This document shows positions 1 to 64,000 of a stretch of 64,000 nt of DNA, piece by piece. Origin of the DNA: Escherichia phage Lw1; sequence record KC801932; one strand, written 5' to 3'. The position numbers and the translations under genes are program-made. How positions within the stretch are numbered: the first letter of the stretch is position 1; every line of letters starts with the position of its first letter. The notes beneath the pieces are model-generated. The model made no database searches. It was not told the origin of the DNA and saw only the letters and a list, made by a program, of their open reading frames with translations.

Positions 1-432
1 CGCAAAATGCCTGATGACCTGGGTATTGCAATCATGAACATCGCTCACGGTTTGGCCCGTCGATACAACTTCAACCGTTATTCCGAAGATTGGAAAATGG
101 ATATGATCGATGATGGTATTTCCGCTACGATTTCCGGTTTACACAACTTTGATGAAACCAAATATACAAACGTTTATGGGTATATCAATAAGGCTTGTTG
201 GCAAGCGTTTGTAACCCGCATTCTCTACGAAAAGAAAGAGAACGCGAAGAAATACAAATACTTCCTGGAACACGTTTACGATAGTGACGATGCTGATATG
301 ACTTCGATAGCTGATGAAACTTTCATTCAGGATATTCATGATAAATTAAATCAGTATGAAGAGTCCGCGAAAAAACCGAAGGATAAAATCGAGGTTGTGG
401 ACGAATCGCCAACTTTGGAAATGTTTCTATGA
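1..432 (+). CDS. 55: Late-transcription sigma factor gp55, C-terminal part (gene begins upstream of window)
   Basis: Frame open from nt 1; translation closely matches remembered T4 gp55 (GLAIM.IA.GL, HNFDETKY, DETFIQDI, YEES, VDDSP). Confidence 0.85.
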   Translation, partial: RKMPDDLGIAIMNIAHGLARRYNFNRYSEDWKMDMIDDGISATISGLHNFDETKYTNVYGYINKACWQAFVTRILYEKKENAKKYKYFLEHVYDSDDADMTSIADETFIQDIHDKLNQYEESAKKPKDKIEVVDESPTLEMFL

Positions 433-656
433 AAATTAAAATTGACCTGAACAAAATTTTAGCAGACGCTGAAAACGAAATTGATCTGCTTCCGTACCTC
501 GTGAAATTAGAGTTGCAGAACGTAGGGGTTCCGGTTATTATCGACCCTACTGATGTACGAGATCCAGACTTTGCTATAGAAAGCGGACGACTGGACTATG
601 TAATAAATGCCGAAACAATGATCATGGAGATCACTTACTATGACCGAGCAGCATGA
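429..656 (+). CDS. Hypothetical protein (75 aa)
   Basis: ORF with ATGA overlap to gp55 stop; no recognised motif. Confidence 0.35.
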   Translation: MKIKIDLNKILADAENEIDLLPYLVKLELQNVGVPVIIDPTDVRDPDFAIESGRLDYVINAETMIMEITYYDRAA

Positions 657-987
657 AGTAATCGACGAAGTAGTACACGACAAAACAGCCACAGAACTTC
701 GTGAAGAAGAACTGGAATCCCTGAAAGGTACGCGTGTTGAACAGGAAGCGCTAAGCAAAGCACAGAAGTATATGCGAAAGAACCGCGCTGAATGGAAACG
801 ACTTCACAAACACGCAGAAAATGCCCTGTTCGATGGTAACAAAGCACAGTATGTGTACGCTATCAAAAAGATGCGTGATATGCTTAAACAGCCATACAAC
901 GATGAACTGATTGAAACGATGTGGATCACTTCAAATCAACAGCTTAAAGATCTATTCGTAATGGCTTCCGAAAAATACGGCAAATAA
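640..987 (+). CDS. Hypothetical protein (115 aa), charged/coiled
   Basis: ATG-initiated ORF between 55 and 47; position where T4 carries a-gt, but no glycosyltransferase features. Confidence 0.4.
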   Translation: MTEQHEVIDEVVHDKTATELREEELESLKGTRVEQEALSKAQKYMRKNRAEWKRLHKHAENALFDGNKAQYVYAIKKMRDMLKQPYNDELIETMWITSNQQLKDLFVMASEKYGK

Positions 988-1004
988 ACCCCTTCGGGGG
1001 TTTT
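987..1004 (+). terminator. GC hairpin plus T-run (aaccccTTCGggggtttt)
   Basis: Perfect short stem followed by TTTT immediately upstream of gp47 RBS. Confidence 0.45.
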
Positions 1005-1013
1005 GAGGTATAT

Positions 1014-2033
1014 ATGAATTATGTGTTAATTGGCGATACACATGCAGGACTTCGCCAGGATAACCCCTGGAACGAAGATAACCTGTATGAAGTATTCAAA
1101 CAGATAGTAGCGTATTGCAAAGAACATGGGATCACTCGCGGTTTCCATGCGGGTGATTTCTTTGATGTTCGAAAAGCAACCACACAGACAACGATGAATT
1201 TCGTTCGTGAAAAGCTGGTTCCTCTTCTGACTGAGGCTGGGATCGTTATCGATACTTTGGTTGGCAACCACGATTGCCAATTTAAAGACAAAATCCGGCC
1301 CAACGCGCCGCGCGAGATACTCAGTCAGTATGAATGCTTTAATGTCATCGACGAACCGACCACAGTCGATTTAGGCGGTGGAAAATCGATTGACCTGATC
1401 CCGTGGATTTGTCAGGAAAACAGTCATAGGATTTTCGAGTTTATCAAACAGTCAAAATCAAATTTCTGTCTGGGACACTTCGAACTTTCTGGTTACTATT
1501 TCTACAAAAACAGTAAAGCGGATCACGGGCTTGAACCGGACTTCTTGAAAAAGTATGAACGCGTTTACTCTGGACACTATCACCATGCAAACGAAGGTGA
1601 TAACGTGTTTTACATCGGTACACCGCTTACTATGAGCGCCAACGATGAAGACGAAACACGCGGGTTTTATGTGTTCACTGGTAAACCTGAACTCACTTTC
1701 ATTGCAAACCCAGTGTGCCACCATCGCCGGATTATGTACCCGTCACAGAAAGATGTTGATCTGGAAGAGTACCGCAATTGTTCTGTGCGTCTGATCGTGA
1801 GTGAAGTTGACAACGGCCTTGCGAAGTTCCAGACGAAGATCGAAGAAATCGCATACGAAATCAGCATCATAGATAAAATTCAGACTGATGCAACCGTAGA
1901 TACTGACTTTGAGATCAAAACCGTCCGTGGGCTAATCAGCGAATATGTTGCTAATATGCAAATAAGCGACGACGAAAAAGAAGATGTTAACAAGCTGATA
2001 AGTGAACTTTACGCGGAGGTGTCAAGTGCATAA
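1014..2033 (+). CDS. 47: Recombination endonuclease subunit gp47 (Mre11/SbcD-like)
   Basis: 339 aa like T4 gp47; phosphoesterase motifs (IGDTHAG, GDFFD, GNHD, GHFELSG, SGHYH). Confidence 0.9.
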   Translation: MNYVLIGDTHAGLRQDNPWNEDNLYEVFKQIVAYCKEHGITRGFHAGDFFDVRKATTQTTMNFVREKLVPLLTEAGIVIDTLVGNHDCQFKDKIRPNAPREILSQYECFNVIDEPTTVDLGGGKSIDLIPWICQENSHRIFEFIKQSKSNFCLGHFELSGYYFYKNSKADHGLEPDFLKKYERVYSGHYHHANEGDNVFYIGTPLTMSANDEDETRGFYVFTGKPELTFIANPVCHHRRIMYPSQKDVDLEEYRNCSVRLIVSEVDNGLAKFQTKIEEIAYEISIIDKIQTDATVDTDFEIKTVRGLISEYVANMQISDDEKEDVNKLISELYAEVSSA

Positions 2034-2301
2034 ACGATATGAAAAATATTTTGGGGAAACCCCATTGTATTTGCCACTGCTTACGATGTTCGGTATTGAC
2101 CATATTGTAAGCGAAAGCGATGATAGTGTATGTTTGACGTTCGTTAAAGGGAACTGGCATTCTTCAAGAACGTTTTCTATCCTGATGCTTGATGCGTTAG
2201 ACGATGATACATTGTCATATGCTCTTGAGGTCGAACTCGTTAATATGGTTGCAGAACTTAGTGAAGGTATTTTAAGTGAAACTAAACTTCAAAAAAATTA
2301 A
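2026..2301 (+). CDS. Hypothetical small protein (approx 91 aa) between 47 and 46
   Basis: ORF bridging 47 stop and 46 start; likely GTG start at 2026 preceded by GGAGG; start uncertain. Confidence 0.3.
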   Translation: MHKRYEKYFGETPLYLPLLTMFGIDHIVSESDDSVCLTFVKGNWHSSRTFSILMLDALDDDTLSYALEVELVNMVAELSEGILSETKLQKN

Positions 2302-3967
2302 GTATCAGAATATTCTGTCGGTAGGGAATACCCCGATCGAACTTGAATTCGATACTGCAAAGAAAACCCTGATCACGGGTAAAAATGGTGGTGGTAAATC
2401 CACACTGATCGAAGCGTTGACGTATGCTCTTTTTGGTAAGTCATTTCGTGATTTAAAAGTCGGGCAACTGGTAAACAGTGTCAACAAAAAGAAATGTCTG
2501 GTTGAACTGGATATTGAATACGGGAAAGATTCGTACAAAGTCGTTCGCGGACAAAAGCCGAAAGTATTCGAGATCTGGAAAAACGGTGATAAGTTAGCAG
2601 AAGATTCAGCAGCGGGTGATTATCAATCTCAGCTTGAATCCATGCTCAATATTAACCTGGTTGGATTCAAACAGGTAATCGTTTTGGGTACTGCTGGCTA
2701 TACTCCATTCATGGAACTGAAAACACCGGATCGCCGTAAACTGGTTGAAGACCTGTTGTCGCTATCGGTTATCAGTGAAATGGATAAGCTGAACAAATCA
2801 TATGTCCGTGGTGTTAATCAGCAGTTGGATACCCTGTCAATGCAGGTTAACCACATCCAGCAGCAGATCGCTACACACCAGCGCTTCATTGATGAACAGC
2901 GAGCTAAAGCGAACCAGAACAACGCACGATACAAAGAGATCTACGATAGCCACGTTGAAACCGCTAAGAATATCAAAGCACAGCTTATGCAGTTGCAAGC
3001 GGAGATCGCAGAAACGGTGATCACTGGCGCAGACCGAACGGAAGATATAAACAAACTCCGTGATGGATATACGCGCCTCTCTATGACTGTAGAACAGTTT
3101 AAAAAGCTGGAAGTGATGTATCAGAAAGGTGGTGAGTGTCCGGCCTGTAAACAGGCGATTACGCCCACTCCTGAACGCATGGAAGAGATCGCAAACAACA
3201 TCAAAGCGGGTACGCAACGATTAACGCTGATCAAAACCAAACAGGACGAGTTGCAAGGCATTATGAACGAGTTGCTTCAACAGCAACGCGCACTGAATGC
3301 TATGAAAACGAAATACGAAGCCCTGAAAGGTACGCTGCAAAATGAAGTTGCCAACGCTAAACGCGCACAAGCGATCATGGAACAGGCAAGCGCGGAAGTT
3401 GTTATTGATGAAGAACCTGTTAAGCAGTTGCAACAACAGGAAGCAGATCTGAACGATAAACGTCAAGGATATGTGAAAGAAAAATATATCCGTGGTATCG
3501 TTACAGATATGTTAAAAGATTCGGGTGTAAAAGCCAGCATCGTAAAACGTTATATCCCGTACTTCAACAAGCAGATCGCATACTATCTGGATCTGTTGGG
3601 CGCTGACTACCAGTTCACGTTAGATGATGAATTCAACGAATCAATCAAATCACTGGGGCGCGATGATTTTAGTTACGCATCATTTAGCCAGGGTGAACGC
3701 GCACGAATCAACTTATCGATTCTGTTTACATGGCGCGACGTAACAAGCAAAGTTTCCGGCGTGGACCTGTCTCTTCTGATTATGGACGAAGTTTTCGATA
3801 ACGCTCTTGATAAAGAAGGTGCGTTTGCTGTAGGGGCTGTTCTGAATGGTATTGATGGTAATATCATGGTGATTAGCCACAACGATTTAGACCCTGGTGA
3901 TTTCGATCGTCATATCGTCATGGCTAAATTGGGGCGCTTCTCGAAGATGGAAATCAAGAAGTCTTAA
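2276..3967 (+). CDS. 46: Recombination endonuclease subunit gp46 (Rad50/SbcC-like ATPase)
   Basis: 563 aa; Walker A GKNGGGKST; coiled-coil middle with CPACK zinc hook; N-terminus matches remembered T4 gp46; GTG start. Confidence 0.9.
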   Translation: MKLNFKKIKYQNILSVGNTPIELEFDTAKKTLITGKNGGGKSTLIEALTYALFGKSFRDLKVGQLVNSVNKKKCLVELDIEYGKDSYKVVRGQKPKVFEIWKNGDKLAEDSAAGDYQSQLESMLNINLVGFKQVIVLGTAGYTPFMELKTPDRRKLVEDLLSLSVISEMDKLNKSYVRGVNQQLDTLSMQVNHIQQQIATHQRFIDEQRAKANQNNARYKEIYDSHVETAKNIKAQLMQLQAEIAETVITGADRTEDINKLRDGYTRLSMTVEQFKKLEVMYQKGGECPACKQAITPTPERMEEIANNIKAGTQRLTLIKTKQDELQGIMNELLQQQRALNAMKTKYEALKGTLQNEVANAKRAQAIMEQASAEVVIDEEPVKQLQQQEADLNDKRQGYVKEKYIRGIVTDMLKDSGVKASIVKRYIPYFNKQIAYYLDLLGADYQFTLDDEFNESIKSLGRDDFSYASFSQGERARINLSILFTWRDVTSKVSGVDLSLLIMDEVFDNALDKEGAFAVGAVLNGIDGNIMVISHNDLDPGDFDRHIVMAKLGRFSKMEIKKS

Positions 3968-4664
3968 ACTTACAGTTGTCAAAATGCCATCGTTTCATAT
4001 TGGTGGCATCACCAACTTTAGCGCAATGGGGGCAAGTTAATTGCTCCCTTTTCTTTTGTATTTTTCTGTCTGGGTTCTTGGTACAATATGGAATATGACT
4101 GTTCAAGTAATGCACTGTCGATTCTGTACCACAATGAGGACAAGAACCGCGCTCCGATACTACGTTTCTGTTTTTATGTGCTCGCATGACTCCTGCAAAT
4201 GCATTCACTTTCCCTTCATTGCCTGGCTTGTTCTTGCAGTTGTCGAAGTGCCAGCGGTTCATATTACCTACTAAGCCGGACGTATTGCAATGAGGACACG
4301 TAACCCTGTTCTGTTGAAGTTTGGCCTGTCTCATGCGTAAGCGTGTCTCTTCGCTGAACTCTTTTTGTTTCTGGGCTTCAAGTGCTTTTTCTTTTAACCA
4401 TCCATAGCGGCGGTTTGCTGTACGCGCAGACGATCGAGAAGTGCCGACTGTAAGCATGTTAGCAGCATAAATTAGTTTATGGTTGCCTGGATACATCTTA
4501 ACCAATAGCAGATGTGCTATGAAATGTTGACGTGCTGACAGTTCAACCAGATTTTCGGGATCGTCCGATCCTCCCATACATTTTGGAACGATGTGGTGTT
4601 TCTCTTTGTACTCTGCATCCGTTCCGGCAGTCATGAGTTGTTCGTAAATCTTATGATAATTCAT
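3954..4664 (-). CDS. Free-standing HNH homing endonuclease (Mob-like)
   Basis: HHIVPKCMGGSDDPENLVELSARQHFIAH HNH motif; C-terminal repeated CPHC/HFDNC zinc-binding modules; overlaps gp46 3' end on opposite strand. Confidence 0.8.
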   Translation of the reverse strand: MNYHKIYEQLMTAGTDAEYKEKHHIVPKCMGGSDDPENLVELSARQHFIAHLLLVKMYPGNHKLIYAANMLTVGTSRSSARTANRRYGWLKEKALEAQKQKEFSEETRLRMRQAKLQQNRVTCPHCNTSGLVGNMNRWHFDNCKNKPGNEGKVNAFAGVMRAHKNRNVVSERGSCPHCGTESTVHYLNSHIPYCTKNPDRKIQKKREQLTCPHCAKVGDATNMKRWHFDNCKFKTS

Positions 4665-4712
4665 GATGATAAACCCTGTTTGATAGTCCGTTAGATACCC
4701 CTATTTAGGAAC

Positions 4713-4910
4713 ATGATTATGTTAGAACGAGAATTTGAATTGATGACCTCTCCAGAAGCGGAGAGGTTTTATCTTCATAACGAACTGTTGGAAGAAAAAC
4801 ACGTTGTCACTATGGAAGATGTCAAAGAAGCCTTTAAAGACAATCAGTTAGAGCTAACGCGAATACTGAATAATAAATCGTCTATGTGGTTTCTCGAAAA
4901 AATCTATTGA
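4713..4910 (+). CDS. Hypothetical protein (65 aa)
   Basis: Small acidic ORF; followed by hairpin at 4937. Confidence 0.3.
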   Translation: MIMLEREFELMTSPEAERFYLHNELLEEKHVVTMEDVKEAFKDNQLELTRILNNKSSMWFLEKIY

Positions 4911-4936
4911 CATCAGAACATAAATACCTTAAAGTT

Positions 4937-4969
4937 GCCCGTGTACTGAGTTGCACGGGCTTTTATTTT
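4937..4969 (+). terminator. Hairpin plus T-run (gcccgtgtactgagttgcacgggc ttttatttt)
   Basis: Inverted repeat followed by T-rich tract, immediately upstream of RBS GAGGAA and ATG 4982. Confidence 0.45.
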
Positions 4970-4981
4970 GAGGAACGGAAA

Positions 4982-6679
4982 ATGATTAACGAAAAAATGA
5001 CACACCGCGAAGCGTTGGAAATCTTAGGGGCCACGGGTACTGAATCCAAAGCTGAAATGTCCAAACTCTTCAAACGTGCTTCTCTGCGTAATCACCCCGA
5101 TCGTGGTGGTAGCACAGAACTCATGCAAAAAATTAACCAGGCATATGACGTAGTAACGAGAACAAACAGTTCTGGTGAAACTATGATGGATATGCGAGCG
5201 CGTCACGCAGCGAATAAAAAAGCGTGGGAAGAAAAACTGGATGCGTATTTTGTTGTTGCTAAGAACTATTTCAGCACGAAATTTAACGCACAGGAATTCG
5301 CTGAATACTTCACCAAATACACCGGACAGCCGACGACCTTCACACAGGAAGTCAAGAAAGATACAATTTCCGTATCTGCTGTGTTCCGTTTCACTTCTGG
5401 TGATGCTCACTTTGATTTCGCTTTCTACTGCAAGCCAGAAGAAGGTAAAGGTTTGATGTCTCCTGATGCAAGCGCATTGGGTAGTGTTTCTGTCAATACT
5501 CTGGTACTGGTTGGAACCAAAAAACATAAAATGGCAAGCCGTGAATATCAATGGGGCAAAAACCCAGATAAGATCACACCGGAAAGCCTGTTCCCGTCCA
5601 AGAAACTTGCATCAATTTTCAGCCCGACACAAAAGAACCTCAAGTTCAAACGTGCTGACTATATGACTTCTTTCCGCAAGCACTTAGACGCAGAAATCAG
5701 CGGCAATGATATCTATGTTCCTGTAGGCGACCTGAAAGTTCGTTTCTATCGTCATGTAATGATGCGTAAAGGTGCGTATGTGTTTAGTGCGGTATACGAC
5801 CCAGCGGTAAGTAAATTCCGTTCTGCTGCAAACCTTCGCGGAACTATGTTCGAAGACGAAGACGGCGCATGTTTGGATATGATTATCGACACTTTCAAAG
5901 AAATGCAGAAAGCAAAACCGAACGTTAACGGTATTGTCAGTATCATTGACAAGATGAACGCAGAATTCGCAGCGGGACACCGTTCAGCATCTTTCGTCAA
6001 ACGTATGGCACAGCAAGCAGCAGCACCGAAGCCGGAAGAAAAGCCGAAACGCACTGTTAACCGTATCAGCAAAGATGATTATTTCAACGCATTGAAACAA
6101 GCGGGTGCAACATTCCGTAGCAACTACGGTGAGTTTGATAACGGCGCTGGATTGACTTTCCACTTCAAGCGCGAGATCAGCAACCGTAAAGGCTTCTGGA
6201 GTTTCAGCAGTTTTAATTTCATGCACTCCGGTCAACGTCATGTTGAATGGTTGAAAGATATCGACATTGACGAAGACAGCAAAGGTGCAAGTATCGGTCT
6301 GATGGTTGATACTCTGAAACAGTTGCGTGGTGTTGCTGATTGGTATACTGCAAGAAAGATCCTGGAAGCGATGCGCGATAACTTCAAAGCTGGTAAGTTC
6401 TCCGCACCACACGTTAAGAAAGAAGCCGAACAGAAACGCACTGAGGCGCAAGCTAAGGACGAGTTAGGCGCACAGCCTACCAAACCCCATGAAGCGAAGA
6501 AAGAAGCCCCAGCAGTTGATAAGGCTCACGAGGCGCAAATGGCGAAAGAGAAAGCACAGATGAATGCAACTATTCGTTCTATGCTCTCCGCTCTGGTTAA
6601 AGCTGGACGCAAAGACACGCCGGAAGAAATTAAAAAAGCAGTTGATGAAGCAATCGCTCTTTGGCGCTTGAAACACTAA
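4982..6679 (+). CDS. J-domain (DnaJ-like) protein, 565 aa, with Lys/Glu/Ala-rich C-terminal tail
   Basis: N-terminal J domain with HPD motif (LRNHPDRGGS...INQAYDVV); start placed at ATG 4982 with GAGGAA RBS rather than the upstream GTG of the ORF track. Confidence 0.7.
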   Translation: MINEKMTHREALEILGATGTESKAEMSKLFKRASLRNHPDRGGSTELMQKINQAYDVVTRTNSSGETMMDMRARHAANKKAWEEKLDAYFVVAKNYFSTKFNAQEFAEYFTKYTGQPTTFTQEVKKDTISVSAVFRFTSGDAHFDFAFYCKPEEGKGLMSPDASALGSVSVNTLVLVGTKKHKMASREYQWGKNPDKITPESLFPSKKLASIFSPTQKNLKFKRADYMTSFRKHLDAEISGNDIYVPVGDLKVRFYRHVMMRKGAYVFSAVYDPAVSKFRSAANLRGTMFEDEDGACLDMIIDTFKEMQKAKPNVNGIVSIIDKMNAEFAAGHRSASFVKRMAQQAAAPKPEEKPKRTVNRISKDDYFNALKQAGATFRSNYGEFDNGAGLTFHFKREISNRKGFWSFSSFNFMHSGQRHVEWLKDIDIDEDSKGASIGLMVDTLKQLRGVADWYTARKILEAMRDNFKAGKFSAPHVKKEAEQKRTEAQAKDELGAQPTKPHEAKKEAPAVDKAHEAQMAKEKAQMNATIRSMLSALVKAGRKDTPEEIKKAVDEAIALWRLKH

Positions 6680-6739
6680 CTGATTGTGTTATACTGGGAA
6701 CTGTTGAAAAGCAGTTCCCTTTTTTATGAGGAAAATACT

Positions 6740-7066
6740 ATGAGTTGTCCAACATGGGCGCATTTTGAAAATTTGAAAGAAGGTACGCAGAAACGCGTGT
6801 ATATCAATTTGGGTTGGATTCCACCAACTGATTTTGAATTAGCCGTAATAATGGTTAATGCCAGCAAAGAGATCAGCGAAACTTTCGAATGGGAAAGACT
6901 TACTTTGCCTGTTCATCCAGGGTTCTTTATGGCCCGTGAAAAGTTCGAAGAAATGAAACGAGCGGTAGAATGTATCAATGGGTTGACTACGCCATCTTTA
7001 CGTATGCACTACCGGAACCTATTCACCCTGAAAAAAGCATGGGAAATCGCGGAGGTTGAATTATGA
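6740..7066 (+). CDS. Hypothetical protein
   Basis: ORF with GAGGAA RBS before ATG 6740; no recognised motif. Confidence 0.35.
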   Translation: MSCPTWAHFENLKEGTQKRVYINLGWIPPTDFELAVIMVNASKEISETFEWERLTLPVHPGFFMAREKFEEMKRAVECINGLTTPSLRMHYRNLFTLKKAWEIAEVEL

Positions 7067-7344
7067 TTATTCAGGTATCCGTACAGGGTAATACTCTGAC
7101 CGTAACCTATTCAATTATGACCGCTATGGCTGCATGTCGTGATCATGTGTTGACAAAGCCGCCTGTGACTGAAATTCTGGAAATTGATATATGGAACGGT
7201 GGTGTAATTTGTGGATCTTATGGATTTACACCACTGGAAGAAAATTTAAACACAATGGAAGAATGGTTATATGGGAAATTGTACACCAATGAAACTACCA
7301 AAGCATACGACGCTGTTAACTCGCGAAAAACTACATTCTGTTGA
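7063..7344 (+). CDS. Hypothetical protein (93 aa)
   Basis: ATGA-coupled ORF upstream of frd. Confidence 0.3.
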   Translation: MIIQVSVQGNTLTVTYSIMTAMAACRDHVLTKPPVTEILEIDIWNGGVICGSYGFTPLEENLNTMEEWLYGKLYTNETTKAYDAVNSRKTTFC

Positions 7345-7546
7345 ATGGAGTCCGTTAGACGTGATGATCTTTGATATCGAATCACGGATCATTAATGCTC
7401 GTATGAACGGATTAGGAATCTTTTCTGTTGAATTCGAAAAGATTCGCGGTTATAATGCTGACTGTAAAAACAAGTTGCGCGTCATGGTGGAAGCAATGGG
7501 CTACATCGTGGATATTGAAGACAATAAAATGTGGATCGGATTATGA
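7271..7546 (+). CDS. Hypothetical protein, start uncertain
   Basis: ORF overlapping previous one in another frame; ends with ATGA overlap into frd. Confidence 0.25.
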   Translation: MGNCTPMKLPKHTTLLTREKLHSVEWSPLDVMIFDIESRIINARMNGLGIFSVEFEKIRGYNADCKNKLRVMVEAMGYIVDIEDNKMWIGL

Positions 7547-8124
7547 GCAAAGTAAAAGCAGTTTTCGCAGTCGGTAATGACGCATACGAAGAAGATTTTG
7601 CGTTTGGCTACCAGCAGGGTTTACCGTGGGGGCATTGCAAAGAAGATTTGCAGAAATTCAAAGCAGAAACTGCAAATAGCGTCCTGATCATGGGTGCGAA
7701 CACTTTTACTTCTCTGCCTGGTAAATTGTCAGGGCGAGTACATTGCGTTATGTCTGCATCCGGTCAACGTCTGGTAACGAAGAACGGAAATACCGCTGAT
7801 TACATCATCCACTGTGGCGGGTTGTCTGCTGCAATCGACGTGATGAAAGCAACGCATCCAGATAGTGATGTGTGTATCATTGGTGGTAAGGGGTTGCTTC
7901 TGGAAGCAATCAATAATACACTGGTTGATGAATTAGTCATAACTCACGTTTATGGACATCGTGTGTATAATGCACCAGCGTTTAAACGTGATGTCTCGTT
8001 TAGCGTCAAAGAATTCTATGATGCAGTCTTGAAGTATGGATATTGTGATTTTGAAACTATCCATATTCACGACAACGAACGCGTTGCAAAACTTGTGATC
8101 GACCGACATACGAAAAAGGCATGA
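7543..8124 (+). CDS. frd: Dihydrofolate reductase
   Basis: 193 aa; DHFR-like motifs (VFAVG, LPW, IMGANTF, IIGG); gene order frd-td as in T4. Confidence 0.88.
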   Translation: MSKVKAVFAVGNDAYEEDFAFGYQQGLPWGHCKEDLQKFKAETANSVLIMGANTFTSLPGKLSGRVHCVMSASGQRLVTKNGNTADYIIHCGGLSAAIDVMKATHPDSDVCIIGGKGLLLEAINNTLVDELVITHVYGHRVYNAPAFKRDVSFSVKEFYDAVLKYGYCDFETIHIHDNERVAKLVIDRHTKKA

Positions 8125-8125
8125 A

Positions 8126-8992
8126 ATGAAACAGTATCTTGATATTATAAACACAGTTCTAACACACGGTGTAGAATCAACGGATCGTACTGGTGTTGGT
8201 ACACTTCGCATCTTCGGAATGCAAACCCGTTGGAACCTCGCAGAAGGTTTCCCAGCAACAACCAGCAAACAACTATTCTTCAAACCGTGTAAGCATGAAT
8301 TGCAATGGTTCCTGTCCGGTTCTACTAACGTTGATGAACTACGTGAAATGACCTGGGGAATAGGAAGCGATAAACGCACTATTTGGGACGATAACTACGA
8401 AAATCAGGCTAAAGCACTGGGATACTCTCATGGTTATCTGGGGCCAATCTACGGCTACCAGTGGCGTTCGTTTGGTGGCAATGGTGAATTCGATGGTAAT
8501 TTCCCTGGTGTTGACCAGATCGCTCGAATCATCAAAGAACTGAAAGAGAAACCAGACGATCGCGGGATCATCGTTTCCGCATGGAATCCGGTTGATCTTG
8601 ATGCAATGGCTTTGCGTCCGTGTCACTGTTTCTTCCAGTTCGTCGTAATCAACGGTAAACTGTCTCTACAGTGGTATCAGCGTTCGGTTGATGTCTTCTT
8701 AGGGTTGCCGTTCAATATAGCCTCATACGCTCTCCTGACGCATATTATCGCTGATATTTGCGGGTATGAAGTAGGCGATCTGGTTTGGACTGGTGGTGAT
8801 GTTCATATCTACAAAAATGCAATTGAACAAGCGAAAGAACTATTGAAGCCGGAACGCACACCGTTACCGCTTCCGACTCTGGTAATGCCGAAGGTAAATA
8901 GCTTACTTGATTTGGATCAAGAATTCTTTGACTCCATCCATTTGAAAGACTATAATCACCACGGCTCGCTAAAAGCAGCTATGGCAGTATAA
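8126..8992 (+). CDS. td: Thymidylate synthase, uninterrupted
   Basis: 288 aa; conserved ThyA blocks (DRTGVGT, IVSAWNP, LRPCHCFFQF, QRSVDVFLGLPFNIASYALLTHI); single continuous ORF. Confidence 0.93.
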   Translation: MKQYLDIINTVLTHGVESTDRTGVGTLRIFGMQTRWNLAEGFPATTSKQLFFKPCKHELQWFLSGSTNVDELREMTWGIGSDKRTIWDDNYENQAKALGYSHGYLGPIYGYQWRSFGGNGEFDGNFPGVDQIARIIKELKEKPDDRGIIVSAWNPVDLDAMALRPCHCFFQFVVINGKLSLQWYQRSVDVFLGLPFNIASYALLTHIIADICGYEVGDLVWTGGDVHIYKNAIEQAKELLKPERTPLPLPTLVMPKVNSLLDLDQEFFDSIHLKDYNHHGSLKAAMAV

Positions 8993-8997
8993 ACAAA

Positions 8998-9018
8998 AGG
9001 GGCTACGGCCCCTTTCTT
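8998..9018 (+). terminator. GC hairpin after td (aggggc tac ggcccct)
   Basis: Perfect stem-loop followed by T-rich sequence. Confidence 0.45.
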
Positions 9019-9032
9019 AACAAGGTAAGATA

Positions 9033-11282
9033 ATGAGTGATATTAAAACAGTAGTAAAATCCTCTGGTGTAAGTCAACCATTCGACAAAGAAAAACTGTT
9101 TAAAGTCCTGAACTGGGCCAGTGTTGGAAAGAATATTGATGTTAACGCATTCCTTGAAAGTGTCGTTGACCTGCTTCGTGACGGTATGACTACCAAACAG
9201 ATCCAGGGCGTAGCTATCAAGTATGCAGCGGATCGCATTTCAGTAAAAGAACCTGACTGGCAGTATGTAGCGGCTAACCTCGAAATGTTCGCCCTTCGTA
9301 AAACCGTTTACGGGCAATTTGACCCGATCCCATTCTACGAACACATCACTAAGCTGGTTGAGGCTGGAAAATACGACAAAGAGATCCTAACCAAATGGAC
9401 TAAATCTGATATCGAATATTTCGAAGAGAACATTAAGCACGATAAAGATTTCGAGTTCTCTTACGCTGGTGTTCAGCAGTTGATCGGGAAATATCTGTTG
9501 CAGGATCGCACAAACGGTGACATCTACGAAACCCCGCAATACGCTTTCATGCTGATTGCTATGTGTCTGCATCAGGACGAACCGCGAACCCTGAGCGCAT
9601 TTAATCATGTGGTTGATTTCTACAACGCAATTTCGGATCGTAAGCTGTCGTTACCTACGCCTATTATGGCTGGTGTGCGTACTCCTACGCGTCAGTTTTC
9701 CAGTTGCGTAGTGATTGAATCAGGTGATTCACTGGGTTCTCTGAATGCTGTAACCTCTGCGATCGTGAAGTATATTTCACAACGTGCTGGTATCGGTGTA
9801 AACGCCGGACATATTCGCGCGATGGGTTCTAAAATCCGTGGTGGTGAAGCAGTTCATACAGGCGTGATCCCGTTCTGGAAACATATTCAGACAGCGGTTA
9901 AATCCTGTTCACAAGGTGGTGTTCGTGGTGGTGCTGCAACGTTGTATTATCCGATCTGGCATTTGGAAGTTGAAAACCTGCTGGTTCTGAAAAACAACAA
10001 AGGTGTTGAAAACAACCGTATCCGTCACCTGGATTATGGCGTACAGCTTAACGATTTGATGTATAAACGTTTGATGAATAACGATTACATCACTCTGTTC
10101 AGCCCTGATGTTGCTAACGATCGTCTGTATGATGCGTTCTATCAAGCGGATCAGACTGAATTCGAAGAACTGTATACCAGCCTTGAAAAAGACCCGACTG
10201 TACGCAAGAAACGTATTAAAGCGGTAGATCTGTTCCAGTTGCTTGCACAGGAACGCGCACAGACTGGACGCAAATATATTTTCAACAGTCATCACGTCAA
10301 TCAGCAGGGTAGTTTCTCTGTTCCGGTTCGTATGTCGAACCTTTGCTGTGAAATTGCGATCCCTACAAGTCCTCTGGATGACGATGATAAACTGGCTGGC
10401 GAAATTGGACTGTGTACGCTTATGGCTATCGTTCTCGATAATGCCGATATAAGCGAATTTCCGGCCCTTACGCGCATTGCAGTACGCGCACTGGATAACT
10501 TGCTGGATTACCAGAATTATCCTGTTGCAGCGGCACTGAAAGCTAAACAGCGTCGTTCTCTGGGTGTTGGTATCACCAACTATGCTTCGTGGCTGGCAAG
10601 TAACTATTGCGACTACTCAGAAGCATACGCCGGAAACGTTCATGAACTGATGGAAGCGTTTCAATATAACTTGTTGGTTGCCTCTATGGAACTGGCAAAA
10701 GAACGCGGCGCGTGTGGACTGTTCCACGAAACAAAATATTCACAGGGACTGTTACCGATCGATTGGTACTGCAAGAACGTTGATGAACTCGCATCACCTG
10801 TGTATAACTGCGACTGGGAATGGTTGCGTGGTGAAATCAAAAAATACGGCTTGCGTAACTCAACGCTTTCTGCTTTAATGCCATGTGAGAGTAGTTCTCA
10901 AGTAAGTAACTCCACAAACGGTATTGAACCGCCTCGCGGCCCTGTGAGTGTGAAATCTTCGAAGGAAGGTTCATTTAACCAGGTAGTTCCGAACCATAAT
11001 GACCAGATTGATTTCTATGATTATCTCTGGACAATGGCTAAACGCGGTAACAAAGGTTATCTGTCTCATGTTGCTGTTATGCAGAAGTTTGTTGACCAGG
11101 CTATCTCTGCAAACACCGACTATGATCCGGCTAACTATGCTGATGGTAAAGTTCCGACTGAGGAAATCTTAGATGACCTCCTGTACGCGAACTATTTCGG
11201 TGTTAAAACACTGTATTACCACAACACCCGCGATGGTGCTGGTGAAGATGAAGCGGAAGATTGCGAAGGTTGCAAGATTTGA
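9033..11282 (+). CDS. nrdA: Ribonucleotide reductase class Ia large subunit
   Basis: 749 aa; ATP-cone N-terminus; catalytic-site blocks (SSCVVIESGDS, NLCCEI, C-terminal redox cysteines). Confidence 0.93.
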   Translation: MSDIKTVVKSSGVSQPFDKEKLFKVLNWASVGKNIDVNAFLESVVDLLRDGMTTKQIQGVAIKYAADRISVKEPDWQYVAANLEMFALRKTVYGQFDPIPFYEHITKLVEAGKYDKEILTKWTKSDIEYFEENIKHDKDFEFSYAGVQQLIGKYLLQDRTNGDIYETPQYAFMLIAMCLHQDEPRTLSAFNHVVDFYNAISDRKLSLPTPIMAGVRTPTRQFSSCVVIESGDSLGSLNAVTSAIVKYISQRAGIGVNAGHIRAMGSKIRGGEAVHTGVIPFWKHIQTAVKSCSQGGVRGGAATLYYPIWHLEVENLLVLKNNKGVENNRIRHLDYGVQLNDLMYKRLMNNDYITLFSPDVANDRLYDAFYQADQTEFEELYTSLEKDPTVRKKRIKAVDLFQLLAQERAQTGRKYIFNSHHVNQQGSFSVPVRMSNLCCEIAIPTSPLDDDDKLAGEIGLCTLMAIVLDNADISEFPALTRIAVRALDNLLDYQNYPVAAALKAKQRRSLGVGITNYASWLASNYCDYSEAYAGNVHELMEAFQYNLLVASMELAKERGACGLFHETKYSQGLLPIDWYCKNVDELASPVYNCDWEWLRGEIKKYGLRNSTLSALMPCESSSQVSNSTNGIEPPRGPVSVKSSKEGSFNQVVPNHNDQIDFYDYLWTMAKRGNKGYLSHVAVMQKFVDQAISANTDYDPANYADGKVPTEEILDDLLYANYFGVKTLYYHNTRDGAGEDEAEDCEGCKI

Positions 11283-11287
11283 TTAAT

Positions 11288-11306
11288 GCCCCTTCGGGGG
11301 CTTTTA
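11288..11306 (+). terminator. GC hairpin after nrdA (gccccTTCGggggc tttt)
   Basis: Same hairpin style as at 987. Confidence 0.45.
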
Positions 11307-11318
11307 TAAGGTAAACTC

Positions 11319-12494
11319 ATGTTAACAGTAATGAACACAAACCCCGAACACAAACACTTAGAACAGCCGATGTTCTTCGGTGAGGATACGGGGGTTGCCC
11401 GATATGAAGAACAAAAACACAGTGTATTTGAAAAGCTGACTGAAAAACAACTGTCATTCTTCTGGCGACCGGAAGAAGTGGATCTGTCGATTGACCGTAT
11501 GCAGTATGCGAAAATGCCGGAACATGAAAAAATCATTTTCGATTCTAACCTGCAATATCAAACCCTACTGGATACCATTCAGGGACGCGGCCCTAACCTT
11601 GCATTTCTCCCGATTGCCTCTGATGTATCAATGGAAACGTGGATCGAAACATGGGCGTTCAGTGAAACAATTCACAGTCGCAGTTATACGCACATTCAGC
11701 GCAACCTGCATATCGATCCGGCTAAAGAGTTCGACAAAATCCTTCGTAACGAAGCGATCATGAAACGTTCTGCATCAATGACCAGTTATTACGATAACTT
11801 GATCAGCGAATGTCATGAACTGAAAAACATCGTTCTCAAGATCGAAATGATGACATCCCACGGATACCCAGACGAATCGATCGCTGAATACGAACAGAAA
11901 CGCAAAGAGCAAATGCGCAAATGTAAGGTTGCTCTTTATCTGTGTATGCACGCTGTCAACGCTCTGGAAGCGATTCGTTTCTATGTCTCGTTTACCTTTA
12001 CGTTCAACTTTGCCGAACAGGGCAAGATGGAAGGTAACGCAAAGATCATGCGTCTGATTGCCCGTGATGAAGCACTTCATCAGAAAGGTACTCAAAGCAA
12101 GATCCGACTCTGGCAGATGGGTAAAGATGACCCAGAAATGGCAGAAATCGCGTATCAGTACGAAGAAGAAGCAACACAGATTTTCCTCGAAGTTTACGAG
12201 CAGGAAAAAGAATGGGCTGAACACTTATTCAGTATTGGTGATGTTGACGGCGTGACACTGAAAAGTACAATCGCCTATATCGAACACTTAACCGACCAAC
12301 GTATGCGAGCGGTTGGGTTACAGTCTCCGTTTAAACCGAGTCCTAACCCGTATCCGTGGATGAACAAATGGTTGAAGTCTGACAACGTTCAGGTAGCCCC
12401 GCAAGAGGTTGAAGTAAGTTCTTACCTGGTTGGCAACCTCAACACTGAGATCAGCGACGAAGCCTATGCAAAATGGCGACAAAAATACGCTTGA
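11319..12494 (+). CDS. nrdB: Ribonucleotide reductase class Ia small subunit, uninterrupted
   Basis: 391 aa; di-iron/tyrosyl radical ferritin-like blocks (ETIHSRSYTHI, ARDEALH); continuous ORF. Confidence 0.93.
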   Translation: MLTVMNTNPEHKHLEQPMFFGEDTGVARYEEQKHSVFEKLTEKQLSFFWRPEEVDLSIDRMQYAKMPEHEKIIFDSNLQYQTLLDTIQGRGPNLAFLPIASDVSMETWIETWAFSETIHSRSYTHIQRNLHIDPAKEFDKILRNEAIMKRSASMTSYYDNLISECHELKNIVLKIEMMTSHGYPDESIAEYEQKRKEQMRKCKVALYLCMHAVNALEAIRFYVSFTFTFNFAEQGKMEGNAKIMRLIARDEALHQKGTQSKIRLWQMGKDDPEMAEIAYQYEEEATQIFLEVYEQEKEWAEHLFSIGDVDGVTLKSTIAYIEHLTDQRMRAVGLQSPFKPSPNPYPWMNKWLKSDNVQVAPQEVEVSSYLVGNLNTEISDEAYAKWRQKYA

Positions 12495-12777
12495 TTGTCG
12501 CGTCGTAAACAAGTATAAAGGTAACTGGGATGTCGATATTCAAAGAGGTACGAAGTTCGGCAATCCCTTTTACAAGGGAACACGGGGTGAAAACATTCTT
12601 AACTTCATCCCGTATTTCCAAAACTTGATTCGAACTGGCGTGATCACAATCGACGAACTGAAAGAACTGGACGGGAAGCGGTTAGGCTGTAGTTGCAAAC
12701 CCTTACCGTGTCACGGTGATTATATTGCTCACTGCGTCAATGTGTTGACCGGAAAGGTGAATAAGTTGGATATATAA
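12466..12777 (+). CDS. DUF4326-family protein (approx 103 aa)
   Basis: GNPF and C.CKPLPCHGD signature typical of DUF4326; ATG 12466 overlaps nrdB 3' end. Confidence 0.6.
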   Translation: MQNGDKNTLDCRVVNKYKGNWDVDIQRGTKFGNPFYKGTRGENILNFIPYFQNLIRTGVITIDELKELDGKRLGCSCKPLPCHGDYIAHCVNVLTGKVNKLDI

Positions 12778-13175
12778 TGGACGATGTAACGTTTGGTGTA
12801 ATATTTCCTTTGCGTCTGGGTTCAGACAAAAGGATAGATCGGAGTTTTGTTAAATGTGGTGAATTCCGGCATTGTGTATATTTTATTGAAATCGACGGTC
12901 GGATAGTGTATGTTGGCAAGTGTCGTGATTTGTGGAAGCGGTTAGACACATACCGCAATTCGAAATACTGGCGGGAAGCAAACCCCAGTAACATTTTGAA
13001 AACCGCACGTCTGGAAATGGCAATCAAAAAAGGTAAACGTGTAAATCTTATCGTGACAACACACGACGAAAGCACGTATCACGATTTTGAAATCAACATG
13101 ATCCGAAAAATTAATCCTGAATGGAACAAACAGCACTATGACAAATCTAACCAAAAATCAGAAAACCCTCTTTGA
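12777..13175 (+). CDS. denA: GIY-YIG-like endonuclease II (DenA-like)
   Basis: 132 aa; VYFIEIDGRIVYVGK ... NPEWN resembles T4 DenA layout; position nrdB-denA-rnlA as in T4. Confidence 0.5.
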   Translation: MDDVTFGVIFPLRLGSDKRIDRSFVKCGEFRHCVYFIEIDGRIVYVGKCRDLWKRLDTYRNSKYWREANPSNILKTARLEMAIKKGKRVNLIVTTHDESTYHDFEINMIRKINPEWNKQHYDKSNQKSENPL

Positions 13176-14295
13176 CCAGTTGATGAAACTGTGTAACGAA
13201 AGCGAATGCTTCTATTTCATTGATCAAAAAACCGTGATGCAAACCCATGTTCGCATCTTTAACTATCGCATGGCGAGCTATTCCGACTGGTTAAAACCTG
13301 GTGCGCTGGAATGTCGCGGTATCATGTTTGTGATGGATGGGGATACCCCCGTAAAACTCGTCAGTCGCCCGATGGAGAAGTTTTTCAACTATGCCGAAGT
13401 AAAGGCATGGGAAGCACTTAAAGCCGCTCCTGTAACGATTGGTGAAACCGTAGTTGATGTGATGATTAAGGAAGATGGTTCCCTTATTTCCACCTTCTGT
13501 GATTCCGGCTATCTGGGCGTTAAGTCTAAAGCATCAGTTCAATCTGAACAGGCTATGGACGCTATGAGCGTGATTCAGAGAAACCGCGCACTGTTCGATC
13601 GTCTGACCGAACTGGTTAATGATGGTTTCACAGTCAATATGGAATACGTCGCACCAACAAACCGTATCGTAATTGGTTATCAGGAACCAGCAGTGGTGAT
13701 CCTGAACATCCGTAATAACGACACGGGCGAATACGTCGATTATCAGGACATCTTCGCAGATAGTGTATTACGTCCGTTCCTGGTTGAGCGTGAGAAAATC
13801 GAAGTCACCGATCTGGATGCATTCATTACCGAAGCCTACACGAAAGAAGGTTTTGAGGGTTACGTAATCAAAACTGATAAAGGGTTCGTGAAAGCGAAAA
13901 CTAACTGGTACGTAAACCTACACCGCACGAAAGATAGCATCAACAATAATAAGGATCTGTTCTTAAATATTGTTGAAAATACCGTAGATGACCTGAAACA
14001 AATGTTCCTCGATGATATGTACGCACTCAAGAAAATTGACGCATTCGAAACGTTATTCCTTGATAGTCTGAATCGTCTGACTGCAAAAGCATTCCAGGCA
14101 ATCGAAGACACGAAAGGCAAATCACACAAAGATTACGCGATCGCCCTGAGTTCTGACTTAACCCCTGACGGTCGTATCATCTTCGGGCCTATGATGCGTT
14201 ATTTTGATGATACCGATAAGCAAAAGCTGGTCGATAACATCGTTGCATTAATGGCGAAGAACTACGAACAGTTTATACCGGAAGAATATAAATGA
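13138..14295 (+). CDS. rnlA: RNA ligase 1
   Basis: 385 aa; N-terminus matches remembered T4 Rnl1 (IFNYRMASYSDWL, ALECRGIMF, SRPMEKFFN); KEDGSL nucleotidyl-transfer motif. Confidence 0.85.
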   Translation: MTNLTKNQKTLFDQLMKLCNESECFYFIDQKTVMQTHVRIFNYRMASYSDWLKPGALECRGIMFVMDGDTPVKLVSRPMEKFFNYAEVKAWEALKAAPVTIGETVVDVMIKEDGSLISTFCDSGYLGVKSKASVQSEQAMDAMSVIQRNRALFDRLTELVNDGFTVNMEYVAPTNRIVIGYQEPAVVILNIRNNDTGEYVDYQDIFADSVLRPFLVEREKIEVTDLDAFITEAYTKEGFEGYVIKTDKGFVKAKTNWYVNLHRTKDSINNNKDLFLNIVENTVDDLKQMFLDDMYALKKIDAFETLFLDSLNRLTAKAFQAIEDTKGKSHKDYAIALSSDLTPDGRIIFGPMMRYFDDTDKQKLVDNIVALMAKNYEQFIPEEYK

Positions 14296-14618
14296 CATTA
14301 CCCGCCTTTCCAAAGTTAACTTCTTTGGTGTGGCCTGTACTTGTTGCCCTGTCTCTGGCAGGGCTTTTGTACATGACAATCACGCTGAAAAGTGAAAACG
14401 ATCAATTGGCTAAAGATATCAAAGAGTTACGCGATGATGTCAAAAAAGTCAAAGAGACAAACAACACCAATACGGTGATCTACGTCGAACAAAAAGCGAA
14501 GGATCAGCAGTTGGTCAAGGATGCCGGACGTAAAGACCTGTTGTTCAAGAAACCAGGACTGATCGAAATCAAGATCAATAAATCCTTCGAAGAGTATATG
14601 AGAGATTTCGAAAAATGA
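14292..14618 (+). CDS. Putative i-spanin (pseT.3-like)
   Basis: N-terminal TM helix then charged coiled-coil; directly precedes lipoprotein ORF and pseT. Confidence 0.55.
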   Translation: MTLPAFPKLTSLVWPVLVALSLAGLLYMTITLKSENDQLAKDIKELRDDVKKVKETNNTNTVIYVEQKAKDQQLVKDAGRKDLLFKKPGLIEIKINKSFEEYMRDFEK

Positions 14619-14941
14619 AAATAACGACATTAGCCCTTGTTCTGGGCGTTCTGTTGGTCGGGTGTGCTGAGAAGCCCCCTGAAAAGATTTTGCCGACTTT
14701 ACCCGCTAAGGTAAACCCTGTTGATGTGAAATGGAAAGTAATGGCGGAAGTAAGGGAAATCGACGGGAAGAAATATCTCGTTATGCCGTTTGACGGCAAC
14801 CCATACGTTGCGCTATCATATCCAGACTCATTGATTTTTCGTAGCTGGATGAATGACGTTAAGCGACAGAAAGATCAAACCGATAATATCCTATGTACCG
14901 TGGGATATTCCGAAAAATGCAAATTGAGAGATTCTAAATGA
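14615..14941 (+). CDS. Putative o-spanin lipoprotein (pseT.2-like)
   Basis: Signal peptide with lipobox LLVGC; ATGA-coupled to neighbours. Confidence 0.6.
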   Translation: MKITTLALVLGVLLVGCAEKPPEKILPTLPAKVNPVDVKWKVMAEVREIDGKKYLVMPFDGNPYVALSYPDSLIFRSWMNDVKRQKDQTDNILCTVGYSEKCKLRDSK

Positions 14942-15825
14942 ACCTGTTTATTACTGTAGGCGTACCAGGTAGCGGGAAAACTACATGGGCGAAAGAAAAA
15001 GCGCGTCAACTGGGGAACACTCTGACTGTTTCCCGTGACGATATCCGTCGAACCCTTTATTGTGCTGGCGGTGATCTAACTGGCTACCGCTTCACCGAAG
15101 AGAAAGAAAAACTGGTAACTCAGATGCAAACCAATATTGTTCTTAGTGCTCTGGGGCATGGAAAGAACGTTATTGTACACAATACGCATCTTAAACCAGG
15201 CGACCATATCTTCTGGAAAGAACTCGCGAAAGGAACAGGCGCGGAGTTGCATTTCGAATACTTTGATGTTGATATCGTCGAACTGCTGAAGCGCAACCAT
15301 AAACGCGGTGTAAATGCTTTGCCTGTCTCCCGTGTATGGGAAATGTTTACACAGTATCGTAAATTGCGTGGTTGGGTTCCGGCTATGCAGTACGCAGATC
15401 CAAACAAACCAAAATGCGTTATCTTCGACGTTGACGGAACGTTAACCAAAGTTGGACAGCGTAGCCCGTATGACTTTACGAAGGTAATCAACGATCCGGC
15501 TAACCCTCCGGTTCAGGAACTGTTCAGAATGTATAAAGCCTCTGGCTATGCCTGTGTTGTTGTATCGGGGCGTGAGGGTACTGTACAGTGCGCACATGAT
15601 ACCGCTGCAAGCCTGATCGGGTATGGTGTTGACCTGAGCGATGGTATTTTCATGCGCGAAGAAGGGGATCATCGTCACGATTTTCACGTAAAAGAGCAAA
15701 TACTTGTTGAAAAGATTCTCGATAAGTATTATCCTGTTCTTGCAGTGGACGACCGAGATACCCCTACCGGAATGTGGCGAATGAACGGTATCCCATGTTT
15801 CCAGGTTGATTACGGCGACTTCTAA
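14938..15825 (+). CDS. pseT: Polynucleotide 5'-kinase/3'-phosphatase
   Basis: P-loop GVPGSGKTT at N-terminus; HAD phosphatase motif VIFDVDGTLT in C-terminal half. Confidence 0.88.
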   Translation: MNLFITVGVPGSGKTTWAKEKARQLGNTLTVSRDDIRRTLYCAGGDLTGYRFTEEKEKLVTQMQTNIVLSALGHGKNVIVHNTHLKPGDHIFWKELAKGTGAELHFEYFDVDIVELLKRNHKRGVNALPVSRVWEMFTQYRKLRGWVPAMQYADPNKPKCVIFDVDGTLTKVGQRSPYDFTKVINDPANPPVQELFRMYKASGYACVVVSGREGTVQCAHDTAASLIGYGVDLSDGIFMREEGDHRHDFHVKEQILVEKILDKYYPVLAVDDRDTPTGMWRMNGIPCFQVDYGDF

Positions 15826-15831
15826 AAACAG

Positions 15832-15866
15832 TTGACAGTGATTGCGGGTATGATAAGATACCCGCA
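15832..15866 (+). promoter_or_regulatory. Sigma70-like promoter TTGACA-16-TAAGAT with hairpin in spacer
   Basis: -35 at 15832-15837, -10 at 15854-15859; inverted repeat gcgggtat/atacccgc spans spacer and -10; followed by AGGAG RBS and ATG 15885. Confidence 0.4.
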
Positions 15867-15884
15867 CACAAAAGGAGATATATT

Positions 15885-16151
15885 ATGATCGAACGTGAAA
15901 ATGTAAATGTAATAGTTGAACTGGGTGATCGTGTTAATGTTGATAATCCGGTTGATTTACAACTGAAACTGAACCAGTTAGGCCAGCGTCTTGTTGATCG
16001 GCTTCCTGCTGGTTACAACGTGAAACTTGTCCGTGACGGTCAGTTCTCCTTCCTGCTGGGGATTATTAGTCAACGTGGTATCGTTGAACAACAGTTCGGA
16101 ATCCAATGGAATCCGGTTTCTAAATTCGTAACGTGGGCTGGTGTATTATGA
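15885..16151 (+). CDS. Hypothetical protein (88 aa)
   Basis: ORF with strong RBS downstream of promoter. Confidence 0.4.
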   Translation: MIERENVNVIVELGDRVNVDNPVDLQLKLNQLGQRLVDRLPAGYNVKLVRDGQFSFLLGIISQRGIVEQQFGIQWNPVSKFVTWAGVL

Positions 16152-16399
16152 ACGAAGCTAAAAAGATCCATCAAGCATGGTTGTTGATGGATACCCGAAT
16201 GGTTCGATATGGTTGTGTTTTTGGTTTGGTTGACAACGATCCGACATTGGATATTGTAACAAGTCCGGTTGTTGAATACGAAATTCCTAGCGATAATTCG
16301 TATGTGATCGTGAAAACTCGTTCTGGTAGTACATATCATATTGTCGAACCAGACAACAATTTTCTGAAAGACCTTCTGAAATACATGGGCGACCGATGA
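16133..16399 (+). CDS. Hypothetical protein (88 aa)
   Basis: Overlapping-coupled ORF upstream of cd. Confidence 0.35.
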   Translation: MGWCIMNEAKKIHQAWLLMDTRMVRYGCVFGLVDNDPTLDIVTSPVVEYEIPSDNSYVIVKTRSGSTYHIVEPDNNFLKDLLKYMGDR

Positions 16400-16920
16400 A
16401 ATTACTTCATATGATCCGCGCCATAAAACACAGTCAGGGTTCTCGATGTGTATCGACCCGTGTAGGTGCGGTTATTGTAATGAATGGGCGCGTGGTGTCC
16501 CAGGGTTCGAATAATACGGTTGATTCCGATTGTCGTTGTGCTGATCATAACGAGCACATGCTGAATGATGAAGGTAAGCTGAAAGCTGTTCACCGTCCAG
16601 AACATTCAGCATGGTCGAACGACAACGAGATCCACGCCGAAATGAAAGCGTTGCTAAGTGCTCATACTAATGGTATCATGCTTAACAACGCAGAGTTGTA
16701 CACAACCACTTCACCGTGTCCGAACTGTGCAAAACACATCGAATGGTATGTTGCGATTGGTGCAATAACTGCTGTATACTACCTCGATAAATACGATCGT
16801 GGTAATGACGAATGGATTTCACGTTTGCAAAAATATGGTTGCAGAGTGGAACAAATTAAACGGGAAGAGTTGGAACCTCATATCAACTTTTCTAATTTAG
16901 TGTTTAACAACAATGAGTAA
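16396..16920 (+). CDS. cd: dCMP deaminase
   Basis: Zinc-binding deaminase motifs HAEMKAL and SPCPNCAK. Confidence 0.85.
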   Translation: MKLLHMIRAIKHSQGSRCVSTRVGAVIVMNGRVVSQGSNNTVDSDCRCADHNEHMLNDEGKLKAVHRPEHSAWSNDNEIHAEMKALLSAHTNGIMLNNAELYTTTSPCPNCAKHIEWYVAIGAITAVYYLDKYDRGNDEWISRLQKYGCRVEQIKREELEPHINFSNLVFNNNE

Positions 16921-16924
16921 CAAA

Positions 16925-17269
16925 ATGTCTGAATTGAAAGTAAAAGCATCTTTTGAATACGTGATTATCGAAGCAACTGCTCGACCGCAGGGTTCCGAAA
17001 TCGTATCATCAACTGGCATTGTAGTAGGTGTGCGTCAACAAGGGGAACAACCGTATTTTGGTAAAGTTGTTTCTGTAGGGCCGGAAGTACCGGAAGAAAA
17101 CGCAAAAGCCCTGTTGGGTAAAATGGTTCCGCTTCCACATGCTCAAATGGCGAATGTTCCAGATCCAGACCTGGTTGCTGGCTACATTTCCGAAAAAGAA
17201 GCAAAAGAGAAAGAAACGAAATACGTTTCTGCACATTACAAAGCTGTTCAGGCAATTTACGAGATCTAA
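16925..17269 (+). CDS. 31: Co-chaperonin gp31 (GroES-like capsid folding cofactor)
   Basis: approx 114 aa; matches remembered T4 gp31 pattern (GIVVG.R.QGE, SVGPEVPE, HYKAV); order cd-31-rIII as in T4. Confidence 0.7.
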   Translation: MSELKVKASFEYVIIEATARPQGSEIVSSTGIVVGVRQQGEQPYFGKVVSVGPEVPEENAKALLGKMVPLPHAQMANVPDPDLVAGYISEKEAKEKETKYVSAHYKAVQAIYEI

Positions 17270-17271
17270 TC

Positions 17272-17523
17272 ATGGCTAAATCAATTCAAAGCATTATCGC
17301 TGATACCGTCAGCAAGTCCAAAAAACTGTTCGACAAAGGCGATATCCTGGAAGCTCCGGCACGTATCGACGTGATGGCAGCAATGATCATCGATGCGCAT
17401 CAGGGTAAACTGAAATCTCGTGCCGATGAAGTCATGGCATATGTTGTCCAGTTTGAAGACGTATGCAAATACGCGAAGGGTGTAGACCCGCTGGTACAAG
17501 AGATCTACCGTAAGCAATTCTAA
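17272..17523 (+). CDS. rIII: rIII-like lysis inhibition accessory protein
   Basis: 83 aa ORF immediately downstream of gp31, the T4 rIII position; sequence identity not verified. Confidence 0.45.
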   Translation: MAKSIQSIIADTVSKSKKLFDKGDILEAPARIDVMAAMIIDAHQGKLKSRADEVMAYVVQFEDVCKYAKGVDPLVQEIYRKQF

Positions 17524-17529
17524 AAATTT

Positions 17530-17607
17530 GGCCCCTTAGCTCAATTGGTTAGAGCGAACCCCTCATAAGGGTGTGGTTTCCGGTTCAAGTCACGGAAGGG
17601 GCCACCA
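17530..17607 (+). tRNA. tRNA with anticodon CAU (Met or Ile2 type)
   Basis: Hand-folded cloverleaf: 7-bp acceptor stem GGCCCCT/AGGGGCC, D-arm GCTC/GAGC, anticodon loop CTCATAA, T-loop TTCAAGT, encoded CCA; A-G mismatch in anticodon stem and a bulged A in T-stem. Confidence 0.65.
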
Positions 17608-17760
17608 AATCAGGGTGCTGGCGCAATGCCGTTAAATGGTTCCGAATATGCAACCTTATCCATTGGATAGGCTCTGTTGGTATCGGGTAATAGGTTCCCC
17701 GGAATGCGGGGTGAAGTAAAGAAACTTCCAGCCCATCAAATTAACTTAAAGAGAAATGAA

Positions 17761-18192
17761 ATGAATACATCTGGTCTGATTACCCTGTTTAAACTGGCTC
17801 CGAAAATCCGTGCTGTTATTGCCTCGCGTTCAGAAGATCATCTCAACGCAGGGATCATGCAAGTATTTCAAGAAGAAATTCCTGATTTTGAACGTGTGTT
17901 CGGTGATGCGCTTACCGCATATTCTACACAGGGTTATCTCGCTGCACCGTTAGTGAACGACCCCAACGCATATCGACGGACATATTTCAACTGGCAGATC
18001 ATTACGCTGGTTAAGCGTAGCGGTATTACTCCGACAAACTACCAGCTTTTAACAGTTGACGCGTCGAAGTTTTTAATCCAATATCTGATGACAGGTGGAT
18101 TCAAAAACGAACTCGTACCTGTGGATAACGATGCGTTAATCAGAGAATTCGACGACGCAAAAAATCTAATCGAATCATTGAAATCTATGTGA
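17761..18192 (+). CDS. Hypothetical protein (approx 143 aa)
   Basis: ORF; start placed at ATG 17761 (MNTSGL) rather than the upstream extension across the tRNA-flanking region. Confidence 0.4.
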   Translation: MNTSGLITLFKLAPKIRAVIASRSEDHLNAGIMQVFQEEIPDFERVFGDALTAYSTQGYLAAPLVNDPNAYRRTYFNWQIITLVKRSGITPTNYQLLTVDASKFLIQYLMTGGFKNELVPVDNDALIREFDDAKNLIESLKSM

Positions 18193-18199
18193 GGTTTAT

Positions 18200-18481
18200 A
18201 TGAAGTTCCGTAAATATGATAGTCGCAATCATAACAGGTATGACGAAAGCTGTTTTATACCAATGAGCGCAAAAACATTTAAAGAGCGGTATGGGTATAG
18301 CTTTACTGAATGGAAATCTGAGTTAGATAAAGACGATTATCGTCGTAACTTTAAATTCAGTGAATGTTATTGTGACGATGATCCATATGATCAAGATATA
18401 TACGGGACAACAACACCTATCATTGAACGAACGATTGACGAACTTTATGATTCTGTTTGTTTGTCAGCAGACGAAATTTAA
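18200..18481 (+). CDS. Hypothetical protein (93 aa)
   Basis: ORF with RBS; no recognised motif. Confidence 0.4.
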   Translation: MKFRKYDSRNHNRYDESCFIPMSAKTFKERYGYSFTEWKSELDKDDYRRNFKFSECYCDDDPYDQDIYGTTTPIIERTIDELYDSVCLSADEI

Positions 18482-18522
18482 TCAACAGGCTATCTTCGGA
18501 TAGCCTTTTTTCTGGAGAAACT

Positions 18523-19092
18523 ATGCGCTATTTAAAATACGCAAGCTGGATCTTACTGGTTCCGGTAGACATTATCACAGGTATCCTGGCTATCTTGCTG
18601 GCCCCCTTCGTGGTTCCGTTCTATGACGAAAAAGTAGGACATTTGCCTAAAGGGTTCCGATGGATGGAAACCTACGACAACCCGATCGATGGTGACGGTG
18701 GACACATCGAACGCTGGAAAGATATTCGAAAATGGGGCGCTGTCGGTGTCTATGCTCAACGTGTAGCATGGCTATGGCGTAACAAGGCGTATAACTTCGC
18801 GTATCACGTGCTGGGACGTGAGTCTATATCACACACCTACTGGAAAGGAAACAAACTGGTAGACAGCAGTTCAAGCGATCCTAAACATCACGGCTTCCTG
18901 GTGATGTGGAACGAATCTGCATGGGGTGTGTTCGGCTTCGTGCCGTGGCTACGGGTGCATAACATTCAATTCTGTCTGCGTGTCTATTGCGGGTGGAAAC
19001 TGAAATCAGAAGTAAACAACCCAGACAACAAAGACCGTGTGATGCTGGCATTCCACATCAACCCGTTCCGGTTCTATAAGGTAAACACATGA
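18523..19092 (+). CDS. Hypothetical membrane-associated protein
   Basis: GGAG RBS before ATG 18523; N-terminal hydrophobic helix. Confidence 0.4.
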   Translation: MRYLKYASWILLVPVDIITGILAILLAPFVVPFYDEKVGHLPKGFRWMETYDNPIDGDGGHIERWKDIRKWGAVGVYAQRVAWLWRNKAYNFAYHVLGRESISHTYWKGNKLVDSSSSDPKHHGFLVMWNESAWGVFGFVPWLRVHNIQFCLRVYCGWKLKSEVNNPDNKDRVMLAFHINPFRFYKVNT

Positions 19093-19367
19093 TCGAAGAT
19101 ATCAAGGGGTATAAACCCCATACCGAAGAAAAGATTACGATTGTAAATCGTATCAAAGCAGTTGAAAATGAAATGGGTGCAATCCTCGATGATCTGGATA
19201 AACGATATTCAGGAGACTATGCGTGTTCAGATCTGGAATCACACACAGAAAAAGAACTTGATGAAATGCTCGAACGCACACATCAAATTCAACTGGCAAA
19301 AGACCGACTGAAAGAAGCCTCTATGTGGGCGTGTCGTGCGGTATTCCAGCCAGAAGAAAAGTATTAA
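19089..19367 (+). CDS. Hypothetical protein (92 aa)
   Basis: ATGA-coupled ORF; followed by weak hairpin and T-run. Confidence 0.4.
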   Translation: MIEDIKGYKPHTEEKITIVNRIKAVENEMGAILDDLDKRYSGDYACSDLESHTEKELDEMLERTHQIQLAKDRLKEASMWACRAVFQPEEKY

Positions 19368-19422
19368 AACCAAGCCGTTGCCGAAAGGTAGCGGCTTTTT
19401 TCGTTTTTATGAAAAATAATGC

Positions 19423-19451
19423 TTGCATCAAATACGGCTTTCTTGTATCTT
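19423..19451 (+). promoter_or_regulatory. Sigma70-like promoter TTGCAT-17-TATCTT
   Basis: Hexamers at 19423-19428 and 19446-19451, 17-nt spacer; upstream of GAGGA RBS and ATG 19493. Confidence 0.4.
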
Positions 19452-19492
19452 TAACCACGTAGGCAAGACAACTTAACTTTGAGGATGACATT

Positions 19493-19783
19493 ATGAAAAC
19501 TTACAACATGAAAGACCTGGTTTGCTTCAAAACTCGCCGTGAAGCCCGTGCGTATGTTTTGGCGGCTGGTAAGAATACCTCTGCTGTAATCGACCTGGGT
19601 ACTGATAAAGAGGTTGGTGCTCGTTGGGCCGCTGTTGTGGTTATCGCTGTCCCTGTTACCCCTGCTAAAACTCTGGTTCTGGGTGCTCGCAACAGCGAAA
19701 CTCTGAACACCAGCACTTGCAATAACAGAGGCGTTCATAGTGTCAAAGTGTTCAAACGTCGCAGCATTGGCGCGAGGGTTTAA
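19493..19783 (+). CDS. Hypothetical protein (96 aa) with MKTY N-terminus
   Basis: Strong RBS; locally GC-rich, Ala/Val-rich; N-terminus MKTYNMKDL loosely resembles T4 internal-protein capsid-targeting leader. Confidence 0.45.
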   Translation: MKTYNMKDLVCFKTRREARAYVLAAGKNTSAVIDLGTDKEVGARWAAVVVIAVPVTPAKTLVLGARNSETLNTSTCNNRGVHSVKVFKRRSIGARV

Positions 19784-19786
19784 ACA

Positions 19787-20014
19787 ATGAGTTCTATTAA
19801 CACAGAAAAAGATTTTGTGATGTTTGTCGGGGTACAGACTGTAAAGAAAGATATCTTCGGTAAACTGTACCTGTCAAACGACGATCGCAACCCTGCATCA
19901 TTCGAAACCGATGAAGATGCATATATCGCGAAGAACATCAGCGATAATGAAGACATTCGCCAATATGCGCGGATCTATAACCGTGAAGTAACAACCCGTC
20001 TGGAGAGAGCGTGA
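19787..20014 (+). CDS. Hypothetical protein (75 aa)
   Basis: ORF in operon context. Confidence 0.35.
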   Translation: MSSINTEKDFVMFVGVQTVKKDIFGKLYLSNDDRNPASFETDEDAYIAKNISDNEDIRQYARIYNREVTTRLERA

Positions 20015-20244
20015 TGAAATACATTCTCGAATATCATGAGCATCAAATAACAGAACCAATGATCGATAAGATGCGGTGTTATAACCAAAACATCATCAGC
20101 ATCAAACCGCTGTCAGTATATCGTGAATTTGTGGGATACTCCTTCGCGATGTACACAAATTCCGAAGATGACGCAACCGCTTATCTGAAAAGTATCGGTG
20201 CAATCTTCGACAAATTCGACAAAGTATGGAAGGTAGGTTTCTAA
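20011..20244 (+). CDS. Hypothetical protein (77 aa)
   Basis: ATGA-coupled ORF. Confidence 0.35.
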   Translation: MMKYILEYHEHQITEPMIDKMRCYNQNIISIKPLSVYREFVGYSFAMYTNSEDDATAYLKSIGAIFDKFDKVWKVGF

Positions 20245-20706
20245 TGAAACAATATTTTATTGAAGCGGCAGATCGTATCGTTCTGGCTATGCTGAACTGG
20301 AACCGTCGTCAGGATGTTTCTATCATGGCATCAACCAACGGGACAACATACGACCGTTATGATCCGGCGCGTGGACTCCATGAACCCTATGAGGTGAAAG
20401 AGTGAATGTCGAAACGATGGATGTAATGTTGGTCATTGTATCTTTTATTTTGGGTTATTGGGCGGCATCATGAAATACTATGGATTCAAAACGAGTCATT
20501 TCGGTAAAGCATACCGCACTGACAACATCGATCGCAAACGTCCGTACTATGATTCCCTTGTACGTGCAGGGCGCAAACGTGCTCGCCAGGAAGGGAAGAA
20601 GCAAGGAGAATCCGAGCTATGAACTGGAAACAAATAGTCGGAATTATTGCAGGTGTTATCATCGGACGCGGTTTGTATGATCTAATCTTTTCGGCGGGGG
20701 TTCATT

Positions 20707-21147
20707 GTGGACATTGGTTCGGGTAGTCAATATCCATCATGTGCATTGAGCAACTTCGCCCCGCATCCGTTCACTTTTGACGGGGTAGAATGTGCATCAA
20801 TGGAGGGTTTTTTACAAAGCCTGAAATACAGCAACCCAGATATGCAAGCGCATGTGTGTACTCTGGTAGGTAAAGCCGCCAAGTTCAAAGGCAAGAAAAA
20901 GAAATGGTATCGCGATCAGACCCTATACTGGAAAGGTACACCGATTCACCGTGAGTCCGAAGCGTATCAGATTCTTATCGAAAACGCGTACAATGCTCTT
21001 TTCCTGAATGACGGGTTTCGCCGTGCGTTGAAAGCAACCGGAAAAAGCACCTTGACTCATTCAATGGGAAAGAATAAGATGAATGAAACAGTGCTCACCG
21101 AACGTGAGTTTGTTCGAAATTTAACCCGACTAAGGGATCTGCTATGA
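20707..21147 (+). CDS. NADAR-domain protein (YbiA-like, ADP-ribose/N-glycosidase family)
   Basis: LSNF.PHPF..DG....S.EGFLQSLK signature of NADAR/DUF1768; probable GTG start at 20707 preceded by GGGGG. Confidence 0.6.
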   Translation: MDIGSGSQYPSCALSNFAPHPFTFDGVECASMEGFLQSLKYSNPDMQAHVCTLVGKAAKFKGKKKKWYRDQTLYWKGTPIHRESEAYQILIENAYNALFLNDGFRRALKATGKSTLTHSMGKNKMNETVLTEREFVRNLTRLRDLL

Positions 21148-21353
21148 TTGATTATTCAGTCATTCAAATGTATACCGGGAACTGGCGACTGTTTTATTAT
21201 TTTCGTTGGTTTCCGTGGTATAAATGGACCCCGACCTTCGGTGACGGTTGCGGAAATGATACTGGTATTCCGGTTGAATACAACCAAAAGAATGATGTTA
21301 TTGATTGGCATCGTAAGAACGAACAACTAAAAGAAAGGTTGAAATTATTATGA
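21144..21353 (+). CDS. Hypothetical protein (69 aa), Trp/aromatic-rich
   Basis: ATGA-coupled ORF. Confidence 0.3.
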   Translation: MIDYSVIQMYTGNWRLFYYFRWFPWYKWTPTFGDGCGNDTGIPVEYNQKNDVIDWHRKNEQLKERLKLL

Positions 21354-21556
21354 TCTATTTCGCAATCGTGGTTGGTGTCTTGATATACCTTGCTATTGGT
21401 GTATACTGTGCAGCACGGTTTACCTGGTGTTTTGGTGTAAGTCATAACGGCTACCATACATTCTGGGGTACTGTGTTACAATATACCATTTTCCCGTTGA
21501 TTGTGCTGTTTTGGCCTTTCTTCGCGTTGTGGTTCATTTTTGCATTATTTGTTTGA
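21350..21556 (+). CDS. Hypothetical small membrane protein
   Basis: Two predicted hydrophobic helices. Confidence 0.35.
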   Translation: MIYFAIVVGVLIYLAIGVYCAARFTWCFGVSHNGYHTFWGTVLQYTIFPLIVLFWPFFALWFIFALFV

Positions 21557-21563
21557 GGTTATT

Positions 21564-21827
21564 ATGAGTGATGAAAGAGTAACATGTGCGTTCTTGTTCA
21601 AAGGCGCGATTAACCCGCTGGCATTACTCCATGCACAGGGTGCTTTGAGTTCTACCCTGATTATGGGTGTTGTCTATAAAGCGGGTGTGTATTACGTCAC
21701 AATTGGCGCAAACAACATGAACGTAATCAACAGCTATGTTGAAAAGTGTAATGTTAAAGGCATTGTGTTTAACAAAGTTGAAATGGATGTTCCTGGTTTC
21801 GACGCTGTTTATATGTACAGGGGTTGA
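21564..21827 (+). CDS. Hypothetical protein
   Basis: GAGG RBS before ATG 21564. Confidence 0.35.
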   Translation: MSDERVTCAFLFKGAINPLALLHAQGALSSTLIMGVVYKAGVYYVTIGANNMNVINSYVEKCNVKGIVFNKVEMDVPGFDAVYMYRG

Positions 21828-21829
21828 TA

Positions 21830-22050
21830 TGAGTTATGTAGTGTATTTTGACTGTTCGGATCTCGACCCGTTTGTTCTGCAACAGGCGAAGAAATACCAT
21901 CAGGATATCGTTGGCATCAGTGTAACAAATGATGATATGCTGTGCATTGAATTTGATTATTATCGTACATTCGAACGTGATTATTTCATGGGTGAACTGA
22001 ACGCGTTCAAAAGTACCCTTTTCTTTGATCGTTATGAGGTTAAATCTTGA
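21830..22050 (+). CDS. Hypothetical protein
   Basis: AGGGG RBS before ATG 21830. Confidence 0.35.
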
Positions 22051-22664
22051 AACCAGTTATTCTTACCGATATTGACGGGATCGCCGTAAAATGGCAAAGC
22101 GGCCTCCCGTTCTTTTTGTCTAAACACAATATGCCTACTGATATTGCTCTGGACATGGTCACCGATGAAAGATTTCGTGATATGACCGAAATATTCGGGT
22201 GTGATCACCAACTGGCTAAAATCCTGATGGAAGAATATAACAACAGTTCGTTTATTCGCTATCTAAGCGCGTATGACGATGCGTTAGTTGTGATCAACCG
22301 TCTGAAAGCCAAATATGATTTCGTCGCTGTCACGGCGCTGGGAACCACTCCTACGGCAAGTCTGAACCGTATTGCAAACCTGAACACATTGTTCCCGTCT
22401 GCATTCAAAGAAGTGATGGTCGTCGGACATGGTGAAACAAAAACACATCGTTACCTGGAAGCAAAAGCCAAATACGGATCGCGGTTGGTTTGCTTTGTTG
22501 ATGACCTTGCGGTAAACTTAAACGAGTGTCATAACGTCATCAGTCAGTTGCCGTTATTTCACATGTTGCGTGGTGAACGTGAACAACCAAATGTTCCGCA
22601 CAGTATCGTAAAATCATGGTTTGAAATTGAAGAGAAATTAGATGATCTTATCAATATTGAATGA
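22047..22664 (+). CDS. HAD-superfamily hydrolase (possible 5'(3')-deoxyribonucleotidase)
   Basis: N-terminal DxDG motif (ILTDIDGIA) and later FVDD; TTG start with AGGT RBS. Confidence 0.45.
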   Translation: MKPVILTDIDGIAVKWQSGLPFFLSKHNMPTDIALDMVTDERFRDMTEIFGCDHQLAKILMEEYNNSSFIRYLSAYDDALVVINRLKAKYDFVAVTALGTTPTASLNRIANLNTLFPSAFKEVMVVGHGETKTHRYLEAKAKYGSRLVCFVDDLAVNLNECHNVISQLPLFHMLRGEREQPNVPHSIVKSWFEIEEKLDDLINIE

Positions 22665-24165
22665 ACTTGCATCGACTCTGAAAACCTCAGAGAAGGAAGC
22701 AATTTTAAAACGTAATGCAAACAACCTATTGTTGAAAGAGATTTTCCGAATTACGTACACAAAACAGATTATGTTCTATGTGCGTAAGTTTCCCCAGGTG
22801 GACGGCAAACCAGGAACAACCCCGCTATCAAATGCAATCGCGGACCTGATGTCCGATTTAGCATCGCGGAAGTATACAGGTAATGCAGCCCGCGATCGCC
22901 TGATGGATATTGTGTCATCAGTAAACGAGAACGATCGCGAAGTGTTGCGCCGTATCATTAACCGCGATCTTGAATGTGGTGCGGGTACAACTCTGCCAAA
23001 CCGCGTATGGAAGAAACTTATTCCAGAACAGCCTCAATGCCTCGCTACGCCGTTTAGTGAAAAAGCCTTAAAACGTATTCGCTTCCCTGCTTACTCTCAG
23101 CTTAAAGCCGATGGTGCGCGTTGTATGTCGGATCTGTTAGAAGACCAGATTCGCAAAGCAACCCGCGCGGGAAATGAGTATACAGGTTTGGTTGATCTGG
23201 ATAAGGATTTGAAAAAGATCCGCGAATATCTGGGTTATGATGTTGTGCTGGATGGAGAATTGATTTATGTCCCTGGTGGAAAATCCGTTGAAGTTCCTGT
23301 GTCTCCTGTTACGTTTAGCCTTGCTGGGTTTATGGGCGATGACGATGATTCTGTTACTGACTTTGTGGCTGATGTTAGGCGGGAAGCCACCGAGGGAGAA
23401 AAACAGGAAGAGGCGAAACGCGAAGAAGGAAACGGAATCGTAAACAAATCCCTGAAAGGCACTATCAGCGACGAAGAACAACAGAACATCGTTTATGTTG
23501 TCTGGGACATCATACCGTATGAAGTTTATTATGGTGATGCTCCGAGTGTTCAGCCTTACAAAGATCGCTTGTCTATCCTTGATGGTGTTATCGCTGGCAC
23601 TGGTGTAACATCGGTTCAGTTGATTCCTTCTATCCTGGTGCAAACCATCGCGGAAGCAAAACAGGATTACAACAATTACCGCAATGACGGTAAAGAGGGT
23701 TCAATCCTGAAAAACGTTGATTTCGTCTGGAAGGATTCACGCGTTGCGGATCAGGTTAAGTTGAAGAACAAAACCCCGATCGAACTACGAATCATCGACG
23801 TATACGCGCACACCAAAGAACCTCATAAGGTCGGCGGGTTTGTTGTTGAGGACTTATCAGGAGAAGCCAGGACGAACACAGGTTCCGGTTTAACTGATAC
23901 AGACTACCGTTACGATGAAGACGGTGTTACCCGCGTGTATATCCCGTTAGACGAACGTGGAGAACTGGATCGCGAGTATATCATGACGAACAAAGATGAC
24001 TATATTGGCGCTATCGTCGAAATGGAAGTTGACGGACTCCAGAAGTCTAAAACGCGTAAGAAGGGCGAACCTGAATACAGTTTCTTCTTGCCAATCATCA
24101 AGAAGATTCGACGCGATAAGACGGAACCTGATGATATTCATGTGGTTTTTGCCGATCTGTTTTAA
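22642..24165 (+). CDS. 30: ATP-dependent DNA ligase
   Basis: 507 aa; N-terminus matches remembered T4 gp30 (MIL.ILNE.AS, LTY, LECGA, IPEQPQ); KADGAR adenylation motif. Confidence 0.9.
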   Translation: MILSILNELASTLKTSEKEAILKRNANNLLLKEIFRITYTKQIMFYVRKFPQVDGKPGTTPLSNAIADLMSDLASRKYTGNAARDRLMDIVSSVNENDREVLRRIINRDLECGAGTTLPNRVWKKLIPEQPQCLATPFSEKALKRIRFPAYSQLKADGARCMSDLLEDQIRKATRAGNEYTGLVDLDKDLKKIREYLGYDVVLDGELIYVPGGKSVEVPVSPVTFSLAGFMGDDDDSVTDFVADVRREATEGEKQEEAKREEGNGIVNKSLKGTISDEEQQNIVYVVWDIIPYEVYYGDAPSVQPYKDRLSILDGVIAGTGVTSVQLIPSILVQTIAEAKQDYNNYRNDGKEGSILKNVDFVWKDSRVADQVKLKNKTPIELRIIDVYAHTKEPHKVGGFVVEDLSGEARTNTGSGLTDTDYRYDEDGVTRVYIPLDERGELDREYIMTNKDDYIGAIVEMEVDGLQKSKTRKKGEPEYSFFLPIIKKIRRDKTEPDDIHVVFADLF

Positions 24166-24183
24166 ATAGCACTTTTTGTTTAA

Positions 24184-24239
24184 AAAGCCCTTGCATACGT
24201 GCGAGGGCTTTGTTATATTACACACATCGAAACGAAACA
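24184..24239 (+). promoter_or_regulatory. PeSL-like promoter cassette, copy 1: TTGCAT-17-TATATT with spacer hairpin and conserved leader
   Basis: -35 24191-24196, -10 24214-24219 (TGT extended -10), hairpin aaagccc/gggcttt; leader ACACACATCGAAACGAAACAG. Confidence 0.55.
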
Positions 24240-24256
24240 GACAAAAGGAACATCCC

Positions 24257-24529
24257 ATGCAAATCACTAAAGAACTCGAAGGCAAAGTAATCAACCTGAC
24301 ATACCGTGCGCGTTTTGAAAAACTGGCTAATGGTGGCGAATCTTTGGGTGAAGCGGTAGCGTTATTCGAAAGACTTCGGGTTAAACGTGTTGTTGATGGT
24401 TGGGTTATTGCTCTCCCTGTTGCAGATGAAGATAAAGCAGTATATGACCCAGTTGCCGATTCATGGGATATTGAAATCTGTTTAGTTAACGTTGAAGTAG
24501 AACTTTGCTTCGAAGAAGAAAATAATTGA
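24257..24529 (+). CDS. Hypothetical protein (90 aa)
   Basis: First ATG after cassette 1 with AAAGGAA RBS. Confidence 0.45.
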   Translation: MQITKELEGKVINLTYRARFEKLANGGESLGEAVALFERLRVKRVVDGWVIALPVADEDKAVYDPVADSWDIEICLVNVEVELCFEEENN

Positions 24530-24537
24530 AATAGTTC

Positions 24538-24590
24538 TTGTATTGTGTGTAGGGTAGTGTGGTATCTTACACACATCGGAACAAAGGAGA
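24538..24590 (+). promoter_or_regulatory. PeSL-like promoter cassette, copy 2 (divergent: TTGTAT-19-TATCTT, related leader)
   Basis: Leader ACACACATCGGAACAAAGGAGAG followed by ATG 24597. Confidence 0.45.
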
Positions 24591-24596
24591 GACACC

Positions 24597-24887
24597 ATGA
24601 AAAATAAAGAATACGACCCAGCAGAAATTAAAGAACGGTTATCAGTAGCAAGGAGATTCCTTGAATCTATCGATCCAGATAAACTTGGAAAACTCCCAGA
24701 CACGATTTGTTTAAATTGTGGTCGCTGTGTGTTGGTTGGTAAATGTTGCGACAACCCAAACATTGTCGTCATGGAACGGAAAGAAGTTTCGCCGGAAGTG
24801 TGGGATAAGATTCAGGAAATCATCAAAAACCCTCCAGAACCAACGAAACGTTTACGAGAACTTATGAGCAAGGAATACACGTTATGA
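24597..24887 (+). CDS. Hypothetical Cys-containing small protein (96 aa)
   Basis: AAGGAGAG RBS; CLNCGRC..GKCC cysteine cluster. Confidence 0.45.
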   Translation: MKNKEYDPAEIKERLSVARRFLESIDPDKLGKLPDTICLNCGRCVLVGKCCDNPNIVVMERKEVSPEVWDKIQEIIKNPPEPTKRLRELMSKEYTL

Positions 24888-25264
24888 AAAATGAACCAAG
24901 CAAGACTGTACGCCTTATCCGTTGGGAAGGCAACGAACTCCGTTATGAAGACGGCGACCGCGAATTCGTTCATGAAATGCTGGCGCATAATCTGGGATTG
25001 AAAAACGCTAACCTGGTGCAGATGCAGCAGACAGCAGATCCTGACACATGGCAATGTGTTATTGTTGAACTGAATCCTAACAAGGAATACACGGAAGATG
25101 AACTCTTTGTGCTTGTCCAGGACGTTCCAGCGCGTCAGAAATGTTTTATGATAGACATGCCACGGGAAAACTACGAGAACATCAAAAAAGCCCGTCAGAA
25201 GCCCAAAAACAACGTATTCGATCTGTTTATGGGCTATCATGAAGAACCACAAACAACGGCCTAA
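24884..25264 (+). CDS. Hypothetical protein (126 aa)
   Basis: ATGA-coupled to previous ORF; convergent with following minus-strand gene. Confidence 0.4.
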   Translation: MKNEPSKTVRLIRWEGNELRYEDGDREFVHEMLAHNLGLKNANLVQMQQTADPDTWQCVIVELNPNKEYTEDELFVLVQDVPARQKCFMIDMPRENYENIKKARQKPKNNVFDLFMGYHEEPQTTA

Positions 25265-26364
25265 GCCTCGCTTGTTTTGCTGTTATCGTTAGTCGCAGCA
25301 GCCACCTGTACACATTCCAATGTTTGCAGGTGGAAATCTTTTGATACGTCACGGATACATTCAACGATCAAATACTTACCCGCGTATTCATCCCCCAACA
25401 CTTCAATCATCCCCCCTACTTTAACATCCATTCGACCCTGATTAATATCAAACTTAATCCGTTTTTCATAACCGGACAGTAACTGACATTTAACCGCCTG
25501 GAATGGCTGGCCTTGTTTGTCGGGGTTCTGGAAGTTGGTATTGTATACCGCGTTCCGGTTCATTGTGATCCACGCGTTTTCAACGTCTGTACTTGCGAGT
25601 ATATCGCTGTATAACTTCTTGTCAGTCATCGAGAAACTAAAGAAACTTGCATCCCCTAACAGGGTAGTGTTATCCTTATACGTAATGTATTCAGCTTTCG
25701 TGAATACCAAAGAATCACCTAAAAACGGATTGCTTACGTTATACTTGTAAGCCTTTAACGGGGTTTGTGCTAGGATCTCCGTATTGCTTCGCATAAAGAT
25801 ACCGGAACCATCTTCCCACAAATAACAGAAGTCTGACGAATCAACGCTCTGACCGTTATCCCTTATGTAATCAAACACGGTTTCATACGTCCCGCTTAAA
25901 CATGCCGGAGGTATACGCACGTTTGAAGCATCAATGGTCGGGGTAATCAGCTTCATATCGTTGTATAGTGCCGTCATACACTCTGTAATCGTCTGTACGG
26001 CGTTATTACTGAATGAACGGGAGAACTTACGACGAAATACCGTATGCACCGGAGAAAGGTTTAGGCGCAATATAGAACGGTTCATATCATCGGTTTCGAC
26101 GTTCGAATACAGAACACCATAGTAATGCTGTTCCAACGTCTGATTATACTTGAAAGATACCTGAATAATTGGTTTCTCTGTCAACTGATAGATTAACTGG
26201 TTATCGTAGATCTGCATCAATGTTTCAGAAGTACCGTTGATAATAGTTTTCTCACTCATTGAGACAAGGGCAGGTAGCAATTCAAGATAGACGTTATCCG
26301 CAAACTTTTCATATGTTGGATATAATTTAACCGATACAATACGGTTTATAACTTTATTGGACAT
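25261..26364 (-). CDS. Putative baseplate hub subunit (possibly gp27-like)
   Basis: 367 aa; AGGGAGGA RBS; divergent from gp28-like gene; assignment by context and size only. Confidence 0.3.
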   Translation of the reverse strand: MSNKVINRIVSVKLYPTYEKFADNVYLELLPALVSMSEKTIINGTSETLMQIYDNQLIYQLTEKPIIQVSFKYNQTLEQHYYGVLYSNVETDDMNRSILRLNLSPVHTVFRRKFSRSFSNNAVQTITECMTALYNDMKLITPTIDASNVRIPPACLSGTYETVFDYIRDNGQSVDSSDFCYLWEDGSGIFMRSNTEILAQTPLKAYKYNVSNPFLGDSLVFTKAEYITYKDNTTLLGDASFFSFSMTDKKLYSDILASTDVENAWITMNRNAVYNTNFQNPDKQGQPFQAVKCQLLSGYEKRIKFDINQGRMDVKVGGMIEVLGDEYAGKYLIVECIRDVSKDFHLQTLECVQVAAATNDNSKTSEA

Positions 26365-26424
26365 TAGACATCCTCCCTTTATTCTATTTACTAAATAGTA
26401 AATATCGGGATACTTGAGGCGATT

Positions 26425-27000
26425 ATGAACAAAAAGAACACACTTGATAAATTTATGGTTACTCGTTTAAACATCAAGAACAGCAAAAGCAAAATAGTTA
26501 CCTTGCCTACTGGTGAGAAAGTCACGATCCCGCGTCTGGGTTATCGTCATTTCACCCAGATTAAAGCAATGAAAGACCCTATGCAGTTGCTTGAATATAT
26601 CATCAACGAGATCAAACCGCGTGAGTTAACCGCAGCAGAAACTGAATTCCTTCTGATCCATTTGCATTACCATAATGATGATAAAGCAATGGAAGCATTA
26701 AAAGAGATCGGAATCAATCTGGATGATATGAAAATCAGCGAGGCTAAGTATGAATACACTTTCGATAACATTCGATTGGTATTCAATAAACCGACCTTGA
26801 TGCTGGATGATTTGGCTTTACTGATTAAAGAAGCATACGACAACGGGGAACCGATCGAACTTACGGACGATAACCGAATTCAATTAATTAACAGCCTGTA
26901 TCGTTATGAATATGACGATGTAAAACGTGGTGTACTCCAGGAAGTTTATATTGTGCATGAGGGGAAAACCATCAAAGGGCTTAACATCATCGGTGAATGA
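26425..27000 (+). CDS. 28: Putative baseplate distal hub subunit (gp28-like)
   Basis: 191 aa, first gene of colinear block ending in gp54/gp25; by position and size. Confidence 0.45.
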   Translation: MNKKNTLDKFMVTRLNIKNSKSKIVTLPTGEKVTIPRLGYRHFTQIKAMKDPMQLLEYIINEIKPRELTAAETEFLLIHLHYHNDDKAMEALKEIGINLDDMKISEAKYEYTFDNIRLVFNKPTLMLDDLALLIKEAYDNGEPIELTDDNRIQLINSLYRYEYDDVKRGVLQEVYIVHEGKTIKGLNIIGE

Positions 27001-28748
27001 TAATGGCTAACAATCCATATTACAGCGACGAACAACGCCGCAGGATGCAAAATCCAAAACCACAGCCACAACCCACCGTTCGTAAGATTAACGCAACGTT
27101 GGATAAGGCTTCGATGCAGGAATTGAAGGACATCAACGACAACACTCTCGAAACCGCGTTGAATACGCTGGATATCAAAGACAGTGTGAAGTCCTTCGAA
27201 GACCGTTTTAAAGAGAAATTTGCAGGGTTCCAGGAACAGTACGAACAGGATCAACAACCGTTAGCCGACCAGTTACCGGATTTTGTTGGTCCTTCTCGTC
27301 CTTCTGTTCTGACTGATAACAGCACGAATAGTGTTGATAATTCTGTTAGCGTATCAAATCAGAACAATCCGTTTAGTAAGCTGGAAGCACACACCAGCAC
27401 TATCGCAGACGCTATCACGAAGTTTATTGAACTGGCAAGCAAAAAGCCCGAACCAGCGCCGGAACCTGAACCCGTACCGGAAGAAGAACCAGAAGTTGAT
27501 AAGAAGAAAAAGAAAATACGCGATAAAGACAAAGACGAAAAGAAATTCAGTAAGAAAGTTCTGTTTCTTCTGGATGCGATCAAAAGCAATACGTCAGCTC
27601 TGTTGTCTCGTTTCATTGGTTATTCTCTGGAAACGATAGCGAAGTTTGCGAAGTGGACGTTGATTATCGGCAGTATCGTATTCGCGATCGAGGTGTTGGG
27701 TAAAGTTATTGCCTCGTGGTTTAATGATTTACTTAATGATGGGGAAGCATCCAAACAACTTTTTGGATCATATTTCAACAATATAAAGGCGTTGGCAAAA
27801 AGTATAGATGAAGGATTAGATAAATTAGGTGATAAAGATGCAACATTAGCAGAAAAATTAAAAGCTCTGTTAGTAGAACCATTTAAGATTCTGGGTAATA
27901 CCATTAAAACCGCAATCACGGAAGGTATCGGTAATCTGATTTACGCTCTGGGTGAATATACCGGATCTGAAACGATTACCAACGCCGGACGCGGAATGAA
28001 AGTATCAGCACTGCGCGACAAACAAAAATACGGTCTTGAAATTGATCCCGATGACCTGATTATGCTGAAAGAGCAAGAGATTCAGGATCAGAAAGATAAA
28101 ATCACACAGGCCCGTGAAAAGGTTGTTGAGCAAGTCAAAGCAACACAAGGCATGTTTAGCTATGGTTTCGGGCAACAGACAGAAGCACAACAGGTTCAGT
28201 CTAAGCACCTTGAAGAACTCCGTAACCAGGTTGATCTTGAAGAACAGATCACGAAGGAGAAAGAGAAAGAACTCCAGATGCTGAAAGATAACCCTAACCT
28301 GCTTAAAAAGCAAGTGTTGAAGGAAAACACCGCGAACGCTAAACGTGTTGATGATGCTAAACAGGTGGAAGCAGCGCAAAAGGCTACCAAACCAAAAGCA
28401 GAAAGTGAATTCGATCGGGGTGATGCTATTCTGGATAAAGACGAGATCACTGGCAAAGACAAAGAGTTAATGGAAAAGATCCTTGAATCTCTGGAAGAGA
28501 AGAACAATTCCAAAAAGCTCGATGAAGATGACAGCGAACGATATCGTTCTATGCTCGACCAATGGCAGAACAAAATTGCTGTTGTACCGGAAAGCAGCGC
28601 ATCAATCGACAAACAACCGGAACCTGTACGCGCACCTGTTGAAGCAACCGCATCAAACAATGTTCAGGTAAACAACAAAACAGTAAATAACACGGTTCAA
28701 CATTCTGTTCAACGAACCGAACGTAAACCGTTGATTGCATTAGCATAA
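26997..28748 (+). CDS. 29: Putative baseplate hub / tail length determinator (gp29-like)
   Basis: 583 aa (T4 gp29 approx 590), highly charged coiled-coil-rich, ATGA-coupled. Confidence 0.5.
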   Translation: MIMANNPYYSDEQRRRMQNPKPQPQPTVRKINATLDKASMQELKDINDNTLETALNTLDIKDSVKSFEDRFKEKFAGFQEQYEQDQQPLADQLPDFVGPSRPSVLTDNSTNSVDNSVSVSNQNNPFSKLEAHTSTIADAITKFIELASKKPEPAPEPEPVPEEEPEVDKKKKKIRDKDKDEKKFSKKVLFLLDAIKSNTSALLSRFIGYSLETIAKFAKWTLIIGSIVFAIEVLGKVIASWFNDLLNDGEASKQLFGSYFNNIKALAKSIDEGLDKLGDKDATLAEKLKALLVEPFKILGNTIKTAITEGIGNLIYALGEYTGSETITNAGRGMKVSALRDKQKYGLEIDPDDLIMLKEQEIQDQKDKITQAREKVVEQVKATQGMFSYGFGQQTEAQQVQSKHLEELRNQVDLEEQITKEKEKELQMLKDNPNLLKKQVLKENTANAKRVDDAKQVEAAQKATKPKAESEFDRGDAILDKDEITGKDKELMEKILESLEEKNNSKKLDEDDSERYRSMLDQWQNKIAVVPESSASIDKQPEPVRAPVEATASNNVQVNNKTVNNTVQHSVQRTERKPLIALA

Positions 28749-28759
28749 GGGAAATTTAC

Positions 28760-29854
28760 ATGAAAATCAAAGTTTTACAAGATACTGTGCAATCATTTGC
28801 AAAAATCAAAAATGCTGGCATCCCCTCTGGGGGTGCTACAACAACTAAAAACGCGTTGACACAACCAATCGTAACAGCGGAATTTCCTTCCCAACGTGCA
28901 GCAGGTATTGATAACGCTTATAACGCATCAAGCCTGTATAATAACGGCTTGCTGTTCACTGCATATGAATTCACTGGTGGATTTGCACCAGGCAGTAAAG
29001 ATAACTACCGTTCACTACGTCAAGCAGCACAGAACGCACAACAGATCCTGAGCGCGAATACAGGCAACGTTCGATATAAACAAGTTTTGAATACCCGTAC
29101 TATGGGTACGCTCAACCCCATTTGTCAAATACTTTTACCGCGAAGCCTGAACGATAACGAGGTTAACAGCCACCGTTACCAGGATGCAACCGATAGTATC
29201 GTTGCTAAAGGACCGTCAAGAGTTGTGTCTAACGTTATCTGGGGCGTTATTGAGTCTGCTAGTGGTGGTATTTTGGCAGACCGTAGAGAAGCAGTTGATG
29301 TTGGTACGAAAGCAGCGTTTCAAGGTTCTGATAAGCGCACAAAGATGTATTACAATACATTCGTTATCGAAAGTCGTTATGACCTGCTGGAACTTATTAA
29401 AATCTATTATCTGTTCACGGTGCTGGGATATGGTACGACATCAGGAGGAACTGCCGCTGAAATAGCAGAATTAGCTAAACAAACAATTAATAAAGCATCA
29501 ACAACAGGGGCAAAACTTATTAATAATGCAGCCGCTGGAAATGGCCCTACACCTACTGTATCTAATGGTTCGATTATAAGCGATCAGATGGTTGATTTTG
29601 TAACTAACATTGAAGTTATTAAATCACCTCCTGTATGGTTTATACGTGATTTCCAGACGGGCGACAGTTTACGGTTCCCTCATTCTACATTTGGGCCAGC
29701 AGGGATCACCAGCGTTCGTTTCGGGCGCACGATGGACAATATCGTAAATACGTTAAGAGAATCACCCAACACGCCAATATCCGTTGAAATCGAAATACAG
29801 TTCATGGAACTAATCGATATGCGTCAAGATTCGATTTTCGATGTTCAATACTAG
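28760..29854 (+). CDS. 48: Putative baseplate tail-tube cap (gp48-like)
   Basis: 364 aa, same length as T4 gp48; immediately upstream of gp54. Confidence 0.5.
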   Translation: MKIKVLQDTVQSFAKIKNAGIPSGGATTTKNALTQPIVTAEFPSQRAAGIDNAYNASSLYNNGLLFTAYEFTGGFAPGSKDNYRSLRQAAQNAQQILSANTGNVRYKQVLNTRTMGTLNPICQILLPRSLNDNEVNSHRYQDATDSIVAKGPSRVVSNVIWGVIESASGGILADRREAVDVGTKAAFQGSDKRTKMYYNTFVIESRYDLLELIKIYYLFTVLGYGTTSGGTAAEIAELAKQTINKASTTGAKLINNAAAGNGPTPTVSNGSIISDQMVDFVTNIEVIKSPPVWFIRDFQTGDSLRFPHSTFGPAGITSVRFGRTMDNIVNTLRESPNTPISVEIEIQFMELIDMRQDSIFDVQY

Positions 29855-29862
29855 GGGGAATA

Positions 29863-30726
29863 ATGTTCTATAGCGTAGATGAATTTTTGTCAGGAATGGC
29901 AAACCGTGACTTTCAGCGAAGCAACCTGTTTAGTGTTGTGTTTGCAACCAGTCCAGCATCACGCATTCTGGATAGTACGATCGGGAGTATCCGCGACACG
30001 TTAATTGATGGCACAATGAGTTCCATTAACGCGAACAACCCGAACGAGTTCATGAACGCTATCACAGGGGGTGTAAGAAAGCTATTCAGCTACACAGTTG
30101 ATAAGGCTATTATGTCCCTGAACAAAACCGGGTTTAGTAAGATTATGGGGGCGTTAAGCCCTCGTCTGATTACTTCCCTGTTTGGTGACAGCGTTTACGG
30201 GCAACTCTTAACAGAATTCCGTGATAAAATGATGTACAATATGGGTTTGAGTATCGTCGGTGTTCAGTTGCCTGGTAAAACATTAGGCTATGAATACGTG
30301 TACAACGGCGGTGTTCCTCAGATCCGATTTACCCGACCGGAGAACGGCGAATTGTCGTTAACGTTCCGTGTTGACTCAGAAGCACGTAACCTGAAAGTAT
30401 TCAATGAGTGGATGTCTGCTATTCGTGATGATATCACCGGACAGTTTGCATTCATTGATGAAGTATCAAGCGCGATCCAGGTTAACTTACATAACCGTGA
30501 CGGTGTTCCGCACAGCACATATGTATTCCAGAAATGTCTACCTGTCAAGGTAAGCAGTCCTGAATTAAGCTATGAGAACAACAACGAAATCTGGACATTC
30601 ACCGTTGACTTTGCGTATAAAACAGGTTGGCTTGTTGAAGCAGATAAAGAAGGTTGGGACGGGTTCAAACAATCCATCATCGAAGGTGCAGCAATTGCCG
30701 TTCGTGGTGTGGTATCAGGACAATAA
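29863..30726 (+). CDS. 54: Baseplate tail-tube initiator (gp54-like)
   Basis: Conserved blocks recalled from T4 gp54 (DFQR.N.FS.VFAT.P; IQVNLH.R.G.PH; SPELSY; FTVDFAYK). Confidence 0.7.
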   Translation: MFYSVDEFLSGMANRDFQRSNLFSVVFATSPASRILDSTIGSIRDTLIDGTMSSINANNPNEFMNAITGGVRKLFSYTVDKAIMSLNKTGFSKIMGALSPRLITSLFGDSVYGQLLTEFRDKMMYNMGLSIVGVQLPGKTLGYEYVYNGGVPQIRFTRPENGELSLTFRVDSEARNLKVFNEWMSAIRDDITGQFAFIDEVSSAIQVNLHNRDGVPHSTYVFQKCLPVKVSSPELSYENNNEIWTFTVDFAYKTGWLVEADKEGWDGFKQSIIEGAAIAVRGVVSGQ

Positions 30727-30753
30727 GGGGCTTTATGCCCCTTTGAGGTTAGC

Positions 30754-31497
30754 ATGATTGATATAATTCGCGTCAAACTACCCACAGGGGTAAAGCGTTT
30801 CCCTATGTTCACTGTTCGTGACCAGTTGAGTTTCTTGCTCACCAGTGCAGATATGGAAGGGAAAACGCTAACAGAACAACAACAGATGCTGGATGAAATT
30901 CTGGATATTCTTTATCCGGGTTACTCCCGTACAGAGCAAGAGAATATATTCACGCGGGTATATTGTGTATCATTCGGTAAGAGTGTAATCAAAATCCGTA
31001 TGAAAAATAAAGACAGTTACACAGAAGCATTCATGCAGGTTCATGATTATGTTTTGAATAATGAATATGCGCTTGATGATTCTATTACCCTGGGATTCAC
31101 ATTTCCTAAGAATCGAGACAACAGCGAACATCTATTCATTGAGTGTATCCAGTATGTGAAACAGGACGGTGAACGCTACGAATGGAAAGCGTTAGACGAT
31201 GACACGAAGAATGCTATTTTGGATCTGGTGTCTATCGAGGACATGGAGAACATCATTAAGCTGTTGCGCAAGTCGTGCCATGTTACTGTTCGTGATATCG
31301 AGTTTAGTGATTTGCTCACGTTGTACAAGATCCTGTTTAATAAAGCAGAATTGAATGAGTTCTTCAAAACCAACTATTTGTTAAATAAGAATGCAGTACA
31401 CATTGAACCTATAATGAATGCAAGCCCGATGGAACGTTCAATATACGTTGCATTACTGGCAGAAGATTTGAAACGAAAAGAGAATCCAAATGCGTAA
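30754..31497 (+). CDS. 51: Putative baseplate hub assembly catalyst (gp51-like)
   Basis: 247 aa (T4 gp51 approx 249); position before gp26/gp25. Confidence 0.4.
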   Translation: MIDIIRVKLPTGVKRFPMFTVRDQLSFLLTSADMEGKTLTEQQQMLDEILDILYPGYSRTEQENIFTRVYCVSFGKSVIKIRMKNKDSYTEAFMQVHDYVLNNEYALDDSITLGFTFPKNRDNSEHLFIECIQYVKQDGERYEWKALDDDTKNAILDLVSIEDMENIIKLLRKSCHVTVRDIEFSDLLTLYKILFNKAELNEFFKTNYLLNKNAVHIEPIMNASPMERSIYVALLAEDLKRKENPNA

Positions 31498-32047
31498 ACA
31501 TACTCCCAGACATATCCAAAAATATAATGTAACATATCGCCCTTTGACTGTTGGTGATGTCGGTGACACGGATAACTTCATTTTAGAAGGGAAGGTGTTC
31601 AAGCATCAACGCGATTATGTTTATCTTATGGCCCTGTTTGATACAATCAATAAGGATACTGTAGATCTGCAAATCAAATGTCCTGAATGTGGGGAACTGA
31701 TTAAGTTCACTCTGAATCGTCATCATATCCTGGTGGATGAATTCGAAGAAAAACTGTTTGGTAATGAAATTAAGATTTCGGTCGAACCACATACAACCGG
31801 AAAAGAAGAGTTACCCGAACTGATTAAGTTTGTTGTGATCGACGGGGAACAAATCTTATGGGACGATTGTAAGGAGTCCGAGAAAGAGGCTGTACTTGAT
31901 AGCATTGACTATCAGGTGTTTAAATCGATAAATACCGCTCTGGATAAGCCAGCAATGGTCGCAAACATTCCGGTTGGGTGTTCGTGTGGCTACAAACACA
32001 TAGTCTCTCTACGTGGCTTAGAGGCGTTTTTAAAGGTGGTTGGATAA
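31490..32047 (+). CDS. 26: Putative baseplate hub subunit (gp26-like)
   Basis: 185 aa with CPECG and CSCG cysteine pairs; position before gp25. Confidence 0.4.
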   Translation: MRKHTPRHIQKYNVTYRPLTVGDVGDTDNFILEGKVFKHQRDYVYLMALFDTINKDTVDLQIKCPECGELIKFTLNRHHILVDEFEEKLFGNEIKISVEPHTTGKEELPELIKFVVIDGEQILWDDCKESEKEAVLDSIDYQVFKSINTALDKPAMVANIPVGCSCGYKHIVSLRGLEAFLKVVG

Positions 32048-32440
32048 ATGGCTGTTAACCTTCGCTTACTATACAGCGATATCGACCCGAACTTAACGAA
32101 AGACTGGAACAAAGACGTTACCTCCTCGAAAGGGGCGGCAGCAGTAAAGAACAGTCTAATCGGTATCGTAACGACACAAAAAGGCACACGTCCTTTCGAT
32201 AGCAACTTTGGTTGTGAGATAGGAGAGCAGATTTTCGAGAACATGAACCCGTTAACAGCGGAATCAGTAAGAACCTCGATTGTATCCGCGATCCGCGCAT
32301 ACGAACCCCGTGTTTACAATCTGAATGTTGAAGTGATCCCACAGTATGACGAAAACGCGATCACCGTAACCGTTTACTACAGTATCATTGATGAACCGGA
32401 AGAGATTGAAAAAATCAAACTCCAGCTATCATCCTCATAA
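32048..32440 (+). CDS. 25: Baseplate wedge subunit gp25
   Basis: 130 aa; strong match to remembered T4 gp25 (LYSDIDP, DWNKDV, KNSL.GI.TT.KG.RPFD..FGC, FENM.PLTA, IKLQL.SS). Confidence 0.8.
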   Translation: MAVNLRLLYSDIDPNLTKDWNKDVTSSKGAAAVKNSLIGIVTTQKGTRPFDSNFGCEIGEQIFENMNPLTAESVRTSIVSAIRAYEPRVYNLNVEVIPQYDENAITVTVYYSIIDEPEEIEKIKLQLSSS

Positions 32441-32442
32441 CA

Positions 32443-32476
32443 AAAAGCCCCTTCCTTTCGGTTGGGGCTTTTTTAT
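32443..32476. terminator. Bidirectional hairpin terminator (aaaagcccc ttcctttcggtt ggggctttttt)
   Basis: Stem with A-run on one side and T-run on the other, between convergent gp25 and minus-strand ORF. Confidence 0.5.
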
Positions 32477-32477
32477 G

Positions 32478-32711
32478 TTAACGGGTTTTGAGATTAACCA
32501 GCCATGAAGTTTGTGTTTCTAAGCTAATCGCTTTCCAGTCATACGCGACACTATATCCAGAATAAGTTTGACACACAACAGCATTTTCATTCAGAAACTT
32601 AACTTTGTGCTTCGCTTCCTCTTCGTTCAAAGCAGCGCACACGAAGTTCTTTTCATACACGCCACCGTTAGGCTGGATAATGGTTTCTTCAATCAGATAT
32701 ACACTGTTCAT
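32478..32711 (-). CDS. Hypothetical protein (77 aa)
   Basis: ORF ATGA-coupled to upstream ORF. Confidence 0.4.
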   Translation of the reverse strand: MNSVYLIEETIIQPNGGVYEKNFVCAALNEEEAKHKVKFLNENAVVCQTYSGYSVAYDWKAISLETQTSWLVNLKTR

Positions 32712-32923
32712 GCTAATTCCTTCTCGATTGCTTCGATGATGTGGAGAACGTAACCGTTCAATTCTTTTGCTTTGTTGGCGGCTTCAACCATACCGTAACG
32801 AGGAACTTCTAAAACGTTCGCACCTTCGAGCAGGTTGCTTTCGATGTCTACGATTACGTAGCTTTCACCGATTACCGCGCCTTTTCTCCAGTCTTTTACG
32901 AATTTCATCATTTTAGCTTTCAT
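32708..32923 (-). CDS. Hypothetical protein (71 aa)
   Basis: First ATG (32923) after PeSL cassette, AAGGAA RBS. Confidence 0.45.
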   Translation of the reverse strand: MKAKMMKFVKDWRKGAVIGESYVIVDIESNLLEGANVLEVPRYGMVEAANKAKELNGYVLHIIEAIEKELA

Positions 32924-32940
32924 TTTCTCGTTCCTTTTGG

Positions 32941-32998
32941 CTGTTCCGTTTCGATATGTGTAATATAGCAAAGCCCTCACCATTAGGCAAGGGCTTTT
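32941..32998 (-). promoter_or_regulatory. PeSL-like promoter cassette, copy 3 (TTGCCT-17-TATATT, hairpin, conserved leader)
   Basis: On minus strand: -35 at 32985-32990, -10 at 32962-32967, leader CACATATCGAAACGGAACAG. Confidence 0.55.
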
Positions 32999-33005
32999 TG
33001 TATTT

Positions 33006-33650
33006 TTAGAACTTATTATACAGGATGAAGTTTATTCCTATAGAATTCAATGCTTTACATGCAGCATCGAGGTCTTTAGGTTCTATTTCGATGCTATACT
33101 TAATGCTCTTGAGTACAGGAACTGTTTCGGATTCAAAAGAATCAAGAGTAGGAGTTTCCTGAACTGGTTCTGATGATTTCGTAATCACAATTGATTCCAG
33201 TTCGGATTGAAAGCGCGAAATCGCTTTCTTGTTTGCATACTTGAATTCTTTTGCGTATGCAAACAGCGCACGAATTTTCGAACGGGTTGTGACTACCGTA
33301 CTTTCCTTGTACTCAGCACTACGCAGAAACGATTTGTTGTTGATAAACATTTCTGCTGCAACCAGATTGTTTTTGTTGAAGTATGCTATCATTTCGCTCC
33401 GAGAATGAGTATATACAAATACATACACTTCACGATCTACTGTATACAGACGAGTATATACATGGGCTAAAAATAGATTTTCGCATACCTTATTAAAACG
33501 GTCTTCATTACTGATTGTTGAATTTCGTCTTTCTTTTGTATACGCGGAAAATGCAGAGGATTTGAAGTTCTTAGAGAGTTCTTCTATTTCCTCAATCGTT
33601 TTACCGACCATTAACCTCAACAGTTTTTCATTTTTTGATACATAAGCCAT
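33006..33650 (-). CDS. Hypothetical protein (214 aa)
   Basis: Long ORF, Lys-rich; no confident motif. Confidence 0.45.
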   Translation of the reverse strand: MAYVSKNEKLLRLMVGKTIEEIEELSKNFKSSAFSAYTKERRNSTISNEDRFNKVCENLFLAHVYTRLYTVDREVYVFVYTHSRSEMIAYFNKNNLVAAEMFINNKSFLRSAEYKESTVVTTRSKIRALFAYAKEFKYANKKAISRFQSELESIVITKSSEPVQETPTLDSFESETVPVLKSIKYSIEIEPKDLDAACKALNSIGINFILYNKF

Positions 33651-33666
33651 ATTTCAATTTCTCTTT

Positions 33667-33957
33667 TTAGTGCATAAAAGATTTGATGTAGGTCACAATA
33701 TGTTCCCGACACGAGTCTACTGAGGTGTTTTCAGCAATAGCTGCATTGCAGAAGATTTCACCATCAAGCCAAAACGACAGCAGATATTGAATATCCCTTC
33801 CTTCGTTTTCCTCCTGGTGTTTCTTGATCCGTTCAAAGGCATCTTCGACGCTTTCGGTAGCGGTCAACAGTTCAGAATCACCATCAACCCCAGCCATTTC
33901 CCCAGCTTCTTCGCTGAATTCGCTTTCCAGTTCTTCCCAGTATACGATCGTTATCAT
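33667..33957 (-). CDS. Hypothetical acidic protein (96 aa)
   Basis: ORF; Glu/Asp-rich. Confidence 0.4.
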   Translation of the reverse strand: MITIVYWEELESEFSEEAGEMAGVDGDSELLTATESVEDAFERIKKHQEENEGRDIQYLLSFWLDGEIFCNAAIAENTSVDSCREHIVTYIKSFMH

Positions 33958-34090
33958 TGATTACCCCAAACAGATTTTACATTTACAGAGAGGACATTCT
34001 GCCTCTTTAACGCGTAGGCGTTTCGTTGTTGTCTTCTTTGCCGTATTGTGATCATATACATGAAGACAACGGAAGCAGATCACCAAACGT

Positions 34091-34558
34091 TTAGCCGTCA
34101 TAACCGCCACCGCATTTAACATCACCTTCAATGAACAGTTCGCGGTTGTCTCTCAAAAGATTGTATTTCTTTTCGAGTTCCGGCCCGAATGCGTCAGCGT
34201 CTTCATAATAGCTATAATTATAACAACCGCATTCATCATCCCATTCAGGATCATCACCGCATTCGTTGAAATGTACCACTTTGATATCATCAACGCCCAG
34301 TTCTTTCATTTTATTCCAGATATACCGGATGTCAACGCTATGATAACTGAATGCTTCAAGGGTGATACTATCACCATCAATTTGAGGAATACCCCATTTA
34401 GAACGTTGGTCATCGGTAATGATATCCAGTAAAGATTCTACGTTTTCATGTCCGTAAATCTTCGCGACCTCTTCCTCTTTACCAGGACGAACAAGCCCGA
34501 TCCCGATAATAAAGCTACTGCTTGAACTGTTACTTACAAAACCAGAACGGATCTTCAT
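34091..34558 (-). CDS. Hypothetical protein, MKIRSGFVSNSSSSSF family member A (155 aa)
   Basis: N-terminal 17 aa identical to ORF 37968-38480; C-terminus Cys/acidic (ECGDDPEWDDECGC). Confidence 0.5.
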   Translation of the reverse strand: MKIRSGFVSNSSSSSFIIGIGLVRPGKEEEVAKIYGHENVESLLDIITDDQRSKWGIPQIDGDSITLEAFSYHSVDIRYIWNKMKELGVDDIKVVHFNECGDDPEWDDECGCYNYSYYEDADAFGPELEKKYNLLRDNRELFIEGDVKCGGGYDG

Positions 34559-34746
34559 CGTCTTACCTCGTATTTCGCGTTCTCAGCGATTTTTTCTTGA
34601 TAGATGTTATATGACATTACCAGAGGCGCAATCGCCACGATAAGCCCTATAAAGCACACAGAGAACTCACGTTTATTGAAAGCCAGGAACGCAATTGCGC
34701 TCCCGACTACAAACACACCTAATGCCAGTAAGAAGAATAGCGTCAT
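34555..34746 (-). CDS. Hypothetical small membrane protein (63 aa)
   Basis: Two hydrophobic helices; ATGA-coupled on both sides. Confidence 0.4.
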   Translation of the reverse strand: MTLFFLLALGVFVVGSAIAFLAFNKREFSVCFIGLIVAIAPLVMSYNIYQEKIAENAKYEVRR

Positions 34747-35360
34747 TTCGGCAACGTGTCCATTTTGCGTGATTTTTCCAACAGGGTTTTGATTACCGTA
34801 TCCATCGCCTGTTCTGTATCACCATCATGATAGATGATCGCGGTTTGATGCAAACCTTTCACCAAACGATTAATAATGTACGCCATTTCGGTCGGTAACA
34901 GTTTACCCGTTTCGTTGAATTTTTCAAACAGTTTGAACAGTTCTTCGTTATTCCCTTTCTTACTGAAATTGAAATTGTGCATACCAGACAGAAGACCATC
35001 CAGATACAGAACTGTTTTGTTATCAGAGCGGAGGTGTCCACCGATTTTGTAGTAGTTGCTGAAAACGTATGGCGCTTCACGAACATCATTGATTTCTAAA
35101 CCAGCATCATCGATATTGCCTACGTGGGAGAAGAAATCCGCATCGTTATCGAACAGGTTGATCGCGCCTTTCTTGTACGGGAAGCCAGCCAGATTAATGA
35201 CCCCCTTTTCATACGCATTATCGTTATCAACGACAACGTATTCAGGAAGCATAGGGGCATACGGTTTGTTTTTGTCGTGGTTTTCGCGATACGCTAAAGG
35301 TTCAGCCAGATAGAGGATATCGCCTTGTTTGACTTCATCCCAAAAGATATTACGTGACAT
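34743..35360 (-). CDS. Hypothetical protein (approx 205 aa)
   Basis: Start placed at ATG 35360 (MSRNIF) with GAGGAA RBS downstream of hairpin. Confidence 0.45.
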   Translation of the reverse strand: MSRNIFWDEVKQGDILYLAEPLAYRENHDKNKPYAPMLPEYVVVDNDNAYEKGVINLAGFPYKKGAINLFDNDADFFSHVGNIDDAGLEINDVREAPYVFSNYYKIGGHLRSDNKTVLYLDGLLSGMHNFNFSKKGNNEELFKLFEKFNETGKLLPTEMAYIINRLVKGLHQTAIIYHDGDTEQAMDTVIKTLLEKSRKMDTLPK

Positions 35361-35400
35361 ATTAAATTCCTCAATATGCCCCCTTTCGGGGGCTATTTCA

Positions 35401-37620
35401 TTACAGTTTAACTTCTTTTTCTTCCAGAACGATTTCGCAATCGAATGTTGCATCTTTCCAGAACTCATGCGGGATGATTTTGTCTGCTTTAACCGATACT
35501 TTGGTTTCTTCAAAATCCAGATCCGCAAACCAGGCGTGGCCTACAACGATACCGTACATTACACGGCTCAGGCGCTTGTTCAGTGCGCGTACTTCGTTGA
35601 TGGTTGCCTTTGTTTCTTTATCAAGGTACTCGATTACCTTATCCTTGTCAAGCGCTGCGAGTTCAGCTTTAACAGCATCGTAAGCCCACAGGATGATCAG
35701 GTCGCCGTTGTTCAGTTTCTTCTTACCTTCGGCACGTTTCGCAACAGTTGCCGCTACAGCAGGAAGGGAGGAAACACCCTTGATTTTCAGATTCAGTTCT
35801 TTCGACATATAAACATCAGTCGAATCGGTACGGGTTACTTTCGGGGAGAATCCATAATCACGAATACCCTGTTCAGATAACCATTCACCAGCGGCTTCAC
35901 CGTATTTCTGTTTCAGACCTTCGGCATTACGTAAACCGATCGCGTCGTCACGGAAGAACTTCATCACCTTCTGACGACCTTTCAGGATTTCCAGACGGAT
36001 AGAGTCGTTTACATACTCTTTACCGGAGATCCCGCGAGTCATCGCACGGTTAACCAGAGGCAGACTTGTAAAGTCAACCAGTACCGACATGCGGTCTTCA
36101 CCGATTTTTGCCAGCGGCTTGATAGTCAAACCAGAAGCGCGAAGGTTTTTCAGTGTCGGAATATCGGTTTCCAGTGGCAGAACCTTAACGTTTACGATCC
36201 CATCTTTAACGATGGTGAAGTTACGCACCTGCTTAGTTTCGATTTTTTCCGGCAGTCCCAGTTCTTTCTGTTTGCTTTCTGGGATAGTTACGTAACCTTG
36301 CAGATCCGTGTTAATGGAAATGTTAGGACGTGAACTGTTGCCGACCAGATGTTTAACCGATACTTTGGTTGTTGTCTGGGTAAATTTCGGTGTCCATATT
36401 TCGTGCGTTACCATTTGTGCGGCTAATGCTTTGCGTTCTTCCGGTGTTTTCGCATTTGCGATCTGTTCTGACAGTTGATCCAGAGTATCATCTTCTTTCT
36501 GTACTGTCTGACGGCCTGTACGGTTGTACGCCCAGTGTTCAGAAGACAGGTCGATCACTGTGTCAGTTTCTGCCAGCAGTTCGAGAGCATCAACCAGAGT
36601 GAATGCGTTTTCGTCTGGAACCATGTTGTAATCAACACCTTCAATCAGACGTTTACCCGCATCAACTACCGCTTCCGCGATCAGGTCTTTGGCGTTGGAA
36701 TAATCCTGCTTAGTAAAGCAGTTATCGTAAGCCTTAATCAGACGAACGTCACCGACTTTTTTCAGCACTTTCCATGCCAGATCAGGGTTCATGGTATGAA
36801 GTGCATGATACAGAACCACGTACAGAACCTGTTCACCTTCCATCGTAGCCGGATCAAATCCGTCGATATCGTTGATTGCGTTTTCACCCAGCGCCCAGAT
36901 GTTTTTGATGTGTTCTGGAACCAGTACAACACCATTTGCAGCGTTCAGGACATACACGCGCCCTTCGTCCAGATAGATCGCATGGGTAGCGTCACCGACC
37001 TTGACTTCAACACGCGGTGATGTTTGCGCGGTGATGATTTCAGCAAATGCTGGCTCGTATGCGTCGAAACCTTCAACGAATTTATGCAATGCGTTGGTTG
37101 CTTCTGCCATTTTTTCCAGCAGCGGACGGTTTACATAATAACCGTATTCCAAGAACGCGATGCTGTTAAAAGTCAGCGGGAGAACCGCACACGCTTTCAG
37201 GATGTCATCGGTACGCCAGCAGTTATCATAACCATCCGTAAGGAAGATCAGGCTGTTCAGATTGCCGTTTTCGGATTGCAGATCAGTTGCGATTTCCGCA
37301 GCCAGGTTCAGAGGTTCAACGAAACCAGTACAACCAGTGGGTTTCAGATAGCGGTCGATCGCGGTGCAGATGTTAGTCAGATCGGATACGTTGCTAACCT
37401 TCTCACCACGGAACACAGTACCGTAATCGCCTTTGCTGGAGAAGTACAGAATCGAAACTGTATCATCCTGTTTAACCAGACTCGCCAGGTTTGCTTTCAG
37501 ATGTTTACGGATTTTCGGGAGTTCGTTATACATAGAACCGGAAACGTCACACACGAAAACGTGGTTGGTCGGAGTCGGCTTCGATACTGCGTTTTTGAAT
37601 TCGATATTTGTAATTGACAT
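35401..37620 (-). CDS. von Willebrand factor A (vWA) domain protein, 739 aa
   Basis: N-terminal vWA fold with MIDAS-like DVSGS and later LTDGYD; large uncharacterised C-terminal region. Confidence 0.65.
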   Translation of the reverse strand: MSITNIEFKNAVSKPTPTNHVFVCDVSGSMYNELPKIRKHLKANLASLVKQDDTVSILYFSSKGDYGTVFRGEKVSNVSDLTNICTAIDRYLKPTGCTGFVEPLNLAAEIATDLQSENGNLNSLIFLTDGYDNCWRTDDILKACAVLPLTFNSIAFLEYGYYVNRPLLEKMAEATNALHKFVEGFDAYEPAFAEIITAQTSPRVEVKVGDATHAIYLDEGRVYVLNAANGVVLVPEHIKNIWALGENAINDIDGFDPATMEGEQVLYVVLYHALHTMNPDLAWKVLKKVGDVRLIKAYDNCFTKQDYSNAKDLIAEAVVDAGKRLIEGVDYNMVPDENAFTLVDALELLAETDTVIDLSSEHWAYNRTGRQTVQKEDDTLDQLSEQIANAKTPEERKALAAQMVTHEIWTPKFTQTTTKVSVKHLVGNSSRPNISINTDLQGYVTIPESKQKELGLPEKIETKQVRNFTIVKDGIVNVKVLPLETDIPTLKNLRASGLTIKPLAKIGEDRMSVLVDFTSLPLVNRAMTRGISGKEYVNDSIRLEILKGRQKVMKFFRDDAIGLRNAEGLKQKYGEAAGEWLSEQGIRDYGFSPKVTRTDSTDVYMSKELNLKIKGVSSLPAVAATVAKRAEGKKKLNNGDLIILWAYDAVKAELAALDKDKVIEYLDKETKATINEVRALNKRLSRVMYGIVVGHAWFADLDFEETKVSVKADKIIPHEFWKDATFDCEIVLEEKEVKL

Positions 37621-37629
37621 TTAAATTTC

Positions 37630-37968
37630 TCAGTATTTGGTTGTTTTATGTGCGTTTAAAATGCTTTGGATTTTTTCGGAAATCGTTTGCTGGTCTGGTT
37701 CACATCCCAACTTACCGCCAATCACCTTATAAAAATCTTCAACAGAGCTTACGTTAAAATCCGACATATCGAAACCTAAAGAATACATATGTGGATTTGT
37801 AAATTTGTAAACACCTACATCATACTCGTTAAGGTCGAAACGTTCAAGATATTTCTTCAAAGAGAATAAATCGAACGGTAGCGGAAGATGTTGTTCAATC
37901 GATACAGGTTCCCCCAGCTTATGCGCTTTTAGCGTTGCCGCTTTCGTGTACGTCATTTCTTCTTTCAT
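37630..37968 (-). CDS. Hypothetical protein (112 aa)
   Basis: ORF immediately upstream of vWA gene. Confidence 0.4.
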   Translation of the reverse strand: MKEEMTYTKAATLKAHKLGEPVSIEQHLPLPFDLFSLKKYLERFDLNEYDVGVYKFTNPHMYSLGFDMSDFNVSSVEDFYKVIGGKLGCEPDQQTISEKIQSILNAHKTTKY

Positions 37969-38480
37969 CAGTGGTGACTCTTTGATGTATGTTCAAGGTT
38001 ACGGAAGATGTCGCCGTGTTCCATTTGTGTTCCAACAGGTCCGCATTCATCCGAGTAAGTAAACTCGTAGATAAACACACCGTTCTGATTACCGTACTTC
38101 ATGTTGTACTCTTCATACAACCACATCTTGATCAGAGCGTCTTTCTCTTCGGTTTCTAAATCGTACCAATCCCGACCATCATATGCAAGCGCAATTTGAG
38201 GATTTGAACGATAACGGGTTTCCGCGCTATCTTCGGTTTCCCAATCATAACGCTTATCGTCATAAAACGATTCAAAGCTGTTACCCATATGACCGCCCAA
38301 ATCACGGTGTACATGGTTGATCACTTCTTCGGATGTCAGCGACGGGGTATAGTAACCGCACGTAGGATGACAGTCACCCATCATTTCGCGCAGGTTGTCG
38401 ATATTAGTCGGATCTTTCGGGAACCGGACAATGAAACTACTTGATGAGCTATTGCTCACAAAACCAGAACGGATTTTCAT
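37968..38480 (-). CDS. Hypothetical protein, MKIRSGFVSNSSSSSF family member B (170 aa)
   Basis: Same N-terminus as ORF 34091-34558 with divergent C-terminus. Confidence 0.5.
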   Translation of the reverse strand: MKIRSGFVSNSSSSSFIVRFPKDPTNIDNLREMMGDCHPTCGYYTPSLTSEEVINHVHRDLGGHMGNSFESFYDDKRYDWETEDSAETRYRSNPQIALAYDGRDWYDLETEEKDALIKMWLYEEYNMKYGNQNGVFIYEFTYSDECGPVGTQMEHGDIFRNLEHTSKSHH

Positions 38481-38728
38481 TGTGCATCCTCAAAATTAAT
38501 TAAATCTTTTGTAATCGTAGGTATGTCTTTTTTCGAAACGGTCGCGTTACACAACAGTTTCCCCGTGAAACCATCGTATATACTGACGCTATAATAGGCA
38601 CACGTACATTTGACTTTCTCTAGTCTTTTCATTTCGTCAATGATTACATGGATGGAAACGGATGTCGCCTTTAAATCAACTAATTCATAATAATCATGCG
38701 ATACAGTTTCAAGAGTATAGATATTCAT
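38477..38728 (-). CDS. Hypothetical protein (83 aa)
   Basis: ATGA-coupled ORF. Confidence 0.35.
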   Translation of the reverse strand: MNIYTLETVSHDYYELVDLKATSVSIHVIIDEMKRLEKVKCTCAYYSVSIYDGFTGKLLCNATVSKKDIPTITKDLINFEDAQ

Positions 38729-38934
38729 GGTTTGCCTTTTGTTTCGGATTTCAGGACGATGTTACTGTAAGGATCTTTTGCTACCAGTTCCCACAGGTCG
38801 CCAGGGTGTTCACCGCTACGGTAAACCGACGAACATATAATCTCATTAAATTTGCTTACGGCTTCGTCGATGTCGTCATACCCGTGTTTGAGGGGCTTAC
38901 GATTACACCGGATGAAAAACATTTCTTTATTCAT
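38725..38934 (-). CDS. Hypothetical protein (69 aa)
   Basis: ATGA-coupled ORF. Confidence 0.35.
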   Translation of the reverse strand: MNKEMFFIRCNRKPLKHGYDDIDEAVSKFNEIICSSVYRSGEHPGDLWELVAKDPYSNIVLKSETKGKP

Positions 38935-39205
38935 TGACTTTCACCATATTAGACATTATTTCTTCAAATGTCACGGGAATTTCTTTAGGATCGCGATCAC
39001 CATCGTCCCATTCCTCTCGATGTCCTTTAATTTTGCTAACTGCGATCTTTTTGTCGTTTTCCCACACGGTTACTTCAATGCGGTCGCCAACGTAAGGAAA
39101 GCTGGGGTGTTTGTTGATTGCATCAACACAGGTTTGGAGGGATTCAGAGACTTGAATGACTTCACCGAAATCATAATCTCCATGACGGGCCAGAACATAG
39201 ATCAT
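38927..39205 (-). CDS. Hypothetical protein (92 aa)
   Basis: Overlap-coupled ORF. Confidence 0.35.
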   Translation of the reverse strand: MIYVLARHGDYDFGEVIQVSESLQTCVDAINKHPSFPYVGDRIEVTVWENDKKIAVSKIKGHREEWDDGDRDPKEIPVTFEEIMSNMVKVNE

Positions 39206-39375
39206 AGAACCCCCAGGGTGCGCCCCATTTTACTCATGATATCAGCAAATATCATGAAGTTGACAATAAACACAACGACAATACAAATATTAGATGTTAT
39301 GCGATGCCCTCGTTCGGCACATGCCATAGAAAGATATAACAACACATAAAGGAAAACAATTATTAGCCATAGCAT
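39202..39375 (-). CDS. Hypothetical small membrane protein
   Basis: Start placed at internal ATG 39375 (MLWLIIVF) to avoid overlap with upstream ORF; two hydrophobic helices. Confidence 0.3.
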   Translation of the reverse strand: MLWLIIVFLYVLLYLSMACAERGHRITSNICIVVVFIVNFMIFADIMSKMGRTLGVL

Positions 39376-39385
39376 AATATAATCC

Positions 39386-39589
39386 TCACTGGATATAGCG
39401 GTTGTAGTTGACGTGCCACATGAGACTTGACACAACATCATAAGCAAGCAAAGAGAACAAGACAAAAGTCACTATCAAAAGGATAGCTAACCAAGTAGTT
39501 CCGATCTGGTGTTTTGAAGATAACAACAAACACACGATACTGACAAAAGAAAGTACAGTGATAACAAGCATCACGATTGAAGGGGCCAT
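39386..39589 (-). CDS. Hypothetical small membrane protein (67 aa)
   Basis: Two hydrophobic helices; preceded by hairpin terminator at approx 39606-39625. Confidence 0.35.
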   Translation of the reverse strand: MAPSIVMLVITVLSFVSIVCLLLSSKHQIGTTWLAILLIVTFVLFSLLAYDVVSSLMWHVNYNRYIQ

Positions 39590-39630
39590 AATACAATCCT
39601 CACAAAAGCCCCTTTCGGGGCTTGATTTAA

Positions 39631-39909
39631 TCAGTGTCCGAACACACCACGAATTGATTCAGCGAAAGCGTAGAACGCGGGGTTGTTTTCTTTCAACATT
39701 GCTTCTGATTTCAAAAGATACTCACCTTTAAACTTAGTACCAAACAGACAGTAAGAGAAAGAGCGATCCCACATGAAGCAGTTGTAATACTCACCACAAC
39801 GAACTTCAACCATCACGTAACCAGGATTAGAACCTTCGGCATACTCTTTCAGGAGGTTGTATTTCGCATCAGCACCAGGAAAACCAGCCAGCAAATCGTT
39901 GTAAGTCAT
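39631..39909 (-). CDS. Hypothetical protein (92 aa)
   Basis: ORF preceded by degenerate PeSL-like leader (GAAACGAAACCGAAAAAGGAATACATC). Confidence 0.4.
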   Translation of the reverse strand: MTYNDLLAGFPGADAKYNLLKEYAEGSNPGYVMVEVRCGEYYNCFMWDRSFSYCLFGTKFKGEYLLKSEAMLKENNPAFYAFAESIRGVFGH

Positions 39910-39981
39910 GATGTATTCCTTTTTCGGTTTCGTTTCAACAAGGACACTGTATTATAATTCAATCATCATTGCAAGCACTTT

Positions 39982-40236
39982 TTAAAAAAGATGCGTTAAA
40001 TGTCCTGCATTGCTGGGGTATTCGACGTAATCACCACGGAAGATGTTCAAATCTTTATCAAATTTAAACCCATGTCCTTGAACATCTTCATGACGAGATA
40101 CATAAGATACTCCATACTTTTCAAGGTCTTCCATATACATTTCGGTGATTCTCTTCGCTTTATCCAATCCGCGTCCCTCAAATCGAGAACGTCGATAATT
40201 CGCAAGAAGAAACGCATATAATTCTTCGTATGTCAT
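39982..40236 (-). CDS. Hypothetical protein (84 aa)
   Basis: ORF ATGA-coupled into methyltransferase gene. Confidence 0.4.
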   Translation of the reverse strand: MTYEELYAFLLANYRRSRFEGRGLDKAKRITEMYMEDLEKYGVSYVSRHEDVQGHGFKFDKDLNIFRGDYVEYPSNAGHLTHLF

Positions 40237-41144
40237 TTCAATACCTTTCTGATTTGTTTCGCTATGGCTTCGATCACGGGTATTGAAACTGAATTTCCCG
40301 CTTGACGATATGCCTGTTTTTTACTATCCGGTATGATAAATGAATCAGGGAATCCCTGCAAACGAAAACACTCACGGGGAGTAAGTCTTCTGGGGTTCTT
40401 TCCTTCCTGCAACACCAGACATTGAACGCCGTCCTTGTAATACTGCTGGGTTATCGTCCCAGTGTGCGTAGAATCGCTTGTGACGGCCTGATAACCAAAC
40501 CCCTTACCATTCGCCTTGTTTCGTTCCTTACGCTCTCTAAAGCCTTTCCACGCGTTATCTGATAGGGTGTATGAATCATCAGCATCTTCGAGGATATCGC
40601 CCACTCTCGTAGGGGTACGCGGAGGAACAGGAAACGAAAAGAATACATCATCCAGGAAGCAAACAATAAACACACGTTCACGTCTTTGTGGTAGTCCGAA
40701 ATCTTTTGTATTCAGTCGTTGATAGAATACGTTATATCCTTCGGCCTCCAGAAGCCCGTAAATCGTTTTAAACGTCTTCCCCTTGTCATGGGTTAGTAGT
40801 TCAGGCACGTTCTCAAAGAACAGCACACGGGGCTTTTTAGCGCGTATGATGCGGAGTATTTCAAAGAACACAGTACCGCGAACATCATCGAACCCCAGTT
40901 TTAATCCTGCTTTACTGAATGCCTGACACGGGAACCCAGCCAACAGGATATCGTGATCAGGTACTTCGGTTTCTTTTATCTGGAACAGATCTCCCTGTAG
41001 GTTATCATTGCCCCAGTTTTCGATATATGTTTGCTGTGCGAACTTGTCGATTTCAGACGTTAAAAGGCATTCGACACCGCCGAACGCCTTATCAAATCCT
41101 AATCGAACCCCGCCCACACCAGCACAGAGGTCAATTATTTTCAT
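40233..41144 (-). CDS. DNA (cytosine-5)-methyltransferase
   Basis: Canonical C5-MTase motifs: I DLCAGVGG, IV GFPCQAFS, VI ENV, VIII QRRERVF, C-terminal X. Confidence 0.85.
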   Translation of the reverse strand: MKIIDLCAGVGGVRLGFDKAFGGVECLLTSEIDKFAQQTYIENWGNDNLQGDLFQIKETEVPDHDILLAGFPCQAFSKAGLKLGFDDVRGTVFFEILRIIRAKKPRVLFFENVPELLTHDKGKTFKTIYGLLEAEGYNVFYQRLNTKDFGLPQRRERVFIVCFLDDVFFSFPVPPRTPTRVGDILEDADDSYTLSDNAWKGFRERKERNKANGKGFGYQAVTSDSTHTGTITQQYYKDGVQCLVLQEGKNPRRLTPRECFRLQGFPDSFIIPDSKKQAYRQAGNSVSIPVIEAIAKQIRKVLK

Positions 41145-41401
41145 ACGTCAAAATCAATCTCGTCAATTTTGTATGAGTTTTCGTCAATGTCCGCCCATAG
41201 GGTTACATTGACGTGTTTACTATCTTCGTACAGATTACGCCCGTTCATCCCGCCCGTGTAATTGCTTTCGGTACGTTCAGTAACTTCCAGTCGGAGGCTA
41301 TCGCGCATGATCTGAACAACAGCCTGTTCCAGCGTAACCGCGTCTGGGTTTTTGGTATCGCCCAGTACAACGTCTTTAACGTTCAAAATAACATCAGTCA
41401 T
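41141..41401 (-). CDS. Hypothetical protein (86 aa)
   Basis: ATGA-coupled ORF. Confidence 0.35.
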   Translation of the reverse strand: MTDVILNVKDVVLGDTKNPDAVTLEQAVVQIMRDSLRLEVTERTESNYTGGMNGRNLYEDSKHVNVTLWADIDENSYKIDEIDFDV

Positions 41402-41685
41402 TAGTAAAATTTCCCATAGGTGTTGAAATTTACGTGCGTCGGGCTTGCTTCTTCAACACGAATTTCATAATCATAATCCTCATTTGTTACGGAACGATCA
41501 TGTTTGATGACATCAACGATATATACCCGGAAGAATGCATGATACAGCGCATCGCGGATCTTTTCAGCAAGTACCGGAGGCTCACTATACAGGTTAATCA
41601 TATCGGAAACAATATCCTCTACGCGAGGAATATCGCGTTTATCAATATAACCAGTATATAAATTTACTTCTTTCATTAATGCCAC
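41401..41685 (-). CDS. Hypothetical protein (94 aa)
   Basis: Coupled ORF. Confidence 0.35.
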   Translation of the reverse strand: MALMKEVNLYTGYIDKRDIPRVEDIVSDMINLYSEPPVLAEKIRDALYHAFFRVYIVDVIKHDRSVTNEDYDYEIRVEEASPTHVNFNTYGKFY

Positions 41686-41921
41686 TCCGTTTCGATACCG
41701 TATTTGTATGCGTCAATCCCCAGAGGGGTGATCAACAGACACATATCAGTATTTTCGTTTGGCGACTTAAACGCCGCAGTTGCGTAACCTTTTTCAATCA
41801 GGGCATTACGCCCTGATTTACTGGGTACGTCATCGAAATCCAATGTTAACACCTGTGATGCATATCTGTAAAGTTTATACAGCACGTCAATTTCAGCACC
41901 GGATAATTTCGGGAATGTCAT
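41676..41921 (-). CDS. Hypothetical protein (81 aa)
   Basis: Coupled ORF. Confidence 0.35.
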   Translation of the reverse strand: MTFPKLSGAEIDVLYKLYRYASQVLTLDFDDVPSKSGRNALIEKGYATAAFKSPNENTDMCLLITPLGIDAYKYGIETEWH

Positions 41922-42916
41922 TTGTAGTACCCCACAACGTGATCGCGATAAACGCGTTCGATAAAGTCGTTCCAGAACTCGCGATCAACCTCTTTCGGAT
42001 AATTAGAGACTGCTGCAAGGCGTTCGACTTCACCCATGATTTCTTCCAGCTTTTCCTGGACAAAAGTGAAAGGTTTCGTTCCGGCTTTAACTTCTTTTAA
42101 AAGCTGGCTCTCTTCCAGAGGATATACGATATCACCATGTTTGTAAATGCTGATAAGCTGTAAGCCTCCGCGCAATGCGTGAGAAAGTGCTTTCCAGTCG
42201 ATCCCGTTGTTGGCTTCTGCCTGTCTTGCTCGTTCACCATATTCGTCCCAGAGTTTATACACTGACTTTTTCATTTCAGCTACGGTGATCGTAGACTGGA
42301 ATTTGCGCCCCAGCACTTCATAGAAGTCCTGACAACCGGATTTCAGGGTTTTGTCTGTAGTGAATCGACAGAACTCATTGGTCGGGAATGTGTGAGAGAC
42401 TTCACCAACTTTGATGTGATGTGTTGCGTCACCCAGATTAGACGGCATACGAACAATGCGGCTATTTGGTGTATCCTGCAACACATCGTATACTTCACGC
42501 AGTGCAGCCAGGCGAGAACCTTTAACGCCATACTTCGCCGCTTGCTTACGAACATAACCAAACAGGCCAGTTAGTTCCGTAGTGTAGAAACGTGAACGGT
42601 TAGCGCGGATATACTGCCAGATTTCGGAGTTAGCGATCATCTTACTATCATCAGCATGAAGCATATCGAGCGCTACGGTATCACCATCACACGCAAGGCT
42701 AATGAACTTAGGCAGACTATACAACTGACGGTCGATGTCGTCTACGGTGTTCTTAGAGCTTTTATCGCCCGTGCTCGTGTCGATAGTCTTCGGGGCTTTA
42801 CCCAGTAAGATATCGCGTGGATGCGGGAGAAAGATCCCTTTATAATCTTTGTCGCTTGTCGGGGTGTTCAGTCCATACAGGTGAGAACCGAACACAGTTT
42901 CCATTACAATTTTCAT
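41918..42916 (-). CDS. Nucleotidyltransferase-fold protein (Pol-beta superfamily), 332 aa
   Basis: N-terminal GS...SDxD signature (FGSHLYGLNTPTSDKDYKGIF). Confidence 0.5.
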   Translation of the reverse strand: MKIVMETVFGSHLYGLNTPTSDKDYKGIFLPHPRDILLGKAPKTIDTSTGDKSSKNTVDDIDRQLYSLPKFISLACDGDTVALDMLHADDSKMIANSEIWQYIRANRSRFYTTELTGLFGYVRKQAAKYGVKGSRLAALREVYDVLQDTPNSRIVRMPSNLGDATHHIKVGEVSHTFPTNEFCRFTTDKTLKSGCQDFYEVLGRKFQSTITVAEMKKSVYKLWDEYGERARQAEANNGIDWKALSHALRGGLQLISIYKHGDIVYPLEESQLLKEVKAGTKPFTFVQEKLEEIMGEVERLAAVSNYPKEVDREFWNDFIERVYRDHVVGYYK

Positions 42917-43311
42917 AGTTCAATACCTAATGTTTTTGCGATATCTTTCAGTTGAAATGTAGCGATTTCGGGAACAACAACATAATGAGTACCGAACTCT
43001 TTTCGTATTTTTTCGCACAGTTCAGTACGATACTGAATTTCATTGTATACAGTTTCGCTGCGATACATATAAAATCCACCCCATCCACCACCAGAACCCG
43101 AAGTCAACCCGCACTTACGATCGACTTTCTCAACGTTCCAGTCTTTCGCGTCAGCATCTTTGTTGGTGGATGCGTACAAGTATTGACGAGCAACCTTGAT
43201 TACGTGAAACACGCGAGGATTTTCGACTCTGCGATTATTGTAATTTCTTGTACCCGGATCGTAAATGGTATCACCCACTTTCACATCAGTTAAATCTTTC
43301 AAATTATTCAT
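42913..43311 (-). CDS. Hypothetical protein (132 aa)
   Basis: ATGA-coupled ORF; Gly-rich loop GSGGGWGG. Confidence 0.4.
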   Translation of the reverse strand: MNNLKDLTDVKVGDTIYDPGTRNYNNRRVENPRVFHVIKVARQYLYASTNKDADAKDWNVEKVDRKCGLTSGSGGGWGGFYMYRSETVYNEIQYRTELCEKIRKEFGTHYVVVPEIATFQLKDIAKTLGIEL

Positions 43312-43559
43312 TTCATTTTCCAGCAGTTTTTCTTTTCACAGTAGAATAACGGGAGTTTAGACAGCACCGGAGTAACCACATCTTCGCCCGTTTTCGTATT
43401 ATGTGTCAGTTCAACAGTCAACGACTGACCAGAAGCAGATTTCACAATATCCAGTTCTAGGATCTCACGATTACCCTTTGTATTGATTTCCGCAACATAG
43501 TAATCATGCCCGTTGATATCGACAACATCGCCCATCAGAATGCTTCTGGTATGTTTCAT
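43308..43559 (-). CDS. Hypothetical protein (83 aa)
   Basis: ATGA-coupled ORF. Confidence 0.35.
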   Translation of the reverse strand: MKHTRSILMGDVVDINGHDYYVAEINTKGNREILELDIVKSASGQSLTVELTHNTKTGEDVVTPVLSKLPLFYCEKKNCWKMK

Positions 43560-44131
43560 TTGAATGTCACCTTCGTATACAGCGAGGACATCAAAGAACG
43601 GTCAACACCGTCAATAACAATCATACCCTGGTACGCGTCTTTGTCTTTGCGGGAGTACATACGGCACAGCAGCGAACCATCTTTTGCGATGTATTCAACC
43701 TGGTATGTGCGACGTTCTGTTTTCAGAATATCACCAATAGCAACCGGACGTTCTACCTTTTCACGAGTATTGAGCGCGAACGATAATACATTGTCACCAT
43801 CACAAACGACCGCTGTATCTTTCGCGGATACATCGCGACTGTCAATGCTATGGATGCTCACGGAATAAACACTATCGGAAATCAACATATGTGCATCACC
43901 GGAACCTACTTTAGCGATGATAGTTGATGCGGTCTTAGTACGCGTATCGGAAGCAAACACATACACAGTAATCGGTACACCACTTTGAGTGTCTTTCGCA
44001 ACAGATTGAACAGTGAACGATTCTTTTAACCCACGAGATCGTGAGTGATTGATATAAACACTATCACCAGGGATCAGAGCGCGACGGACAACTTTGGTTT
44101 CTTCGGTTTTAATAAATGCAGTTTTGTTCAT
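43556..44131 (-). CDS. Hypothetical protein (191 aa)
   Basis: ATGA-coupled ORF. Confidence 0.4.
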   Translation of the reverse strand: MNKTAFIKTEETKVVRRALIPGDSVYINHSRSRGLKESFTVQSVAKDTQSGVPITVYVFASDTRTKTASTIIAKVGSGDAHMLISDSVYSVSIHSIDSRDVSAKDTAVVCDGDNVLSFALNTREKVERPVAIGDILKTERRTYQVEYIAKDGSLLCRMYSRKDKDAYQGMIVIDGVDRSLMSSLYTKVTFK

Positions 44132-44397
44132 AATGATTTCCTCTCAAATTCTTCATCAGATTTCCAGTACACGTTAAAGTTACGGCAATCATGATCAGAA
44201 GTCAACGTATATTTTTCACTTGTTTTTTCATCGGTGATAACCATCGTTTCATTTTCGATAGAGTCAACACCATACACAAACACTTTATCACCGCGCGTAT
44301 TCAGGAACGCGTCACCTTCTTCAATCAACTGCCAACAGTTCACTGGTAAACCGCCCGTGCTTATCGGACGGCTAACAAGACAGTAAGGACGTTTCAT
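44128..44397 (-). CDS. Hypothetical protein (89 aa)
   Basis: ATGA-coupled ORF. Confidence 0.35.
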   Translation of the reverse strand: MKRPYCLVSRPISTGGLPVNCWQLIEEGDAFLNTRGDKVFVYGVDSIENETMVITDEKTSEKYTLTSDHDCRNFNVYWKSDEEFERKSL

Positions 44398-44582
44398 TAA
44401 TCAGCAAGCCTTATGTTATTTGGATCTGGAACGAAAGTATCTTTCTGGGTAATCATGAACACCAGGAAAGCGGCGATTTCAGGATCATCAATAACGTTGA
44501 ACTTGCGTTTGCCTTTCCAGCGTACCGCGATTTTACCATCATCGAGTTTTCTGATTGCTGCAACTTCTGCTTTCTGAGTCAT
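44397..44582 (-). CDS. Hypothetical protein (61 aa)
   Basis: First ATG (44582) after PeSL cassette, AGGAGG RBS. Confidence 0.4.
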   Translation of the reverse strand: MTQKAEVAAIRKLDDGKIAVRWKGKRKFNVIDDPEIAAFLVFMITQKDTFVPDPNNIRLAD

Positions 44583-44589
44583 AATTACC

Positions 44590-44648
44590 TCCTTCGTTTC
44601 GATGCCCCTAATATAACAAAAGCCCTCACGCGAACGCAAGGGCTTTTT
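44590..44648 (-). promoter_or_regulatory. PeSL-like promoter cassette, copy 4 (TTGCGT-18-TATATT, hairpin, related leader)
   Basis: On minus strand: -35 at 44634-44639, -10 at 44610-44615; leader GGGGCATCGAAACGAAGGAGG. Confidence 0.5.
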
Positions 44649-44750
44649 TAATCTTTTTATCGACAGAAAGGACAACTAAACTTATCGCCGCTTCCACCAT
44701 GACGAGGACAGCAAATTTTTTCGATTGGTGTCATTGTTAAAATTTTCATT

Positions 44751-45809
44751 TTAAAGTCCAGTAAACGCAACGATAATCTGATAGTGGTCATCGAAGAACT
44801 CACCACGTTTCTGTTTGACTTCGTGCATAGGCATCCAGAACGCCTCTGCTGCATCGTCAGCGCCTCCCATAATACGGGGCAGACTTCCATCATTGTTAGG
44901 CTCTAACTTGATGTATTGCGCTACAGTCGGTTTTGAGAAGTGTACGGAACGCTTCGGATGGTCGAACAGCATAGAATTGCGGATTGAACCACGGATAACC
45001 TTTTCAGGAACCTTGATCCGAACTTCTTCGAGCAATTCGCGGATCGCACAATCCAGGAACGTTTCATTCGCGTTTTTGTGTCCACCTGGCAGGGCTAATG
45101 CGCCTTTACCTGGTGCAAACTTACGACGAATCACTAACACATGGTTATTACAAACAACCACGCTATCACCAGTACAACAGTTTAACGCGTCGGGGTATGG
45201 GTACGCTTTGAACTTCTCCAGTTCATCTTCCCATTTCTCGAACTCGTAGTACAAGCGCCAGAACGTATCGGTCATCATCCATCCGTTAAGAGAACCCACG
45301 ACAGCAGCAGGAACATAACGGGCGATCTTCTCGTCCCATCCATTTTTATGTAAAAAGATGGTTGGACGCAGGTCGGTAGCAGATAAATCTTTGCCGTCAA
45401 CCTTAACCGGATCAACCGGAACATGAGTCCATCCGAACGCTTTAAGCCAGTACGAATCAGCATCTTTTTCGTAACCGTAGATCGCGATGTTATCGCCTTT
45501 GGTTTCGTCGATTGCTGTACGAACAGAGGTTTTCCATTTTTCTTCATTGTAAAGGTAATCTGGAATCGGCTTGAATTGCACACGGGCTACATCTTCGTAT
45601 TTGAACTCAGACAGTAACCAGCTTGTAATCATACGTTCCCGTTCGGTTGCCGTCAGCGGGTTTAAAACGTTAGGGTAAGCATAAGCTGAACCCAGGAGGA
45701 TATAAACGGTCTTCGACTCTTCCAGTGCTTTACGCACCATTGCCGCGTGACCATTATGGAAGGGTTGGAATCTGCCAATTACGACAGCTTTATCAAATTT
45801 GTATTTCAT
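44751..45809 (-). CDS. natV: Bifunctional NMN adenylyltransferase / Nudix hydrolase (NadM-Nudix, NatV-like)
   Basis: N-terminal GRFQPFHNGH nucleotidyltransferase motif; C-terminal Nudix box GGHKNANETFLDCAIRELLEEV; start at ATG 45809 with GGAG RBS. Confidence 0.8.
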   Translation of the reverse strand: MKYKFDKAVVIGRFQPFHNGHAAMVRKALEESKTVYILLGSAYAYPNVLNPLTATERERMITSWLLSEFKYEDVARVQFKPIPDYLYNEEKWKTSVRTAIDETKGDNIAIYGYEKDADSYWLKAFGWTHVPVDPVKVDGKDLSATDLRPTIFLHKNGWDEKIARYVPAAVVGSLNGWMMTDTFWRLYYEFEKWEDELEKFKAYPYPDALNCCTGDSVVVCNNHVLVIRRKFAPGKGALALPGGHKNANETFLDCAIRELLEEVRIKVPEKVIRGSIRNSMLFDHPKRSVHFSKPTVAQYIKLEPNNDGSLPRIMGGADDAAEAFWMPMHEVKQKRGEFFDDHYQIIVAFTGL

Positions 45810-45956
45810 AACGTGCTCCACGTTTAAAGGGTAATCATAAAACAGACGCAATAATCAATACACCAAGCAAACCGCCAATAAAGCCGAAGAATAGCGAAAT
45901 GAAGATAGATAAGATGATCTGTTTTATGTTCATTATAGTATTCTCGTTCTAAGAAT

Positions 45957-45982
45957 CAAGCCCCCAGTGCGGGGGCTTTAAA
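45957..45982 (-). terminator. Hairpin terminator after SPFH gene
   Basis: Minus-strand aaagcccccgcactgggggctt stem-loop. Confidence 0.45.
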
Positions 45983-45985
45983 ATC

Positions 45986-46912
45986 TTATTTACGGGAATC
46001 GAAAATCACTTTACCAGCGTAATCCGAACCCATGACAGTCTGAGGTACACCACCTTTATAACGGGTAGAGTAGTTCATCTGTACATCCAGTTCTTTCCAG
46101 CGGATCATTTCTGGGGTAATTGTGCGTTGCAGTACGGCGTTAGCCTCCGCTTCTTTCTTCGCTGCGTACAGTTTAGCATCAGCATCACGTTCGTTGGCAA
46201 TCGCATCGTTTTCACGCGCCTGACGATTTGCTTCCGCTTGTTTTACCTGTTGCTGTGAAGTCTGTTCGACTTTTGCCAGTTCCGCACGAGCGGCGTTAAC
46301 CTGTTCTTCACGAATTTTCGTGTTAGTTACCTGTTCCATGATAACATCCGGCAGGGTGATATCCTGCAAGAATACCTGTTTCACGGTGTAACCGTAAGGA
46401 CGCGCATACTCTTCGACTTCCTGTTGAATTGCGGTCTGCAACTGGTTCTGGATCTTAGCATCAAACAGATCCTGTGCTTTTGGAACCGATTTGCCGAACT
46501 CGCGAACGGTTGACAGCAGTTTTTCGGTTACATACTTATCCAGTGCCTGTTCCTGGTCTCCCGCGTTGATGCGGTTGATAGGCGCTTTGTTACCGTCAAA
46601 TTGCAGCATAACGGTCATATCAACAGTGGATTTAAACTTATCCTGTGAAGGAACCTGCAATTTATCGAACTTCTTCGCAATGTCTTTCGTGCTGAAAGTA
46701 TCGAAATCAGCCAGCGGGTTTACGATATGGAAACCAGGCAGTACAGGTTTCGGAGAAACCTTACCCATGAAGGTCTGAGTTTTGACCGTGCCGTCCTGTA
46801 CTACTGTAAAGGAGTTCGGAACCAGCCACAGTGCGGCTACTACGCCCAGAGCGATCAGAGTGGTTTTCTTCGGGTTGTTCAGGATAGTATTCATATTCAT
46901 AGTATGTCTCAT
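45986..46912 (-). CDS. SPFH / band-7 (HflK/C, stomatin-like) membrane protein
   Basis: N-terminal TM helix, SPFH core, long Ala/Glu/Gln coiled-coil C-terminus typical of HflK/C. Confidence 0.65.
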   Translation of the reverse strand: MRHTMNMNTILNNPKKTTLIALGVVAALWLVPNSFTVVQDGTVKTQTFMGKVSPKPVLPGFHIVNPLADFDTFSTKDIAKKFDKLQVPSQDKFKSTVDMTVMLQFDGNKAPINRINAGDQEQALDKYVTEKLLSTVREFGKSVPKAQDLFDAKIQNQLQTAIQQEVEEYARPYGYTVKQVFLQDITLPDVIMEQVTNTKIREEQVNAARAELAKVEQTSQQQVKQAEANRQARENDAIANERDADAKLYAAKKEAEANAVLQRTITPEMIRWKELDVQMNYSTRYKGGVPQTVMGSDYAGKVIFDSRK

Positions 46913-46976
46913 TTAAGTTTATGTTTCAATTCGATAGTTATTCTATCATCACCATTCAGCTTGTCAAATACTTTTT

Positions 46977-47360
46977 TTAAGAAAGTTTTGTCAGCTTGTA
47001 AATCGTTTGATAGCACAAGCCTTTTATCTCGTCCAGGATGTTCTTCAATGAACTATCAACTGCGTCGTAGATTTCTTCGGCTTCGGCGGCTATTTTACGG
47101 AGATACGCTACCGTGTCAAGCACATTTTCAACTTTTAATACGGGTTTGTACCTTCCGGTAATGCCTATATGGATTTCGGTGAACTTATCGACCAGATCCT
47201 GCATATCTTCGTAAAACCCTTCATATGCTTTATGCTGTGAGTATGAACCAGTCGCAAAGTGTGCGCTGTGCATATACGTAACAGACATTAGGCATGTGCC
47301 GATAAAGGCATCGATCTTACTTGTGGTATCGCGTTCTGTAATTTCGTTAAACGTCTGCAT
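46977..47360 (-). CDS. Hypothetical protein (127 aa)
   Basis: ORF; helical. Confidence 0.4.
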   Translation of the reverse strand: MQTFNEITERDTTSKIDAFIGTCLMSVTYMHSAHFATGSYSQHKAYEGFYEDMQDLVDKFTEIHIGITGRYKPVLKVENVLDTVAYLRKIAAEAEEIYDAVDSSLKNILDEIKGLCYQTIYKLTKLS

Positions 47361-47370
47361 CTTTCATCCC

Positions 47371-47685
47371 TTATGAACGATGAATAGAAGCGAATTCAGT
47401 TGCTACCCTAAGCCCTAAGCGTTTGCATTCAGGTTCAGATTTACACTGTTTCTGCTGCCATTTTCGTTCCATATAATTATAGAAAAGTTCACTTGTATTT
47501 ACGCTGGGAGGGATGGTGTCTAGATACACCTGTAGCGCTGCATTGATGTAGTAGTCGAATTCTTTCGGTACGACTGAATCATCTGCGTGTGATGCTGGAG
47601 ACAAGATTAACAAACCAAACATCAGCGCTTTGGATATGCGTTTAATGTTCATAAGCAATTTCTCTACGTGCTTACGGATCACCAA
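47371..47685 (-). CDS. Hypothetical secreted protein (104 aa)
   Basis: N-terminal signal peptide (LLILSPASHA). Confidence 0.4.
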   Translation of the reverse strand: MVIRKHVEKLLMNIKRISKALMFGLLILSPASHADDSVVPKEFDYYINAALQVYLDTIPPSVNTSELFYNYMERKWQQKQCKSEPECKRLGLRVATEFASIHRS

Positions 47686-47712
47686 TAGACCCGTTCCTGT
47701 ATATATTTATAG

Positions 47713-47737
47713 CAAAAAAGGGGCAATAAGCCCCCTT
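47713..47737 (-). terminator. Rho-independent terminator (aagggggcttattgcccctttttt on minus strand)
   Basis: GC stem followed by T-run downstream of minus-strand tk operon. Confidence 0.5.
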
Positions 47738-47760
47738 ATGTTAAATCGATATAAAAATAA

Positions 47761-48153
47761 TCAGGTTATGTCATACCAGCATAAGCTACGCTCATATGCG
47801 CGGATCTTGTTGGCGTTTTCGATGTTTTCATCCCACCCAATTACACCAGCTTTCATCCGGCGCAATTCCTGACGCATCTTTTCACGAACTTTTGAATCTA
47901 TGCGCTTCTTTGCAATTTCGAGCATAACGGAAATGTCACCATGTGCTTTGTTACCGTCGCGGTTCACGTTCTTATCAAACCGGATATATGCGCAACCTGA
48001 TTTGTGTTTCCAATTGGTTGTATACCAACGTAAACCATCAGGGCTTTCCCCGTGTTGTGCATAATACTGTGAAAATGCTTTTGTCTCTTCGATCTGTTCG
48101 ATAGAGGACTTATCACGGGCTGGAACATATTTGTTACGGTAAGTACGGCTCAT
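47761..48153 (-). CDS. Hypothetical protein (130 aa)
   Basis: ORF downstream of tk. Confidence 0.4.
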   Translation of the reverse strand: MSRTYRNKYVPARDKSSIEQIEETKAFSQYYAQHGESPDGLRWYTTNWKHKSGCAYIRFDKNVNRDGNKAHGDISVMLEIAKKRIDSKVREKMRQELRRMKAGVIGWDENIENANKIRAYERSLCWYDIT

Positions 48154-48183
48154 AATGACTCTCCTTTGTTGTCTGATTACACC

Positions 48184-48768
48184 TTAACAGTTCACACCGA
48201 CTTTATCAAGCACCTTTTCATGATAATGCTTGCGACACAACGAAACGTATTTGTCTTCGGCTCCGATTTCGACTTGCGCCCCTTCTGTTACGAAGTTGCC
48301 TTGTGCGTCGATACGGGCGACCGTAGTTGCTTTACGTCCACAGTGACACATTCCCCTCAGTTCGCGGATCTCGTCAGCCCAGGCAAGCAACCAGTAAGAA
48401 CCCTCGAACAGATTCAACTGAAAGTCGGTACGCAACCCGTAGCACATCACAGGAATTTCGAGTTCATCGACAATACGACACAGATCGAAAACGTTTTTCT
48501 TCGAGAGGAATTGCGCTTCATCAACGAAGATACAAGAGATATTATTCCGGCGCAGGATATCCCAGAACAGATCCATTCTGGGTGCAATCAGTTCACAATT
48601 TGCACTTAGCCCAACACGAGAAGCAACAGTGTGTGATGTGCGAGTATCAAGCATAGGCTTGTAGATCACAACGTTCATACCGCGTTCTTTGTAGTTGTAT
48701 GCGTCTGTTAACAGACGCGCACTTTTGCCAGCGTTCATTGATGCGTAGTGATAATACAGTTTAGCCAT
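48184..48768 (-). CDS. tk: Thymidine kinase
   Basis: 194 aa; P-loop MNAGKSA, FVDEAQF, C-terminal zinc ribbon CHCG ... SLCRKH; close to remembered T4 Tk. Confidence 0.9.
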   Translation of the reverse strand: MAKLYYHYASMNAGKSARLLTDAYNYKERGMNVVIYKPMLDTRTSHTVASRVGLSANCELIAPRMDLFWDILRRNNISCIFVDEAQFLSKKNVFDLCRIVDELEIPVMCYGLRTDFQLNLFEGSYWLLAWADEIRELRGMCHCGRKATTVARIDAQGNFVTEGAQVEIGAEDKYVSLCRKHYHEKVLDKVGVNC

Positions 48769-48973
48769 GTTTAGCCCGTTCCTCTGCTACTGCATCAAAC
48801 ACCGCGTCTTCAACTTCTTTTTCGACGAATGAAATGATTTCATCAACCATGCGATCGATGTATAATTGGTTGACATTGCGCGAATCTGGATCATCTTCTG
48901 CTGCATAATCCTGGTAAAGTTCTCCCAGTTCTTTCAGCTTGTGTTTTAACACTTTTTCTTCTTGAACTCTCAT
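48761..48973 (-). CDS. Hypothetical acidic protein (70 aa)
   Basis: Coupled ORF upstream of tk. Confidence 0.35.
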   Translation of the reverse strand: MRVQEEKVLKHKLKELGELYQDYAAEDDPDSRNVNQLYIDRMVDEIISFVEKEVEDAVFDAVAEERAKHG

Positions 48974-49142
48974 TCTCTCGCCTCTTTACGTTCTTTATCG
49001 ATTAAGTCATCAACGAAACTGACAATATCATCCCACCAGTCCAATGCTTCCTGTGATGCTTTCGCGTCACCTTCGAGGAAACGATCGCGGGACTTTACGA
49101 AGTTCTCTACTTTCTTATAGAGTTTTTCTTTATCTGCGTTGA

Positions 49143-49619
49143 TCATAATTCCACCTTACGCATATCAATAGACGGATCGAAGTGTACCACGATGGTCGGA
49201 TAGTCGCCAGTAGAATCGTTTATAATGTCTTTAATGCGTTCCCAGTCGCCTCCAGCAAGCCCCGCACCAATAAGAGGGTAACGTTCAGGACACGCCCTGG
49301 CGCTTTCCACGGCGCTTTCAAAGCATGAACGGATTGCGTCGTAATCCACTTGTGGGCCAGCACCCCAGAACTTAAACTGGGTATAGGCGTTGAACACCAT
49401 ACGACCATCCTCTTGAACATAAACAGAGTTACGGCCCAGTTTTTTCTGGTTGCCTTTAAGCGTCATTGCATCCATTCGAAACGCGCCAGGGATTTTCTTC
49501 TTTACTTCTTTTGCAATCCCCGCACCCATATTACAGAAGCAGTTACACCCATGAATCAGGTGTACGTCACGACGAAGGAACAACTCAACAGCGTTCCCTT
49601 TAATCTCTTTGATAATCAT
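49143..49619 (-). CDS. Macro domain protein (ADP-ribose binding / hydrolase)
   Basis: Macro-like glycine-rich motifs (GCNCFCNMGAGIA, IGAGLAGGDW). Confidence 0.7.
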   Translation of the reverse strand: MIIKEIKGNAVELFLRRDVHLIHGCNCFCNMGAGIAKEVKKKIPGAFRMDAMTLKGNQKKLGRNSVYVQEDGRMVFNAYTQFKFWGAGPQVDYDAIRSCFESAVESARACPERYPLIGAGLAGGDWERIKDIINDSTGDYPTIVVHFDPSIDMRKVEL

Positions 49620-49850
49620 TCTTTATTACCCATTTTATAGCCGATCCCAATGACCAGCCCCATCAAAATAACCGCGCTTATCAAAAGCGCGAATTGTAGA
49701 CCTATGCTCATTTAAATTGATCGTCCCATAGTTGCCACGCTTCCAGTTCATCATTGTATTCAGGGAGTGAACGTTCCCCTGGTTTCTTGACGTAATACCA
49801 GATAATGATAGCAACGGCGATAACAGTACCGTAAAAGATAATTAATCCCA

Positions 49851-50177
49851 TTAGTATAATCCTATTCCGGCGTTATATTCATCCACCAGATAGGTACGCA
49901 GTTTTTCGCAGCGTTCCTTATTCGGTGCGCGGGTACAGAGTTTCATCATTGGTTCAGACTGCAAGAACTCGCGTTGTTTAGCCAGCTTTTGACGTTTGTA
50001 CAAGTGCGCGTTTTCTTCGCCCCACACATAAGCCGCGTCCAGTTGTTCCGCGATCACCTGGTAACATACCACAGTATCTTTAATGTCTCGATGGTCGCAG
50101 AGTTCAGACAGACGGTTGTCATCAACAGCGAACACGGAACCAGAAACCAAAGTCAGCAACAGCGCAAGTTTTTTCAT
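49851..50177 (-). CDS. Hypothetical periplasmic protein (108 aa)
   Basis: Signal peptide MKKLALLLTLVSGSVFA. Confidence 0.4.
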   Translation of the reverse strand: MKKLALLLTLVSGSVFAVDDNRLSELCDHRDIKDTVVCYQVIAEQLDAAYVWGEENAHLYKRQKLAKQREFLQSEPMMKLCTRAPNKERCEKLRTYLVDEYNAGIGLY

Positions 50178-50179
50178 TA

Positions 50180-50581
50180 TTACTCTCCAAGTACGTAAAC
50201 AAAGCGGTCTTCGATTGAATCGTTAACACATTCGTAAATTCCCCCAGCGCGTACAGCTTTACGAATGCCGGATTTTACGATTTCCATGATCTCTTTGTTG
50301 CTTCCCCATACATTCAAATTGAAGTATAGCGCACATTCGATTGGATAGTCTTCTACGTTGCGATACACATCATCACTTTCACATACAAACAGTATGCGCT
50401 TTTCTTCTCCATATTCGAAGTAAATGCTAAACGCGTTCATACTGTTTTTATCAACAGTGATTTGAGTGATTTTAACGTTCGGTTTGCTTTTGAGTTCAGC
50501 AAGAACACTCTGAATAATAGATAACGCATTCAGTTTAATAAGTCCGCATTTTCCTACAATAACACGATGTGATGTACTCAT
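50180..50581 (-). CDS. Hypothetical protein (133 aa)
   Basis: ORF downstream of hairpin-promoter at 50610. Confidence 0.4.
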   Translation of the reverse strand: MSTSHRVIVGKCGLIKLNALSIIQSVLAELKSKPNVKITQITVDKNSMNAFSIYFEYGEEKRILFVCESDDVYRNVEDYPIECALYFNLNVWGSNKEIMEIVKSGIRKAVRAGGIYECVNDSIEDRFVYVLGE

Positions 50582-50609
50582 AATTCAACCCTCAATAGTT
50601 GGTACACAC

Positions 50610-50640
50610 ATAATAAAAAAGCCCCTGCAAAAATGCAAGG
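50610..50640 (-). promoter_or_regulatory. Terminator hairpin doubling as promoter spacer (TTGCAT-17-TATTAT)
   Basis: Minus strand: -35 50633-50638, -10 50610-50615; spacer forms hairpin gcccttgca/tgcaggggc followed by T-run. Confidence 0.4.
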
Positions 50641-50648
50641 GCTTTCGA

Positions 50649-51296
50649 TTAAATAATTTGCTTTTCTTCTAACAGTTTCGCGGTATGGTTAACCATGCGA
50701 GCATAATCACGGGCTTCTTTCTTCGTATACTTGAAGCCAGCGTTATAGCTTGCCAGCGCCTTTTTCAAGTCGCCTTTGTGGTAATCAAGCCAGTATTCCA
50801 GTTCATGAATGGCAAACTTAGAACCTCCCCGAAGGGATTCGAGCTTATTGATTACTACGCGTTTGGAATATGATTTATCCATCCGTGCGGAAGCACTGTT
50901 TACAGTGACTTGCCAACAGCCATAAGCATGATGACCTTTTTTGCCCTTTCCGGTGTTCTCACATGCGCGAGATTCGATCCAGGCAATAGCCGCTAAATGA
51001 TATCCCAAACGTTTCGATTTTTCTTTTTCAGCAGGTTTTGCAGTCGTTAGATCATAGTCGTTGCCAACTCTGAAAGCATACTCCAAAACCTTTTTCTGCT
51101 TTGGTGTAATTTCGTCCAATTCCTTGACATATGCAGGGGCATTGGCTGGTGCTTTCTTGATCACTGTTGCCTGTTGAAGCGGAAGTGTTGACTGAACAGC
51201 AGGAAGTTTTTCGATGAATTCTCCTAGCGGATCTGTCTTTGCGTGACCAGAAAAAGAGCATAAGAAAATGCTGGTCGCTAAAATAATTTTCTTCAT
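50649..51296 (-). CDS. Lytic transglycosylase-like protein with signal peptide
   Basis: Signal peptide; SLT-like catalytic region (AIAWIESR) and YNAG motif. Confidence 0.5.
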   Translation of the reverse strand: MKKIILATSIFLCSFSGHAKTDPLGEFIEKLPAVQSTLPLQQATVIKKAPANAPAYVKELDEITPKQKKVLEYAFRVGNDYDLTTAKPAEKEKSKRLGYHLAAIAWIESRACENTGKGKKGHHAYGCWQVTVNSASARMDKSYSKRVVINKLESLRGGSKFAIHELEYWLDYHKGDLKKALASYNAGFKYTKKEARDYARMVNHTAKLLEEKQII

Positions 51297-51356
51297 TGAT
51301 TAGTACCTTTTGTAACAAGAGAGGGCAATGATACCCTCACCTTATTATTTACGCAA

Positions 51357-51917
51357 CTAAAATTCTGGTTCTTCCGACTCACCCAGTTTATTGATGATGA
51401 ATTCAGCAACGTTATAGTTTGAAATCGACTTATTGGGATCGTACAGGGAAACGAGTTTTTCGAAAGATACTTGTACGACTTTCTTAAAGTGGACACCCCA
51501 GTTAGTAAAAAAGATCTCACTATTATCGAAACCACAATCAGGACTGAATAAAGCGCGATACTTATATCCGCTATAACCTTCCAGTCGGCTACTATGGTGT
51601 GCGTTACTGGTGATAAGGAAACGCCCCTGATGTGTTTCAACAACATAAAAGAAACCCAGACGTTCTTTATCATCAAATATACTGACAAATTTACGATGTG
51701 ATTCCTCGCGTTCAACACGGGTTTCAATGGCTTTCCATGTTGGTTCGTATTCAGGCCAGTCGTGTTCAACAACAACAGCCTTTAACGGTTCTTTACCATC
51801 ACGGGAACGCTGGCGTTCAACCCGTCGCGCAATAAAACGCAACTTTAGTTGGTCTTCGTATGACATTTTATCTACATCAGACAGTTTGATCACGATATAC
51901 TTTTGTTCGCGTTCCAT
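51357..51917 (-). CDS. Hypothetical protein (186 aa)
   Basis: ORF; TAATG-coupled to upstream Zn-ribbon ORF. Confidence 0.4.
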   Translation of the reverse strand: MEREQKYIVIKLSDVDKMSYEDQLKLRFIARRVERQRSRDGKEPLKAVVVEHDWPEYEPTWKAIETRVEREESHRKFVSIFDDKERLGFFYVVETHQGRFLITSNAHHSSRLEGYSGYKYRALFSPDCGFDNSEIFFTNWGVHFKKVVQVSFEKLVSLYDPNKSISNYNVAEFIINKLGESEEPEF

Positions 51918-52093
51918 TATTTCACCACGATTTTATTATGACAGATAGGACAGGTGATCATTCTGTAGGTATCACGACCACCAGTGTAATCAGTATGCGT
52001 TTCTTCACGCACGTCTGTAGCATCATAGGAAAGAAGTGTTTCACATTTCCGACAGATCACTTCTTTTGGTTGCATCTTAACGACTTGTACCAT
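51917..52093 (-). CDS. Small zinc-ribbon protein (approx 58 aa), paralog 1
   Basis: Hand-translated ORF below ORF-track size cutoff: CRKC ... ITCPIC; similar to next ORF. Confidence 0.35.
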   Translation of the reverse strand: MVQVVKMQPKEVICRKCETLLSYDATDVREETHTDYTGGRDTYRMITCPICHNKIVVK

Positions 52094-52100
52094 AATAACC

Positions 52101-52298
52101 TCAGTTCAGATTTAAGTTGACTTTACTACCGCACTTAGGGCAGGTAATGAACTTCTTCACGATGTAGTCAGCAGGACTATAAAACCCGTTGTAAATGGTT
52201 ACTGTCTTGCTTTGAATGTCTTCCAGTTCGTATTCTAACCCAGTACGACAGGATTCACAAACAGTAATTAATTTTGGCGAAACGATAATTTTGATCAT
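52101..52298 (-). CDS. Small zinc-ribbon protein (approx 65 aa), paralog 2
   Basis: CESC ... ITCPKC; start placed at ATG 52298 (MIKIIV). Confidence 0.4.
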   Translation of the reverse strand: MIKIIVSPKLITVCESCRTGLEYELEDIQSKTVTIYNGFYSPADYIVKKFITCPKCGSKVNLNLN

Positions 52299-52335
52299 GT
52301 ATACCTCACGAAAAAAGGGGCCGAAGCCCCTTTGA

Positions 52336-53679
52336 TTAAAAGTTGTCTTCGACGAATGCTGCCAGGCGTCCACGATACACAGTATTCAGGATTATGTGAC
52401 TAGCATGGTCATATTCTTTAAGTTTTTCAACAGCATAGACAAAACCGTTGTTTACAGCAGTGTTTCGCGGGTTGTCAATCTGCTTAATATTCCCGCATAG
52501 TATCAGAAGTGTATTCTCTCCGCAACGGGAAATAATGGATTTTATTTCATGGTTGCTCAAGTTTTGACATTCGTCAACAATCAGCACTGAACCTTTACCA
52601 GGATCTGGGTGTCCGATAGAACGCCCACGGAAGTAATACAGGCTAGGGAACTGCACCACGCCTTTTTCCAGAAGTCCTTCAACGTACTTGTCAACTTCCG
52701 GTTGATCCTTAAACAGAATATTCAGGCTCGTGATACACGGTTCAACCGATGGTCGGAGTTTTTCACCCAGAGTACCAGGCAAGAACCCTATTTCACCAGA
52801 CAGCGGACTATCTGCCTTGACATACATCAGGTTTGCGAAGTGTCCCGCGTTAACCATGTGCATTGCGCCAGCAACCGCCAGCATTGTTTTACCCGAACCC
52901 GCCGCACCCATGATGGTCACAACGTCATTGTTCTTGTCCAGGATCGCATCAACGAATGACGCTTGCAGAGCATCGCGGGGCTGAATTGTTTTCATCAGCT
53001 TACGCTTTAACGCTTGTTCGTGCTTAATAGGCAACACTTCAAGCTGAAACTCTCCAGCAGCCACCACACGCCCTACAATCTCACCATCCGATAGAATGTA
53101 TTGGTTAGGGTAGAAATCCGCGTCAGGAAGCGATGAATACGTTATAACGGCAACAGGCCCGACATACTCCATGACTTCGACAGTTTCCCAGAACAGCGGC
53201 AGGTCGATATAACCTGAATACAACACATCACTATCTTTCAGCGAGTCATCGCCAGTGTATTGAAGAACCGGACAACCTTTAGACATCGCGATCAACAGCA
53301 TGTTAATGTCACGAGTCACCAGCGTTGCGCCCTGTTGAATACAGGTTGCAATGATCCGCGCATCCTGTTTATCGAGAGGGAACTCTTCGGGGCCGACATA
53401 ATCGACAATTTTGAGTGTTACACTTTCCGGTACTGCTGGGTTTGTTAAGTTTAACGAAACCCCTGTTTGGGTAATTGCTTCATAATTTTGTCCCAGGATT
53501 GCTTTGGACAATAGCCGGATCGCCAGTCGTGCTTCATGAGCGGTTCGCTCTTTGCTTTTCAGGTGATCCAGTTCTTCCATCGTTGCAGCAGTGATAATAA
53601 TTTCAGTATCAGGTTCGATGAAAGAGTAAACTGAATAGGGGTTCGAGATCAAAACGTTTGTATCGAGAACATATTTCAT
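52336..53679 (-). CDS. phoH: PIN-PhoH fusion protein (PhoH2/YlaK-like ATPase)
   Basis: N-terminal PIN (MKYVLDTNVLIS), C-terminal PhoH P-loop GAAGSGKT and DEAQN-like box (VDECQN). Confidence 0.8.
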   Translation of the reverse strand: MKYVLDTNVLISNPYSVYSFIEPDTEIIITAATMEELDHLKSKERTAHEARLAIRLLSKAILGQNYEAITQTGVSLNLTNPAVPESVTLKIVDYVGPEEFPLDKQDARIIATCIQQGATLVTRDINMLLIAMSKGCPVLQYTGDDSLKDSDVLYSGYIDLPLFWETVEVMEYVGPVAVITYSSLPDADFYPNQYILSDGEIVGRVVAAGEFQLEVLPIKHEQALKRKLMKTIQPRDALQASFVDAILDKNNDVVTIMGAAGSGKTMLAVAGAMHMVNAGHFANLMYVKADSPLSGEIGFLPGTLGEKLRPSVEPCITSLNILFKDQPEVDKYVEGLLEKGVVQFPSLYYFRGRSIGHPDPGKGSVLIVDECQNLSNHEIKSIISRCGENTLLILCGNIKQIDNPRNTAVNNGFVYAVEKLKEYDHASHIILNTVYRGRLAAFVEDNF

Positions 53680-53727
53680 AGAAATTTCCTGTTAATTGCG
53701 GGAACGAGGATTCGCCCCGCACTGCAA

Positions 53728-54195
53728 TTACATACCCAAACGGATGATATGGATATATGGGAACGGGTGTAAATGGCTACGCATACAATAAGTGAGTGTG
53801 CGCACCAGTTCGTAACGTTCGTCCCTTGTTGTGTCGCATTCATCGAAAATCAGGTTGATCGCCTGATGTTCAATTCTACGACCGCGAAATATCGAATCCA
53901 GATCCTGTTTAACTGATAACAGAACTGTATTGTCGCAGTTTTTATCAAGTTCGTATCGAGTAGCACTGTCGATCGCCATATGCTTAGTCGGCGCAACGTA
54001 GATATTCAACACACCTTTTGATTGTTTGATGATATCAAACGCCGCTTTGGTTTTGCCACTCATACGCCCCATATCCAGAGCGGTTTCAAATACTGATACT
54101 TCCCCGATCTGTTCGCCCCATCGACCTTCAATGATACGGGACAGGTGCATATTTCTCGACTGCCTTACAGCGTCAACATAAAATTGTGAAATCAT
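53728..54195 (-). CDS. Hypothetical protein (155 aa)
   Basis: ORF. Confidence 0.4.
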   Translation of the reverse strand: MISQFYVDAVRQSRNMHLSRIIEGRWGEQIGEVSVFETALDMGRMSGKTKAAFDIIKQSKGVLNIYVAPTKHMAIDSATRYELDKNCDNTVLLSVKQDLDSIFRGRRIEHQAINLIFDECDTTRDERYELVRTLTYCMRSHLHPFPYIHIIRLGM

Positions 54196-54204
54196 GTTAT
54201 CGCC

Positions 54205-54600
54205 TTACGCAAGTTCAATATGCGGCGCGTCGATGAACTTAGTTTCAATAGGAAGACGCGGATCATTCTTCCAGTTGATACCGAAACGCAGTTTCACGCC
54301 CAGTTCATCACCAGCTTTTTTCATTGCGTCCAGGACAGGCAACCACACTTTCGGGTTTTTCTGCCAACCTTCCGGCAGTACACTAGGATACAGATCCACA
54401 GCATCGCCAGTGATGTGCTTTGATGCCATTGTCTGAGATACACCCTGGCGCACGTATTCGCGCTGTTGCTCTACGGTACGCAGACCTTCACGTACACCGA
54501 AATCAACGGTTGAGAGTTCAAGAGCACGGTTTACAACCTTAACCAGTTCAGGCTTAACACCTTTCAGGTTGTTCAGGCTTTTCTGACTAAATTTAAACAT
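54205..54600 (-). CDS. Peptidase M15-family cell wall hydrolase (endolysin candidate)
   Basis: Zn-peptidase signature SKHITGDAVDL and C-terminal H (PHIEL), as in L-Ala-D-Glu peptidase endolysins. Confidence 0.55.
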   Translation of the reverse strand: MFKFSQKSLNNLKGVKPELVKVVNRALELSTVDFGVREGLRTVEQQREYVRQGVSQTMASKHITGDAVDLYPSVLPEGWQKNPKVWLPVLDAMKKAGDELGVKLRFGINWKNDPRLPIETKFIDAPHIELA

Positions 54601-54666
54601 ACATACCTCTTTATGAAAATACCCTATGGGCTACACAGGGTATTTACGGTTTAAGAGGCGCAACAG

Positions 54667-55089
54667 TTACATTTCCCAGAGAGCATCATCCGCTCTACGG
54701 ATGGTCCATTCTCTGTGCATTTTACGACTTTCTTCTCTGATTTCGAGAGGCAGATTATCGTTGTTGATTTGGTCAACATATTCCCGTGCATCTTTTTCGC
54801 TAAGGAAAAAAGCATGGAAATTATAATGATTGCGCCCCAATACATTTCGATCCATCAATGAACATCGACTATGATTTTCCCAGTCATTGTAAATGGTAAT
54901 ACACTTAACAAATAACCCGATTCCACGATGATTATACGGGAATCCAGTGATGATATGTTTACGACCCATTTCTGCTTTAACACCAGTGATGCTAAACACT
55001 TCATACAGAATAGCACCAGGTTTAATGTCTTTCAGTTGAGCACGTTTTTCAAAAGCATTCATAATATACACCTCACAATTAGTTTTCAT
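54667..55089 (-). CDS. Hypothetical protein (start uncertain)
   Basis: ORF; alternative start at MNAFEK. Confidence 0.35.
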   Translation of the reverse strand: MKTNCEVYIMNAFEKRAQLKDIKPGAILYEVFSITGVKAEMGRKHIITGFPYNHRGIGLFVKCITIYNDWENHSRCSLMDRNVLGRNHYNFHAFFLSEKDAREYVDQINNDNLPLEIREESRKMHREWTIRRADDALWEM

Positions 55090-55117
55090 ATACAGATTAC
55101 CATAGTCAGGTTATCTG

Positions 55118-55438
55118 TCAACAGGGATTATCGTTTTTTGATGGAAAAGTTAACTGGAACAAACGGTCATGCAACGCGTCGATACGTTCACACGCTTGCT
55201 TGAGTATCACTTTATCCCCCGCGCTGGTTGTCTCAATGCAGCCCAGTTCGTCCGCATCAATCGCGATCACATCATCCATCAGTGAAGCGAATATGTTCAC
55301 GTCAGGGTGAGTCAGTTCCTGTATTTCCAATATCATCCCGTCATGCTGGGATAACAGTTCGATGATATCTCTTTGCAGATCTCCCTGGTACGGGAAACCT
55401 GTTTGAAGATGGTTGATTATTCTTTCTGCTTTGGTCAT
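55118..55438 (-). CDS. Hypothetical acidic protein (106 aa)
   Basis: ORF downstream of terminator hairpin. Confidence 0.35.
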   Translation of the reverse strand: MTKAERIINHLQTGFPYQGDLQRDIIELLSQHDGMILEIQELTHPDVNIFASLMDDVIAIDADELGCIETTSAGDKVILKQACERIDALHDRLFQLTFPSKNDNPC

Positions 55439-55447
55439 ATTTCACCT

Positions 55448-55470
55448 ACAAAAAAGCCCCTTTCGGGGCT
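55448..55470 (-). terminator. Rho-independent terminator (agccccgaaaggggcttttt on minus strand)
   Basis: Perfect GC stem with tetraloop and T-run. Confidence 0.5.
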
Positions 55471-55476
55471 TCTGGA

Positions 55477-55740
55477 TTAAAGTTCACAGCAACGGCACAC
55501 ACCGTAATTGCTGAAAGGTTCTTCGCCGCTCAAATAAGCCCAGAAGTCGCAAGCCTGTTCAGCGGTTTCGAAGATTGCAGCCTCGTAGAAACCACGTTCT
55601 TCATTACCTGCTTCGTTGATATAAACCGGAGTCCAGAGGCTCGGTTTGAAGCAGTCAGAAACAACTACCCAACCATCTTTCGCTTTCATTGCTTCTTTAT
55701 TCGCTTCAACCATTTCCAGAATTTCGTTCAGTAAGCTCAT
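55477..55740 (-). CDS. Hypothetical protein (87 aa)
   Basis: ORF. Confidence 0.35.
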   Translation of the reverse strand: MSLLNEILEMVEANKEAMKAKDGWVVVSDCFKPSLWTPVYINEAGNEERGFYEAAIFETAEQACDFWAYLSGEEPFSNYGVCRCCEL

Positions 55741-55811
55741 TTTGAATCCCCTTTAATCCGTTTCGTTGTCTACGAGAGAGATATTATCATACTGGGGATT
55801 CATGTCAACAC

Positions 55812-56075
55812 TTATTCGAAACGAATCGTGCTATTTTTGAAAAACATTCCAGAGCACACAGCACCAGCGATCGGTTTACCGTTTACGCCCGTAGCCGTAA
55901 ATCCGGTTGCGTATGTATCCTTTTCAGAACAGGAAAACCAGCTATATCCTGTGAACTGAATATTCGAATACCCTTGCGCTTCCAGGATACGCTGTGCTTC
56001 TCGTTCGTCGGTACAGCTTGATTGCAATAGAACGAGAACCACAACCAGTAAGACACATCCAATAACTTTAAACAT
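55812..56075 (-). CDS. Hypothetical lipoprotein-like small protein
   Basis: Signal peptide ending LLQSSC (lipobox-like). Confidence 0.35.
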   Translation of the reverse strand: MFKVIGCVLLVVVLVLLQSSCTDEREAQRILEAQGYSNIQFTGYSWFSCSEKDTYATGFTATGVNGKPIAGAVCSGMFFKNSTIRFE

Positions 56076-56077
56076 AA

Positions 56078-56554
56078 TTACACTCTTTTTAAGTTGGTTT
56101 TACCTGCTTGAACCCAGCTAACACCTAAAGAACCACAACGGAAACCGCTGATAGCACCGAGACATACAGTTGTATGACTGAAAGTGTTAGGTAAATCGAC
56201 CTGGTTATCAGGAGAGATACCCAAATCATGTACGCTTACATCAGTTGCATACAGATAACCACCAGACACATACAGGGAATTGATCGAACCGAACGCGTCA
56301 TTAGGCCATTTAAAACGGTATTTGTCGCCCCATAGCTCAACTTCATACACCTGATATTCATCGAACAGAGGATCGTTACCCTTCGTTGCTGTATAAAGAG
56401 CACTACGCCATTCATACAGCTTTGCTTCAATGTCACTGACATTGATTTCTTTGCCAGCGCTTAAATCATCAAGCACTTGCTCAAGTTCGCGGATTGCTCC
56501 GCTTAATTCACAAGAAAGATTCATACAATACCCTCTTCTTTGAGCACTTCCCAA
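56078..56554 (-). CDS. Hypothetical protein (158 aa)
   Basis: ORF. Confidence 0.35.
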   Translation of the reverse strand: MGSAQRRGYCMNLSCELSGAIRELEQVLDDLSAGKEINVSDIEAKLYEWRSALYTATKGNDPLFDEYQVYEVELWGDKYRFKWPNDAFGSINSLYVSGGYLYATDVSVHDLGISPDNQVDLPNTFSHTTVCLGAISGFRCGSLGVSWVQAGKTNLKRV

Positions 56555-56880
56555 ATAAGTTTATCCAGGTGCATTAGGTTCCACATAACAGAGTCATACG
56601 AACCCAGCGAGCGGGAGTAAATTACACCCCATGAACGATATGCTTTTTGAAACTCTTCCGCGCTGTTTGTATCGCACGGCATATCATCACCAGAAGCGAT
56701 CAGCAGTTTAAACACCATCAGGCTGTTGAGCAGTTTTGAACTTGCGTCCTGTTCTCTCAGCTTAGACCAATACCGTTCGATAATCGCTTTTGCTTTCGGT
56801 TCAGTAATACGCCCATTACTACAACGTTCACGATACACATACATCAGTTCATCGAGTATTTCTGTCATAACACACCCCAT
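56521..56880 (-). CDS. Hypothetical protein (119 aa)
   Basis: ORF. Confidence 0.35.
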   Translation of the reverse strand: MGCVMTEILDELMYVYRERCSNGRITEPKAKAIIERYWSKLREQDASSKLLNSLMVFKLLIASGDDMPCDTNSAEEFQKAYRSWGVIYSRSLGSYDSVMWNLMHLDKLIWEVLKEEGIV

Positions 56881-57191
56881 TTACTTTTGATTCTGTTGCA
56901 TTCTTCCGCACACTCTTTTTCCGCAAGGATTTTGCGAACAACCGCGTTTCTGATTTTCCAGAGATAATCGATCATCTGCATATCTTCGGGAGTGTGATAA
57001 CCTTTCATATCGCATTCAAATACGATAGCATCGCGTTCTGACATTGCCATTATCGCGGTAGCCGAACAAATGGTCATCCCACTATATTTTTCAATCAACG
57101 ATTCCAGTGTACGCTTTTCTGCCGGAATGTCAACAGTTATCGGAACAGGACGGATTCTTGTAGTCGAATCGTCGAAGGATTGATAAATCAT
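56865..57191 (-). CDS. Hypothetical protein (108 aa)
   Basis: ORF directly downstream of radical-SAM-like gene. Confidence 0.35.
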   Translation of the reverse strand: MIYQSFDDSTTRIRPVPITVDIPAEKRTLESLIEKYSGMTICSATAIMAMSERDAIVFECDMKGYHTPEDMQMIDYLWKIRNAVVRKILAEKECAEECNRIKSKWGVL

Positions 57192-58342
57192 TTTAACTCC
57201 ACTGCATAAACATCGGTTTCGGGGGCTTTGTGTACGCGCATATCTTTACCACATACCGCATAAGCCGGACAGTTGCGACAACCGTTATGATCCGTGTTGC
57301 CTGTCAGTTCTTTACGGAACTGTTTTGTTTTCGGGTGTTCCCAGATATCTTTGATAAAATCATCGGCTTCAAGGACATTCAAACCTTCACCCCAGCCACC
57401 TTCAACCCAACGTTCGGTAAACGAGCAAGGGAAGAATTCGCCTTTTTCGTTGATGTAAGAGCTAAACATCGTCGCTTCACAATCTTCCGCATACTGCTTG
57501 TATTGTTCGAAGTTCGGGTGTCCCTCCATCGCTTCAACGAAAGCTGGGGCTGAACAGCTATCGAATCCAAATCCTACACCAGAATCAAGGCAGTATTCAA
57601 CAAGTTTTTTGTATTGTTCGCGGGTGACTGTATCCCAGTTCTTACCACGTCCCTTTTGTTTCAGACCCAGGAACACGATCGCGTTGACTTGTTTCAGGCG
57701 CGGATCATTACGCACAGCATCAACAACGGTAAACGCATCATCATAGGTCTTTGAGCTAACCATGAAATGTAGGTTGATTTGCTGTTGTCCTGCTTCTGCC
57801 AGGTTTGCGACGGAATCGAAAGCAACATCGAAGCCAGCATGTTTATAAACCGATACTGCAACAGCCCCAGCAACCGCCGCTAAACGCGCTGCAACGTCTT
57901 TTGATACATCAGCAATGGTAAGGTTCGGTACAATGCCTTTAGAACGCGCATAGGCCATCATATCGAACATATCAGGGTTTGTTTGTCCCTGTGCATCAGC
58001 ACCGAGTGCGCATTGGGTTAACCAGGGCATTTTATCAATGATGGATTTGAAAGAAGCAAGATCCATATTGTAGCCGTTCGGGTTATTGGACTTGTAACAG
58101 AAACCACACAGCTTACCAGCGGGGCCATTACATTTAGTTGTGATCTCGATATCGAGGATAAAAGGAAAATGACTATAAATAGGATCGTCAGCAGGAGTTT
58201 TGCCCCAAGTCATCATATGACCTGTTTTCATATCAAAATTAAAATTAACCTCTTCGGAACGATAGATTTTCTTTCCTTTCGCTTCCAGTAGAAGTCCAAC
58301 AGGCGTTTTGATATGTTTGGCGTTTACTTTAACGTGTCTCAT
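57188..58342 (-). CDS. Radical-SAM-like Fe-S enzyme (approx 384 aa), non-canonical Cys spacing
   Basis: TTKCNGPAGKLCGFCY (Cx7Cx2C) near N-terminus, further Cys cluster CRNCPAYAVC near C-terminus; start at ATG 58342 with AGGT RBS. Confidence 0.45.
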   Translation of the reverse strand: MRHVKVNAKHIKTPVGLLLEAKGKKIYRSEEVNFNFDMKTGHMMTWGKTPADDPIYSHFPFILDIEITTKCNGPAGKLCGFCYKSNNPNGYNMDLASFKSIIDKMPWLTQCALGADAQGQTNPDMFDMMAYARSKGIVPNLTIADVSKDVAARLAAVAGAVAVSVYKHAGFDVAFDSVANLAEAGQQQINLHFMVSSKTYDDAFTVVDAVRNDPRLKQVNAIVFLGLKQKGRGKNWDTVTREQYKKLVEYCLDSGVGFGFDSCSAPAFVEAMEGHPNFEQYKQYAEDCEATMFSSYINEKGEFFPCSFTERWVEGGWGEGLNVLEADDFIKDIWEHPKTKQFRKELTGNTDHNGCRNCPAYAVCGKDMRVHKAPETDVYAVELK

Positions 58343-58354
58343 AGGAACCTCATA

Positions 58355-59083
58355 ATGTATTACGTTTACAGAATCACAAATGTTATAGAGAACAAGCACT
58401 ATTATGGATCAAGAAAACCTAAAAAGTCAATGCTTGCTTCCGACGATTTAGGGAAACACTATTTCAGTAGTTCCCGTGATAGTCATTTCATCCAAGATCA
58501 GAAGGAAAATCCAGGACACTACAAATATAAAGTAATCGTATCGGGGTTGTCAAGGGAAAAGGCGATGAAACTTGAGAAAAGGTTACACGAAATCTACAAG
58601 GTGGACACGAACCCACATTTTTATAACAAACACATACACAACAGCGTTGATTTTTCATGTACACCAGAAACAGGAAAGAAGATTTCACAAACACACCAGA
58701 AATATGCAGCAAAGAAAATTTCAGAATCACATAAAAGGCGATTCAAGGAAGGTATAGCATCACATAAAGGAGAGAACAACCCACGATACAACGATCATCG
58801 GTCTTATGAAGAGATACACGGAGAAGAAAAAGCGGAGACTATACGCAAAGCACAATCTGAATCAAGAAGAGGAAAAGGCAATTCCCGCGCGGTTACGTGG
58901 AAATTTACTTCCCCTAATGGAGAAGAATTTTTAGTTGAAGGAGAATGTAAAAAGTTTTGCAAAGACAGAAATATTTCCATGCGTAAACTGAAAACCTATC
59001 TGGGTGAAGTCATCACAACATGCGATAAACCCTACTATATCTCTAAGAATACCGTAGGATGGAAATTAGAAAAGATTATTTGA
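58355..59083 (+). CDS. Free-standing GIY-YIG homing endonuclease (Seg-like)
   Basis: N-terminal YYVYRITNVIENKHYYGSRK GIY-YIG motif from ATG 58355 (AGGAA RBS); basic C-terminal DNA-binding region; sole plus-strand gene in minus-strand island. Confidence 0.7.
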   Translation: MYYVYRITNVIENKHYYGSRKPKKSMLASDDLGKHYFSSSRDSHFIQDQKENPGHYKYKVIVSGLSREKAMKLEKRLHEIYKVDTNPHFYNKHIHNSVDFSCTPETGKKISQTHQKYAAKKISESHKRRFKEGIASHKGENNPRYNDHRSYEEIHGEEKAETIRKAQSESRRGKGNSRAVTWKFTSPNGEEFLVEGECKKFCKDRNISMRKLKTYLGEVITTCDKPYYISKNTVGWKLEKII

Positions 59084-59330
59084 ATCTTCTTTTACGTTCG
59101 TCAGCCAATTCTTGTTTGTACGTTTTAATGTACTTCCCGTTAAGAATTCGAAGTTGCTGGAAAACTTTGTTGCACAAAGCACGTTTCGCTTTGTATTCTG
59201 GTGTATTGCGGATTGATTCGATCGTCATACCCATTTCGTTTTTAGGGTAAGCGCTCAACTCCCTGCCGATCTCTCTGTACCAGTTGCTTAACTGGTCACG
59301 CTTTGCTTTGTACTCTTCAAAAGTTAACAT
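59076..59330 (-). CDS. Hypothetical protein (84 aa)
   Basis: ORF convergent with GIY-YIG gene. Confidence 0.35.
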   Translation of the reverse strand: MLTFEEYKAKRDQLSNWYREIGRELSAYPKNEMGMTIESIRNTPEYKAKRALCNKVFQQLRILNGKYIKTYKQELADERKRRFK

Positions 59331-59644
59331 AACAATCTCCGGTTTAGTTTCTATGTGTGTAAGGTATCATTACCATACACACAAAGCAAGCTATATTTTC
59401 AAAATTAATCGGAATAATACAAAACAGAACACAGCAGAAAACACCCAACATACAACGAAGAACAACGCGATTCTTTTCAAATCATTCAAGGAATCTTCCA
59501 AAATCGGTTGCAACATCTTTCGGATCTGCTTCAAGTTCATACAGTTCACGAGCTAACGAACTTGGTTTGATATCACGCCCTAAATGGGCACTAACGGCAC
59601 TTAACCACTTAATGTAAGGATCGAACTTGCTCATGGTATGCCTT

Positions 59645-59896
59645 TTATTTGATGCGTACTGCGTTGAAAGCCTGGTTACGAAGTTCGAAAGCCTGTTCAA
59701 GCTGTTCCGTGGTGAACAGAGGGCTGTCAGTGTTCGTAGTGAAACTGCAAATCGTTTTGCTGTCTGCGTTGACTTCTTCAACAACGATATCATAACCCCA
59801 GATCCCGCTAAGTTCGCACTTCACATTCCGGTACTTGATGTATACCGCAACAACATCTTCTTTCTTATAATTCCGGCTTTTGTAGATGATTTCCAT
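59645..59896 (-). CDS. Hypothetical protein (83 aa)
   Basis: ATG 59896 with AGGAGG RBS just downstream of conserved leader. Confidence 0.45.
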   Translation of the reverse strand: MEIIYKSRNYKKEDVVAVYIKYRNVKCELSGIWGYDIVVEEVNADSKTICSFTTNTDSPLFTTEQLEQAFELRNQAFNAVRIK

Positions 59897-59899
59897 GAT

Positions 59900-59932
59900 A
59901 TCCTCCTTCGTTTCGATGTGTGTAATATAACA
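59900..59932 (-). promoter_or_regulatory. PeSL-like cassette, copy 5 (extended -10 TGTTATATT plus conserved leader; no -35 or hairpin)
   Basis: Minus strand TGTTATATTACACACATCGAAACGAAGGAGG; upstream half of cassette absent. Confidence 0.4.
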
Positions 59933-59967
59933 GATCAGGGTTATCGAGTTTTAGCAATTCGTGCTAA

Positions 59968-60246
59968 TTATGCCATTTTCTTAGCGATTTTCCAGGCGGC
60001 TTTGAACGCTGGAACGTCTTCAATCTCAACCCAGAAACCAGATCCGAAACCATCATTGTAGCAAGGACAACCGTCGCAGTAGTTTTCCCAGGTCATCACT
60101 TCACCACCAACAGAAGCACCAGTTTCCATAGCGCGTAACGCATCTTCAACTTTTTCCAGTTTTTCGGCGTTGTCGTCGTAAATGGTGAAGTACCATTTGC
60201 CGTTGTATTCGTTACCCAGTTTGATTGCTTCGCGAACAAGTTTCAT
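59968..60246 (-). CDS. Hypothetical protein (92 aa)
   Basis: Start at ATG 60246 (MKLVRE) downstream of cassette 6; CDGCPC motif. Confidence 0.45.
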   Translation of the reverse strand: MKLVREAIKLGNEYNGKWYFTIYDDNAEKLEKVEDALRAMETGASVGGEVMTWENYCDGCPCYNDGFGSGFWVEIEDVPAFKAAWKIAKKMA

Positions 60247-60261
60247 GATGATTTCCTTTTT

Positions 60262-60320
60262 GTCTGTTTCGTTTCGATGTGTGTAATATAACAAAACCCC
60301 TCACCATAGGCAAGGGGTTT
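60262..60320 (-). promoter_or_regulatory. PeSL-like promoter cassette, copy 6 (TTGCCT-17-TATATT, hairpin, full conserved leader)
   Basis: Minus strand: -35 60308-60313, -10 60285-60290; leader ACACACATCGAAACGAAACAGACAAAAAGGAAA nearly identical to copy 1. Confidence 0.55.
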
Positions 60321-60335
60321 CTTTAACAAAACGTG

Positions 60336-60584
60336 CTATTTTGTTTCTTCGAGGATTCGAAGGATTTCGGCGCGGGGGATCGGATGTTTTGCCAGCTCAC
60401 GGATCGCATGATCAAGATGCGTTTTACACATCAAGAATTCTTTCCCGCATTTGTGGCATGTCGCATACATATCACCATGTATACGGTCGATTCCATCCAT
60501 CACATAATACTTCATAAAGACGTAAGGTGTTCCACCATTCCAGCCCCGCGCAACGTGATTACACTCTCGATTGAACCATGACAT
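60336..60584 (-). CDS. Hypothetical protein (82 aa)
   Basis: ORF; CHKCGKEF zinc-ribbon-like motif. Confidence 0.35.
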   Translation of the reverse strand: MSWFNRECNHVARGWNGGTPYVFMKYYVMDGIDRIHGDMYATCHKCGKEFLMCKTHLDHAIRELAKHPIPRAEILRILEETK

Positions 60585-61186
60585 CAGTAATACCCTGGAT
60601 CTTTGAAGTGTGCTTTCATGTATCGCAGAATTTCATGAAGCATCTGGATTTGCTCATGTCCACGTTGTGAAGACATATCGATCATGACGCGAGTCATTTC
60701 GACGTTCTCCAGGCTTGATATACGCTGTTTTAAGGCGTTGTTTTCCTCTTCCAACTCAACCATACGGTCATATGCTTTGATACGCTCCAGAGGCATATCA
60801 GGGCGCTGTTTGAGGACACGGGCGCGGGACACTTCGCATTCGTGATTTGCTTTCCAGTGATCACGTTCACTAGCAATTTTATCGTTCTCCTGGTGTAGAC
60901 GTACAATCTCTTTAAGGAGGCGTTCAGTGGTATCGGGATCAAACGAAACCATGTATTGCATCAGGGATTGCAACCACAGATCCTCTAGCACCGACTGTAA
61001 CGCTTTAGGCCCAATAATGGTAAACGCGCGTTTCTTCATGTTGCTACCGAAACCGTAGTTAACGTTACCCGTAATCGAACCTGGTTGATTCGTACCATCC
61101 CACTTGTCACCGATAACAGGTTTTACTTGCTGAATAGCACGATTCAGTATTTCTAATTCTTCATCTAAAATCATTTCATATCCCAT
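60584..61186 (-). CDS. Hypothetical protein (200 aa)
   Basis: ORF with coiled-coil C-terminal half. Confidence 0.4.
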   Translation of the reverse strand: MGYEMILDEELEILNRAIQQVKPVIGDKWDGTNQPGSITGNVNYGFGSNMKKRAFTIIGPKALQSVLEDLWLQSLMQYMVSFDPDTTERLLKEIVRLHQENDKIASERDHWKANHECEVSRARVLKQRPDMPLERIKAYDRMVELEEENNALKQRISSLENVEMTRVMIDMSSQRGHEQIQMLHEILRYMKAHFKDPGYY

Positions 61187-61575
61187 AATTCATATTGTGA
61201 GCGAAGGATAGCGTAAAGGCTACCGATATGGATCGTGTCTACCGGACACTGGAACAGATCCCCGCGCATCATGTTAAACTCGATATCGTTACGTTCAACA
61301 TAGTTGCCGATCATTGATGTCCAGCCCATCACCAGGTTGTAACCATCTTCCGATAACCCATAAGCCAACTTAACCAAGATGCATCGCTTATCAGCCAGTT
61401 CTACGCGCATATGGGTACTGGTATGGGTGACCTTGTTCGGGAATCTGCGAAACATTTTAGTAAGGAGTTTTGCGGTTTCAATATTGAACGCCAGTTCTTG
61501 ATCCTTACTGGTCTGGTTATCATGACGACGATCCAGATATTTCTTCATTTTCGGATTCAGATTCACATGTTGCAT
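61171..61575 (-). CDS. Hypothetical protein (134 aa)
   Basis: ORF. Confidence 0.35.
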   Translation of the reverse strand: MQHVNLNPKMKKYLDRRHDNQTSKDQELAFNIETAKLLTKMFRRFPNKVTHTSTHMRVELADKRCILVKLAYGLSEDGYNLVMGWTSMIGNYVERNDIEFNMMRGDLFQCPVDTIHIGSLYAILRSQYELWDMK

Positions 61576-61784
61576 AATATATCCCTCACAGGTTTATAAC
61601 GTTCTTTTCCAGTGCCGTTGCATGAACTGCATTTTGGCGATCCGTGGTTATCATATCGCCCCGAACCATTACATGCAACACATTTCCGTAATTTCCAGCC
61701 ATACACGAACCGCATGTAATAATCGGTTCGTGCTGCCTTGCGCTCATGGAAGTTCATACTTTGTTGTAAACCTGAACAACCCAC
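61563..61784 (-). CDS. Small DnaJ-type zinc finger protein
   Basis: Two CxxCxGxG repeats (CVACNGSG, CSSCNGTG). Confidence 0.4.
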   Translation of the reverse strand: MGCSGLQQSMNFHERKAARTDYYMRFVYGWKLRKCVACNGSGRYDNHGSPKCSSCNGTGKERYKPVRDILCNM

Positions 61785-61957
61785 ATTTCGATGTTCGGCG
61801 CGTAAGTAACGTTTACCATCGGCATAGTGCGGTATTTGTAAGCGGCTTTGTACGCATCGAGTTCAGTTGGAACACAGAAAGAGAAACCGTTGTCATAACG
61901 TTCTGCGTTAGAAACTTCATAACCAACTACAGCAGCAATATTTTTGTTCATGTTCAT
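61754..61957 (-). CDS. Hypothetical protein (approx 67 aa)
   Basis: Start at ATG 61957 with AAAGGAAAA RBS downstream of cassette 7. Confidence 0.4.
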   Translation of the reverse strand: MNMNKNIAAVVGYEVSNAERYDNGFSFCVPTELDAYKAAYKYRTMPMVNVTYAPNIEMWVVQVYNKV

Positions 61958-61969
61958 GATGTTTTCCTT

Positions 61970-62030
61970 TCTGTGTTTCGTTTCGATGTGTGTAATATAC
62001 AAAAAAGCCCCTGCATTGCAAGAGGCTTTT
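61970..62030 (-). promoter_or_regulatory. PeSL-like promoter cassette, copy 7 (TTGCAA-16-TATATT, hairpin, conserved leader)
   Basis: Minus strand: -35 62016-62021, -10 61994-61999; leader ACACACATCGAAACGAAACACAGAAAGGAAAA. Confidence 0.5.
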
Positions 62031-62033
62031 GAA

Positions 62034-62993
62034 TTATTTTGGCAATTTTTTGATTAATGCTTGTAAGTCGTTGATTTTAGAAAACAGTTCATCGCTATAT
62101 CGCATCAATTCCTGTCTGCGTTTCGCAGCCCATGAAACCAATGTTTTTGCATCATCAACACCATAAGTGTATCCATCAGCGGATAGACGAATGATCGCAC
62201 GAGAACCGTAGTCAGCATTTGCATGTTCGATTAAAAACTTCACCGCTTCGAGAAGTTCGGAATCTTCCTTACTGACTAGAACACCGTTATCATCAGGAAA
62301 TTCGTTTTCATCATGAACACTTGCAAAATCAAGGTCGATATAATCATCCTGATTCACCTGGCGGCGCGTGTTGTCTTCGAGACTTTCAATCTGTGAAACC
62401 ATAGTTTCGACCGGATCTCTTTCAATTGGTTCTCTGTCGGTTCCTACTTCTTCCAGGAACATCAACAACCAACCAGGGATCAACGAATCAAAAGAACGCT
62501 GAATATGGCTTGCATGGTCACTACCCAGTATTTTCAACGCACAACCGTCTTTAGTAGCGGTATGGATATAGATAACATTACGGTCACGCATACGGCGGCT
62601 ACCATGAGAAAGATAGCGACGTAGCGAAGTGTTATGTCCATAGCGTCCCAGATCCAGGTTACACAGGGAATCAATAGCCCCACGGTTAGCAATCCGGTAG
62701 CGCGTACCAGTTTCAAATCGCAACTTTTCGGTAGTCACTGGTGTGAATTCTTCGTAAAGAATGTAATATTCTTTCGGGATCTCGCGATCAAGAACTCTCA
62801 ATACACCATTCTCCGAAGGAGTGAGCACAGAACGAACATTACCGTTCGCATCGCAATGTACCTGCATGACTTGAGGATAATAGAACCCTTTAGCCTTTAG
62901 GGTGTATTCATGCAAACGACTCAAGCGCTTTCTGTAGTACCATTTACCAGTAACAAACGGGGTTGCAGATCCTGCTAAACTAATTGGTTTCAT
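62034..62993 (-). CDS. Hypothetical protein (319 aa)
   Basis: Long ORF ATGA-coupled to DUF262-like gene. Confidence 0.4.
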   Translation of the reverse strand: MKPISLAGSATPFVTGKWYYRKRLSRLHEYTLKAKGFYYPQVMQVHCDANGNVRSVLTPSENGVLRVLDREIPKEYYILYEEFTPVTTEKLRFETGTRYRIANRGAIDSLCNLDLGRYGHNTSLRRYLSHGSRRMRDRNVIYIHTATKDGCALKILGSDHASHIQRSFDSLIPGWLLMFLEEVGTDREPIERDPVETMVSQIESLEDNTRRQVNQDDYIDLDFASVHDENEFPDDNGVLVSKEDSELLEAVKFLIEHANADYGSRAIIRLSADGYTYGVDDAKTLVSWAAKRRQELMRYSDELFSKINDLQALIKKLPK

Positions 62994-63523
62994 TTTGTGG
63001 CCTTATACATTTCAATTACGCGTTTCATGTGCTCTTGTGATTGAGGCACACCAGCGAAGTTCAATTTAATGAAGAATTCAAGACGATCCTTTTTGGTGCA
63101 TTCATCCAGCCCCAGGGCAGGTAATGACAAGTTTTCAAAGGCTCGTTGTTCATGTCGTTGCATATCATCCCAGAACAGACGGGAACCATCCGGCATAGGA
63201 ATCCCAATCTCACCCTCATAGACTTTGATGATAGTCGTCAGGCGTTGTTTCCCGTCGATTACTTCTACCCAATGGGATTCATTGAATTCACTATCAACGG
63301 CAATCGCGATAATACCACATGGGAAACCAGTGATCAACGTAGTCAGGAATTCATCTTGTTCTTTCTGCGTCCACACGTAGGGGCGCTGATACGATGGATT
63401 CAGATCCAGATCCTTATTTTTCCACCAGTGAATATAACTTCCAACCATGATCGCATGTTCACGACTTTTGAAAGTTATCCGTTCACGAATTCGGTTACGG
63501 GCTGGGATATCATCTTTAGACAT
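62990..63523 (-). CDS. DUF262 / ParB-like nuclease domain protein (177 aa)
   Basis: VIDGKQRLTTI (DGQQR-type motif) and upstream QRPYVW block. Confidence 0.5.
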   Translation of the reverse strand: MSKDDIPARNRIRERITFKSREHAIMVGSYIHWWKNKDLDLNPSYQRPYVWTQKEQDEFLTTLITGFPCGIIAIAVDSEFNESHWVEVIDGKQRLTTIIKVYEGEIGIPMPDGSRLFWDDMQRHEQRAFENLSLPALGLDECTKKDRLEFFIKLNFAGVPQSQEHMKRVIEMYKATK

Positions 63524-63845
63524 TATGGATCACCCACAGCAATAAACAAGAATTGATAACCGCGAAAGTGGTACAAATTGCAGCAAAAACACGCGCATTA
63601 TGAACATCAGTTTTCAGTTCTGCGATCTCTTGATCCTTTTCGCTTTCGAATTCGTCGCGGGTTCCATAGTAACCAGGATCAGCAGGGGTAGCAATACGCA
63701 CAGCATCTTTTTCTACAATAGTCGCATAACCATTGTTTACATTTGTTGCACCGTACCAATCACCACGGTCATTGTTAATGATCAGGTGTTGTCCCTTTTC
63801 ATTGTGCTTTGCTTCACCAGTGACAACTACACGTTTACCGTTCAT
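63516..63845 (-). CDS. Hypothetical protein with C-terminal TM anchor (109 aa)
   Basis: ORF; C-terminal hydrophobic helix. Confidence 0.35.
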   Translation of the reverse strand: MNGKRVVVTGEAKHNEKGQHLIINNDRGDWYGATNVNNGYATIVEKDAVRIATPADPGYYGTRDEFESEKDQEIAELKTDVHNARVFAAICTTFAVINSCLLLWVIHNV

Positions 63846-63848
63846 AAT

Positions 63849-64000
63849 TTATTCCTTCACATGTTGTAACAGGAAGTCTAACAGCTTTCCTTCCTCTTGC
63901 ATAGCATAAACTTTATTAAGTTTTGCGATGTTTTGAAAATCAGTGGTGTCGGCATATTCCCAGACACCATCATCAGAAACAATAGCACCCACTGATAAAC
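63849..64000 (-). CDS. Hypothetical protein, C-terminal fragment (gene starts beyond window end)
   Basis: Open minus-strand frame running into window end, stop at 63849-63851. Confidence 0.3.
   Translation of the reverse strand, partial: LSVGAIVSDDGVWEYADTTDFQNIAKLNKVYAMQEEGKLLDFLLQHVKE

Follow-up and report, generated by a model that had tools for sequence, protein, structure and literature searches.

A repeated, PeSL-like promoter-hairpin-leader cassette in front of small genes of the RB43-like Escherichia phage Lw1

The window analyzed here, a stretch of 64,000 nucleotides from Escherichia phage Lw1 (KC801932), comes from a T4-type phage of the Pseudotevenvirus (RB43-like) group with about 90% identity to the Citrobacter phages Xman, CfP1 and Miller. 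Spread through it is a unit of about 75 bases, called a cassette below, that precedes small genes and is predicted to close one transcript, open the next and bring along a standard ribosome-binding leader. Read from 5' to 3', its parts are an A-tract, a hairpin, TTGCNN, a spacer of 16-17 nt, TGnTATATT, ACACACA, the leader (TCGAAACGAAAC..AGGA) and the ATG. A search with an 80-column nhmmer profile finds eight cassettes in the window (E 1.1e-12 to 1.3e-19; Table 1), and the next match has an E value of 0.016. The seven copies listed in a first-pass annotation of this DNA were all present where it had placed them; the eighth, at 59330-59405 on the minus strand, was absent from that list and was found by nhmmer. 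The cassettes lie on both strands over 38 kb, with four copies crowded into 2.7 kb (59.3-62.0 kb) and none within the baseplate block at 26.4-32.4 kb.

All eight copies occupy the gap between an upstream stop codon, which is located 0-18 nt ahead of the cassette or within its 5' end, and a downstream Shine-Dalgarno (SD) sequence and ATG, and they run on the same strand as the genes. The ribosome-binding site and small ORF that had been proposed to follow each copy are thereby confirmed. The downstream ORFs are 61-133 amino acids long and fall in PHROG families without known function; they can be taken as real genes because each matches its family over the full length (E 1e-44 to 1e-71). The only domain found in the cassette-driven genes is DUF5417 (in frd.1), along with a sub-threshold TacA1-like match.

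Table 1. Cassettes and related elements in the window
Feature	Position	Strand	Hairpin layout	Search result	Predicted fold	Parts	Neighbouring genes
Cassette 1	24176..24251	+	A	nhmmer E 6.2e-18	-19.3 kcal/mol, z -4.7	hairpin 24184-24211; -35 TTGCAT 24191-24196; 17-nt spacer; TGt + TATATT 24211-24219; predicted start A at 24226; leader runs to SD AAGGA	before: gp30 DNA ligase stop (24165); after: ORF 24257-24529
Cassette 2	24524..24598	+	B	nhmmer E 3.4e-13	-21.2 kcal/mol, z -5.6	hairpin TGTGTGTAGGGTA/TATCTTACACACA around -10 (TATCTT 24563-24568) and discriminator; no U-run after	after: ORF 24597-24887
Cassette 3	32930..33003	-	A	nhmmer E 2.3e-16	-20 kcal/mol, z -4.9	TTGCCT-17-TATATT with TG; leader variant ACACATATCGAAACGGAAC	before: ORF 33650-33006; after: ORF 32923-32708
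Cassette 4	44578..44653	-	A	nhmmer E 4.3e-15	-18.9 kcal/mol, z -4.2	G-rich discriminator AGGGGCA; short leader TCGAAACGAAGGAGG	after: ORF 44582-44397
Cassette 5	59330..59405	-	B	nhmmer E 1.1e-12	-17 kcal/mol, z -4.2	hairpin TGTGTGTA.GGTA/TACC.TACACACA over -10 TACCTT	after: ORF 59330-59076
Cassette 6	59892..59968	-	none ('half' cassette)	nhmmer E 2.4e-13	weak, -6.0 kcal/mol, z -2.1	only TGt-TATATT, leader and SD kept; no -35 at proper spacing	begins at frd.1 (60246-59968) stop codon; after: ORF 59896-59645
Cassette 7	60253..60327	-	A	nhmmer E 1.3e-19	-19.3 kcal/mol, z -4.1	stem CCCC/GGGG	after: frd.1 (DUF5417, 60246-59968)
Cassette 8	61964..62035	-	A	nhmmer E 3.7e-14	-13.9 kcal/mol, z -2.9	bulged stem; 16-nt spacer; no TGn	after: ORF 61957-61754
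Family relative	50574..50652	-		cmsearch 43.5 bits, E 1.6e-6			after: ORF 50581-50180
Terminator-only relative	32437..32511	+		cmsearch 40.2 bits, E 9.5e-6			directly 3' of gp25 (32048-32440)

Two relatives of the family were added by a structure-aware model (R1, run with cmsearch), which was seeded with an alignment of copies of equal geometry (A2); a MAFFT alignment (A1) misregistered hairpins with 3-nt and 4-nt loops. The relative at 50574 shares the hairpin and combines TTGCAT and TATTAT at a spacing of 17 nt, but its leader is unrelated to that of the cassettes. The relative at 32437 consists of a hairpin (AAAAAGCCCC..GGGGCTTTTTT) with no downstream ORF on the same strand, and is probably a two-way terminator separating converging gene blocks. 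In place of the TTGC of the promoter-bearing copies it reads TTCC.

The promoter elements of the cassettes are well defined. The -10 hexamer TATATT (5/6), at first ascribed to every copy, is present in six of them, the other two having TATCTT and TACCTT, and the accompanying TGn is found in seven of the eight. Among 38 distinct copies, the most informative columns are those of CTTGC and, after a spacer of 16-17 nt, TGnTATATT, together with the A-tract that precedes them. Of the 6 positions of TTGACA, the -35 shares no more than 3-4, and because of this a general promoter scan lists just one copy. A late promoter was considered and rejected, the -10 region (TATATTAC) being unlike the T4 late box (TATAAATA). 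A literature search for transcription start or transcriptome data on Pseudotevenvirus or Slopekvirus phages gave nothing relevant.

The hairpin occurs in two layouts within the window. In layout A, seen in five copies, it lies over the -35 and has a GC-rich stem of 12-13 bp and a loop of 3-4 nt, preceded by an A-run and followed by a U-rich run (AGGGCTTTGTTATATT); in layout B, seen at 24524 and 59330, its arms (TGTGTGTA...TACACACA) enclose the -10 and the discriminator. The copy at 59892 has no comparable hairpin, and its counterparts in Xman, CfP1, Miller, RB16 and JC03 are likewise hairpin-less. The initial description, in which every copy had a TTG -35 inside the hairpin, therefore holds for five of the eight copies and does not extend to these three. 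When the hairpins were folded, seven of the eight copies proved stable (-13.9 to -21.2 kcal/mol, z -2.9 to -5.6), the five layout-A hairpins falling between -13.9 and -20 kcal/mol with z from -2.9 to -4.9. Covariation also supports the hairpins. In 38 distinct copies, 95.5% of cells are paired as against 54-64% in slid controls, 7 of the 12 pairs change on both sides, and none of 500 shuffles reaches the observed value, in an alignment that was fitted to the model and so favours structure. The layout-B arms likewise covary among orthologs (TGTGTGT/ACACACA, TGGGTGT/ACACCCA and TGGGT/ACCCA): those of cassette 2 do so with the KP27 ortholog, and for cassette 5 the compensatory TGGGTGT/ACACCCA is found in CfP1, Miller, RB16 and RB43. 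The position of the hairpin can shift, since at one orthologous site it lies over the -35 in RB43 and Miller and over the -10 in the window and KP27; Miller has in addition a third layout, with the stem-loop upstream of the -35.

These hairpins had been read as terminators for the upstream genes, and this prediction fits layout A but not the two layout-B copies. The GC-rich stem, short loop and flanking A-run and U-run of layout A resemble an intrinsic terminator, as does the placement of the relative at 32437 between converging blocks. Independent annotators called these hairpins terminators in Miller, CfP1 and KP27; the site orthologous to cassette 1 is annotated as a terminator in the first two and as a terminator plus promoter in KP27. 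A terminator scan passes the cassette 1 hairpin at 24184-24211 as a terminator-like site, and the other layout-A hairpins just miss its T-count rule. The elements differ from ordinary intrinsic terminators in that the -35 is in the 5' arm of the hairpin and the U-run doubles as the promoter spacer. Furthermore, the layout-B hairpins are followed by TCGGAAC or TAGAAAC rather than by a U-run, and termination therefore does not explain their conservation.

The leader is fixed, poor in U, and ends in the Shine-Dalgarno sequence. Its 19-mer ACACACATCGAAACGAAAC has six matches in the window at up to 3 mismatches, where 0.03 are expected. Compared with 62 control regions of the window, all eight translation-initiation regions fall below the median in structure, and they contain 0-6 U residues against a control mean of 8.0. 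A scan of the whole window against Rfam 15 at gathering thresholds returned no match. The tRNA that ARAGORN places at 17530-17607 was likewise not returned by Rfam at these thresholds.

The cassette is widespread in related phages. It occurs at 1518 places in 195 phage records, mainly of Pseudotevenvirus and Slopekvirus (RB43- and KP15/KP27-like phages), with 6-10 cassettes per genome in most of these records and 15 in RB43, where further copies lie at 10-12, 26, 157 and 178 kb. It is also carried by 25 IMG/VR stretches, mostly contigs of 142-183 kb where sized. One might ask whether the repeat reflects chance similarity or a single local duplication, and the crowding of four copies into 2.7 kb could be cited in favour of this. 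The probability of such an origin is nevertheless practically negligible, given the profile E values and the excess of leader 19-mers, the distribution over both strands and 38 kb, the orthologous sites in other genera and the further RB43 loci. The outcome that would have undermined the first-pass annotation, a local duplication missing from relatives, is accordingly excluded, and the search of related T4-type genomes that it recommended has been answered by the 195 records.

Comparison with relatives places six of the eight cassettes where homology breaks or identity switches. Beside cassette 2, at 24602, the homology shared with all four relatives breaks. In the interval from 59 to 62 kb, each of the four cassettes coincides with a switch in the identity profile: cassette 5 has breakpoints at 59330 and 59397; cassette 6 has one at 59968-59970, where identity rises from 87% to 97%; just upstream of cassette 7, ORF 60336-60584 is missing from CfP1, RB16 and RB43, with a joint at 60340-60341; and cassette 8 has joints at 62030-62052 relative to JC03, RB43 and RB16, while identity to CfP1 and Miller goes from 67% to 100% across it. 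This part of the genome is variable, in that only a single phage record covers at least 80% of 57-64 kb in one match. The two cassettes at 32930 and 44578 have no joint within 30 nt in a comparison with RB43 alone. Around cassette 1, identity to RB43 is 90% in the ligase 3' end, 75% in the hairpin and 89% in the following ORF; the corresponding values for KP27 are 83%, 100% and 96%. Miller and CfP1 each contain two matches to the segment 24211-24251, which comprises the -10 and leader, one on either side of an extra ORF. Transfer of a gene together with its cassette was considered for Pectobacterium phage POP18 and rejected, as tblastn finds no counterpart of the POP18 downstream ORF in the window or the compared loci.

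The link to gene shuffling that had been suggested for the repeat thus finds support in the six copies that coincide with joints or switches. Because the same 40-75 bp or so recur many times per genome and across related phages, the cassettes would act as portable homology, where recombination inserts, deletes or swaps neighbouring small genes; the comparison supports this role without proving it.

Elements of this kind have been described before. Promoter-early stem-loops (PeSLs) are known from RB49/phi1, T4/PST and KVP40/nt-1 (Arbiol et al. 2010, PMC2839356; Comeau et al. 2014, PMC4122927). In RB49/phi1 they have the same parts, their promoter and terminator activities were demonstrated with lacZ reporters, and mini-circles were found whose crossovers lay in the segment from the -10 to the ATG; for RB43, 'PeSL-like sequences' close to g43 receive a passing mention there, with data not shown (Arbiol 2010, PMC2839356; Comeau 2014, PMC4122927). 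A literature search for PeSLs gave no paper treating RB43- or KP15-like phages. The cassettes resemble PeSLs as repeated intergenic units with an A/T-rich stretch, reaching from the upstream stop to the downstream SD and ATG; in their sigma-70-type -35 and -10, about 17 nt apart; in a stable stem-loop placed variably with respect to the promoter; in standing ahead of small, functionally uncharacterized genes of variable regions, at sites adjoining indels and replacements that distinguish close relatives; in the apparent crossover between -10 and ATG; and in the occurrence of a 'half' cassette that lacks one part (59892), as in Comeau 2014 (PMC4122927). They differ from PeSLs in the stem, which is AAAGCCC..GGGCTTT here rather than polyG/polyC, in a -35 that keeps only TTGC and is compensated by TGn where the PeSL -35 is a near-perfect TTGACA, and in a transcribed leader (ACACACATCGAAACGAAAC) that is far more uniform. 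The lineage, that of the RB43 and KP15/KP27 groups, is also different.

Every PeSL feature that can be tested in sequence is present (gap position, promoter, stem-loop, variable regions, and an association with indels that is not exclusive), and the PeSL reading of the first-pass annotation came through each such test that was run. Since the cassette sits at many points where related phages differ in gene content, it is, as judged at the sequence level, a further example of the PeSL kind already described and not a new kind of element. It also fits an earlier description of RB43 transcription. According to Nolan et al. (2006, PMC1524935), the predicted RB43 early promoters have a G at -33, G/C at -36 and an A-rich stretch from -40 to -44, to which the (G/C)CTTGC and A-tract of the cassette correspond, and many of them precede novel ORFs. 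In its passages considered here, that study handles promoters and terminators separately and does not describe an overlap with a hairpin, a leader in common or a connection with mosaic joints.

Modules naturally have their edges at gene boundaries, and so some coincidence of cassettes with joints is to be expected in any case. If the cassettes were shared expression signals only, the positions of the joints would be incidental, with selection simply keeping those rearrangements that fall between genes. Breaks at gene boundaries without a cassette, such as those at 59647, 60588 and 57186-57191, agree with this account; there are many homology breaks across the 64 kb and most are away from cassettes, and two inserts present only in the window are explained as homing-endonuclease genes. 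We nonetheless consider it rather unlikely, because the extra ORF of Miller and CfP1 lies between two -10/leader copies, pointing to a crossover inside the repeat; relatedness switches within cassette 1, with a KP27-like hairpin and an RB43-like distal leader; and discriminators have been exchanged between paralogs (ACACATA at window position 32967, AGGGGTG in the RB43 ortholog). By analogy, the mini-circle junctions of the RB49/phi1 PeSLs, which fall in the corresponding part, would also speak for recombination within the unit. A more active role in recombination is conceivable as well. The stem-loop may do something other than, or in addition to, terminating transcription; selection could act on a DNA hairpin or cruciform beside the fixed leader as a structure-specific entry point for phage recombination nucleases (endonuclease VII or gp46/47). 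The cassette would then go beyond passive homology and be an active site of recombination by which small genes pass from one phage genus to another. The argument for such selection is that hairpins enclosing the -10 are kept by compensatory changes without a U-run and that the hairpin has moved at one site, and the proposal as a whole seems quite improbable.

Two further alternatives concern expression rather than recombination. The leader, (A/G)TCGAAACGAAAC..., could be kept mainly because it acts in cis, as an RNA signal for joint post-transcriptional control of the cassette genes (a site bound by a protein or RNA of phage or host, a determinant of nuclease resistance or a translation enhancer), with promoter and hairpin being secondary. 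The window, RB43, KP27, Pantoea phage Phynn and POP18 share one leader consensus, which stays constant even where the stems differ widely (POP18 has GGGG/CCCC and TTGACT), ATCGAAACGAA matches the -10 in information content, and the leader is poor in U and unstructured. However, the hairpin and promoter are kept with other leaders at 50574 in the window and at 26374 and 12199 in RB43, no predicted structure or candidate binding protein has been identified, and the leader seems unlike the U-rich RegA sites. This alternative is therefore judged unlikely, and the regulatory-RNA role initially proposed for the leader is so far unsupported, with no Rfam match and a leader predicted to be unusually unstructured. 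A middle-mode promoter dependent on a phage activator is very improbable. In the KP27 GenBank record the motif is labelled 'putative middle promoter; discovered using MEME', a label based on motif discovery only. The motif shares with T4 MotA middle promoters a TAnnnT -10 with extended TGn and a TGC-containing upstream box, the TGC within CTTGC loosely resembling the MotA box TGCTT (the copy at 59330 reads TTGCTTTG), and extended -10 promoters can remain active when -35 recognition is blocked, as by AsiA. The placement and spacing of the box are different: the TTG occupies -35 to -33, 16-17 nt from the -10, whereas the MotA box, (a/t)(a/t)(a/t)TGCTTtA, is centred at -30 and 11-13 nt from the -10. 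Moreover, neither motA nor asiA is annotated in the RB43 record, and Nolan et al. (2006, PMC1524935) report no motA ortholog or middle-promoter consensus for RB43, and asiA orthologs for other phages only. A MotA-dependent middle promoter was rejected on this misfit and on the failure to find the activator genes in the RB43 annotation.

We conclude that the unit is likely to be a compact expression cassette of the PeSL kind, through which this RB43-like T4-type phage expresses small and probably early genes. In the common layout, transcripts arriving from upstream would be stopped by the 12-13 bp GC-rich hairpin and its U-rich run. Host RNA polymerase with sigma-70 would then restart, using the TTGC in the 5' arm of the hairpin as a partial -35, the U-run as spacer and the following TGnTATATT, and transcription would begin about 7 nt downstream, at an A of ACACACA. 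The unstructured, A/C-rich leader of about 30 nt would give every gene the same efficient ribosome-loading site. With termination, restart and a leader of its own, each small gene would therefore be insulated from its neighbours and separately expressed.

For annotation, the precise consensus should allow the starts and ends of these transcription units to be called. It also corrects gene starts, as in Phynn, where a CDS is annotated through a cassette, and it replaces the 'middle promoter' label of KP27. The cassette is moreover predicted to be a compact, portable terminator-promoter-leader part. For the biology of the RB43- and KP15-like phages, many of which are therapy candidates for Klebsiella, Enterobacter, Cronobacter and Citrobacter, the cassettes mark points at which small genes of unknown function are gained, lost and swapped, and some of the linked genes may have host-takeover or anti-defence functions. 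The PeSL idea is thereby extended to another lineage, with clear covariation evidence for the stem-loops, and the underlying picture is unchanged.

The recurrence described in the first-pass annotation is real: its 19-mer has six matches in the window at three or fewer mismatches, against 0.03 expected, and the similarity of the cassette copies is convincing by eye in an ungapped alignment. A profile made from that alignment finds eight units (E 1e-12 to 1e-19; next best E 0.016). All seven units originally listed are among them, and the fifth cassette along the window had been overlooked. Across 38 distinct copies, taken from the window and its relatives, the consensus is AAAAAGCC-CTTGCat-(loop)-GCAGG-GGC-TTTTGtTATATTAC-ACACATCGAAACGAA-ACAGAnAAA-AGGAA-(4-6 nt)-ATG, and in seven of the eight units the hairpin lies over either the -35 box (layout A) or the -10 box (layout B). 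A covariance model covering hairpin, promoter and leader gained two further relatives, one of which (32437-32511) has TTCC in place of the TTGC of the others and no same-strand gene downstream, so that it appears to be a plain terminator.

Coordinates of the cassettes, their relatives and associated features in the window
Feature	Position	Strand	Remarks
Cassette 1	24176-24251	+	layout A (over -35)
Cassette 2	24524-24598	+	layout B (over -10)
Cassette 3	32930-33003	-	layout A
Cassette 4	44578-44653	-	layout A
Cassette 5	59330-59405	-	layout B
Cassette 6	59892-59968	-	no hairpin
Cassette 7	60253-60327	-	layout A
Cassette 8	61964-62035	-	layout A
Cassette relative	50574-50652	-	hairpin and promoter as in cassettes; leader differs (covariance model)
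Terminator-type relative	32437-32511	+	hairpin and U-run immediately 3' of gp25 (covariance model)
End of ligase stop codon, upstream of cassette 1	24165	+	
Ligase 3' end			identity: RB43 90%, KP27 83%
Cassette 1 hairpin	24184-24211	+	identity: RB43 75%, KP27 100%
Cassette 1 -35 TTGCAT	24191-24196	+	
Cassette 1 spacer		+	17 nt
Cassette 1 TGt + TATATT (-10)	24211-24219	+	
Cassette 1 likely start A	24226	+	seven bases past -10
ATG downstream of cassette 1	24257	+	
Next ORF (90 aa)	24257-24529		identity: RB43 89%, KP27 96%
236-aa ORF	3954-4664	-	opposite-strand; PHROG homing-endonuclease family, E 7e-63; weak zinc-ribbon matches
256-aa ORF	58313-59083	+	opposite to surrounding cluster; PHROG homing-endonuclease family, E 5e-26

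All eight cassettes have a stop codon upstream and a Shine-Dalgarno (SD) sequence with ATG downstream, on the strand of the gene. The ORFs behind them are real genes, each matching a phage protein family over its full length (E 1e-44 to 1e-71); the families are all of unknown function, one being the T4 frd.1 family (DUF5417). The two ligase-locus cassettes lie directly past the gp30 DNA ligase gene, within a short run of small ORFs that precedes the baseplate gene gp27. Stretches of the window match the T4-type Pseudotevenvirus (RB43 group) and are about 90% identical to Citrobacter phages Xman, CfP1, Miller and IME-CF2 and to RB43, with weaker matches to Klebsiella phages of the KP15/KP27 group (Slopekvirus). 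The window is colinear with 32.9-98.2 kb of RB43, interrupted by many indels. When the entire window was searched against Rfam with gathering thresholds, it gave zero matches, and the search likewise missed a tRNA with anticodon CAT that ARAGORN places at 17530-17607 (+) and that is annotated as tRNA-Ile in RB43.

The five layout A copies form a 12-13 bp stem that includes the -35 box (-13.9 to -20 kcal/mol, z -2.9 to -4.9). In the layout B copies at 24524 and 59330 (-21.2 and -17 kcal/mol), the spacer is paired with the -10 hexamer and discriminator in a 13-bp stem, TGTGTGTA..TACACACA. Folding of the cassette at 59892 yielded no comparable hairpin. In an alignment of 43 copies (38 distinct) that was fitted to the model itself, 95.5% of cells are paired, versus 54-64% with slid partners, and seven of the 12 stem pairs have changes on both sides; no shuffle reached the observed values. 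These results support selection acting on the stems. Orthologs of layout B covary as well, with TGTGTGT/ACACACA in the window and Xman, TGGGTGT/ACACCCA in CfP1, Miller, RB16 and RB43, and TGGGT/ACCCA in KP27. The second ligase-locus site has layout A in RB43 and Miller versus layout B in the window and KP27, and one more cassette in Miller has its hairpin upstream of the -35 box, arguing that the stem-loop is retained while its position relative to the promoter is free.

The proposal that the hairpin terminates the upstream gene fits layout A, which reads as an intrinsic terminator: independent groups marked the same hairpins as terminators in Miller, CfP1 and KP27, and in a terminator scan one layout A hairpin passes and the others narrowly miss the T-count rule. 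It does not extend to layout B, whose hairpins are retained by compensatory change and yet fall outside the usual terminator rule. Layout A would most likely be a terminator fused to a promoter, with each part in double use. The 5' arm of the hairpin would supply TTGC as a partial -35 box, the U-run would provide the spacer, and TGnTATATT would provide an extended -10. The -35 box agrees with the consensus at only three or four of six positions, and so the extended -10, together with the A-tract that precedes the promoter, is inferred to provide much of the strength. Transcripts would start about 7 nt past the -10 with a leader of about 30 nt that is almost free of U. For the translation-initiation regions of all eight copies, less structure is predicted than for the median of 62 control regions from the same window, and they contain 0-6 U (control mean 8.0). 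The cassette would then halt upstream transcription, restart it, and provide every small gene with efficient ribosome loading. Conservation of the leader equals that of the -10 box, which, together with the conservation of layout B, leaves room for a DNA-level role of the stem-loop or an RNA-level role of the leader; such roles are possible but unsupported.

A different label, "putative middle promoter", is attached to the motif in the KP27 record on the basis of MEME alone. The spacing of the cassette boxes speaks against a middle promoter, as does the lack of an annotated motA or asiA in the RB43 record. Nolan et al. (2006, PMC1524935) describe RB43 early promoters with features compatible with the cassette box, report no motA ortholog in RB43, and list asiA orthologs only in other phages. 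The discriminators, which separate the -10 from the predicted start, fall into two classes, ACACAC and G-rich (AGGGGT, GGGGGT, AGGGGC), as drawn from window copies 44615 and 32967 and RB43 copies 67361, 79238, 100922 and 178647. The class differs at an orthologous site (ACACATA in window 32967, AGGGGTG in RB43 67361), which might stem from conversion among copies or from the existence of two kinetic promoter classes.

Promoter-early stem-loops (PeSLs), to which the cassettes had been likened, are repeated intergenic units of phages RB49 and phi1 with an A/T-rich stretch, sigma-70-type -35 and -10 boxes, a stem-loop at one of five promoter-relative positions, and SD plus ATG at the 3' end (Arbiol et al. 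2010, PMC2839356; Comeau et al. 2014, PMC4122927). They occur in hyperplastic regions in association with indels, and experiments showed that they act as promoters and terminators and give rise to mini-circles whose crossovers lie between -10 and ATG (PMC2839356; PMC4122927). T4/PST and KVP40/nt-1 have PeSL sets of other sequence, including "half" cassettes (PMC4122927). The window cassettes display every PeSL feature that can be judged from sequence. They differ from the described PeSLs in sequence, which makes them a new family, in having a weaker -35 accompanied by TGn, and in an unusually uniform leader. For their lineage (RB43 and KP15/KP27 groups), the literature searched holds only a passing mention of "PeSL-like sequences" near g43 of RB43, with data not shown.

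The unit recurs in related T4-type genomes, with an 87-nt version at 1518 places in 195 phage records: Pseudotevenvirus, Slopekvirus, Pantoea phage Phynn, Cronobacter phages S13 and LPCS28, and a few others. Most of the records listed have 6-10 places per genome; RB43 has 15 copies with graded leaders, distributed over the genome. In IMG/VR, the exact 19-mer is found in 25 stretches, on contigs mostly of 142-183 kb. Pectobacterium phage POP18, an unverified record without taxonomy, has a complete cassette (locus L013, 370-450) with stem AAAGGGG..CCCCTTT, -10 TATTCT and the shared leader TCGAAACGAAACAGACAAAAGGAAC; its -35 (TTGACT) is better than that of the window cassettes, and its GGGG/CCCC stem differs. 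Neither the window nor the RB43-group loci compared contain a counterpart of the ORF behind it. The leader consensus is identical across genomes even where stems differ, which points to selection on the leader or frequent exchange. In Phynn (locus L014, 400-828), annotated CDS 221 begins at locus position 400 and spans the whole cassette; a start codon follows leader and SD at about 485, and the gene as deposited therefore probably begins too far upstream.

The suggested link to gene shuffling can be followed at the ligase locus. An extra ORF is present there in Miller and CfP1, and window 24211-24251 (-10 plus leader) aligns on either side of it, as would be expected if a crossover had taken place inside the repeat. 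At 24602, where cassette 2 reaches its 3' end, homology is lost to all four relatives. Relatedness shifts across cassette 1, the ligase being closer to RB43 and the hairpin and next ORF closer to KP27, which suggests exchange between Pseudotevenvirus and Slopekvirus at 24176-24529. Between 57 and 64 kb, no more than one phage record covers 80% or more of the query in a single match. Joints against six relatives there fall at 59330, 59397, 59968-70, 60340-41 and 62030-52, all of them cassette edges, and the 60-nt identity profile shifts at all four cassettes. Across 61964-62035, CfP1 and Miller rise from 67% to 100%, and homology is lost in RB16, JC03 and RB43.

In all, six of the eight cassettes are located at a joint. 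Breaks in the window are mostly found away from cassettes, some of them at gene boundaries without one; at 57186-57191, for example, relatives have an additional small ORF. The gene for a radical-SAM protein with a SPASM domain match (57188-58399, -) adjoins this variable small-ORF region. Two inserts found only in the window are opposite-strand homing-endonuclease genes. The 256-aa ORF, which has no Pfam match, is probably a free-standing homing endonuclease gene; the 930-bp stretch containing it (58159-59091) is missing from all six relatives compared, and homing or GIY-YIG endonucleases are annotated in this part of the genome in some other relatives. The 236-aa ORF is carried by a 775-bp insert between the gp46 and gp45.2 homologs that is missing from RB43. 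Breaks elsewhere and these inserts argue that the cassettes are only one of several routes to mosaicism, a view shared by Comeau et al. (PMC4122927).

The original finding was correct and its interpretation sound. The cassettes add one more family to a known kind of element and occur in many published genomes, where they are partly annotated; the main additions are a precise consensus, covariation evidence for two hairpin layouts, and documented joints.

Follow-up and report, generated by a model that had tools for sequence, protein, structure and literature searches.

A serine-rich peptide of 17-18 residues, found at the start of two small proteins of Escherichia phage Lw1, is a portable N-terminal module carried on unrelated protein bodies, and the one recurrent neighbour of the genes that encode it is a divergent radical SAM/SPASM enzyme. 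The association of this tag with the enzyme points to an undescribed protein-maturation system, in which we give somewhat better than an even chance that the tag singles out a polymorphic set of small phage proteins for a dedicated radical SAM/SPASM-type enzyme, whose clients, and most likely substrates, they would be; the evidence for this enzyme-client reading is genomic association throughout. The source phage group is that of the RB43-type Pseudotevenvirus, and the features discussed here lie within a 64-kb stretch of the Lw1 genome (KC801932), hereafter the window:

37968..38480, minus strand: tag protein A, 170 aa (phrog_7397), with the N-terminal sequence MKIRSGFVSNSSSSSFI
38430..38480, minus strand: tag-coding 51 nt of A, codons 1-17
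37630..37968, minus strand: 112-aa ORF (phrog_7677), close relatives only
35401..37620, minus strand: vWA protein, 739 aa (phrog_2426; Pfam VWA at residues 21-176)
34743..35360, minus strand: 205-aa ORF (phrog_7309; ATG start, MSRNIFW), close relatives only
34555..34746, minus strand: 63-aa hydrophobic, probably membrane, ORF (phrog_7160), close relatives only
34091..34558, minus strand: tag protein B, 155 aa, of a large family with the same N-terminal tag
34508..34558, minus strand: tag-coding 51 nt of B, codons 1-17
57188..58342, minus strand: radical SAM/SPASM-type enzyme, 384 aa from its ATG (phrog_7293), proposed to partner or mature the tag proteins

The first 17 residues encoded by the ORFs at 38480..37968 (A) and 34558..34091 (B), both on the minus strand, are identical, and a six-frame motif scan of the window found in-frame copies of the tag in these two genes only. 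Within the tag, 10 of the 51 coding nucleotides differ (80.4% identity), every difference is synonymous and one is a switch between the serine codons TCA and AGC. Identity falls to background on both sides (35% over the upstream 60 nt, 30% over the next 99 nt), protein similarity ends at residue 18, and a profile-profile alignment of the A and B families covers the first 22 residues only; BLASTP of A against B was uninformative because the serine run is filtered. The initial annotation had described a shared start of about 80% DNA identity followed by complete divergence, and had attributed its conservation to purifying selection. Both statements hold, and the purifying selection is strong: ten synonymous and no replacement changes separate the two copies, and the tag stays unchanged among B homologues as distant as 35% identity and A homologues as distant as 30%. 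Two copies 4 kb apart on the same strand could also have arisen as a functionless artefact of recent local duplication or gene conversion, an outcome that the initial annotation named as a refutation. The extent of the synonymous divergence, which includes a two-step serine codon switch, together with the recurrence of this peptide in unrelated phages and bacteria, where hundreds of proteins carry it, excludes a recent duplication artefact and leaves this explanation with a practically negligible probability.

The body of A is family-specific and ends YSDExG...EHGDIFRN..H..SHH, and the B family has an acidic motif in mid-protein and the extreme C-terminus G(A/G)G(R/Y)(N/D)G. Pfam, NCBIfam and PADLOC yielded no useful match for A, B or any of the three small ORFs. 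Some GenBank records of B carry the PHROG 132 label 'head-tail adaptor', which we rejected, as B has no structural likeness to adaptors and is not among the structural genes; as a general observation, the labels 'head-tail adaptor' and 'minor tail protein' that databases attach to this locus are misleading. In an AlphaFold2 model of B, residues 1-14 precede the first core strand at low confidence, which is compatible with an exposed tail, or may only reflect the shallow alignment of 16 sequences. Residues 16-18 run into the first beta-strand of the predicted fold, so that the tag is not wholly separable from it.

A motif search of phage databases, which the initial annotation had proposed, showed the tag to be widespread on hundreds of small ORFs. 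Its consensus is M-K-[IVT]-R-x-G-F-V-S-N-S-S-S-S-S-F-[IV]-[IV], with the core MK.R.GFVSNSSS[ST]SF, and in the loci fetched it begins at least 295 distinct small ORFs. Across 295 ORFs conservation is 90-100% at residues 1-2, 4 and 6-16 and collapses past residue 18; the tag always stands at the extreme N-terminus, with its methionine a median of 5 codons past the preceding stop. Tag ORFs often form tandem arrays of up to 8 genes. The B family comprises 767 representatives at 50% identity in an exhaustive profile search, nearly all starting with the tag. Once trimmed of it, the 295 ORFs sort into 105 sequence clusters that share no detectable similarity, and 77 of the clusters are singletons. 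Only one of 10 cluster representatives had any Pfam match, to DUF4847 and below threshold, and one tag family with a Zn-ribbon had no match in cultured phages. Full-text searching of the literature, by motif string and by phage radical SAM system, turned up no account of the tag system. The suggestion that the shared N-terminus is a separable module is borne out by its occurrence on hundreds of otherwise unrelated proteins.

It could be argued that these bodies only appear unrelated, and that all tag proteins form one hyper-divergent superfamily in which an N-terminal strand, a serine loop and a further strand make up a constant structural or ligand-binding core, for instance one that binds phosphate. 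We regard this as quite unlikely. Among the 12 largest families, compared with the tag removed, there is no detectable profile similarity (no pair reaches 90% hhalign probability), the bodies vary in length between about 60 and 300 aa, no residue outside the tag is conserved in all families, and no fold match was found in the PDB or BFVD; a superfamily would, moreover, leave the radical SAM neighbour unexplained.

That neighbour emerged from the genomic contexts of distant A and B relatives, where in each case 2-4 tag ORFs accompany one and the same radical SAM/SPASM enzyme; the window's copy is 61% identical to it. Of 120 tag-seeded viral stretches, 8 kb long on average, 45 contain the enzyme, as do 49 of 93 genome stretches, against 2 of 73 control loci (Fisher p = 3e-9). 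Conversely, 13 of 18 enzyme-seeded viral loci contain 1-8 tag ORFs, Vibrio phage D479 pairs the enzyme with 5, and three enzyme loci have none in the available flank. At the 107 loci with both, tag gene and enzyme are separated by a median of 57 nt and, with one exception, share a strand. A survey of 50,697 cultured phage genomes gave 171 records with the enzyme and 172 with protein B; their counts per genus are nearly identical, and the two share one T4-like clade. Counting against coupling are the 75 of 120 viral tag stretches, short stretches only, from which the enzyme is absent, and the window itself, where the enzyme gene lies 19 kb from the tag genes. An apparent co-variation of tag residue 9 with the spacing of enzyme cysteines was discarded as confounded by phylogeny.

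This linkage bears directly on the proposal of a peptide that stays unmodified and serves for targeting or docking, directing proteins to the capsid or binding a common host or phage partner, with the enzyme just another accessory gene of the region. A docking peptide would account for a constant N-terminus on polymorphic bodies, for the arrays and for the poor order of the tag in the B model, yet direct, co-oriented adjacency to the enzyme maintained across 26-60% identity far exceeds what a shared region would lead one to expect. The capsid-targeting form has an obvious precedent in the internal proteins of T4 (IPI/II/III and Alt), polymorphic proteins that have in common the capsid-targeting sequence MKTYQEFIAE, which is removed by the prohead protease. 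Both cases feature a short constant N-terminal peptide on polymorphic, fast-evolving small proteins of T4-like phages, and there is a superficial sequence likeness to T4, with MK at positions 1-2, F at 7 and I/V at 8. However, tag residues 1-18 contain no glutamate in 295 ORFs and hence no (L/I)-x-E cleavage site, tag proteins also occur in bacterial STAND operons where there is no capsid, tag genes are linked to that of a radical SAM enzyme, and the A and B genes sit in an early-type minus-strand block away from the structural genes. A literature search for a virion proteome of this phage group found none, the retrieved work concerning Jiaodavirus. Overall, we consider an unmodified targeting or docking peptide unlikely.

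The three-cysteine motif of radical SAM proteins, canonically CX3CX2C, holds the [4Fe-4S] cluster that cleaves SAM; the window enzyme has the form C-X7-C-X2-C (TTKCNGPAGKLCGFCY) followed by conserved downstream cysteines, and 33 related loci have the canonical spacing at the same position. In the enzyme alignment the three cluster cysteines and four further cysteines are invariant, the auxiliary-cluster cysteines reading CX2CX5C in the window enzyme and the full CX2CX5CX3C in bacterial forms. A bacterial homologue, 26-30% identical over 95% of its length, matches PF04055 at 57.3 bits (E = 2.8e-15) and the SPASM family PF13186 at 34.1 bits, and SuiB (5v1q) is its closest solved sequence relative. 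Matches of the phage forms are weaker: PF04055 gives 19.3 bits (E = 0.0013, cut-off 29.5) with the enzyme of locus L004, PF13186 gives 25.4 bits (cut-off 21.5) with that of L002, and TIGR04085 gives 25.1 bits with the window enzyme, just below its cut-off of 27. The radical SAM assignment of the window enzyme combines PHROG and NCBIfam matches with the cysteine motif; its family, phrog_7293, is unannotated. Scores of the phage enzyme below curated Pfam and NCBIfam cut-offs count against a maturase reading. The cysteine motifs, the SPASM and TIGR04085 matches and the kinship with SuiB place the enzyme among peptide and protein maturases.

With the RiPP maturases SuiB, PqqE and MftC, and with the anaerobic sulfatase-maturating enzyme, it has in common the radical SAM cluster motif and C-terminal auxiliary-cluster cysteines, and the adjacency of its gene, at 107 loci with a short median gap, to small ORFs with a short invariant motif resembles a RiPP-type pair. 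Unlike the short precursor peptides of RiPP systems, the clients here are arrays of up to 8 unrelated proteins of 60-300 aa, the conserved element is a serine-rich tag at the extreme N-terminus that lacks cysteine, and, in a further departure from known maturase systems, most examples are in virulent phages. The tag matches no known radical SAM substrate motif, and the analogy with anaerobic sulfatase maturation was dropped, as the motif (C/S)-x-(P/A)-x-R is absent from the consensus. By analogy with radical SAM/SPASM maturases and their linked substrates, we infer that the enzyme would bind the exposed tag and then modify its serine-rich loop, candidate reactions being serine oxidation, a carbon-carbon cross-link of the F-x-S type or epimerisation. 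Such a modification could confer a common property on all tagged proteins, whether activation, stabilisation or attachment.

The initial annotation had centred on a different partner, the giant vWA protein bracketed by A and B. Its account of the gene content between them is correct and also agrees with the annotation of Citrobacter phage Miller, and the 739-aa protein does combine a vWA domain and a beta-sandwich with an intact MIDAS (D-x-S-x-S, T and D in a vWA fold), in which D25, S27, S29, T98 and D129 are invariant. Comparators for this arrangement include the Catenulispora vWA protein 4fx5, ITIH1, archaeal ArnB and the Sec23/24 trunk. The family here is phage-specific; the C-terminal ~460 residues had no informative match. 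The bracket is kept in the Pseudotevenvirus/Slopekvirus group, and on one distant jumbo-phage contig (L055) a vWA protein of 26% identity is encoded 3 kb upstream of the enzyme and two tag ORFs, as might be expected if A and B interacted with the vWA/MIDAS protein through the tag. Wider sampling does not support the module. The vWA family extends to 502 records of cultured phages, among them Ackermannviridae, Rhizobium phages and PBS1, with tag genes within 10 kb at 7 of 80 vWA loci, all from close T4-like relatives, and at none of the other 73, and more than 200 tag loci are without a vWA gene. Ackermannviridae have the vWA protein and are not among the radical SAM matches, the one vWA locus examined in that family (phage moki) has no tag ORF, and the tag lacks an acidic residue of the kind that a MIDAS normally coordinates. 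An interaction through the tag is therefore very improbable; in this lineage, two members of the tag family enclose the vWA protein and its three small neighbours as passengers.

In bacteria, a single tag protein and the enzyme are found inside operons of Avs2-like STAND NTPases. Isolate genomes of Firmicutes and Campylobacterota and one Agrobacterium plasmid repeat the gene order STAND, X (a second small gene), tag protein, radical SAM, in which stop and start codons overlap, and stretches of Verrucomicrobia MAGs also contain STAND and tag-protein genes; the STAND proteins begin with trypsin-like or REase/SMEK domains. KpAvs2 is a three-gene defence operon of Avs2, the radical SAM protein Avap1 and Avap2, in which the Avap1 pocket is not viperin-like and the roles of Avap1 and Avap2 are reported as unknown (Bechon et al. 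2024, PMC11564622). Both arrangements join, in one operon, an Avs2-like STAND NTPase with a variable N-terminal effector to small proteins and a radical SAM enzyme. KpAvs2 has one small gene and the operons described here have two, X and the tag protein; the phage version, in turn, lacks the STAND protein and multiplies the tag proteins. PF19902 (Avap2, DUF6375-like) had no HMMER match in the tag protein or X; the likeness to KpAvs2 is one of operon architecture. Signalling by NLR-associated amyloids was rejected, since it needs the same motif on the STAND terminus and the effector and the STAND proteins do not begin with the tag; the Ophion radical SAM defence system is unrelated.

These operons suggest that the bacterial tag-enzyme pair is an accessory module of NLR-like immunity, which phages may have acquired and expanded, or donated. 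We also entertain, as a long shot, the idea that the phage enzyme and its expanding set of tag proteins serve counter-defence or host takeover, as a descendant or an ancestor of the Avs2-type accessory module. The enzyme would covalently modify the serine-rich tag, and with it varied effector bodies could dock onto the bacterial tag protein, or mimic it, thereby silencing or redirecting STAND immunity. Were that so, the tag proteins would be phage effectors of a new class, matured after translation and addressed by their tag.

If the tag is a client signal for the radical SAM enzyme, it defines a large superfamily, of at least 767 B-family clusters and hundreds of other tag proteins, that has no Pfam, NCBIfam or informative PHROG annotation. 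It would represent new phage-encoded protein-maturation chemistry, at work in T4-like phages used for Klebsiella and Enterobacter therapy as well as in many uncultured large phages. It would also offer a concrete, testable way into the radical SAM genes that accompany Avs2-type NLR-like immunity and are so far unexplained, and would suggest that an Avs2 accessory module has been exchanged between phages and their hosts.

The tag, a Ser-rich N-terminal peptide of 17-18 residues, is invariant, strictly N-terminal and separable from the unrelated protein bodies that carry it, and in phages and bacteria alike the genes that encode it show tight linkage to a single radical SAM/SPASM family. In the window, which derives from Escherichia phage Lw1, an RB43-type Pseudotevenvirus, two proteins (A and B) begin with MKIRSGFVSNSSSSSFI, the only copies of this start present. 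Every gene of the A-to-B region lies on the minus strand, downstream of a gp25-like baseplate gene and within a block of small genes labelled hypothetical; Citrobacter phages Miller and CfP1 are 95% identical to the window across 4.9 kb here.

Genes of the A-to-B region, in gene order
38480..37968, minus strand: protein A, 170 aa, 100% identical to Lw1_gp116
between A and the vWA protein, minus strand: 112-aa ORF
37620..35401, minus strand: vWA protein, 739 aa
start at 35360, minus strand: 205-aa ORF
between the 205-aa ORF and B, minus strand: 63-aa hydrophobic ORF
34558..34091, minus strand: protein B, 155 aa

Between the vWA gene and the 205-aa ORF is a gap of 40 nt that contains a perfect GC-rich hairpin (GCCCCCTTTCGGGGGC, 35378-35393); the annotation of phage Miller gives it as a terminator, and it may divide the block into two transcription units. 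A few kb upstream, the same minus-strand block encodes a C5-cytosine DNA methyltransferase (40233-41144) and an NrdC.11-like nucleotidyltransferase (41918-42916). Copies of B and A near-identical in sequence and spacing to those of the window also occur among Lw1/RB43-like phage genes on a contig of a Flagellimonas marina isolate assembly (NZ_JBHSCL010000010.1), where they probably represent phage contamination. Some PHROG-based annotations (PP889458.1 and PQ657795.1 in GenBank, among others) name B a 'head-tail adaptor' and the vWA protein a 'minor tail protein', labels that Pfam, fold searches and gene position do not support for 34091-34558 or 35401-37620.

The shared N-terminus reported in the initial annotation is confirmed: the first 51 coding bases of A and B differ at 10 positions, all synonymous and including a TCA/AGC serine switch, and identity in the flanking DNA is at background level, excluding a recent duplication artefact. 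Among homologues of A down to 30% identity, and of B down to 35%, the first 16-17 residues remain constant while the remainder has diverged, and when the profiles of the two families are compared, residues 1-22 alone align. Exhaustive searching with a profile of the B family recovered 767 representatives, nearly all of 140-170 aa, starting MK.R.GFVSNSSSSSFI and ending G-A-G-R-N-G, together with a few proteins of other architectures matched via the tag alone. Around distant relatives of A and B, 2-4 adjacent ORFs each carry the tag followed by unrelated sequence. A back-translated DNA pattern of the tag matched at least 120 stretches in IMG/VR and 93 in GTDB species representatives. The 295 distinct tag ORFs in the fetched loci (about 60-300 aa) have the tag methionine a median of 5 codons past the last in-frame stop before it; conservation is 90-100% at positions 1-2, 4 and 6-16 and breaks down past residue 18. 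Without the tag, these ORFs fall into 105 clusters, of which 77 have a single member; when the 12 largest families were compared in all 66 pairs with hhalign, no pair reached 90% probability (best 77%, rest <20%), and Pfam returned nothing significant for 10 cluster representatives (nine without a match, one with a sub-threshold DUF4847). By eye, and from N-termini only, Macro-domain-like, NAD-synthase-like, nicotinamide phosphoribosyltransferase-like and isochorismatase/nicotinamidase-like ORFs recur near tag genes in several viral loci (L108, L139 and related).

In two unrelated contigs, tag ORFs neighbour proteins of 358 and 338 aa that share 45% identity and bear Radical_SAM/SPASM signatures. 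Their homologue in the window (58342..57188, 61% identical) is encoded on the minus strand, like the vWA module, and 19 kb away from it; it belongs to phrog_7293, a PHROG without assigned function, and has conserved C-terminal cysteines besides a C-X7-C-X2-C motif, most relatives having the canonical CX3CX2C. Abutting or overlapping its 5' end on the opposite strand, a 256-aa GIY-YIG-type homing-endonuclease-like ORF (58313-59083, plus strand; YVYRITN...YYGS) suggests mobile-element activity at that locus. Between 1 and 8 tag ORFs lie within 10 kb in 13 of 18 enzyme-seeded viral loci; among the remaining loci, two come from close relatives of the window, with tag genes further off. Conversely, the enzyme is present in 45 of 120 tag-seeded viral stretches (among the matches listed; mean length 8 kb) and in 49 of 93 tag-seeded genome stretches, as against 2 of 73 control loci of 22 kb (Fisher p = 3e-9). 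In the 107 loci holding both, a median of 57 nt separates the enzyme gene from the closest tag ORF; the two lie within 100 nt of each other in 60 of these loci and are co-oriented in 106. A survey of 50,697 cultured phage genomes gave 171 records with the enzyme and 172 with protein B, and the counts per genus are near-identical; Vibrio phage D479 carries the enzyme with five tag ORFs upstream. A bacterial enzyme homologue used as query retrieves the same phage clade.

From the analogy with SPASM maturases, we infer that the tag is the recognition site of this enzyme and probably also its modification site. The enzyme would recognise the tag on a client protein and modify it, the candidate chemistries (all guesses) being Ser oxidation, an F-x-S cyclophane-type link or epimerisation. 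The model of protein B, built from a shallow alignment, has low confidence over its N-terminal 14 residues, which fits an exposed tail. The tag might instead be a capsid-targeting or docking peptide, or the tag proteins one hyper-divergent superfamily; the chief objection to both is that neither accounts for a co-oriented radical SAM neighbour that is near-obligatory even in very distant genomes.

The same neighbour is unaccounted for by a module centred on the vWA protein, and the initial proposal that A, B and the vWA protein form one unit is not supported: tag ORFs lie within 10 kb in only 7 of 80 vWA loci, all close T4-like relatives. The vWA family has a wide distribution among large virulent phages (502 cultured records, among them Ackermannviridae, Rhizobium phages and PBS1) and also occurs in jumbo-phage contigs. 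The vWA protein is not demonstrably a component of the tag system. On a 307-kb jumbo-phage contig (L055, IMGVR_UViG_3300037110_000087) only 3 kb separate a 26%-identical vWA protein from the enzyme and two tag ORFs, which is treated as coincidence or a weak lead; the stretch 598-9513 there encodes a DHH-like phosphoesterase, this distant homologue, an SbcC/Rad50-like ATPase, the two tag ORFs and the enzyme. The family's MIDAS residues are invariant, and the AlphaFold2 model (pLDDT 87) matches vWA plus beta-sandwich proteins (4fx5, ITIH1, ArnB, Sec23/24 trunk) over about 280 residues, no match assigning the C-terminal 460; the protein is not a known structural one. In Salmonella phage moki (Ackermannviridae), whose vWA locus has no tag ORF within 10 kb, the homologue (in the stretch 7998-10569) directly precedes a gene whose annotation is acyl carrier protein, a possible lead to vWA function.

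In bacteria, tag and enzyme genes sit in a conserved operon with overlapping stop and start codons, which occurs in isolates of Acetatifactor muris, Veillonella parvula and Lachnobacterium bovis, in Sulfuricurvum MAGs and on the Agrobacterium pAt plasmid; Verrucomicrobia MAG stretches hold a STAND gene and a tag-protein gene.

Genes of the bacterial operons, in order
MBL-fold protein (Avs1a/LmuA-like), first, sometimes present
Avs2-like STAND NTPase with a variable N-terminal effector (trypsin-like protease or REase/SMEK domain)
protein X, 121-143 aa, after the STAND gene
tag protein, 131-139 aa, MKIRNGFVTNSSSTSF or MKLKMDFVSNSSSTSF, after X
radical SAM enzyme with full SPASM motif, after the tag protein

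In five such operons (L227, L243, L283, L282 and L320), X is conserved and always lies before the tag protein; often the enzyme is followed by a 313-aa protein that has an integron-cassette-like domain. No phage counterpart of X or of this 313-aa protein occurs within the loci examined. The nearest solved sequence relative of the operon enzyme is the RiPP maturase SuiB. The KpAvs2 operon is alike in architecture; there, Avs2 depends on the accessory proteins Avap1, a radical SAM protein that is not viperin-like, and Avap2, whose roles are unexplained (Bechon et al. 2024, PMC11564622).

Neither the tag nor its association with the enzyme was found in a model of Pfam, NCBIfam or PADLOC or in an informative PHROG label, and a literature search found no paper describing either. 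We class the pair with the known radical SAM maturases that have linked clients, among which it would be unusual in that its proposed clients are folded, polymorphic, N-terminally tagged proteins, in its phage-borne arrays and in its link to NLR-like immunity.

Follow-up and report, generated by a model that had tools for sequence, protein, structure and literature searches.

The C5 DNA methyltransferase and the nucleotidyltransferase encoded close to each other in the phage DNA analysed here (a stretch of 64,000 nucleotides, referred to below as the window) do not form a functional unit but are unrelated accessory genes that lie within a run of 11 early-type genes, each overlapping the next. 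The explanation that we consider probable is that two independent accessory genes share this T4-style early-type run, one encoding an orphan methylase acting on CCNGG or CCWGG and the other an NrdC.11 nucleotidyltransferase acting on RNA ends. The window is part of the genome of an RB43-type (Pseudotevenvirus-like) relative of T4 whose DNA is approximately 87% identical to that of the Citrobacter phages IME-CF2, CfP1 and Miller. The presence of a methylase gene together with the absence of hydroxymethyl-C is already documented for RB43-type and KP15-type phages, and the family to which the nucleotidyltransferase belongs is already known as T4 NrdC.11/RlaP.

The nucleotidyltransferase is an NrdC.11-type protein

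The nucleotidyltransferase (332 aa; 41918-42916, minus strand) has a Pol-beta fold and is an NrdC.11-type member of the RlaP family. The nucleotidyltransferase motif of the earlier note is upheld by profile searches, since the protein matches PF10127 (RlaP) with 52.8 bits, above the gathering cut-off of 23 (E 6e-14), and phrog_388 ('nucleotidyltransferase') with an E value of 2e-117. In a set of 26 diverse homologs, the motif GS-x10-DxD is conserved, with G10, S11, D22, D24, D60 and D62 invariant and D84 nearly so. Identity with T4 NrdC.11 is 51% (332 of 336 residues) and the gene order tk / rI / ... / nrdC.11 is common to the phage clade and T4; as judged from its sequence, the protein is a full-length T4 NrdC.11 ortholog.

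Canonical RlaP (PF10127, COG3541) resembles this protein in part only. The PF10127 alignment is restricted to residues 2-133 (model positions 19-143 of 249), i.e. only the N-terminal catalytic half fits the model, while the C-terminal two-thirds are unlike canonical RlaP, with a beta-rich insert (approximately residues 150-210) and a different helical C-terminal domain in NrdC.11-type proteins. In bacteria, NrdC.11-type genes often adjoin canonical RlaP, as a second paralog, whereas neither the window nor the complete EcL22g genome was found to contain a canonical RlaP. PDB sequence searches with a single sequence, a 23-sequence profile, a 26-sequence diverse profile and a canonical bacterial RlaP returned no match, and these queries therefore provided no RlaP structure for comparison.

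A predicted role in RNA repair

By analogy with bacterial RlaP, the NrdC.11-type nucleotidyltransferase is predicted to extend damaged RNA ends with nucleotides. A preprint that places T4 NrdC.11 in the RlaP family reports that bacterial RlaP adds one to two NMP onto RNA 3'-OH ends in a template-independent manner, as shown for Pseudomonas RlaP only, and that it labels RNA but neither DNA nor E. coli proteins (PMC12776372), while comparative genomics has led to the prediction that nucleotides are restored ahead of ligation (PMC7824862). Full-length NrdC.11-type genes were examined at 80 loci from bacteria, archaea or MAGs; a canonical RlaP gene was found directly downstream in 25, and other neighbours included RtcB (6 loci), HD phosphohydrolase (4), Pnk (3) and RtcA (2), or a nearby ligase. 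The window itself encodes an RNA ligase 1 (T4 RnlA-like; 13138-14292, plus strand; 92% identity to Miller RnlA by tblastn) and a polynucleotide kinase/phosphatase (T4 PseT-like; 14938-15822, plus strand; 88% identity to Miller PseT by tblastn), which are presumed to be the partners of the nucleotidyltransferase in RNA repair, although their genes are not adjacent to its gene but approximately 27 kb away.

The earlier note had left the choice between a signalling or anti-defence enzyme and one modifying RNA or DNA ends. Modification of RNA ends is the option that survives (RlaP; PMC12776372, PMC7824862), whereas a role in signalling or anti-defence, be it as a cGAS/DncV-type cyclase or as a HalB-like maker of defence-interfering short oligonucleotides, is very unlikely. 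The protein matches no CD-NTase or other defence model (PADLOC, Pfam), its sequence-level family is RlaP, and its bacterial homologs keep company with RtcB, RtcA, Pnk and canonical RlaP, not with defence effectors. The best structural neighbour of the phage nucleotidyltransferase is HalB, which makes oligo-dA as part of a host defence and is a DNA-oligomer synthase, not an RNA repair enzyme; this speaks against the RNA-repair reading. Hailong HalB (PDB 9dbh) is 13% identical to the phage protein, with no sequence-level relationship, and pairs with the HalA channel, whereas the phage protein has no HalA-like partner. On account of this structural proximity, one could picture NrdC.11-type enzymes making short oligonucleotides that keep Hailong-type or similar decoy-sensing host defence off, which we hold to be a long shot; if true, T4-like phages would have in NrdC.11 an anti-defence gene of wide distribution. 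In a milder version, NrdC.11 could be the third enzyme of T4 tRNA repair, directed against nucleotide-excising anticodon nucleases such as RloC.

We also give little credence to the idea that the enzyme nucleotidylates a protein or a small molecule, as MNT antitoxins or aminoglycoside nucleotidyltransferases do, because the likeness to these enzymes is that of a generic Pol-beta fold (7-13% identity), Pfam yields no match to either family, and the substrate labelled by bacterial RlaP is RNA (PMC12776372). The profile check for cGAS/DncV, CCA-adding and MNT relatives that the earlier note had proposed lent support to none of them (Pfam, PADLOC). Neither a profile nor a fold match places the protein among CD-NTases (cGAS/DncV), the protein does not show the combination of a small MNT domain and a neighbouring HEPN partner that defines HEPN/MNT antitoxins, and there is no Pfam match to the PolyA_pol head of CCA-adding enzymes and class II poly(A) polymerases at E values up to 0.01. 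In Foldseek, eukaryotic PAP/TUTases match at low probability only. PADLOC and NCBIfam contain no model that matches the nucleotidyltransferase or the small ORFs beside it.

A shared gene run without a shared function

The methylase and nucleotidyltransferase genes are separated by three small minus-strand ORFs, with overlaps at every junction. Within 40233-43311, reading along the minus strand, a 132-aa protein with a phage ProQ C-terminal-like domain (42913-43311; PF24203, E 3.6e-18), which occurs in 160 phage records and only in the RB43/KP15-type clade, precedes the nucleotidyltransferase, to whose gene it is joined by an ATGA overlap. There follow an 81-aa ORF (41676-41921; phrog_4365), which overlaps the nucleotidyltransferase stop codon in another ATGA, a 91-aa ORF (41401-41676; phrog_13206), an 86-aa ORF (41141-41401; phrog_7342) and the methylase gene (40233-41144). 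As read from the sequence, ATGA overlaps account for four of the five junctions. The junction between the 91-aa and 86-aa ORFs is TAATG, with a 1-nt overlap, and that between the 81-aa and 91-aa ORFs is a TAATG overlap as well, provided that the start is the ATG at 41676. This ATG is likely to be the start, rather than the GTG at 41685 that would give a 94-aa form, since it fits both phrog_13206, whose alignment begins at residue 4 of the GTG form, and the annotation of Miller, where the homolog has 90 aa.

The chain of ATGA-coupled genes that had been described is thus real in that all junctions overlap, but they are not all ATGA and the chain exceeds these limits, upstream to 44582 and downstream to 39982, for a total of 11 genes. 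It is opened by four minus-strand genes of 61 aa (44397-44582), 89 aa (44128-44397), 191 aa (43556-44131) and 83 aa (43308-43559), and its final gene is an 84-aa ORF on the same strand (39982-40236; phrog_11469). Its upstream end lies just below a strong intrinsic terminator on the minus strand (44618-44647; a 13-bp stem followed by a T run), which marks the upstream limit of the run and has an annotated terminator at the equivalent position in Miller. A candidate MotA-box middle promoter downstream of 39982 (TGCTTGCA...TATAAT) was rejected because it is off the consensus pattern, which is itself not enriched in the window (5 occurrences against 3.3 expected). No plus-strand ORF of the methylase/nucleotidyltransferase region matches a PHROG, and an Rfam search of the region found no match.

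Could the nucleotidyltransferase and the methylase, with the three small ORFs between them, nevertheless be one functional module, for example for DNA modification or anti-defence, with the nucleotidyltransferase acting on or with methylated DNA? These genes do lie on a single strand with stop and start codons overlapping throughout, an arrangement that many of the clade's Enterobacter, Klebsiella and Cronobacter phages have kept. However, all 11 genes of the run have overlapping junctions, as genes in T4-type early regions generally do. Moreover, the nucleotidyltransferase is found in 1,691 phage records, approximately 1,500 of which, including hydroxymethyl-C phages and T4 itself (where its neighbours are mobD and nrdC.10), have no methylase, and in Miller, CfP1 and IME-CF2 the pair is split by an opposite-strand gene and a bidirectional terminator. 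Canonical RlaP is, in addition, inactive on DNA (PMC12776372). A common module is therefore highly improbable, and the view of the earlier note that a meaningful coupled operon links both enzymes is not supported.

An orphan methylase of the SsoII/Ecl18kI/Dcm lineage

The methylase (303 aa; minus strand) matches PF00145 over residues 1-299 of 303 (E 8.9e-93) and TIGR00675 with an E value of 1.7e-95. The motifs by which C5 methyltransferases are recognized, I (FxGxG), IV (PC, with the catalytic Cys), VI (ENV), VIII (QxRxR), IX and X (GN), are all present and read DLCAGVGG, GFPCQAFS, ENV, QRRERVF, RRLTPRECFRLQGFP and GNSVSIPV, respectively, in the sequence and its alignment with M.HhaI, in agreement with the earlier description of a Dcm-type C5-MTase possessing all core motifs. 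As the neighbouring ORFs contain no EcoRII-C or other nuclease domain (Pfam, PHROG, PADLOC), there is no adjoining cognate endonuclease gene and the methylase is an orphan rather than part of a Type II restriction-modification system. At 60% identity or more, it is found in approximately 173 records, all from one clade, the next match being at 41%.

Homology also speaks to specificity, for which the earlier note had advised a check. When the target-recognition domain alone was used as a PDB query, Dcm was the sole match (4e-5). The pKPN2 methylase, whose partner restriction enzyme is R.Ecl18kI (E 4e-203), is 55% identical overall and 52% identical in the recognition domain, where the alignment has no gaps, whereas E. 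coli Dcm is 29% identical in that domain; bacterial homologs at 57-61% identity adjoin Ecl18kI-like restriction enzymes. By these comparisons, the phage protein is identified as a solitary C5 enzyme of the SsoII/Ecl18kI/Kpn2kI-Dcm lineage, a descent from which its target is predicted to be, most likely, the inner C of CCNGG or CCWGG and not GCGC.

Within this lineage, neither group of characterised enzymes is a perfect model. The phage methylase shares the length and gap pattern of its recognition domain with M.Ecl18kI, M.Kpn2kI, M.SsoII and M.NlaX, which belong to CCNGG systems, but it has no restriction partner, lacks the N-terminal regulatory extension of approximately 75 residues present in the plasmid enzymes (379 aa) and carries clade-specific substitutions in its recognition domain, in a genome that keeps CCWGG and purges CCSGG. 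It also has the same type of recognition domain as E. coli Dcm and M.EcoRII, and a CCWGG target, as these enzymes have, would fit two observations, namely that the genome spares CCWGG and that the DNA of KP15 and KP27 resists EcoRII; however, Dcm differs from the phage protein by additional insertions and a long extension at its N-terminus, and the phage protein scores 197 against the Dcm subfamily model NF007772, well short of the cut-off (710). Two findings weigh against the target call. In the phage clade, the recognition-domain stretch SARYYKDG has become TQQYYKDG, at positions conserved in both CCNGG and CCWGG enzymes. Furthermore, CCNGG is the site of the closest characterised relatives, yet CCSGG is depleted ten-fold in the genome; with every CCNGG protected there would be no need for this, which counts against full CCNGG protection. 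In KP15 and KP27, which have a methylase 84% identical to this one, the DNA is resistant to EcoRII (PMC3620542), but host Dcm alone could explain both this resistance and the tolerance of CCWGG. No 5mC motif data were found in the literature on Slopekvirus or Pseudotevenvirus.

That the methylase is an M.HhaI-type enzyme with GCGC as its target is barely tenable, even though M.HhaI is the top whole-protein PDB match (E 1e-63), a homolog is named 'hhaIM' in one GenBank record and the window shows no avoidance of GCGC (O/E 0.96-1.1). The resemblance is confined to the catalytic core: the recognition-domain query did not retrieve M.HhaI up to an E value of 10 but did retrieve Dcm, the pKPN2 methylase is closer overall with its gap-free recognition domain, and the positions aligned to Gln237 and Arg240, two residues with roles in HhaI, are not conserved. 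Moreover, neither GGCGCC (5.5 expected) nor GCGCGC (9.3 expected) occurs in the window. GCGC specificity, which whole-protein PDB similarity had suggested, was rejected once the recognition-domain search had been run and the protein had been set against the pKPN2 methylase and Dcm, and an HhaI-like annotation of this protein, whose recognition domain is of the SsoII/Ecl18kI/Dcm type, should be avoided.

Cytosine state and site avoidance

The slot between genes 55 and 47 that would house a-gt is empty in the window, in keeping with the missing a-gt mentioned in the earlier note, and queries with T4 gp42, a-gt and b-gt against the window and a complete genome of the clade matched only thymidylate synthase. 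In the window, 17 of the 49 testable 6-bp palindromes are absent, compared to 11 of 3,553 non-palindromes, whereas none of 33 is absent in a T4 sample. Because gene 42, a-gt and b-gt were not found and avoidance of palindromes is expected of restriction-exposed ordinary DNA, the sequence supports the earlier proposal that cytosine in the phage DNA would not be (fully) replaced by hydroxymethyl-C, in accord with the literature (PMC2993671, PMC3620542, PMC8056088). Against this background, CCWGG (O/E 2.0) is the most over-represented of 32 quasi-palindromes in the window, CCSGG and GGWCC have O/E values of 0.11 and 0.10, and GATC is spared alongside CCWGG despite the strong avoidance of 6-bp palindromes. 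The pattern recurs in the complete EcL22g genome.

Proposed roles and implications

EcoRII- and Ecl18kI-type restriction enzymes are common in Klebsiella, Enterobacter, Citrobacter and Escherichia. In the explanation that we favour, two independent accessory genes in one run, the orphan methylase would descend from SsoII/Ecl18kI/Kpn2kI-type restriction-modification methylases and act on replicating, ordinary-cytosine phage DNA, modifying CCNGG or CCWGG at the inner C. This methylation would shield the DNA from EcoRII- and Ecl18kI-type enzymes (a putative anti-restriction role), the remaining restriction sites having probably been purged from the genome. The nucleotidyltransferase would add one or two nucleotides, without a template, at the 3'-OH of cleaved RNA such as tRNA, after which the phage polynucleotide kinase and RNA ligase 1 would reseal RNAs that had lost a nucleotide to a host ribotoxin.

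The field is little changed by these findings, both genes being already catalogued in RB43-type T4-like phages. The site-avoidance landscape does, however, offer a read-out from sequence alone, in which cytosines appear ordinary and CCWGG and GATC stand out as the protected motifs, and NrdC.11-type enzymes emerge as a distinct RlaP subfamily, often paired with canonical RlaP in bacteria, whose gene is present in phage T4 itself.

The gene run

Eleven consecutive genes on the minus strand (window 39982-44582) follow one another with stop and start codons overlapping as ATGA or TAATG, and a strong intrinsic terminator (44647-44618) lies directly above the start of the run. The C5 DNA methyltransferase (303 aa; 40233-41144, minus strand; PF00145, E 8.9e-93), three small proteins of 81, 91 and 86 aa (phrog_4365, phrog_13206 and phrog_7342, with no assigned function) and the nucleotidyltransferase (332 aa; 41918-42916, minus strand; PF10127 RlaP, E 6e-14; phrog_388, E 2e-117) do form the overlapping chain described in the earlier note, whose reading of the sequence was accurate. 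However, the junctions are not all ATGA, two of them being TAATG, and the chain runs beyond the ends it had been given, which took in six of the 11 genes. Plus-strand ORFs of the region had no PHROG match, and the region had no Rfam match.

The start of the nucleotidyltransferase gene has an ATGA overlap with the gene for a 132-aa ProQ-C-terminal-like protein (42913-43311, minus strand; PF24203, E 3.6e-18). This protein is confined to the RB43/KP15-type clade (160 records), is always encoded immediately upstream of the nucleotidyltransferase and may be an RNA-binding accessory. Just before the terminator, and directly after a bifunctional NMN-adenylyltransferase/Nudix gene (44751-45851, minus strand), there is a 29-aa ORF, MKILTMTPIEKICCPRHGGSGDKFSCPFCR (44659-44748, minus strand), whose cysteine pairs have a zinc-ribbon-like look.

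At the DNA level the region, in which the gene order is of the T4 type (tk, rI, then onwards to nrdC.11), is 84-88% identical to three Citrobacter phages (IME-CF2, CfP1 and Miller) and to numerous RB43-type (Pseudotevenvirus) and KP15-type phages of Enterobacter, Klebsiella and Cronobacter. Between the methylase and the small ORFs, the three Citrobacter phages contain an insertion that the window lacks: a gene on the opposite strand, encoding 233 aa and annotated 'tail needle knob' (7272-7973, plus strand, in the Miller locus), together with a bidirectional terminator.

Independence of the two enzymes

Both genes are already known, widely sequenced and annotated, and the two enzymes are functionally independent of each other. 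The nucleotidyltransferase was found by tblastn in 1,691 phage records, from T4-like phages of Escherichia, Klebsiella, Aeromonas, Acinetobacter and Vibrio, and 824 families matched it at E 1e-30 or better when 1.84 billion cluster representatives were searched. A single clade accounts for all of the ~173 records that have the methylase at an identity of at least 60%, and the next-best match in a phage is at 41%. In T4, which has no C5 methylase, the neighbours of NrdC.11 (the orthologue of the nucleotidyltransferase) are mobD and nrdC.10, while in Miller the methylase and the small ORFs are kept apart by a gene on the opposite strand and a bidirectional terminator. The idea of a meaningful coupled operon is thus not supported; overlapping junctions are a general trait of the gene run and do not point to a common pathway.

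Across the clade, the methylase is far better conserved than its neighbours, with protein identities of 96-99% in Enterobacter and Klebsiella phages versus 82% for the nucleotidyltransferase (in the clade member EcL22g), which reflects either stronger purifying selection on the methylase or recent exchange. A nucleotidyltransferase 82% identical to that of the window is also encoded on NZ_JBHSCL010000010.1, a 178,077-bp contig, as long as an entire Pseudotevenvirus genome, from an assembly that bears the name Flagellimonas marina. Flagellimonas is a marine genus, and the contig probably represents contamination by the genome of an enterobacterial phage.

Cytosine state

Genes 55 (window 1-423) and 47 (1014-2030) lie too close together to leave space for a-gt, and T4 a-gt and b-gt queries matched nothing in either the window or the complete EcL22g genome, in line with the earlier report that a-gt is missing. 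A T4 gp42 query retrieved thymidylate synthase as its sole match, at 22-24% identity. Six-base palindromes are strikingly often missing from the window (17 of 49 testable, compared with 11 of 3,553 non-palindromic hexamers) and from EcL22g (22/59), with none missing from a 39-kb T4 sample (0/33). Such avoidance is a signature of exposure to type II restriction and hence of ordinary cytosine. Together with the gp42, a-gt and b-gt searches, it supports the original proposal that cytosine is not fully replaced by hydroxymethylcytosine, and it has indeed been published that RB43-type phages lack the hmC genes and possess a C5 methylase (PMC2993671, PMC8056088, PMC5219037). Sites with zero copies in the window include those of BspEI, BamHI, HindIII, PstI, SacII, BsiWI and PvuII, as well as AgeI, NcoI, KpnI, ScaI, SalI and SphI, the expected counts for these 13 being 6.7-28.

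Among 32 five-base quasi-palindromes in the window, CCWGG has the highest O/E (2.0) and CCSGG (0.11) and GGWCC (0.10) have the lowest, while GATC shows no depletion. The pattern recurs in EcL22g; the T4 sample has none of this palindrome and quasi-palindrome bias. CCWGG and GATC therefore both behave as protected motifs, which fits a Dcm-type methylase and the Dam-type methylases found in relatives, and agrees with KP15 DNA being EcoRII-resistant and DpnI-sensitive (PMC3620542).

T4 endonuclease II and the gene 56 dCTPase serve in the exclusion and degradation of cytosine-containing DNA. A homologue of denA, which encodes the former, is kept by the phage (window 12795-13193, plus strand), and relatives also have a gene 56 homologue (Miller 15400-15933). 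How a phage with ordinary cytosine spares its own DNA from such enzymes is a puzzle that has been raised before (PMC8056088).

An orphan methylase of the SsoII/Ecl18kI/Dcm lineage

The catalytic motifs of the methylase are all intact. Its best whole-protein match in the PDB is M.HhaI (1e-63), a similarity due to the catalytic core. Queried by itself, the target-recognition domain (residues 162-251) retrieved Dcm as its sole PDB match (4e-5) and did not retrieve M.HhaI, so that an M.HhaI-like identity can be dismissed and the Dcm-type assignment made at the outset holds. The top plasmid matches are small SsoII/Kpn2kI/Ecl18kI-type plasmids (54% identity), and on pKPN2 the gene adjoining the methylase encodes the restriction enzyme R.Ecl18kI itself (E 4e-203). 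Compared with the phage enzyme, the methylase of pKPN2 shows 55% identity over the whole protein and 52%, without gaps, in its recognition domain; the corresponding values for E. coli Dcm are 44% and 29%. Bacterial homologues with 57-61% identity likewise have Ecl18kI-like enzymes as neighbours, one setting being a P2-like prophage of Morganella and another a classic C-protein/restriction enzyme/methylase operon. No restriction gene accompanies the phage methylase, which is thus an orphan.

Ecl18kI, SsoII and Kpn2kI recognize CCNGG, and EcoRII and Dcm recognize CCWGG, with methylation at the inner C. From these relatives, the phage product is predicted to be C(5mC)NGG or C(5mC)WGG. At positions that the CCNGG and CCWGG groups both conserve, the recognition domain of the phage clade carries substitutions peculiar to it.

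A nucleotidyltransferase with a putative role in RNA repair

The initial Pol-beta-type assignment of the nucleotidyltransferase is upheld by its PF10127 and phrog_388 matches, by a catalytic signature that is invariant in diverse homologues (G10, S11, D22, D24, D60 and D62, with D84 nearly so) and by an AF2 model (pLDDT 86) in which a Pol-beta core is accompanied by a beta-rich insert and a helical domain. T4 NrdC.11 is 51% identical over the whole length. The PF10127 assignment covers the N-terminal half, and canonical RlaP and NrdC.11-type proteins differ in their C-terminal two-thirds, where the latter have further residues that are invariant in diverse homologues (G227, R229, D240, K242, H246 and R249). 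A PDB sequence search found no relative.

A 2025 preprint has assigned T4 NrdC.11 to the RlaP family and shown that the bacterial (Pseudomonas) enzyme adds one or two NMPs to the 3'-OH ends of RNA but not to DNA, prefers cleaved-tRNA mimics and can rescue the aminoacylation of over-damaged tRNA (PMC12776372). A role of this kind had already been predicted by comparative work for phage RlaPs found alongside RNA ligases (PMC7824862). Gene context was surveyed for full-length NrdC.11-type genes at 80 loci from bacteria, archaea or MAGs. In 25 of them (L027 4001-5699, L064 3797-5811 and 23 others) the next gene downstream is a canonical, full-length RlaP gene, which suggests a two-paralogue module, and at other loci RtcB (6), RtcA (2), an HD phosphohydrolase (4), Pnk (3) or a ligase is encoded close by. 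The phages carry the NrdC.11-type gene alone, neither the window nor the whole EcL22g genome having a canonical RlaP gene; Rnl1 (13138-14292) and Pnk (14938-15822) are encoded in the window.

An alternative is that the enzyme synthesizes oligonucleotides in an anti-defence role, a reading kept alive by a resemblance to HalB and to which we give a small chance. The cGAS/DncV, CCA-adding or MNT relatives envisaged earlier did not materialize, CD-NTase, CCA-adding and MNT profiles giving no match, and the likeness to MNT and antibiotic nucleotidyltransferases is one of generic fold only.

T4 can do without nrdC.11-mobD.3 under laboratory conditions (PMC9825161), as would be expected of a counter-defence gene that is needed conditionally. 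For NrdC.11-type nucleotidyltransferases we thus infer a mechanism in RNA repair, which is well motivated by the RlaP family placement, the published prediction, the gene context and the Rnl1 and Pnk of the phage itself.
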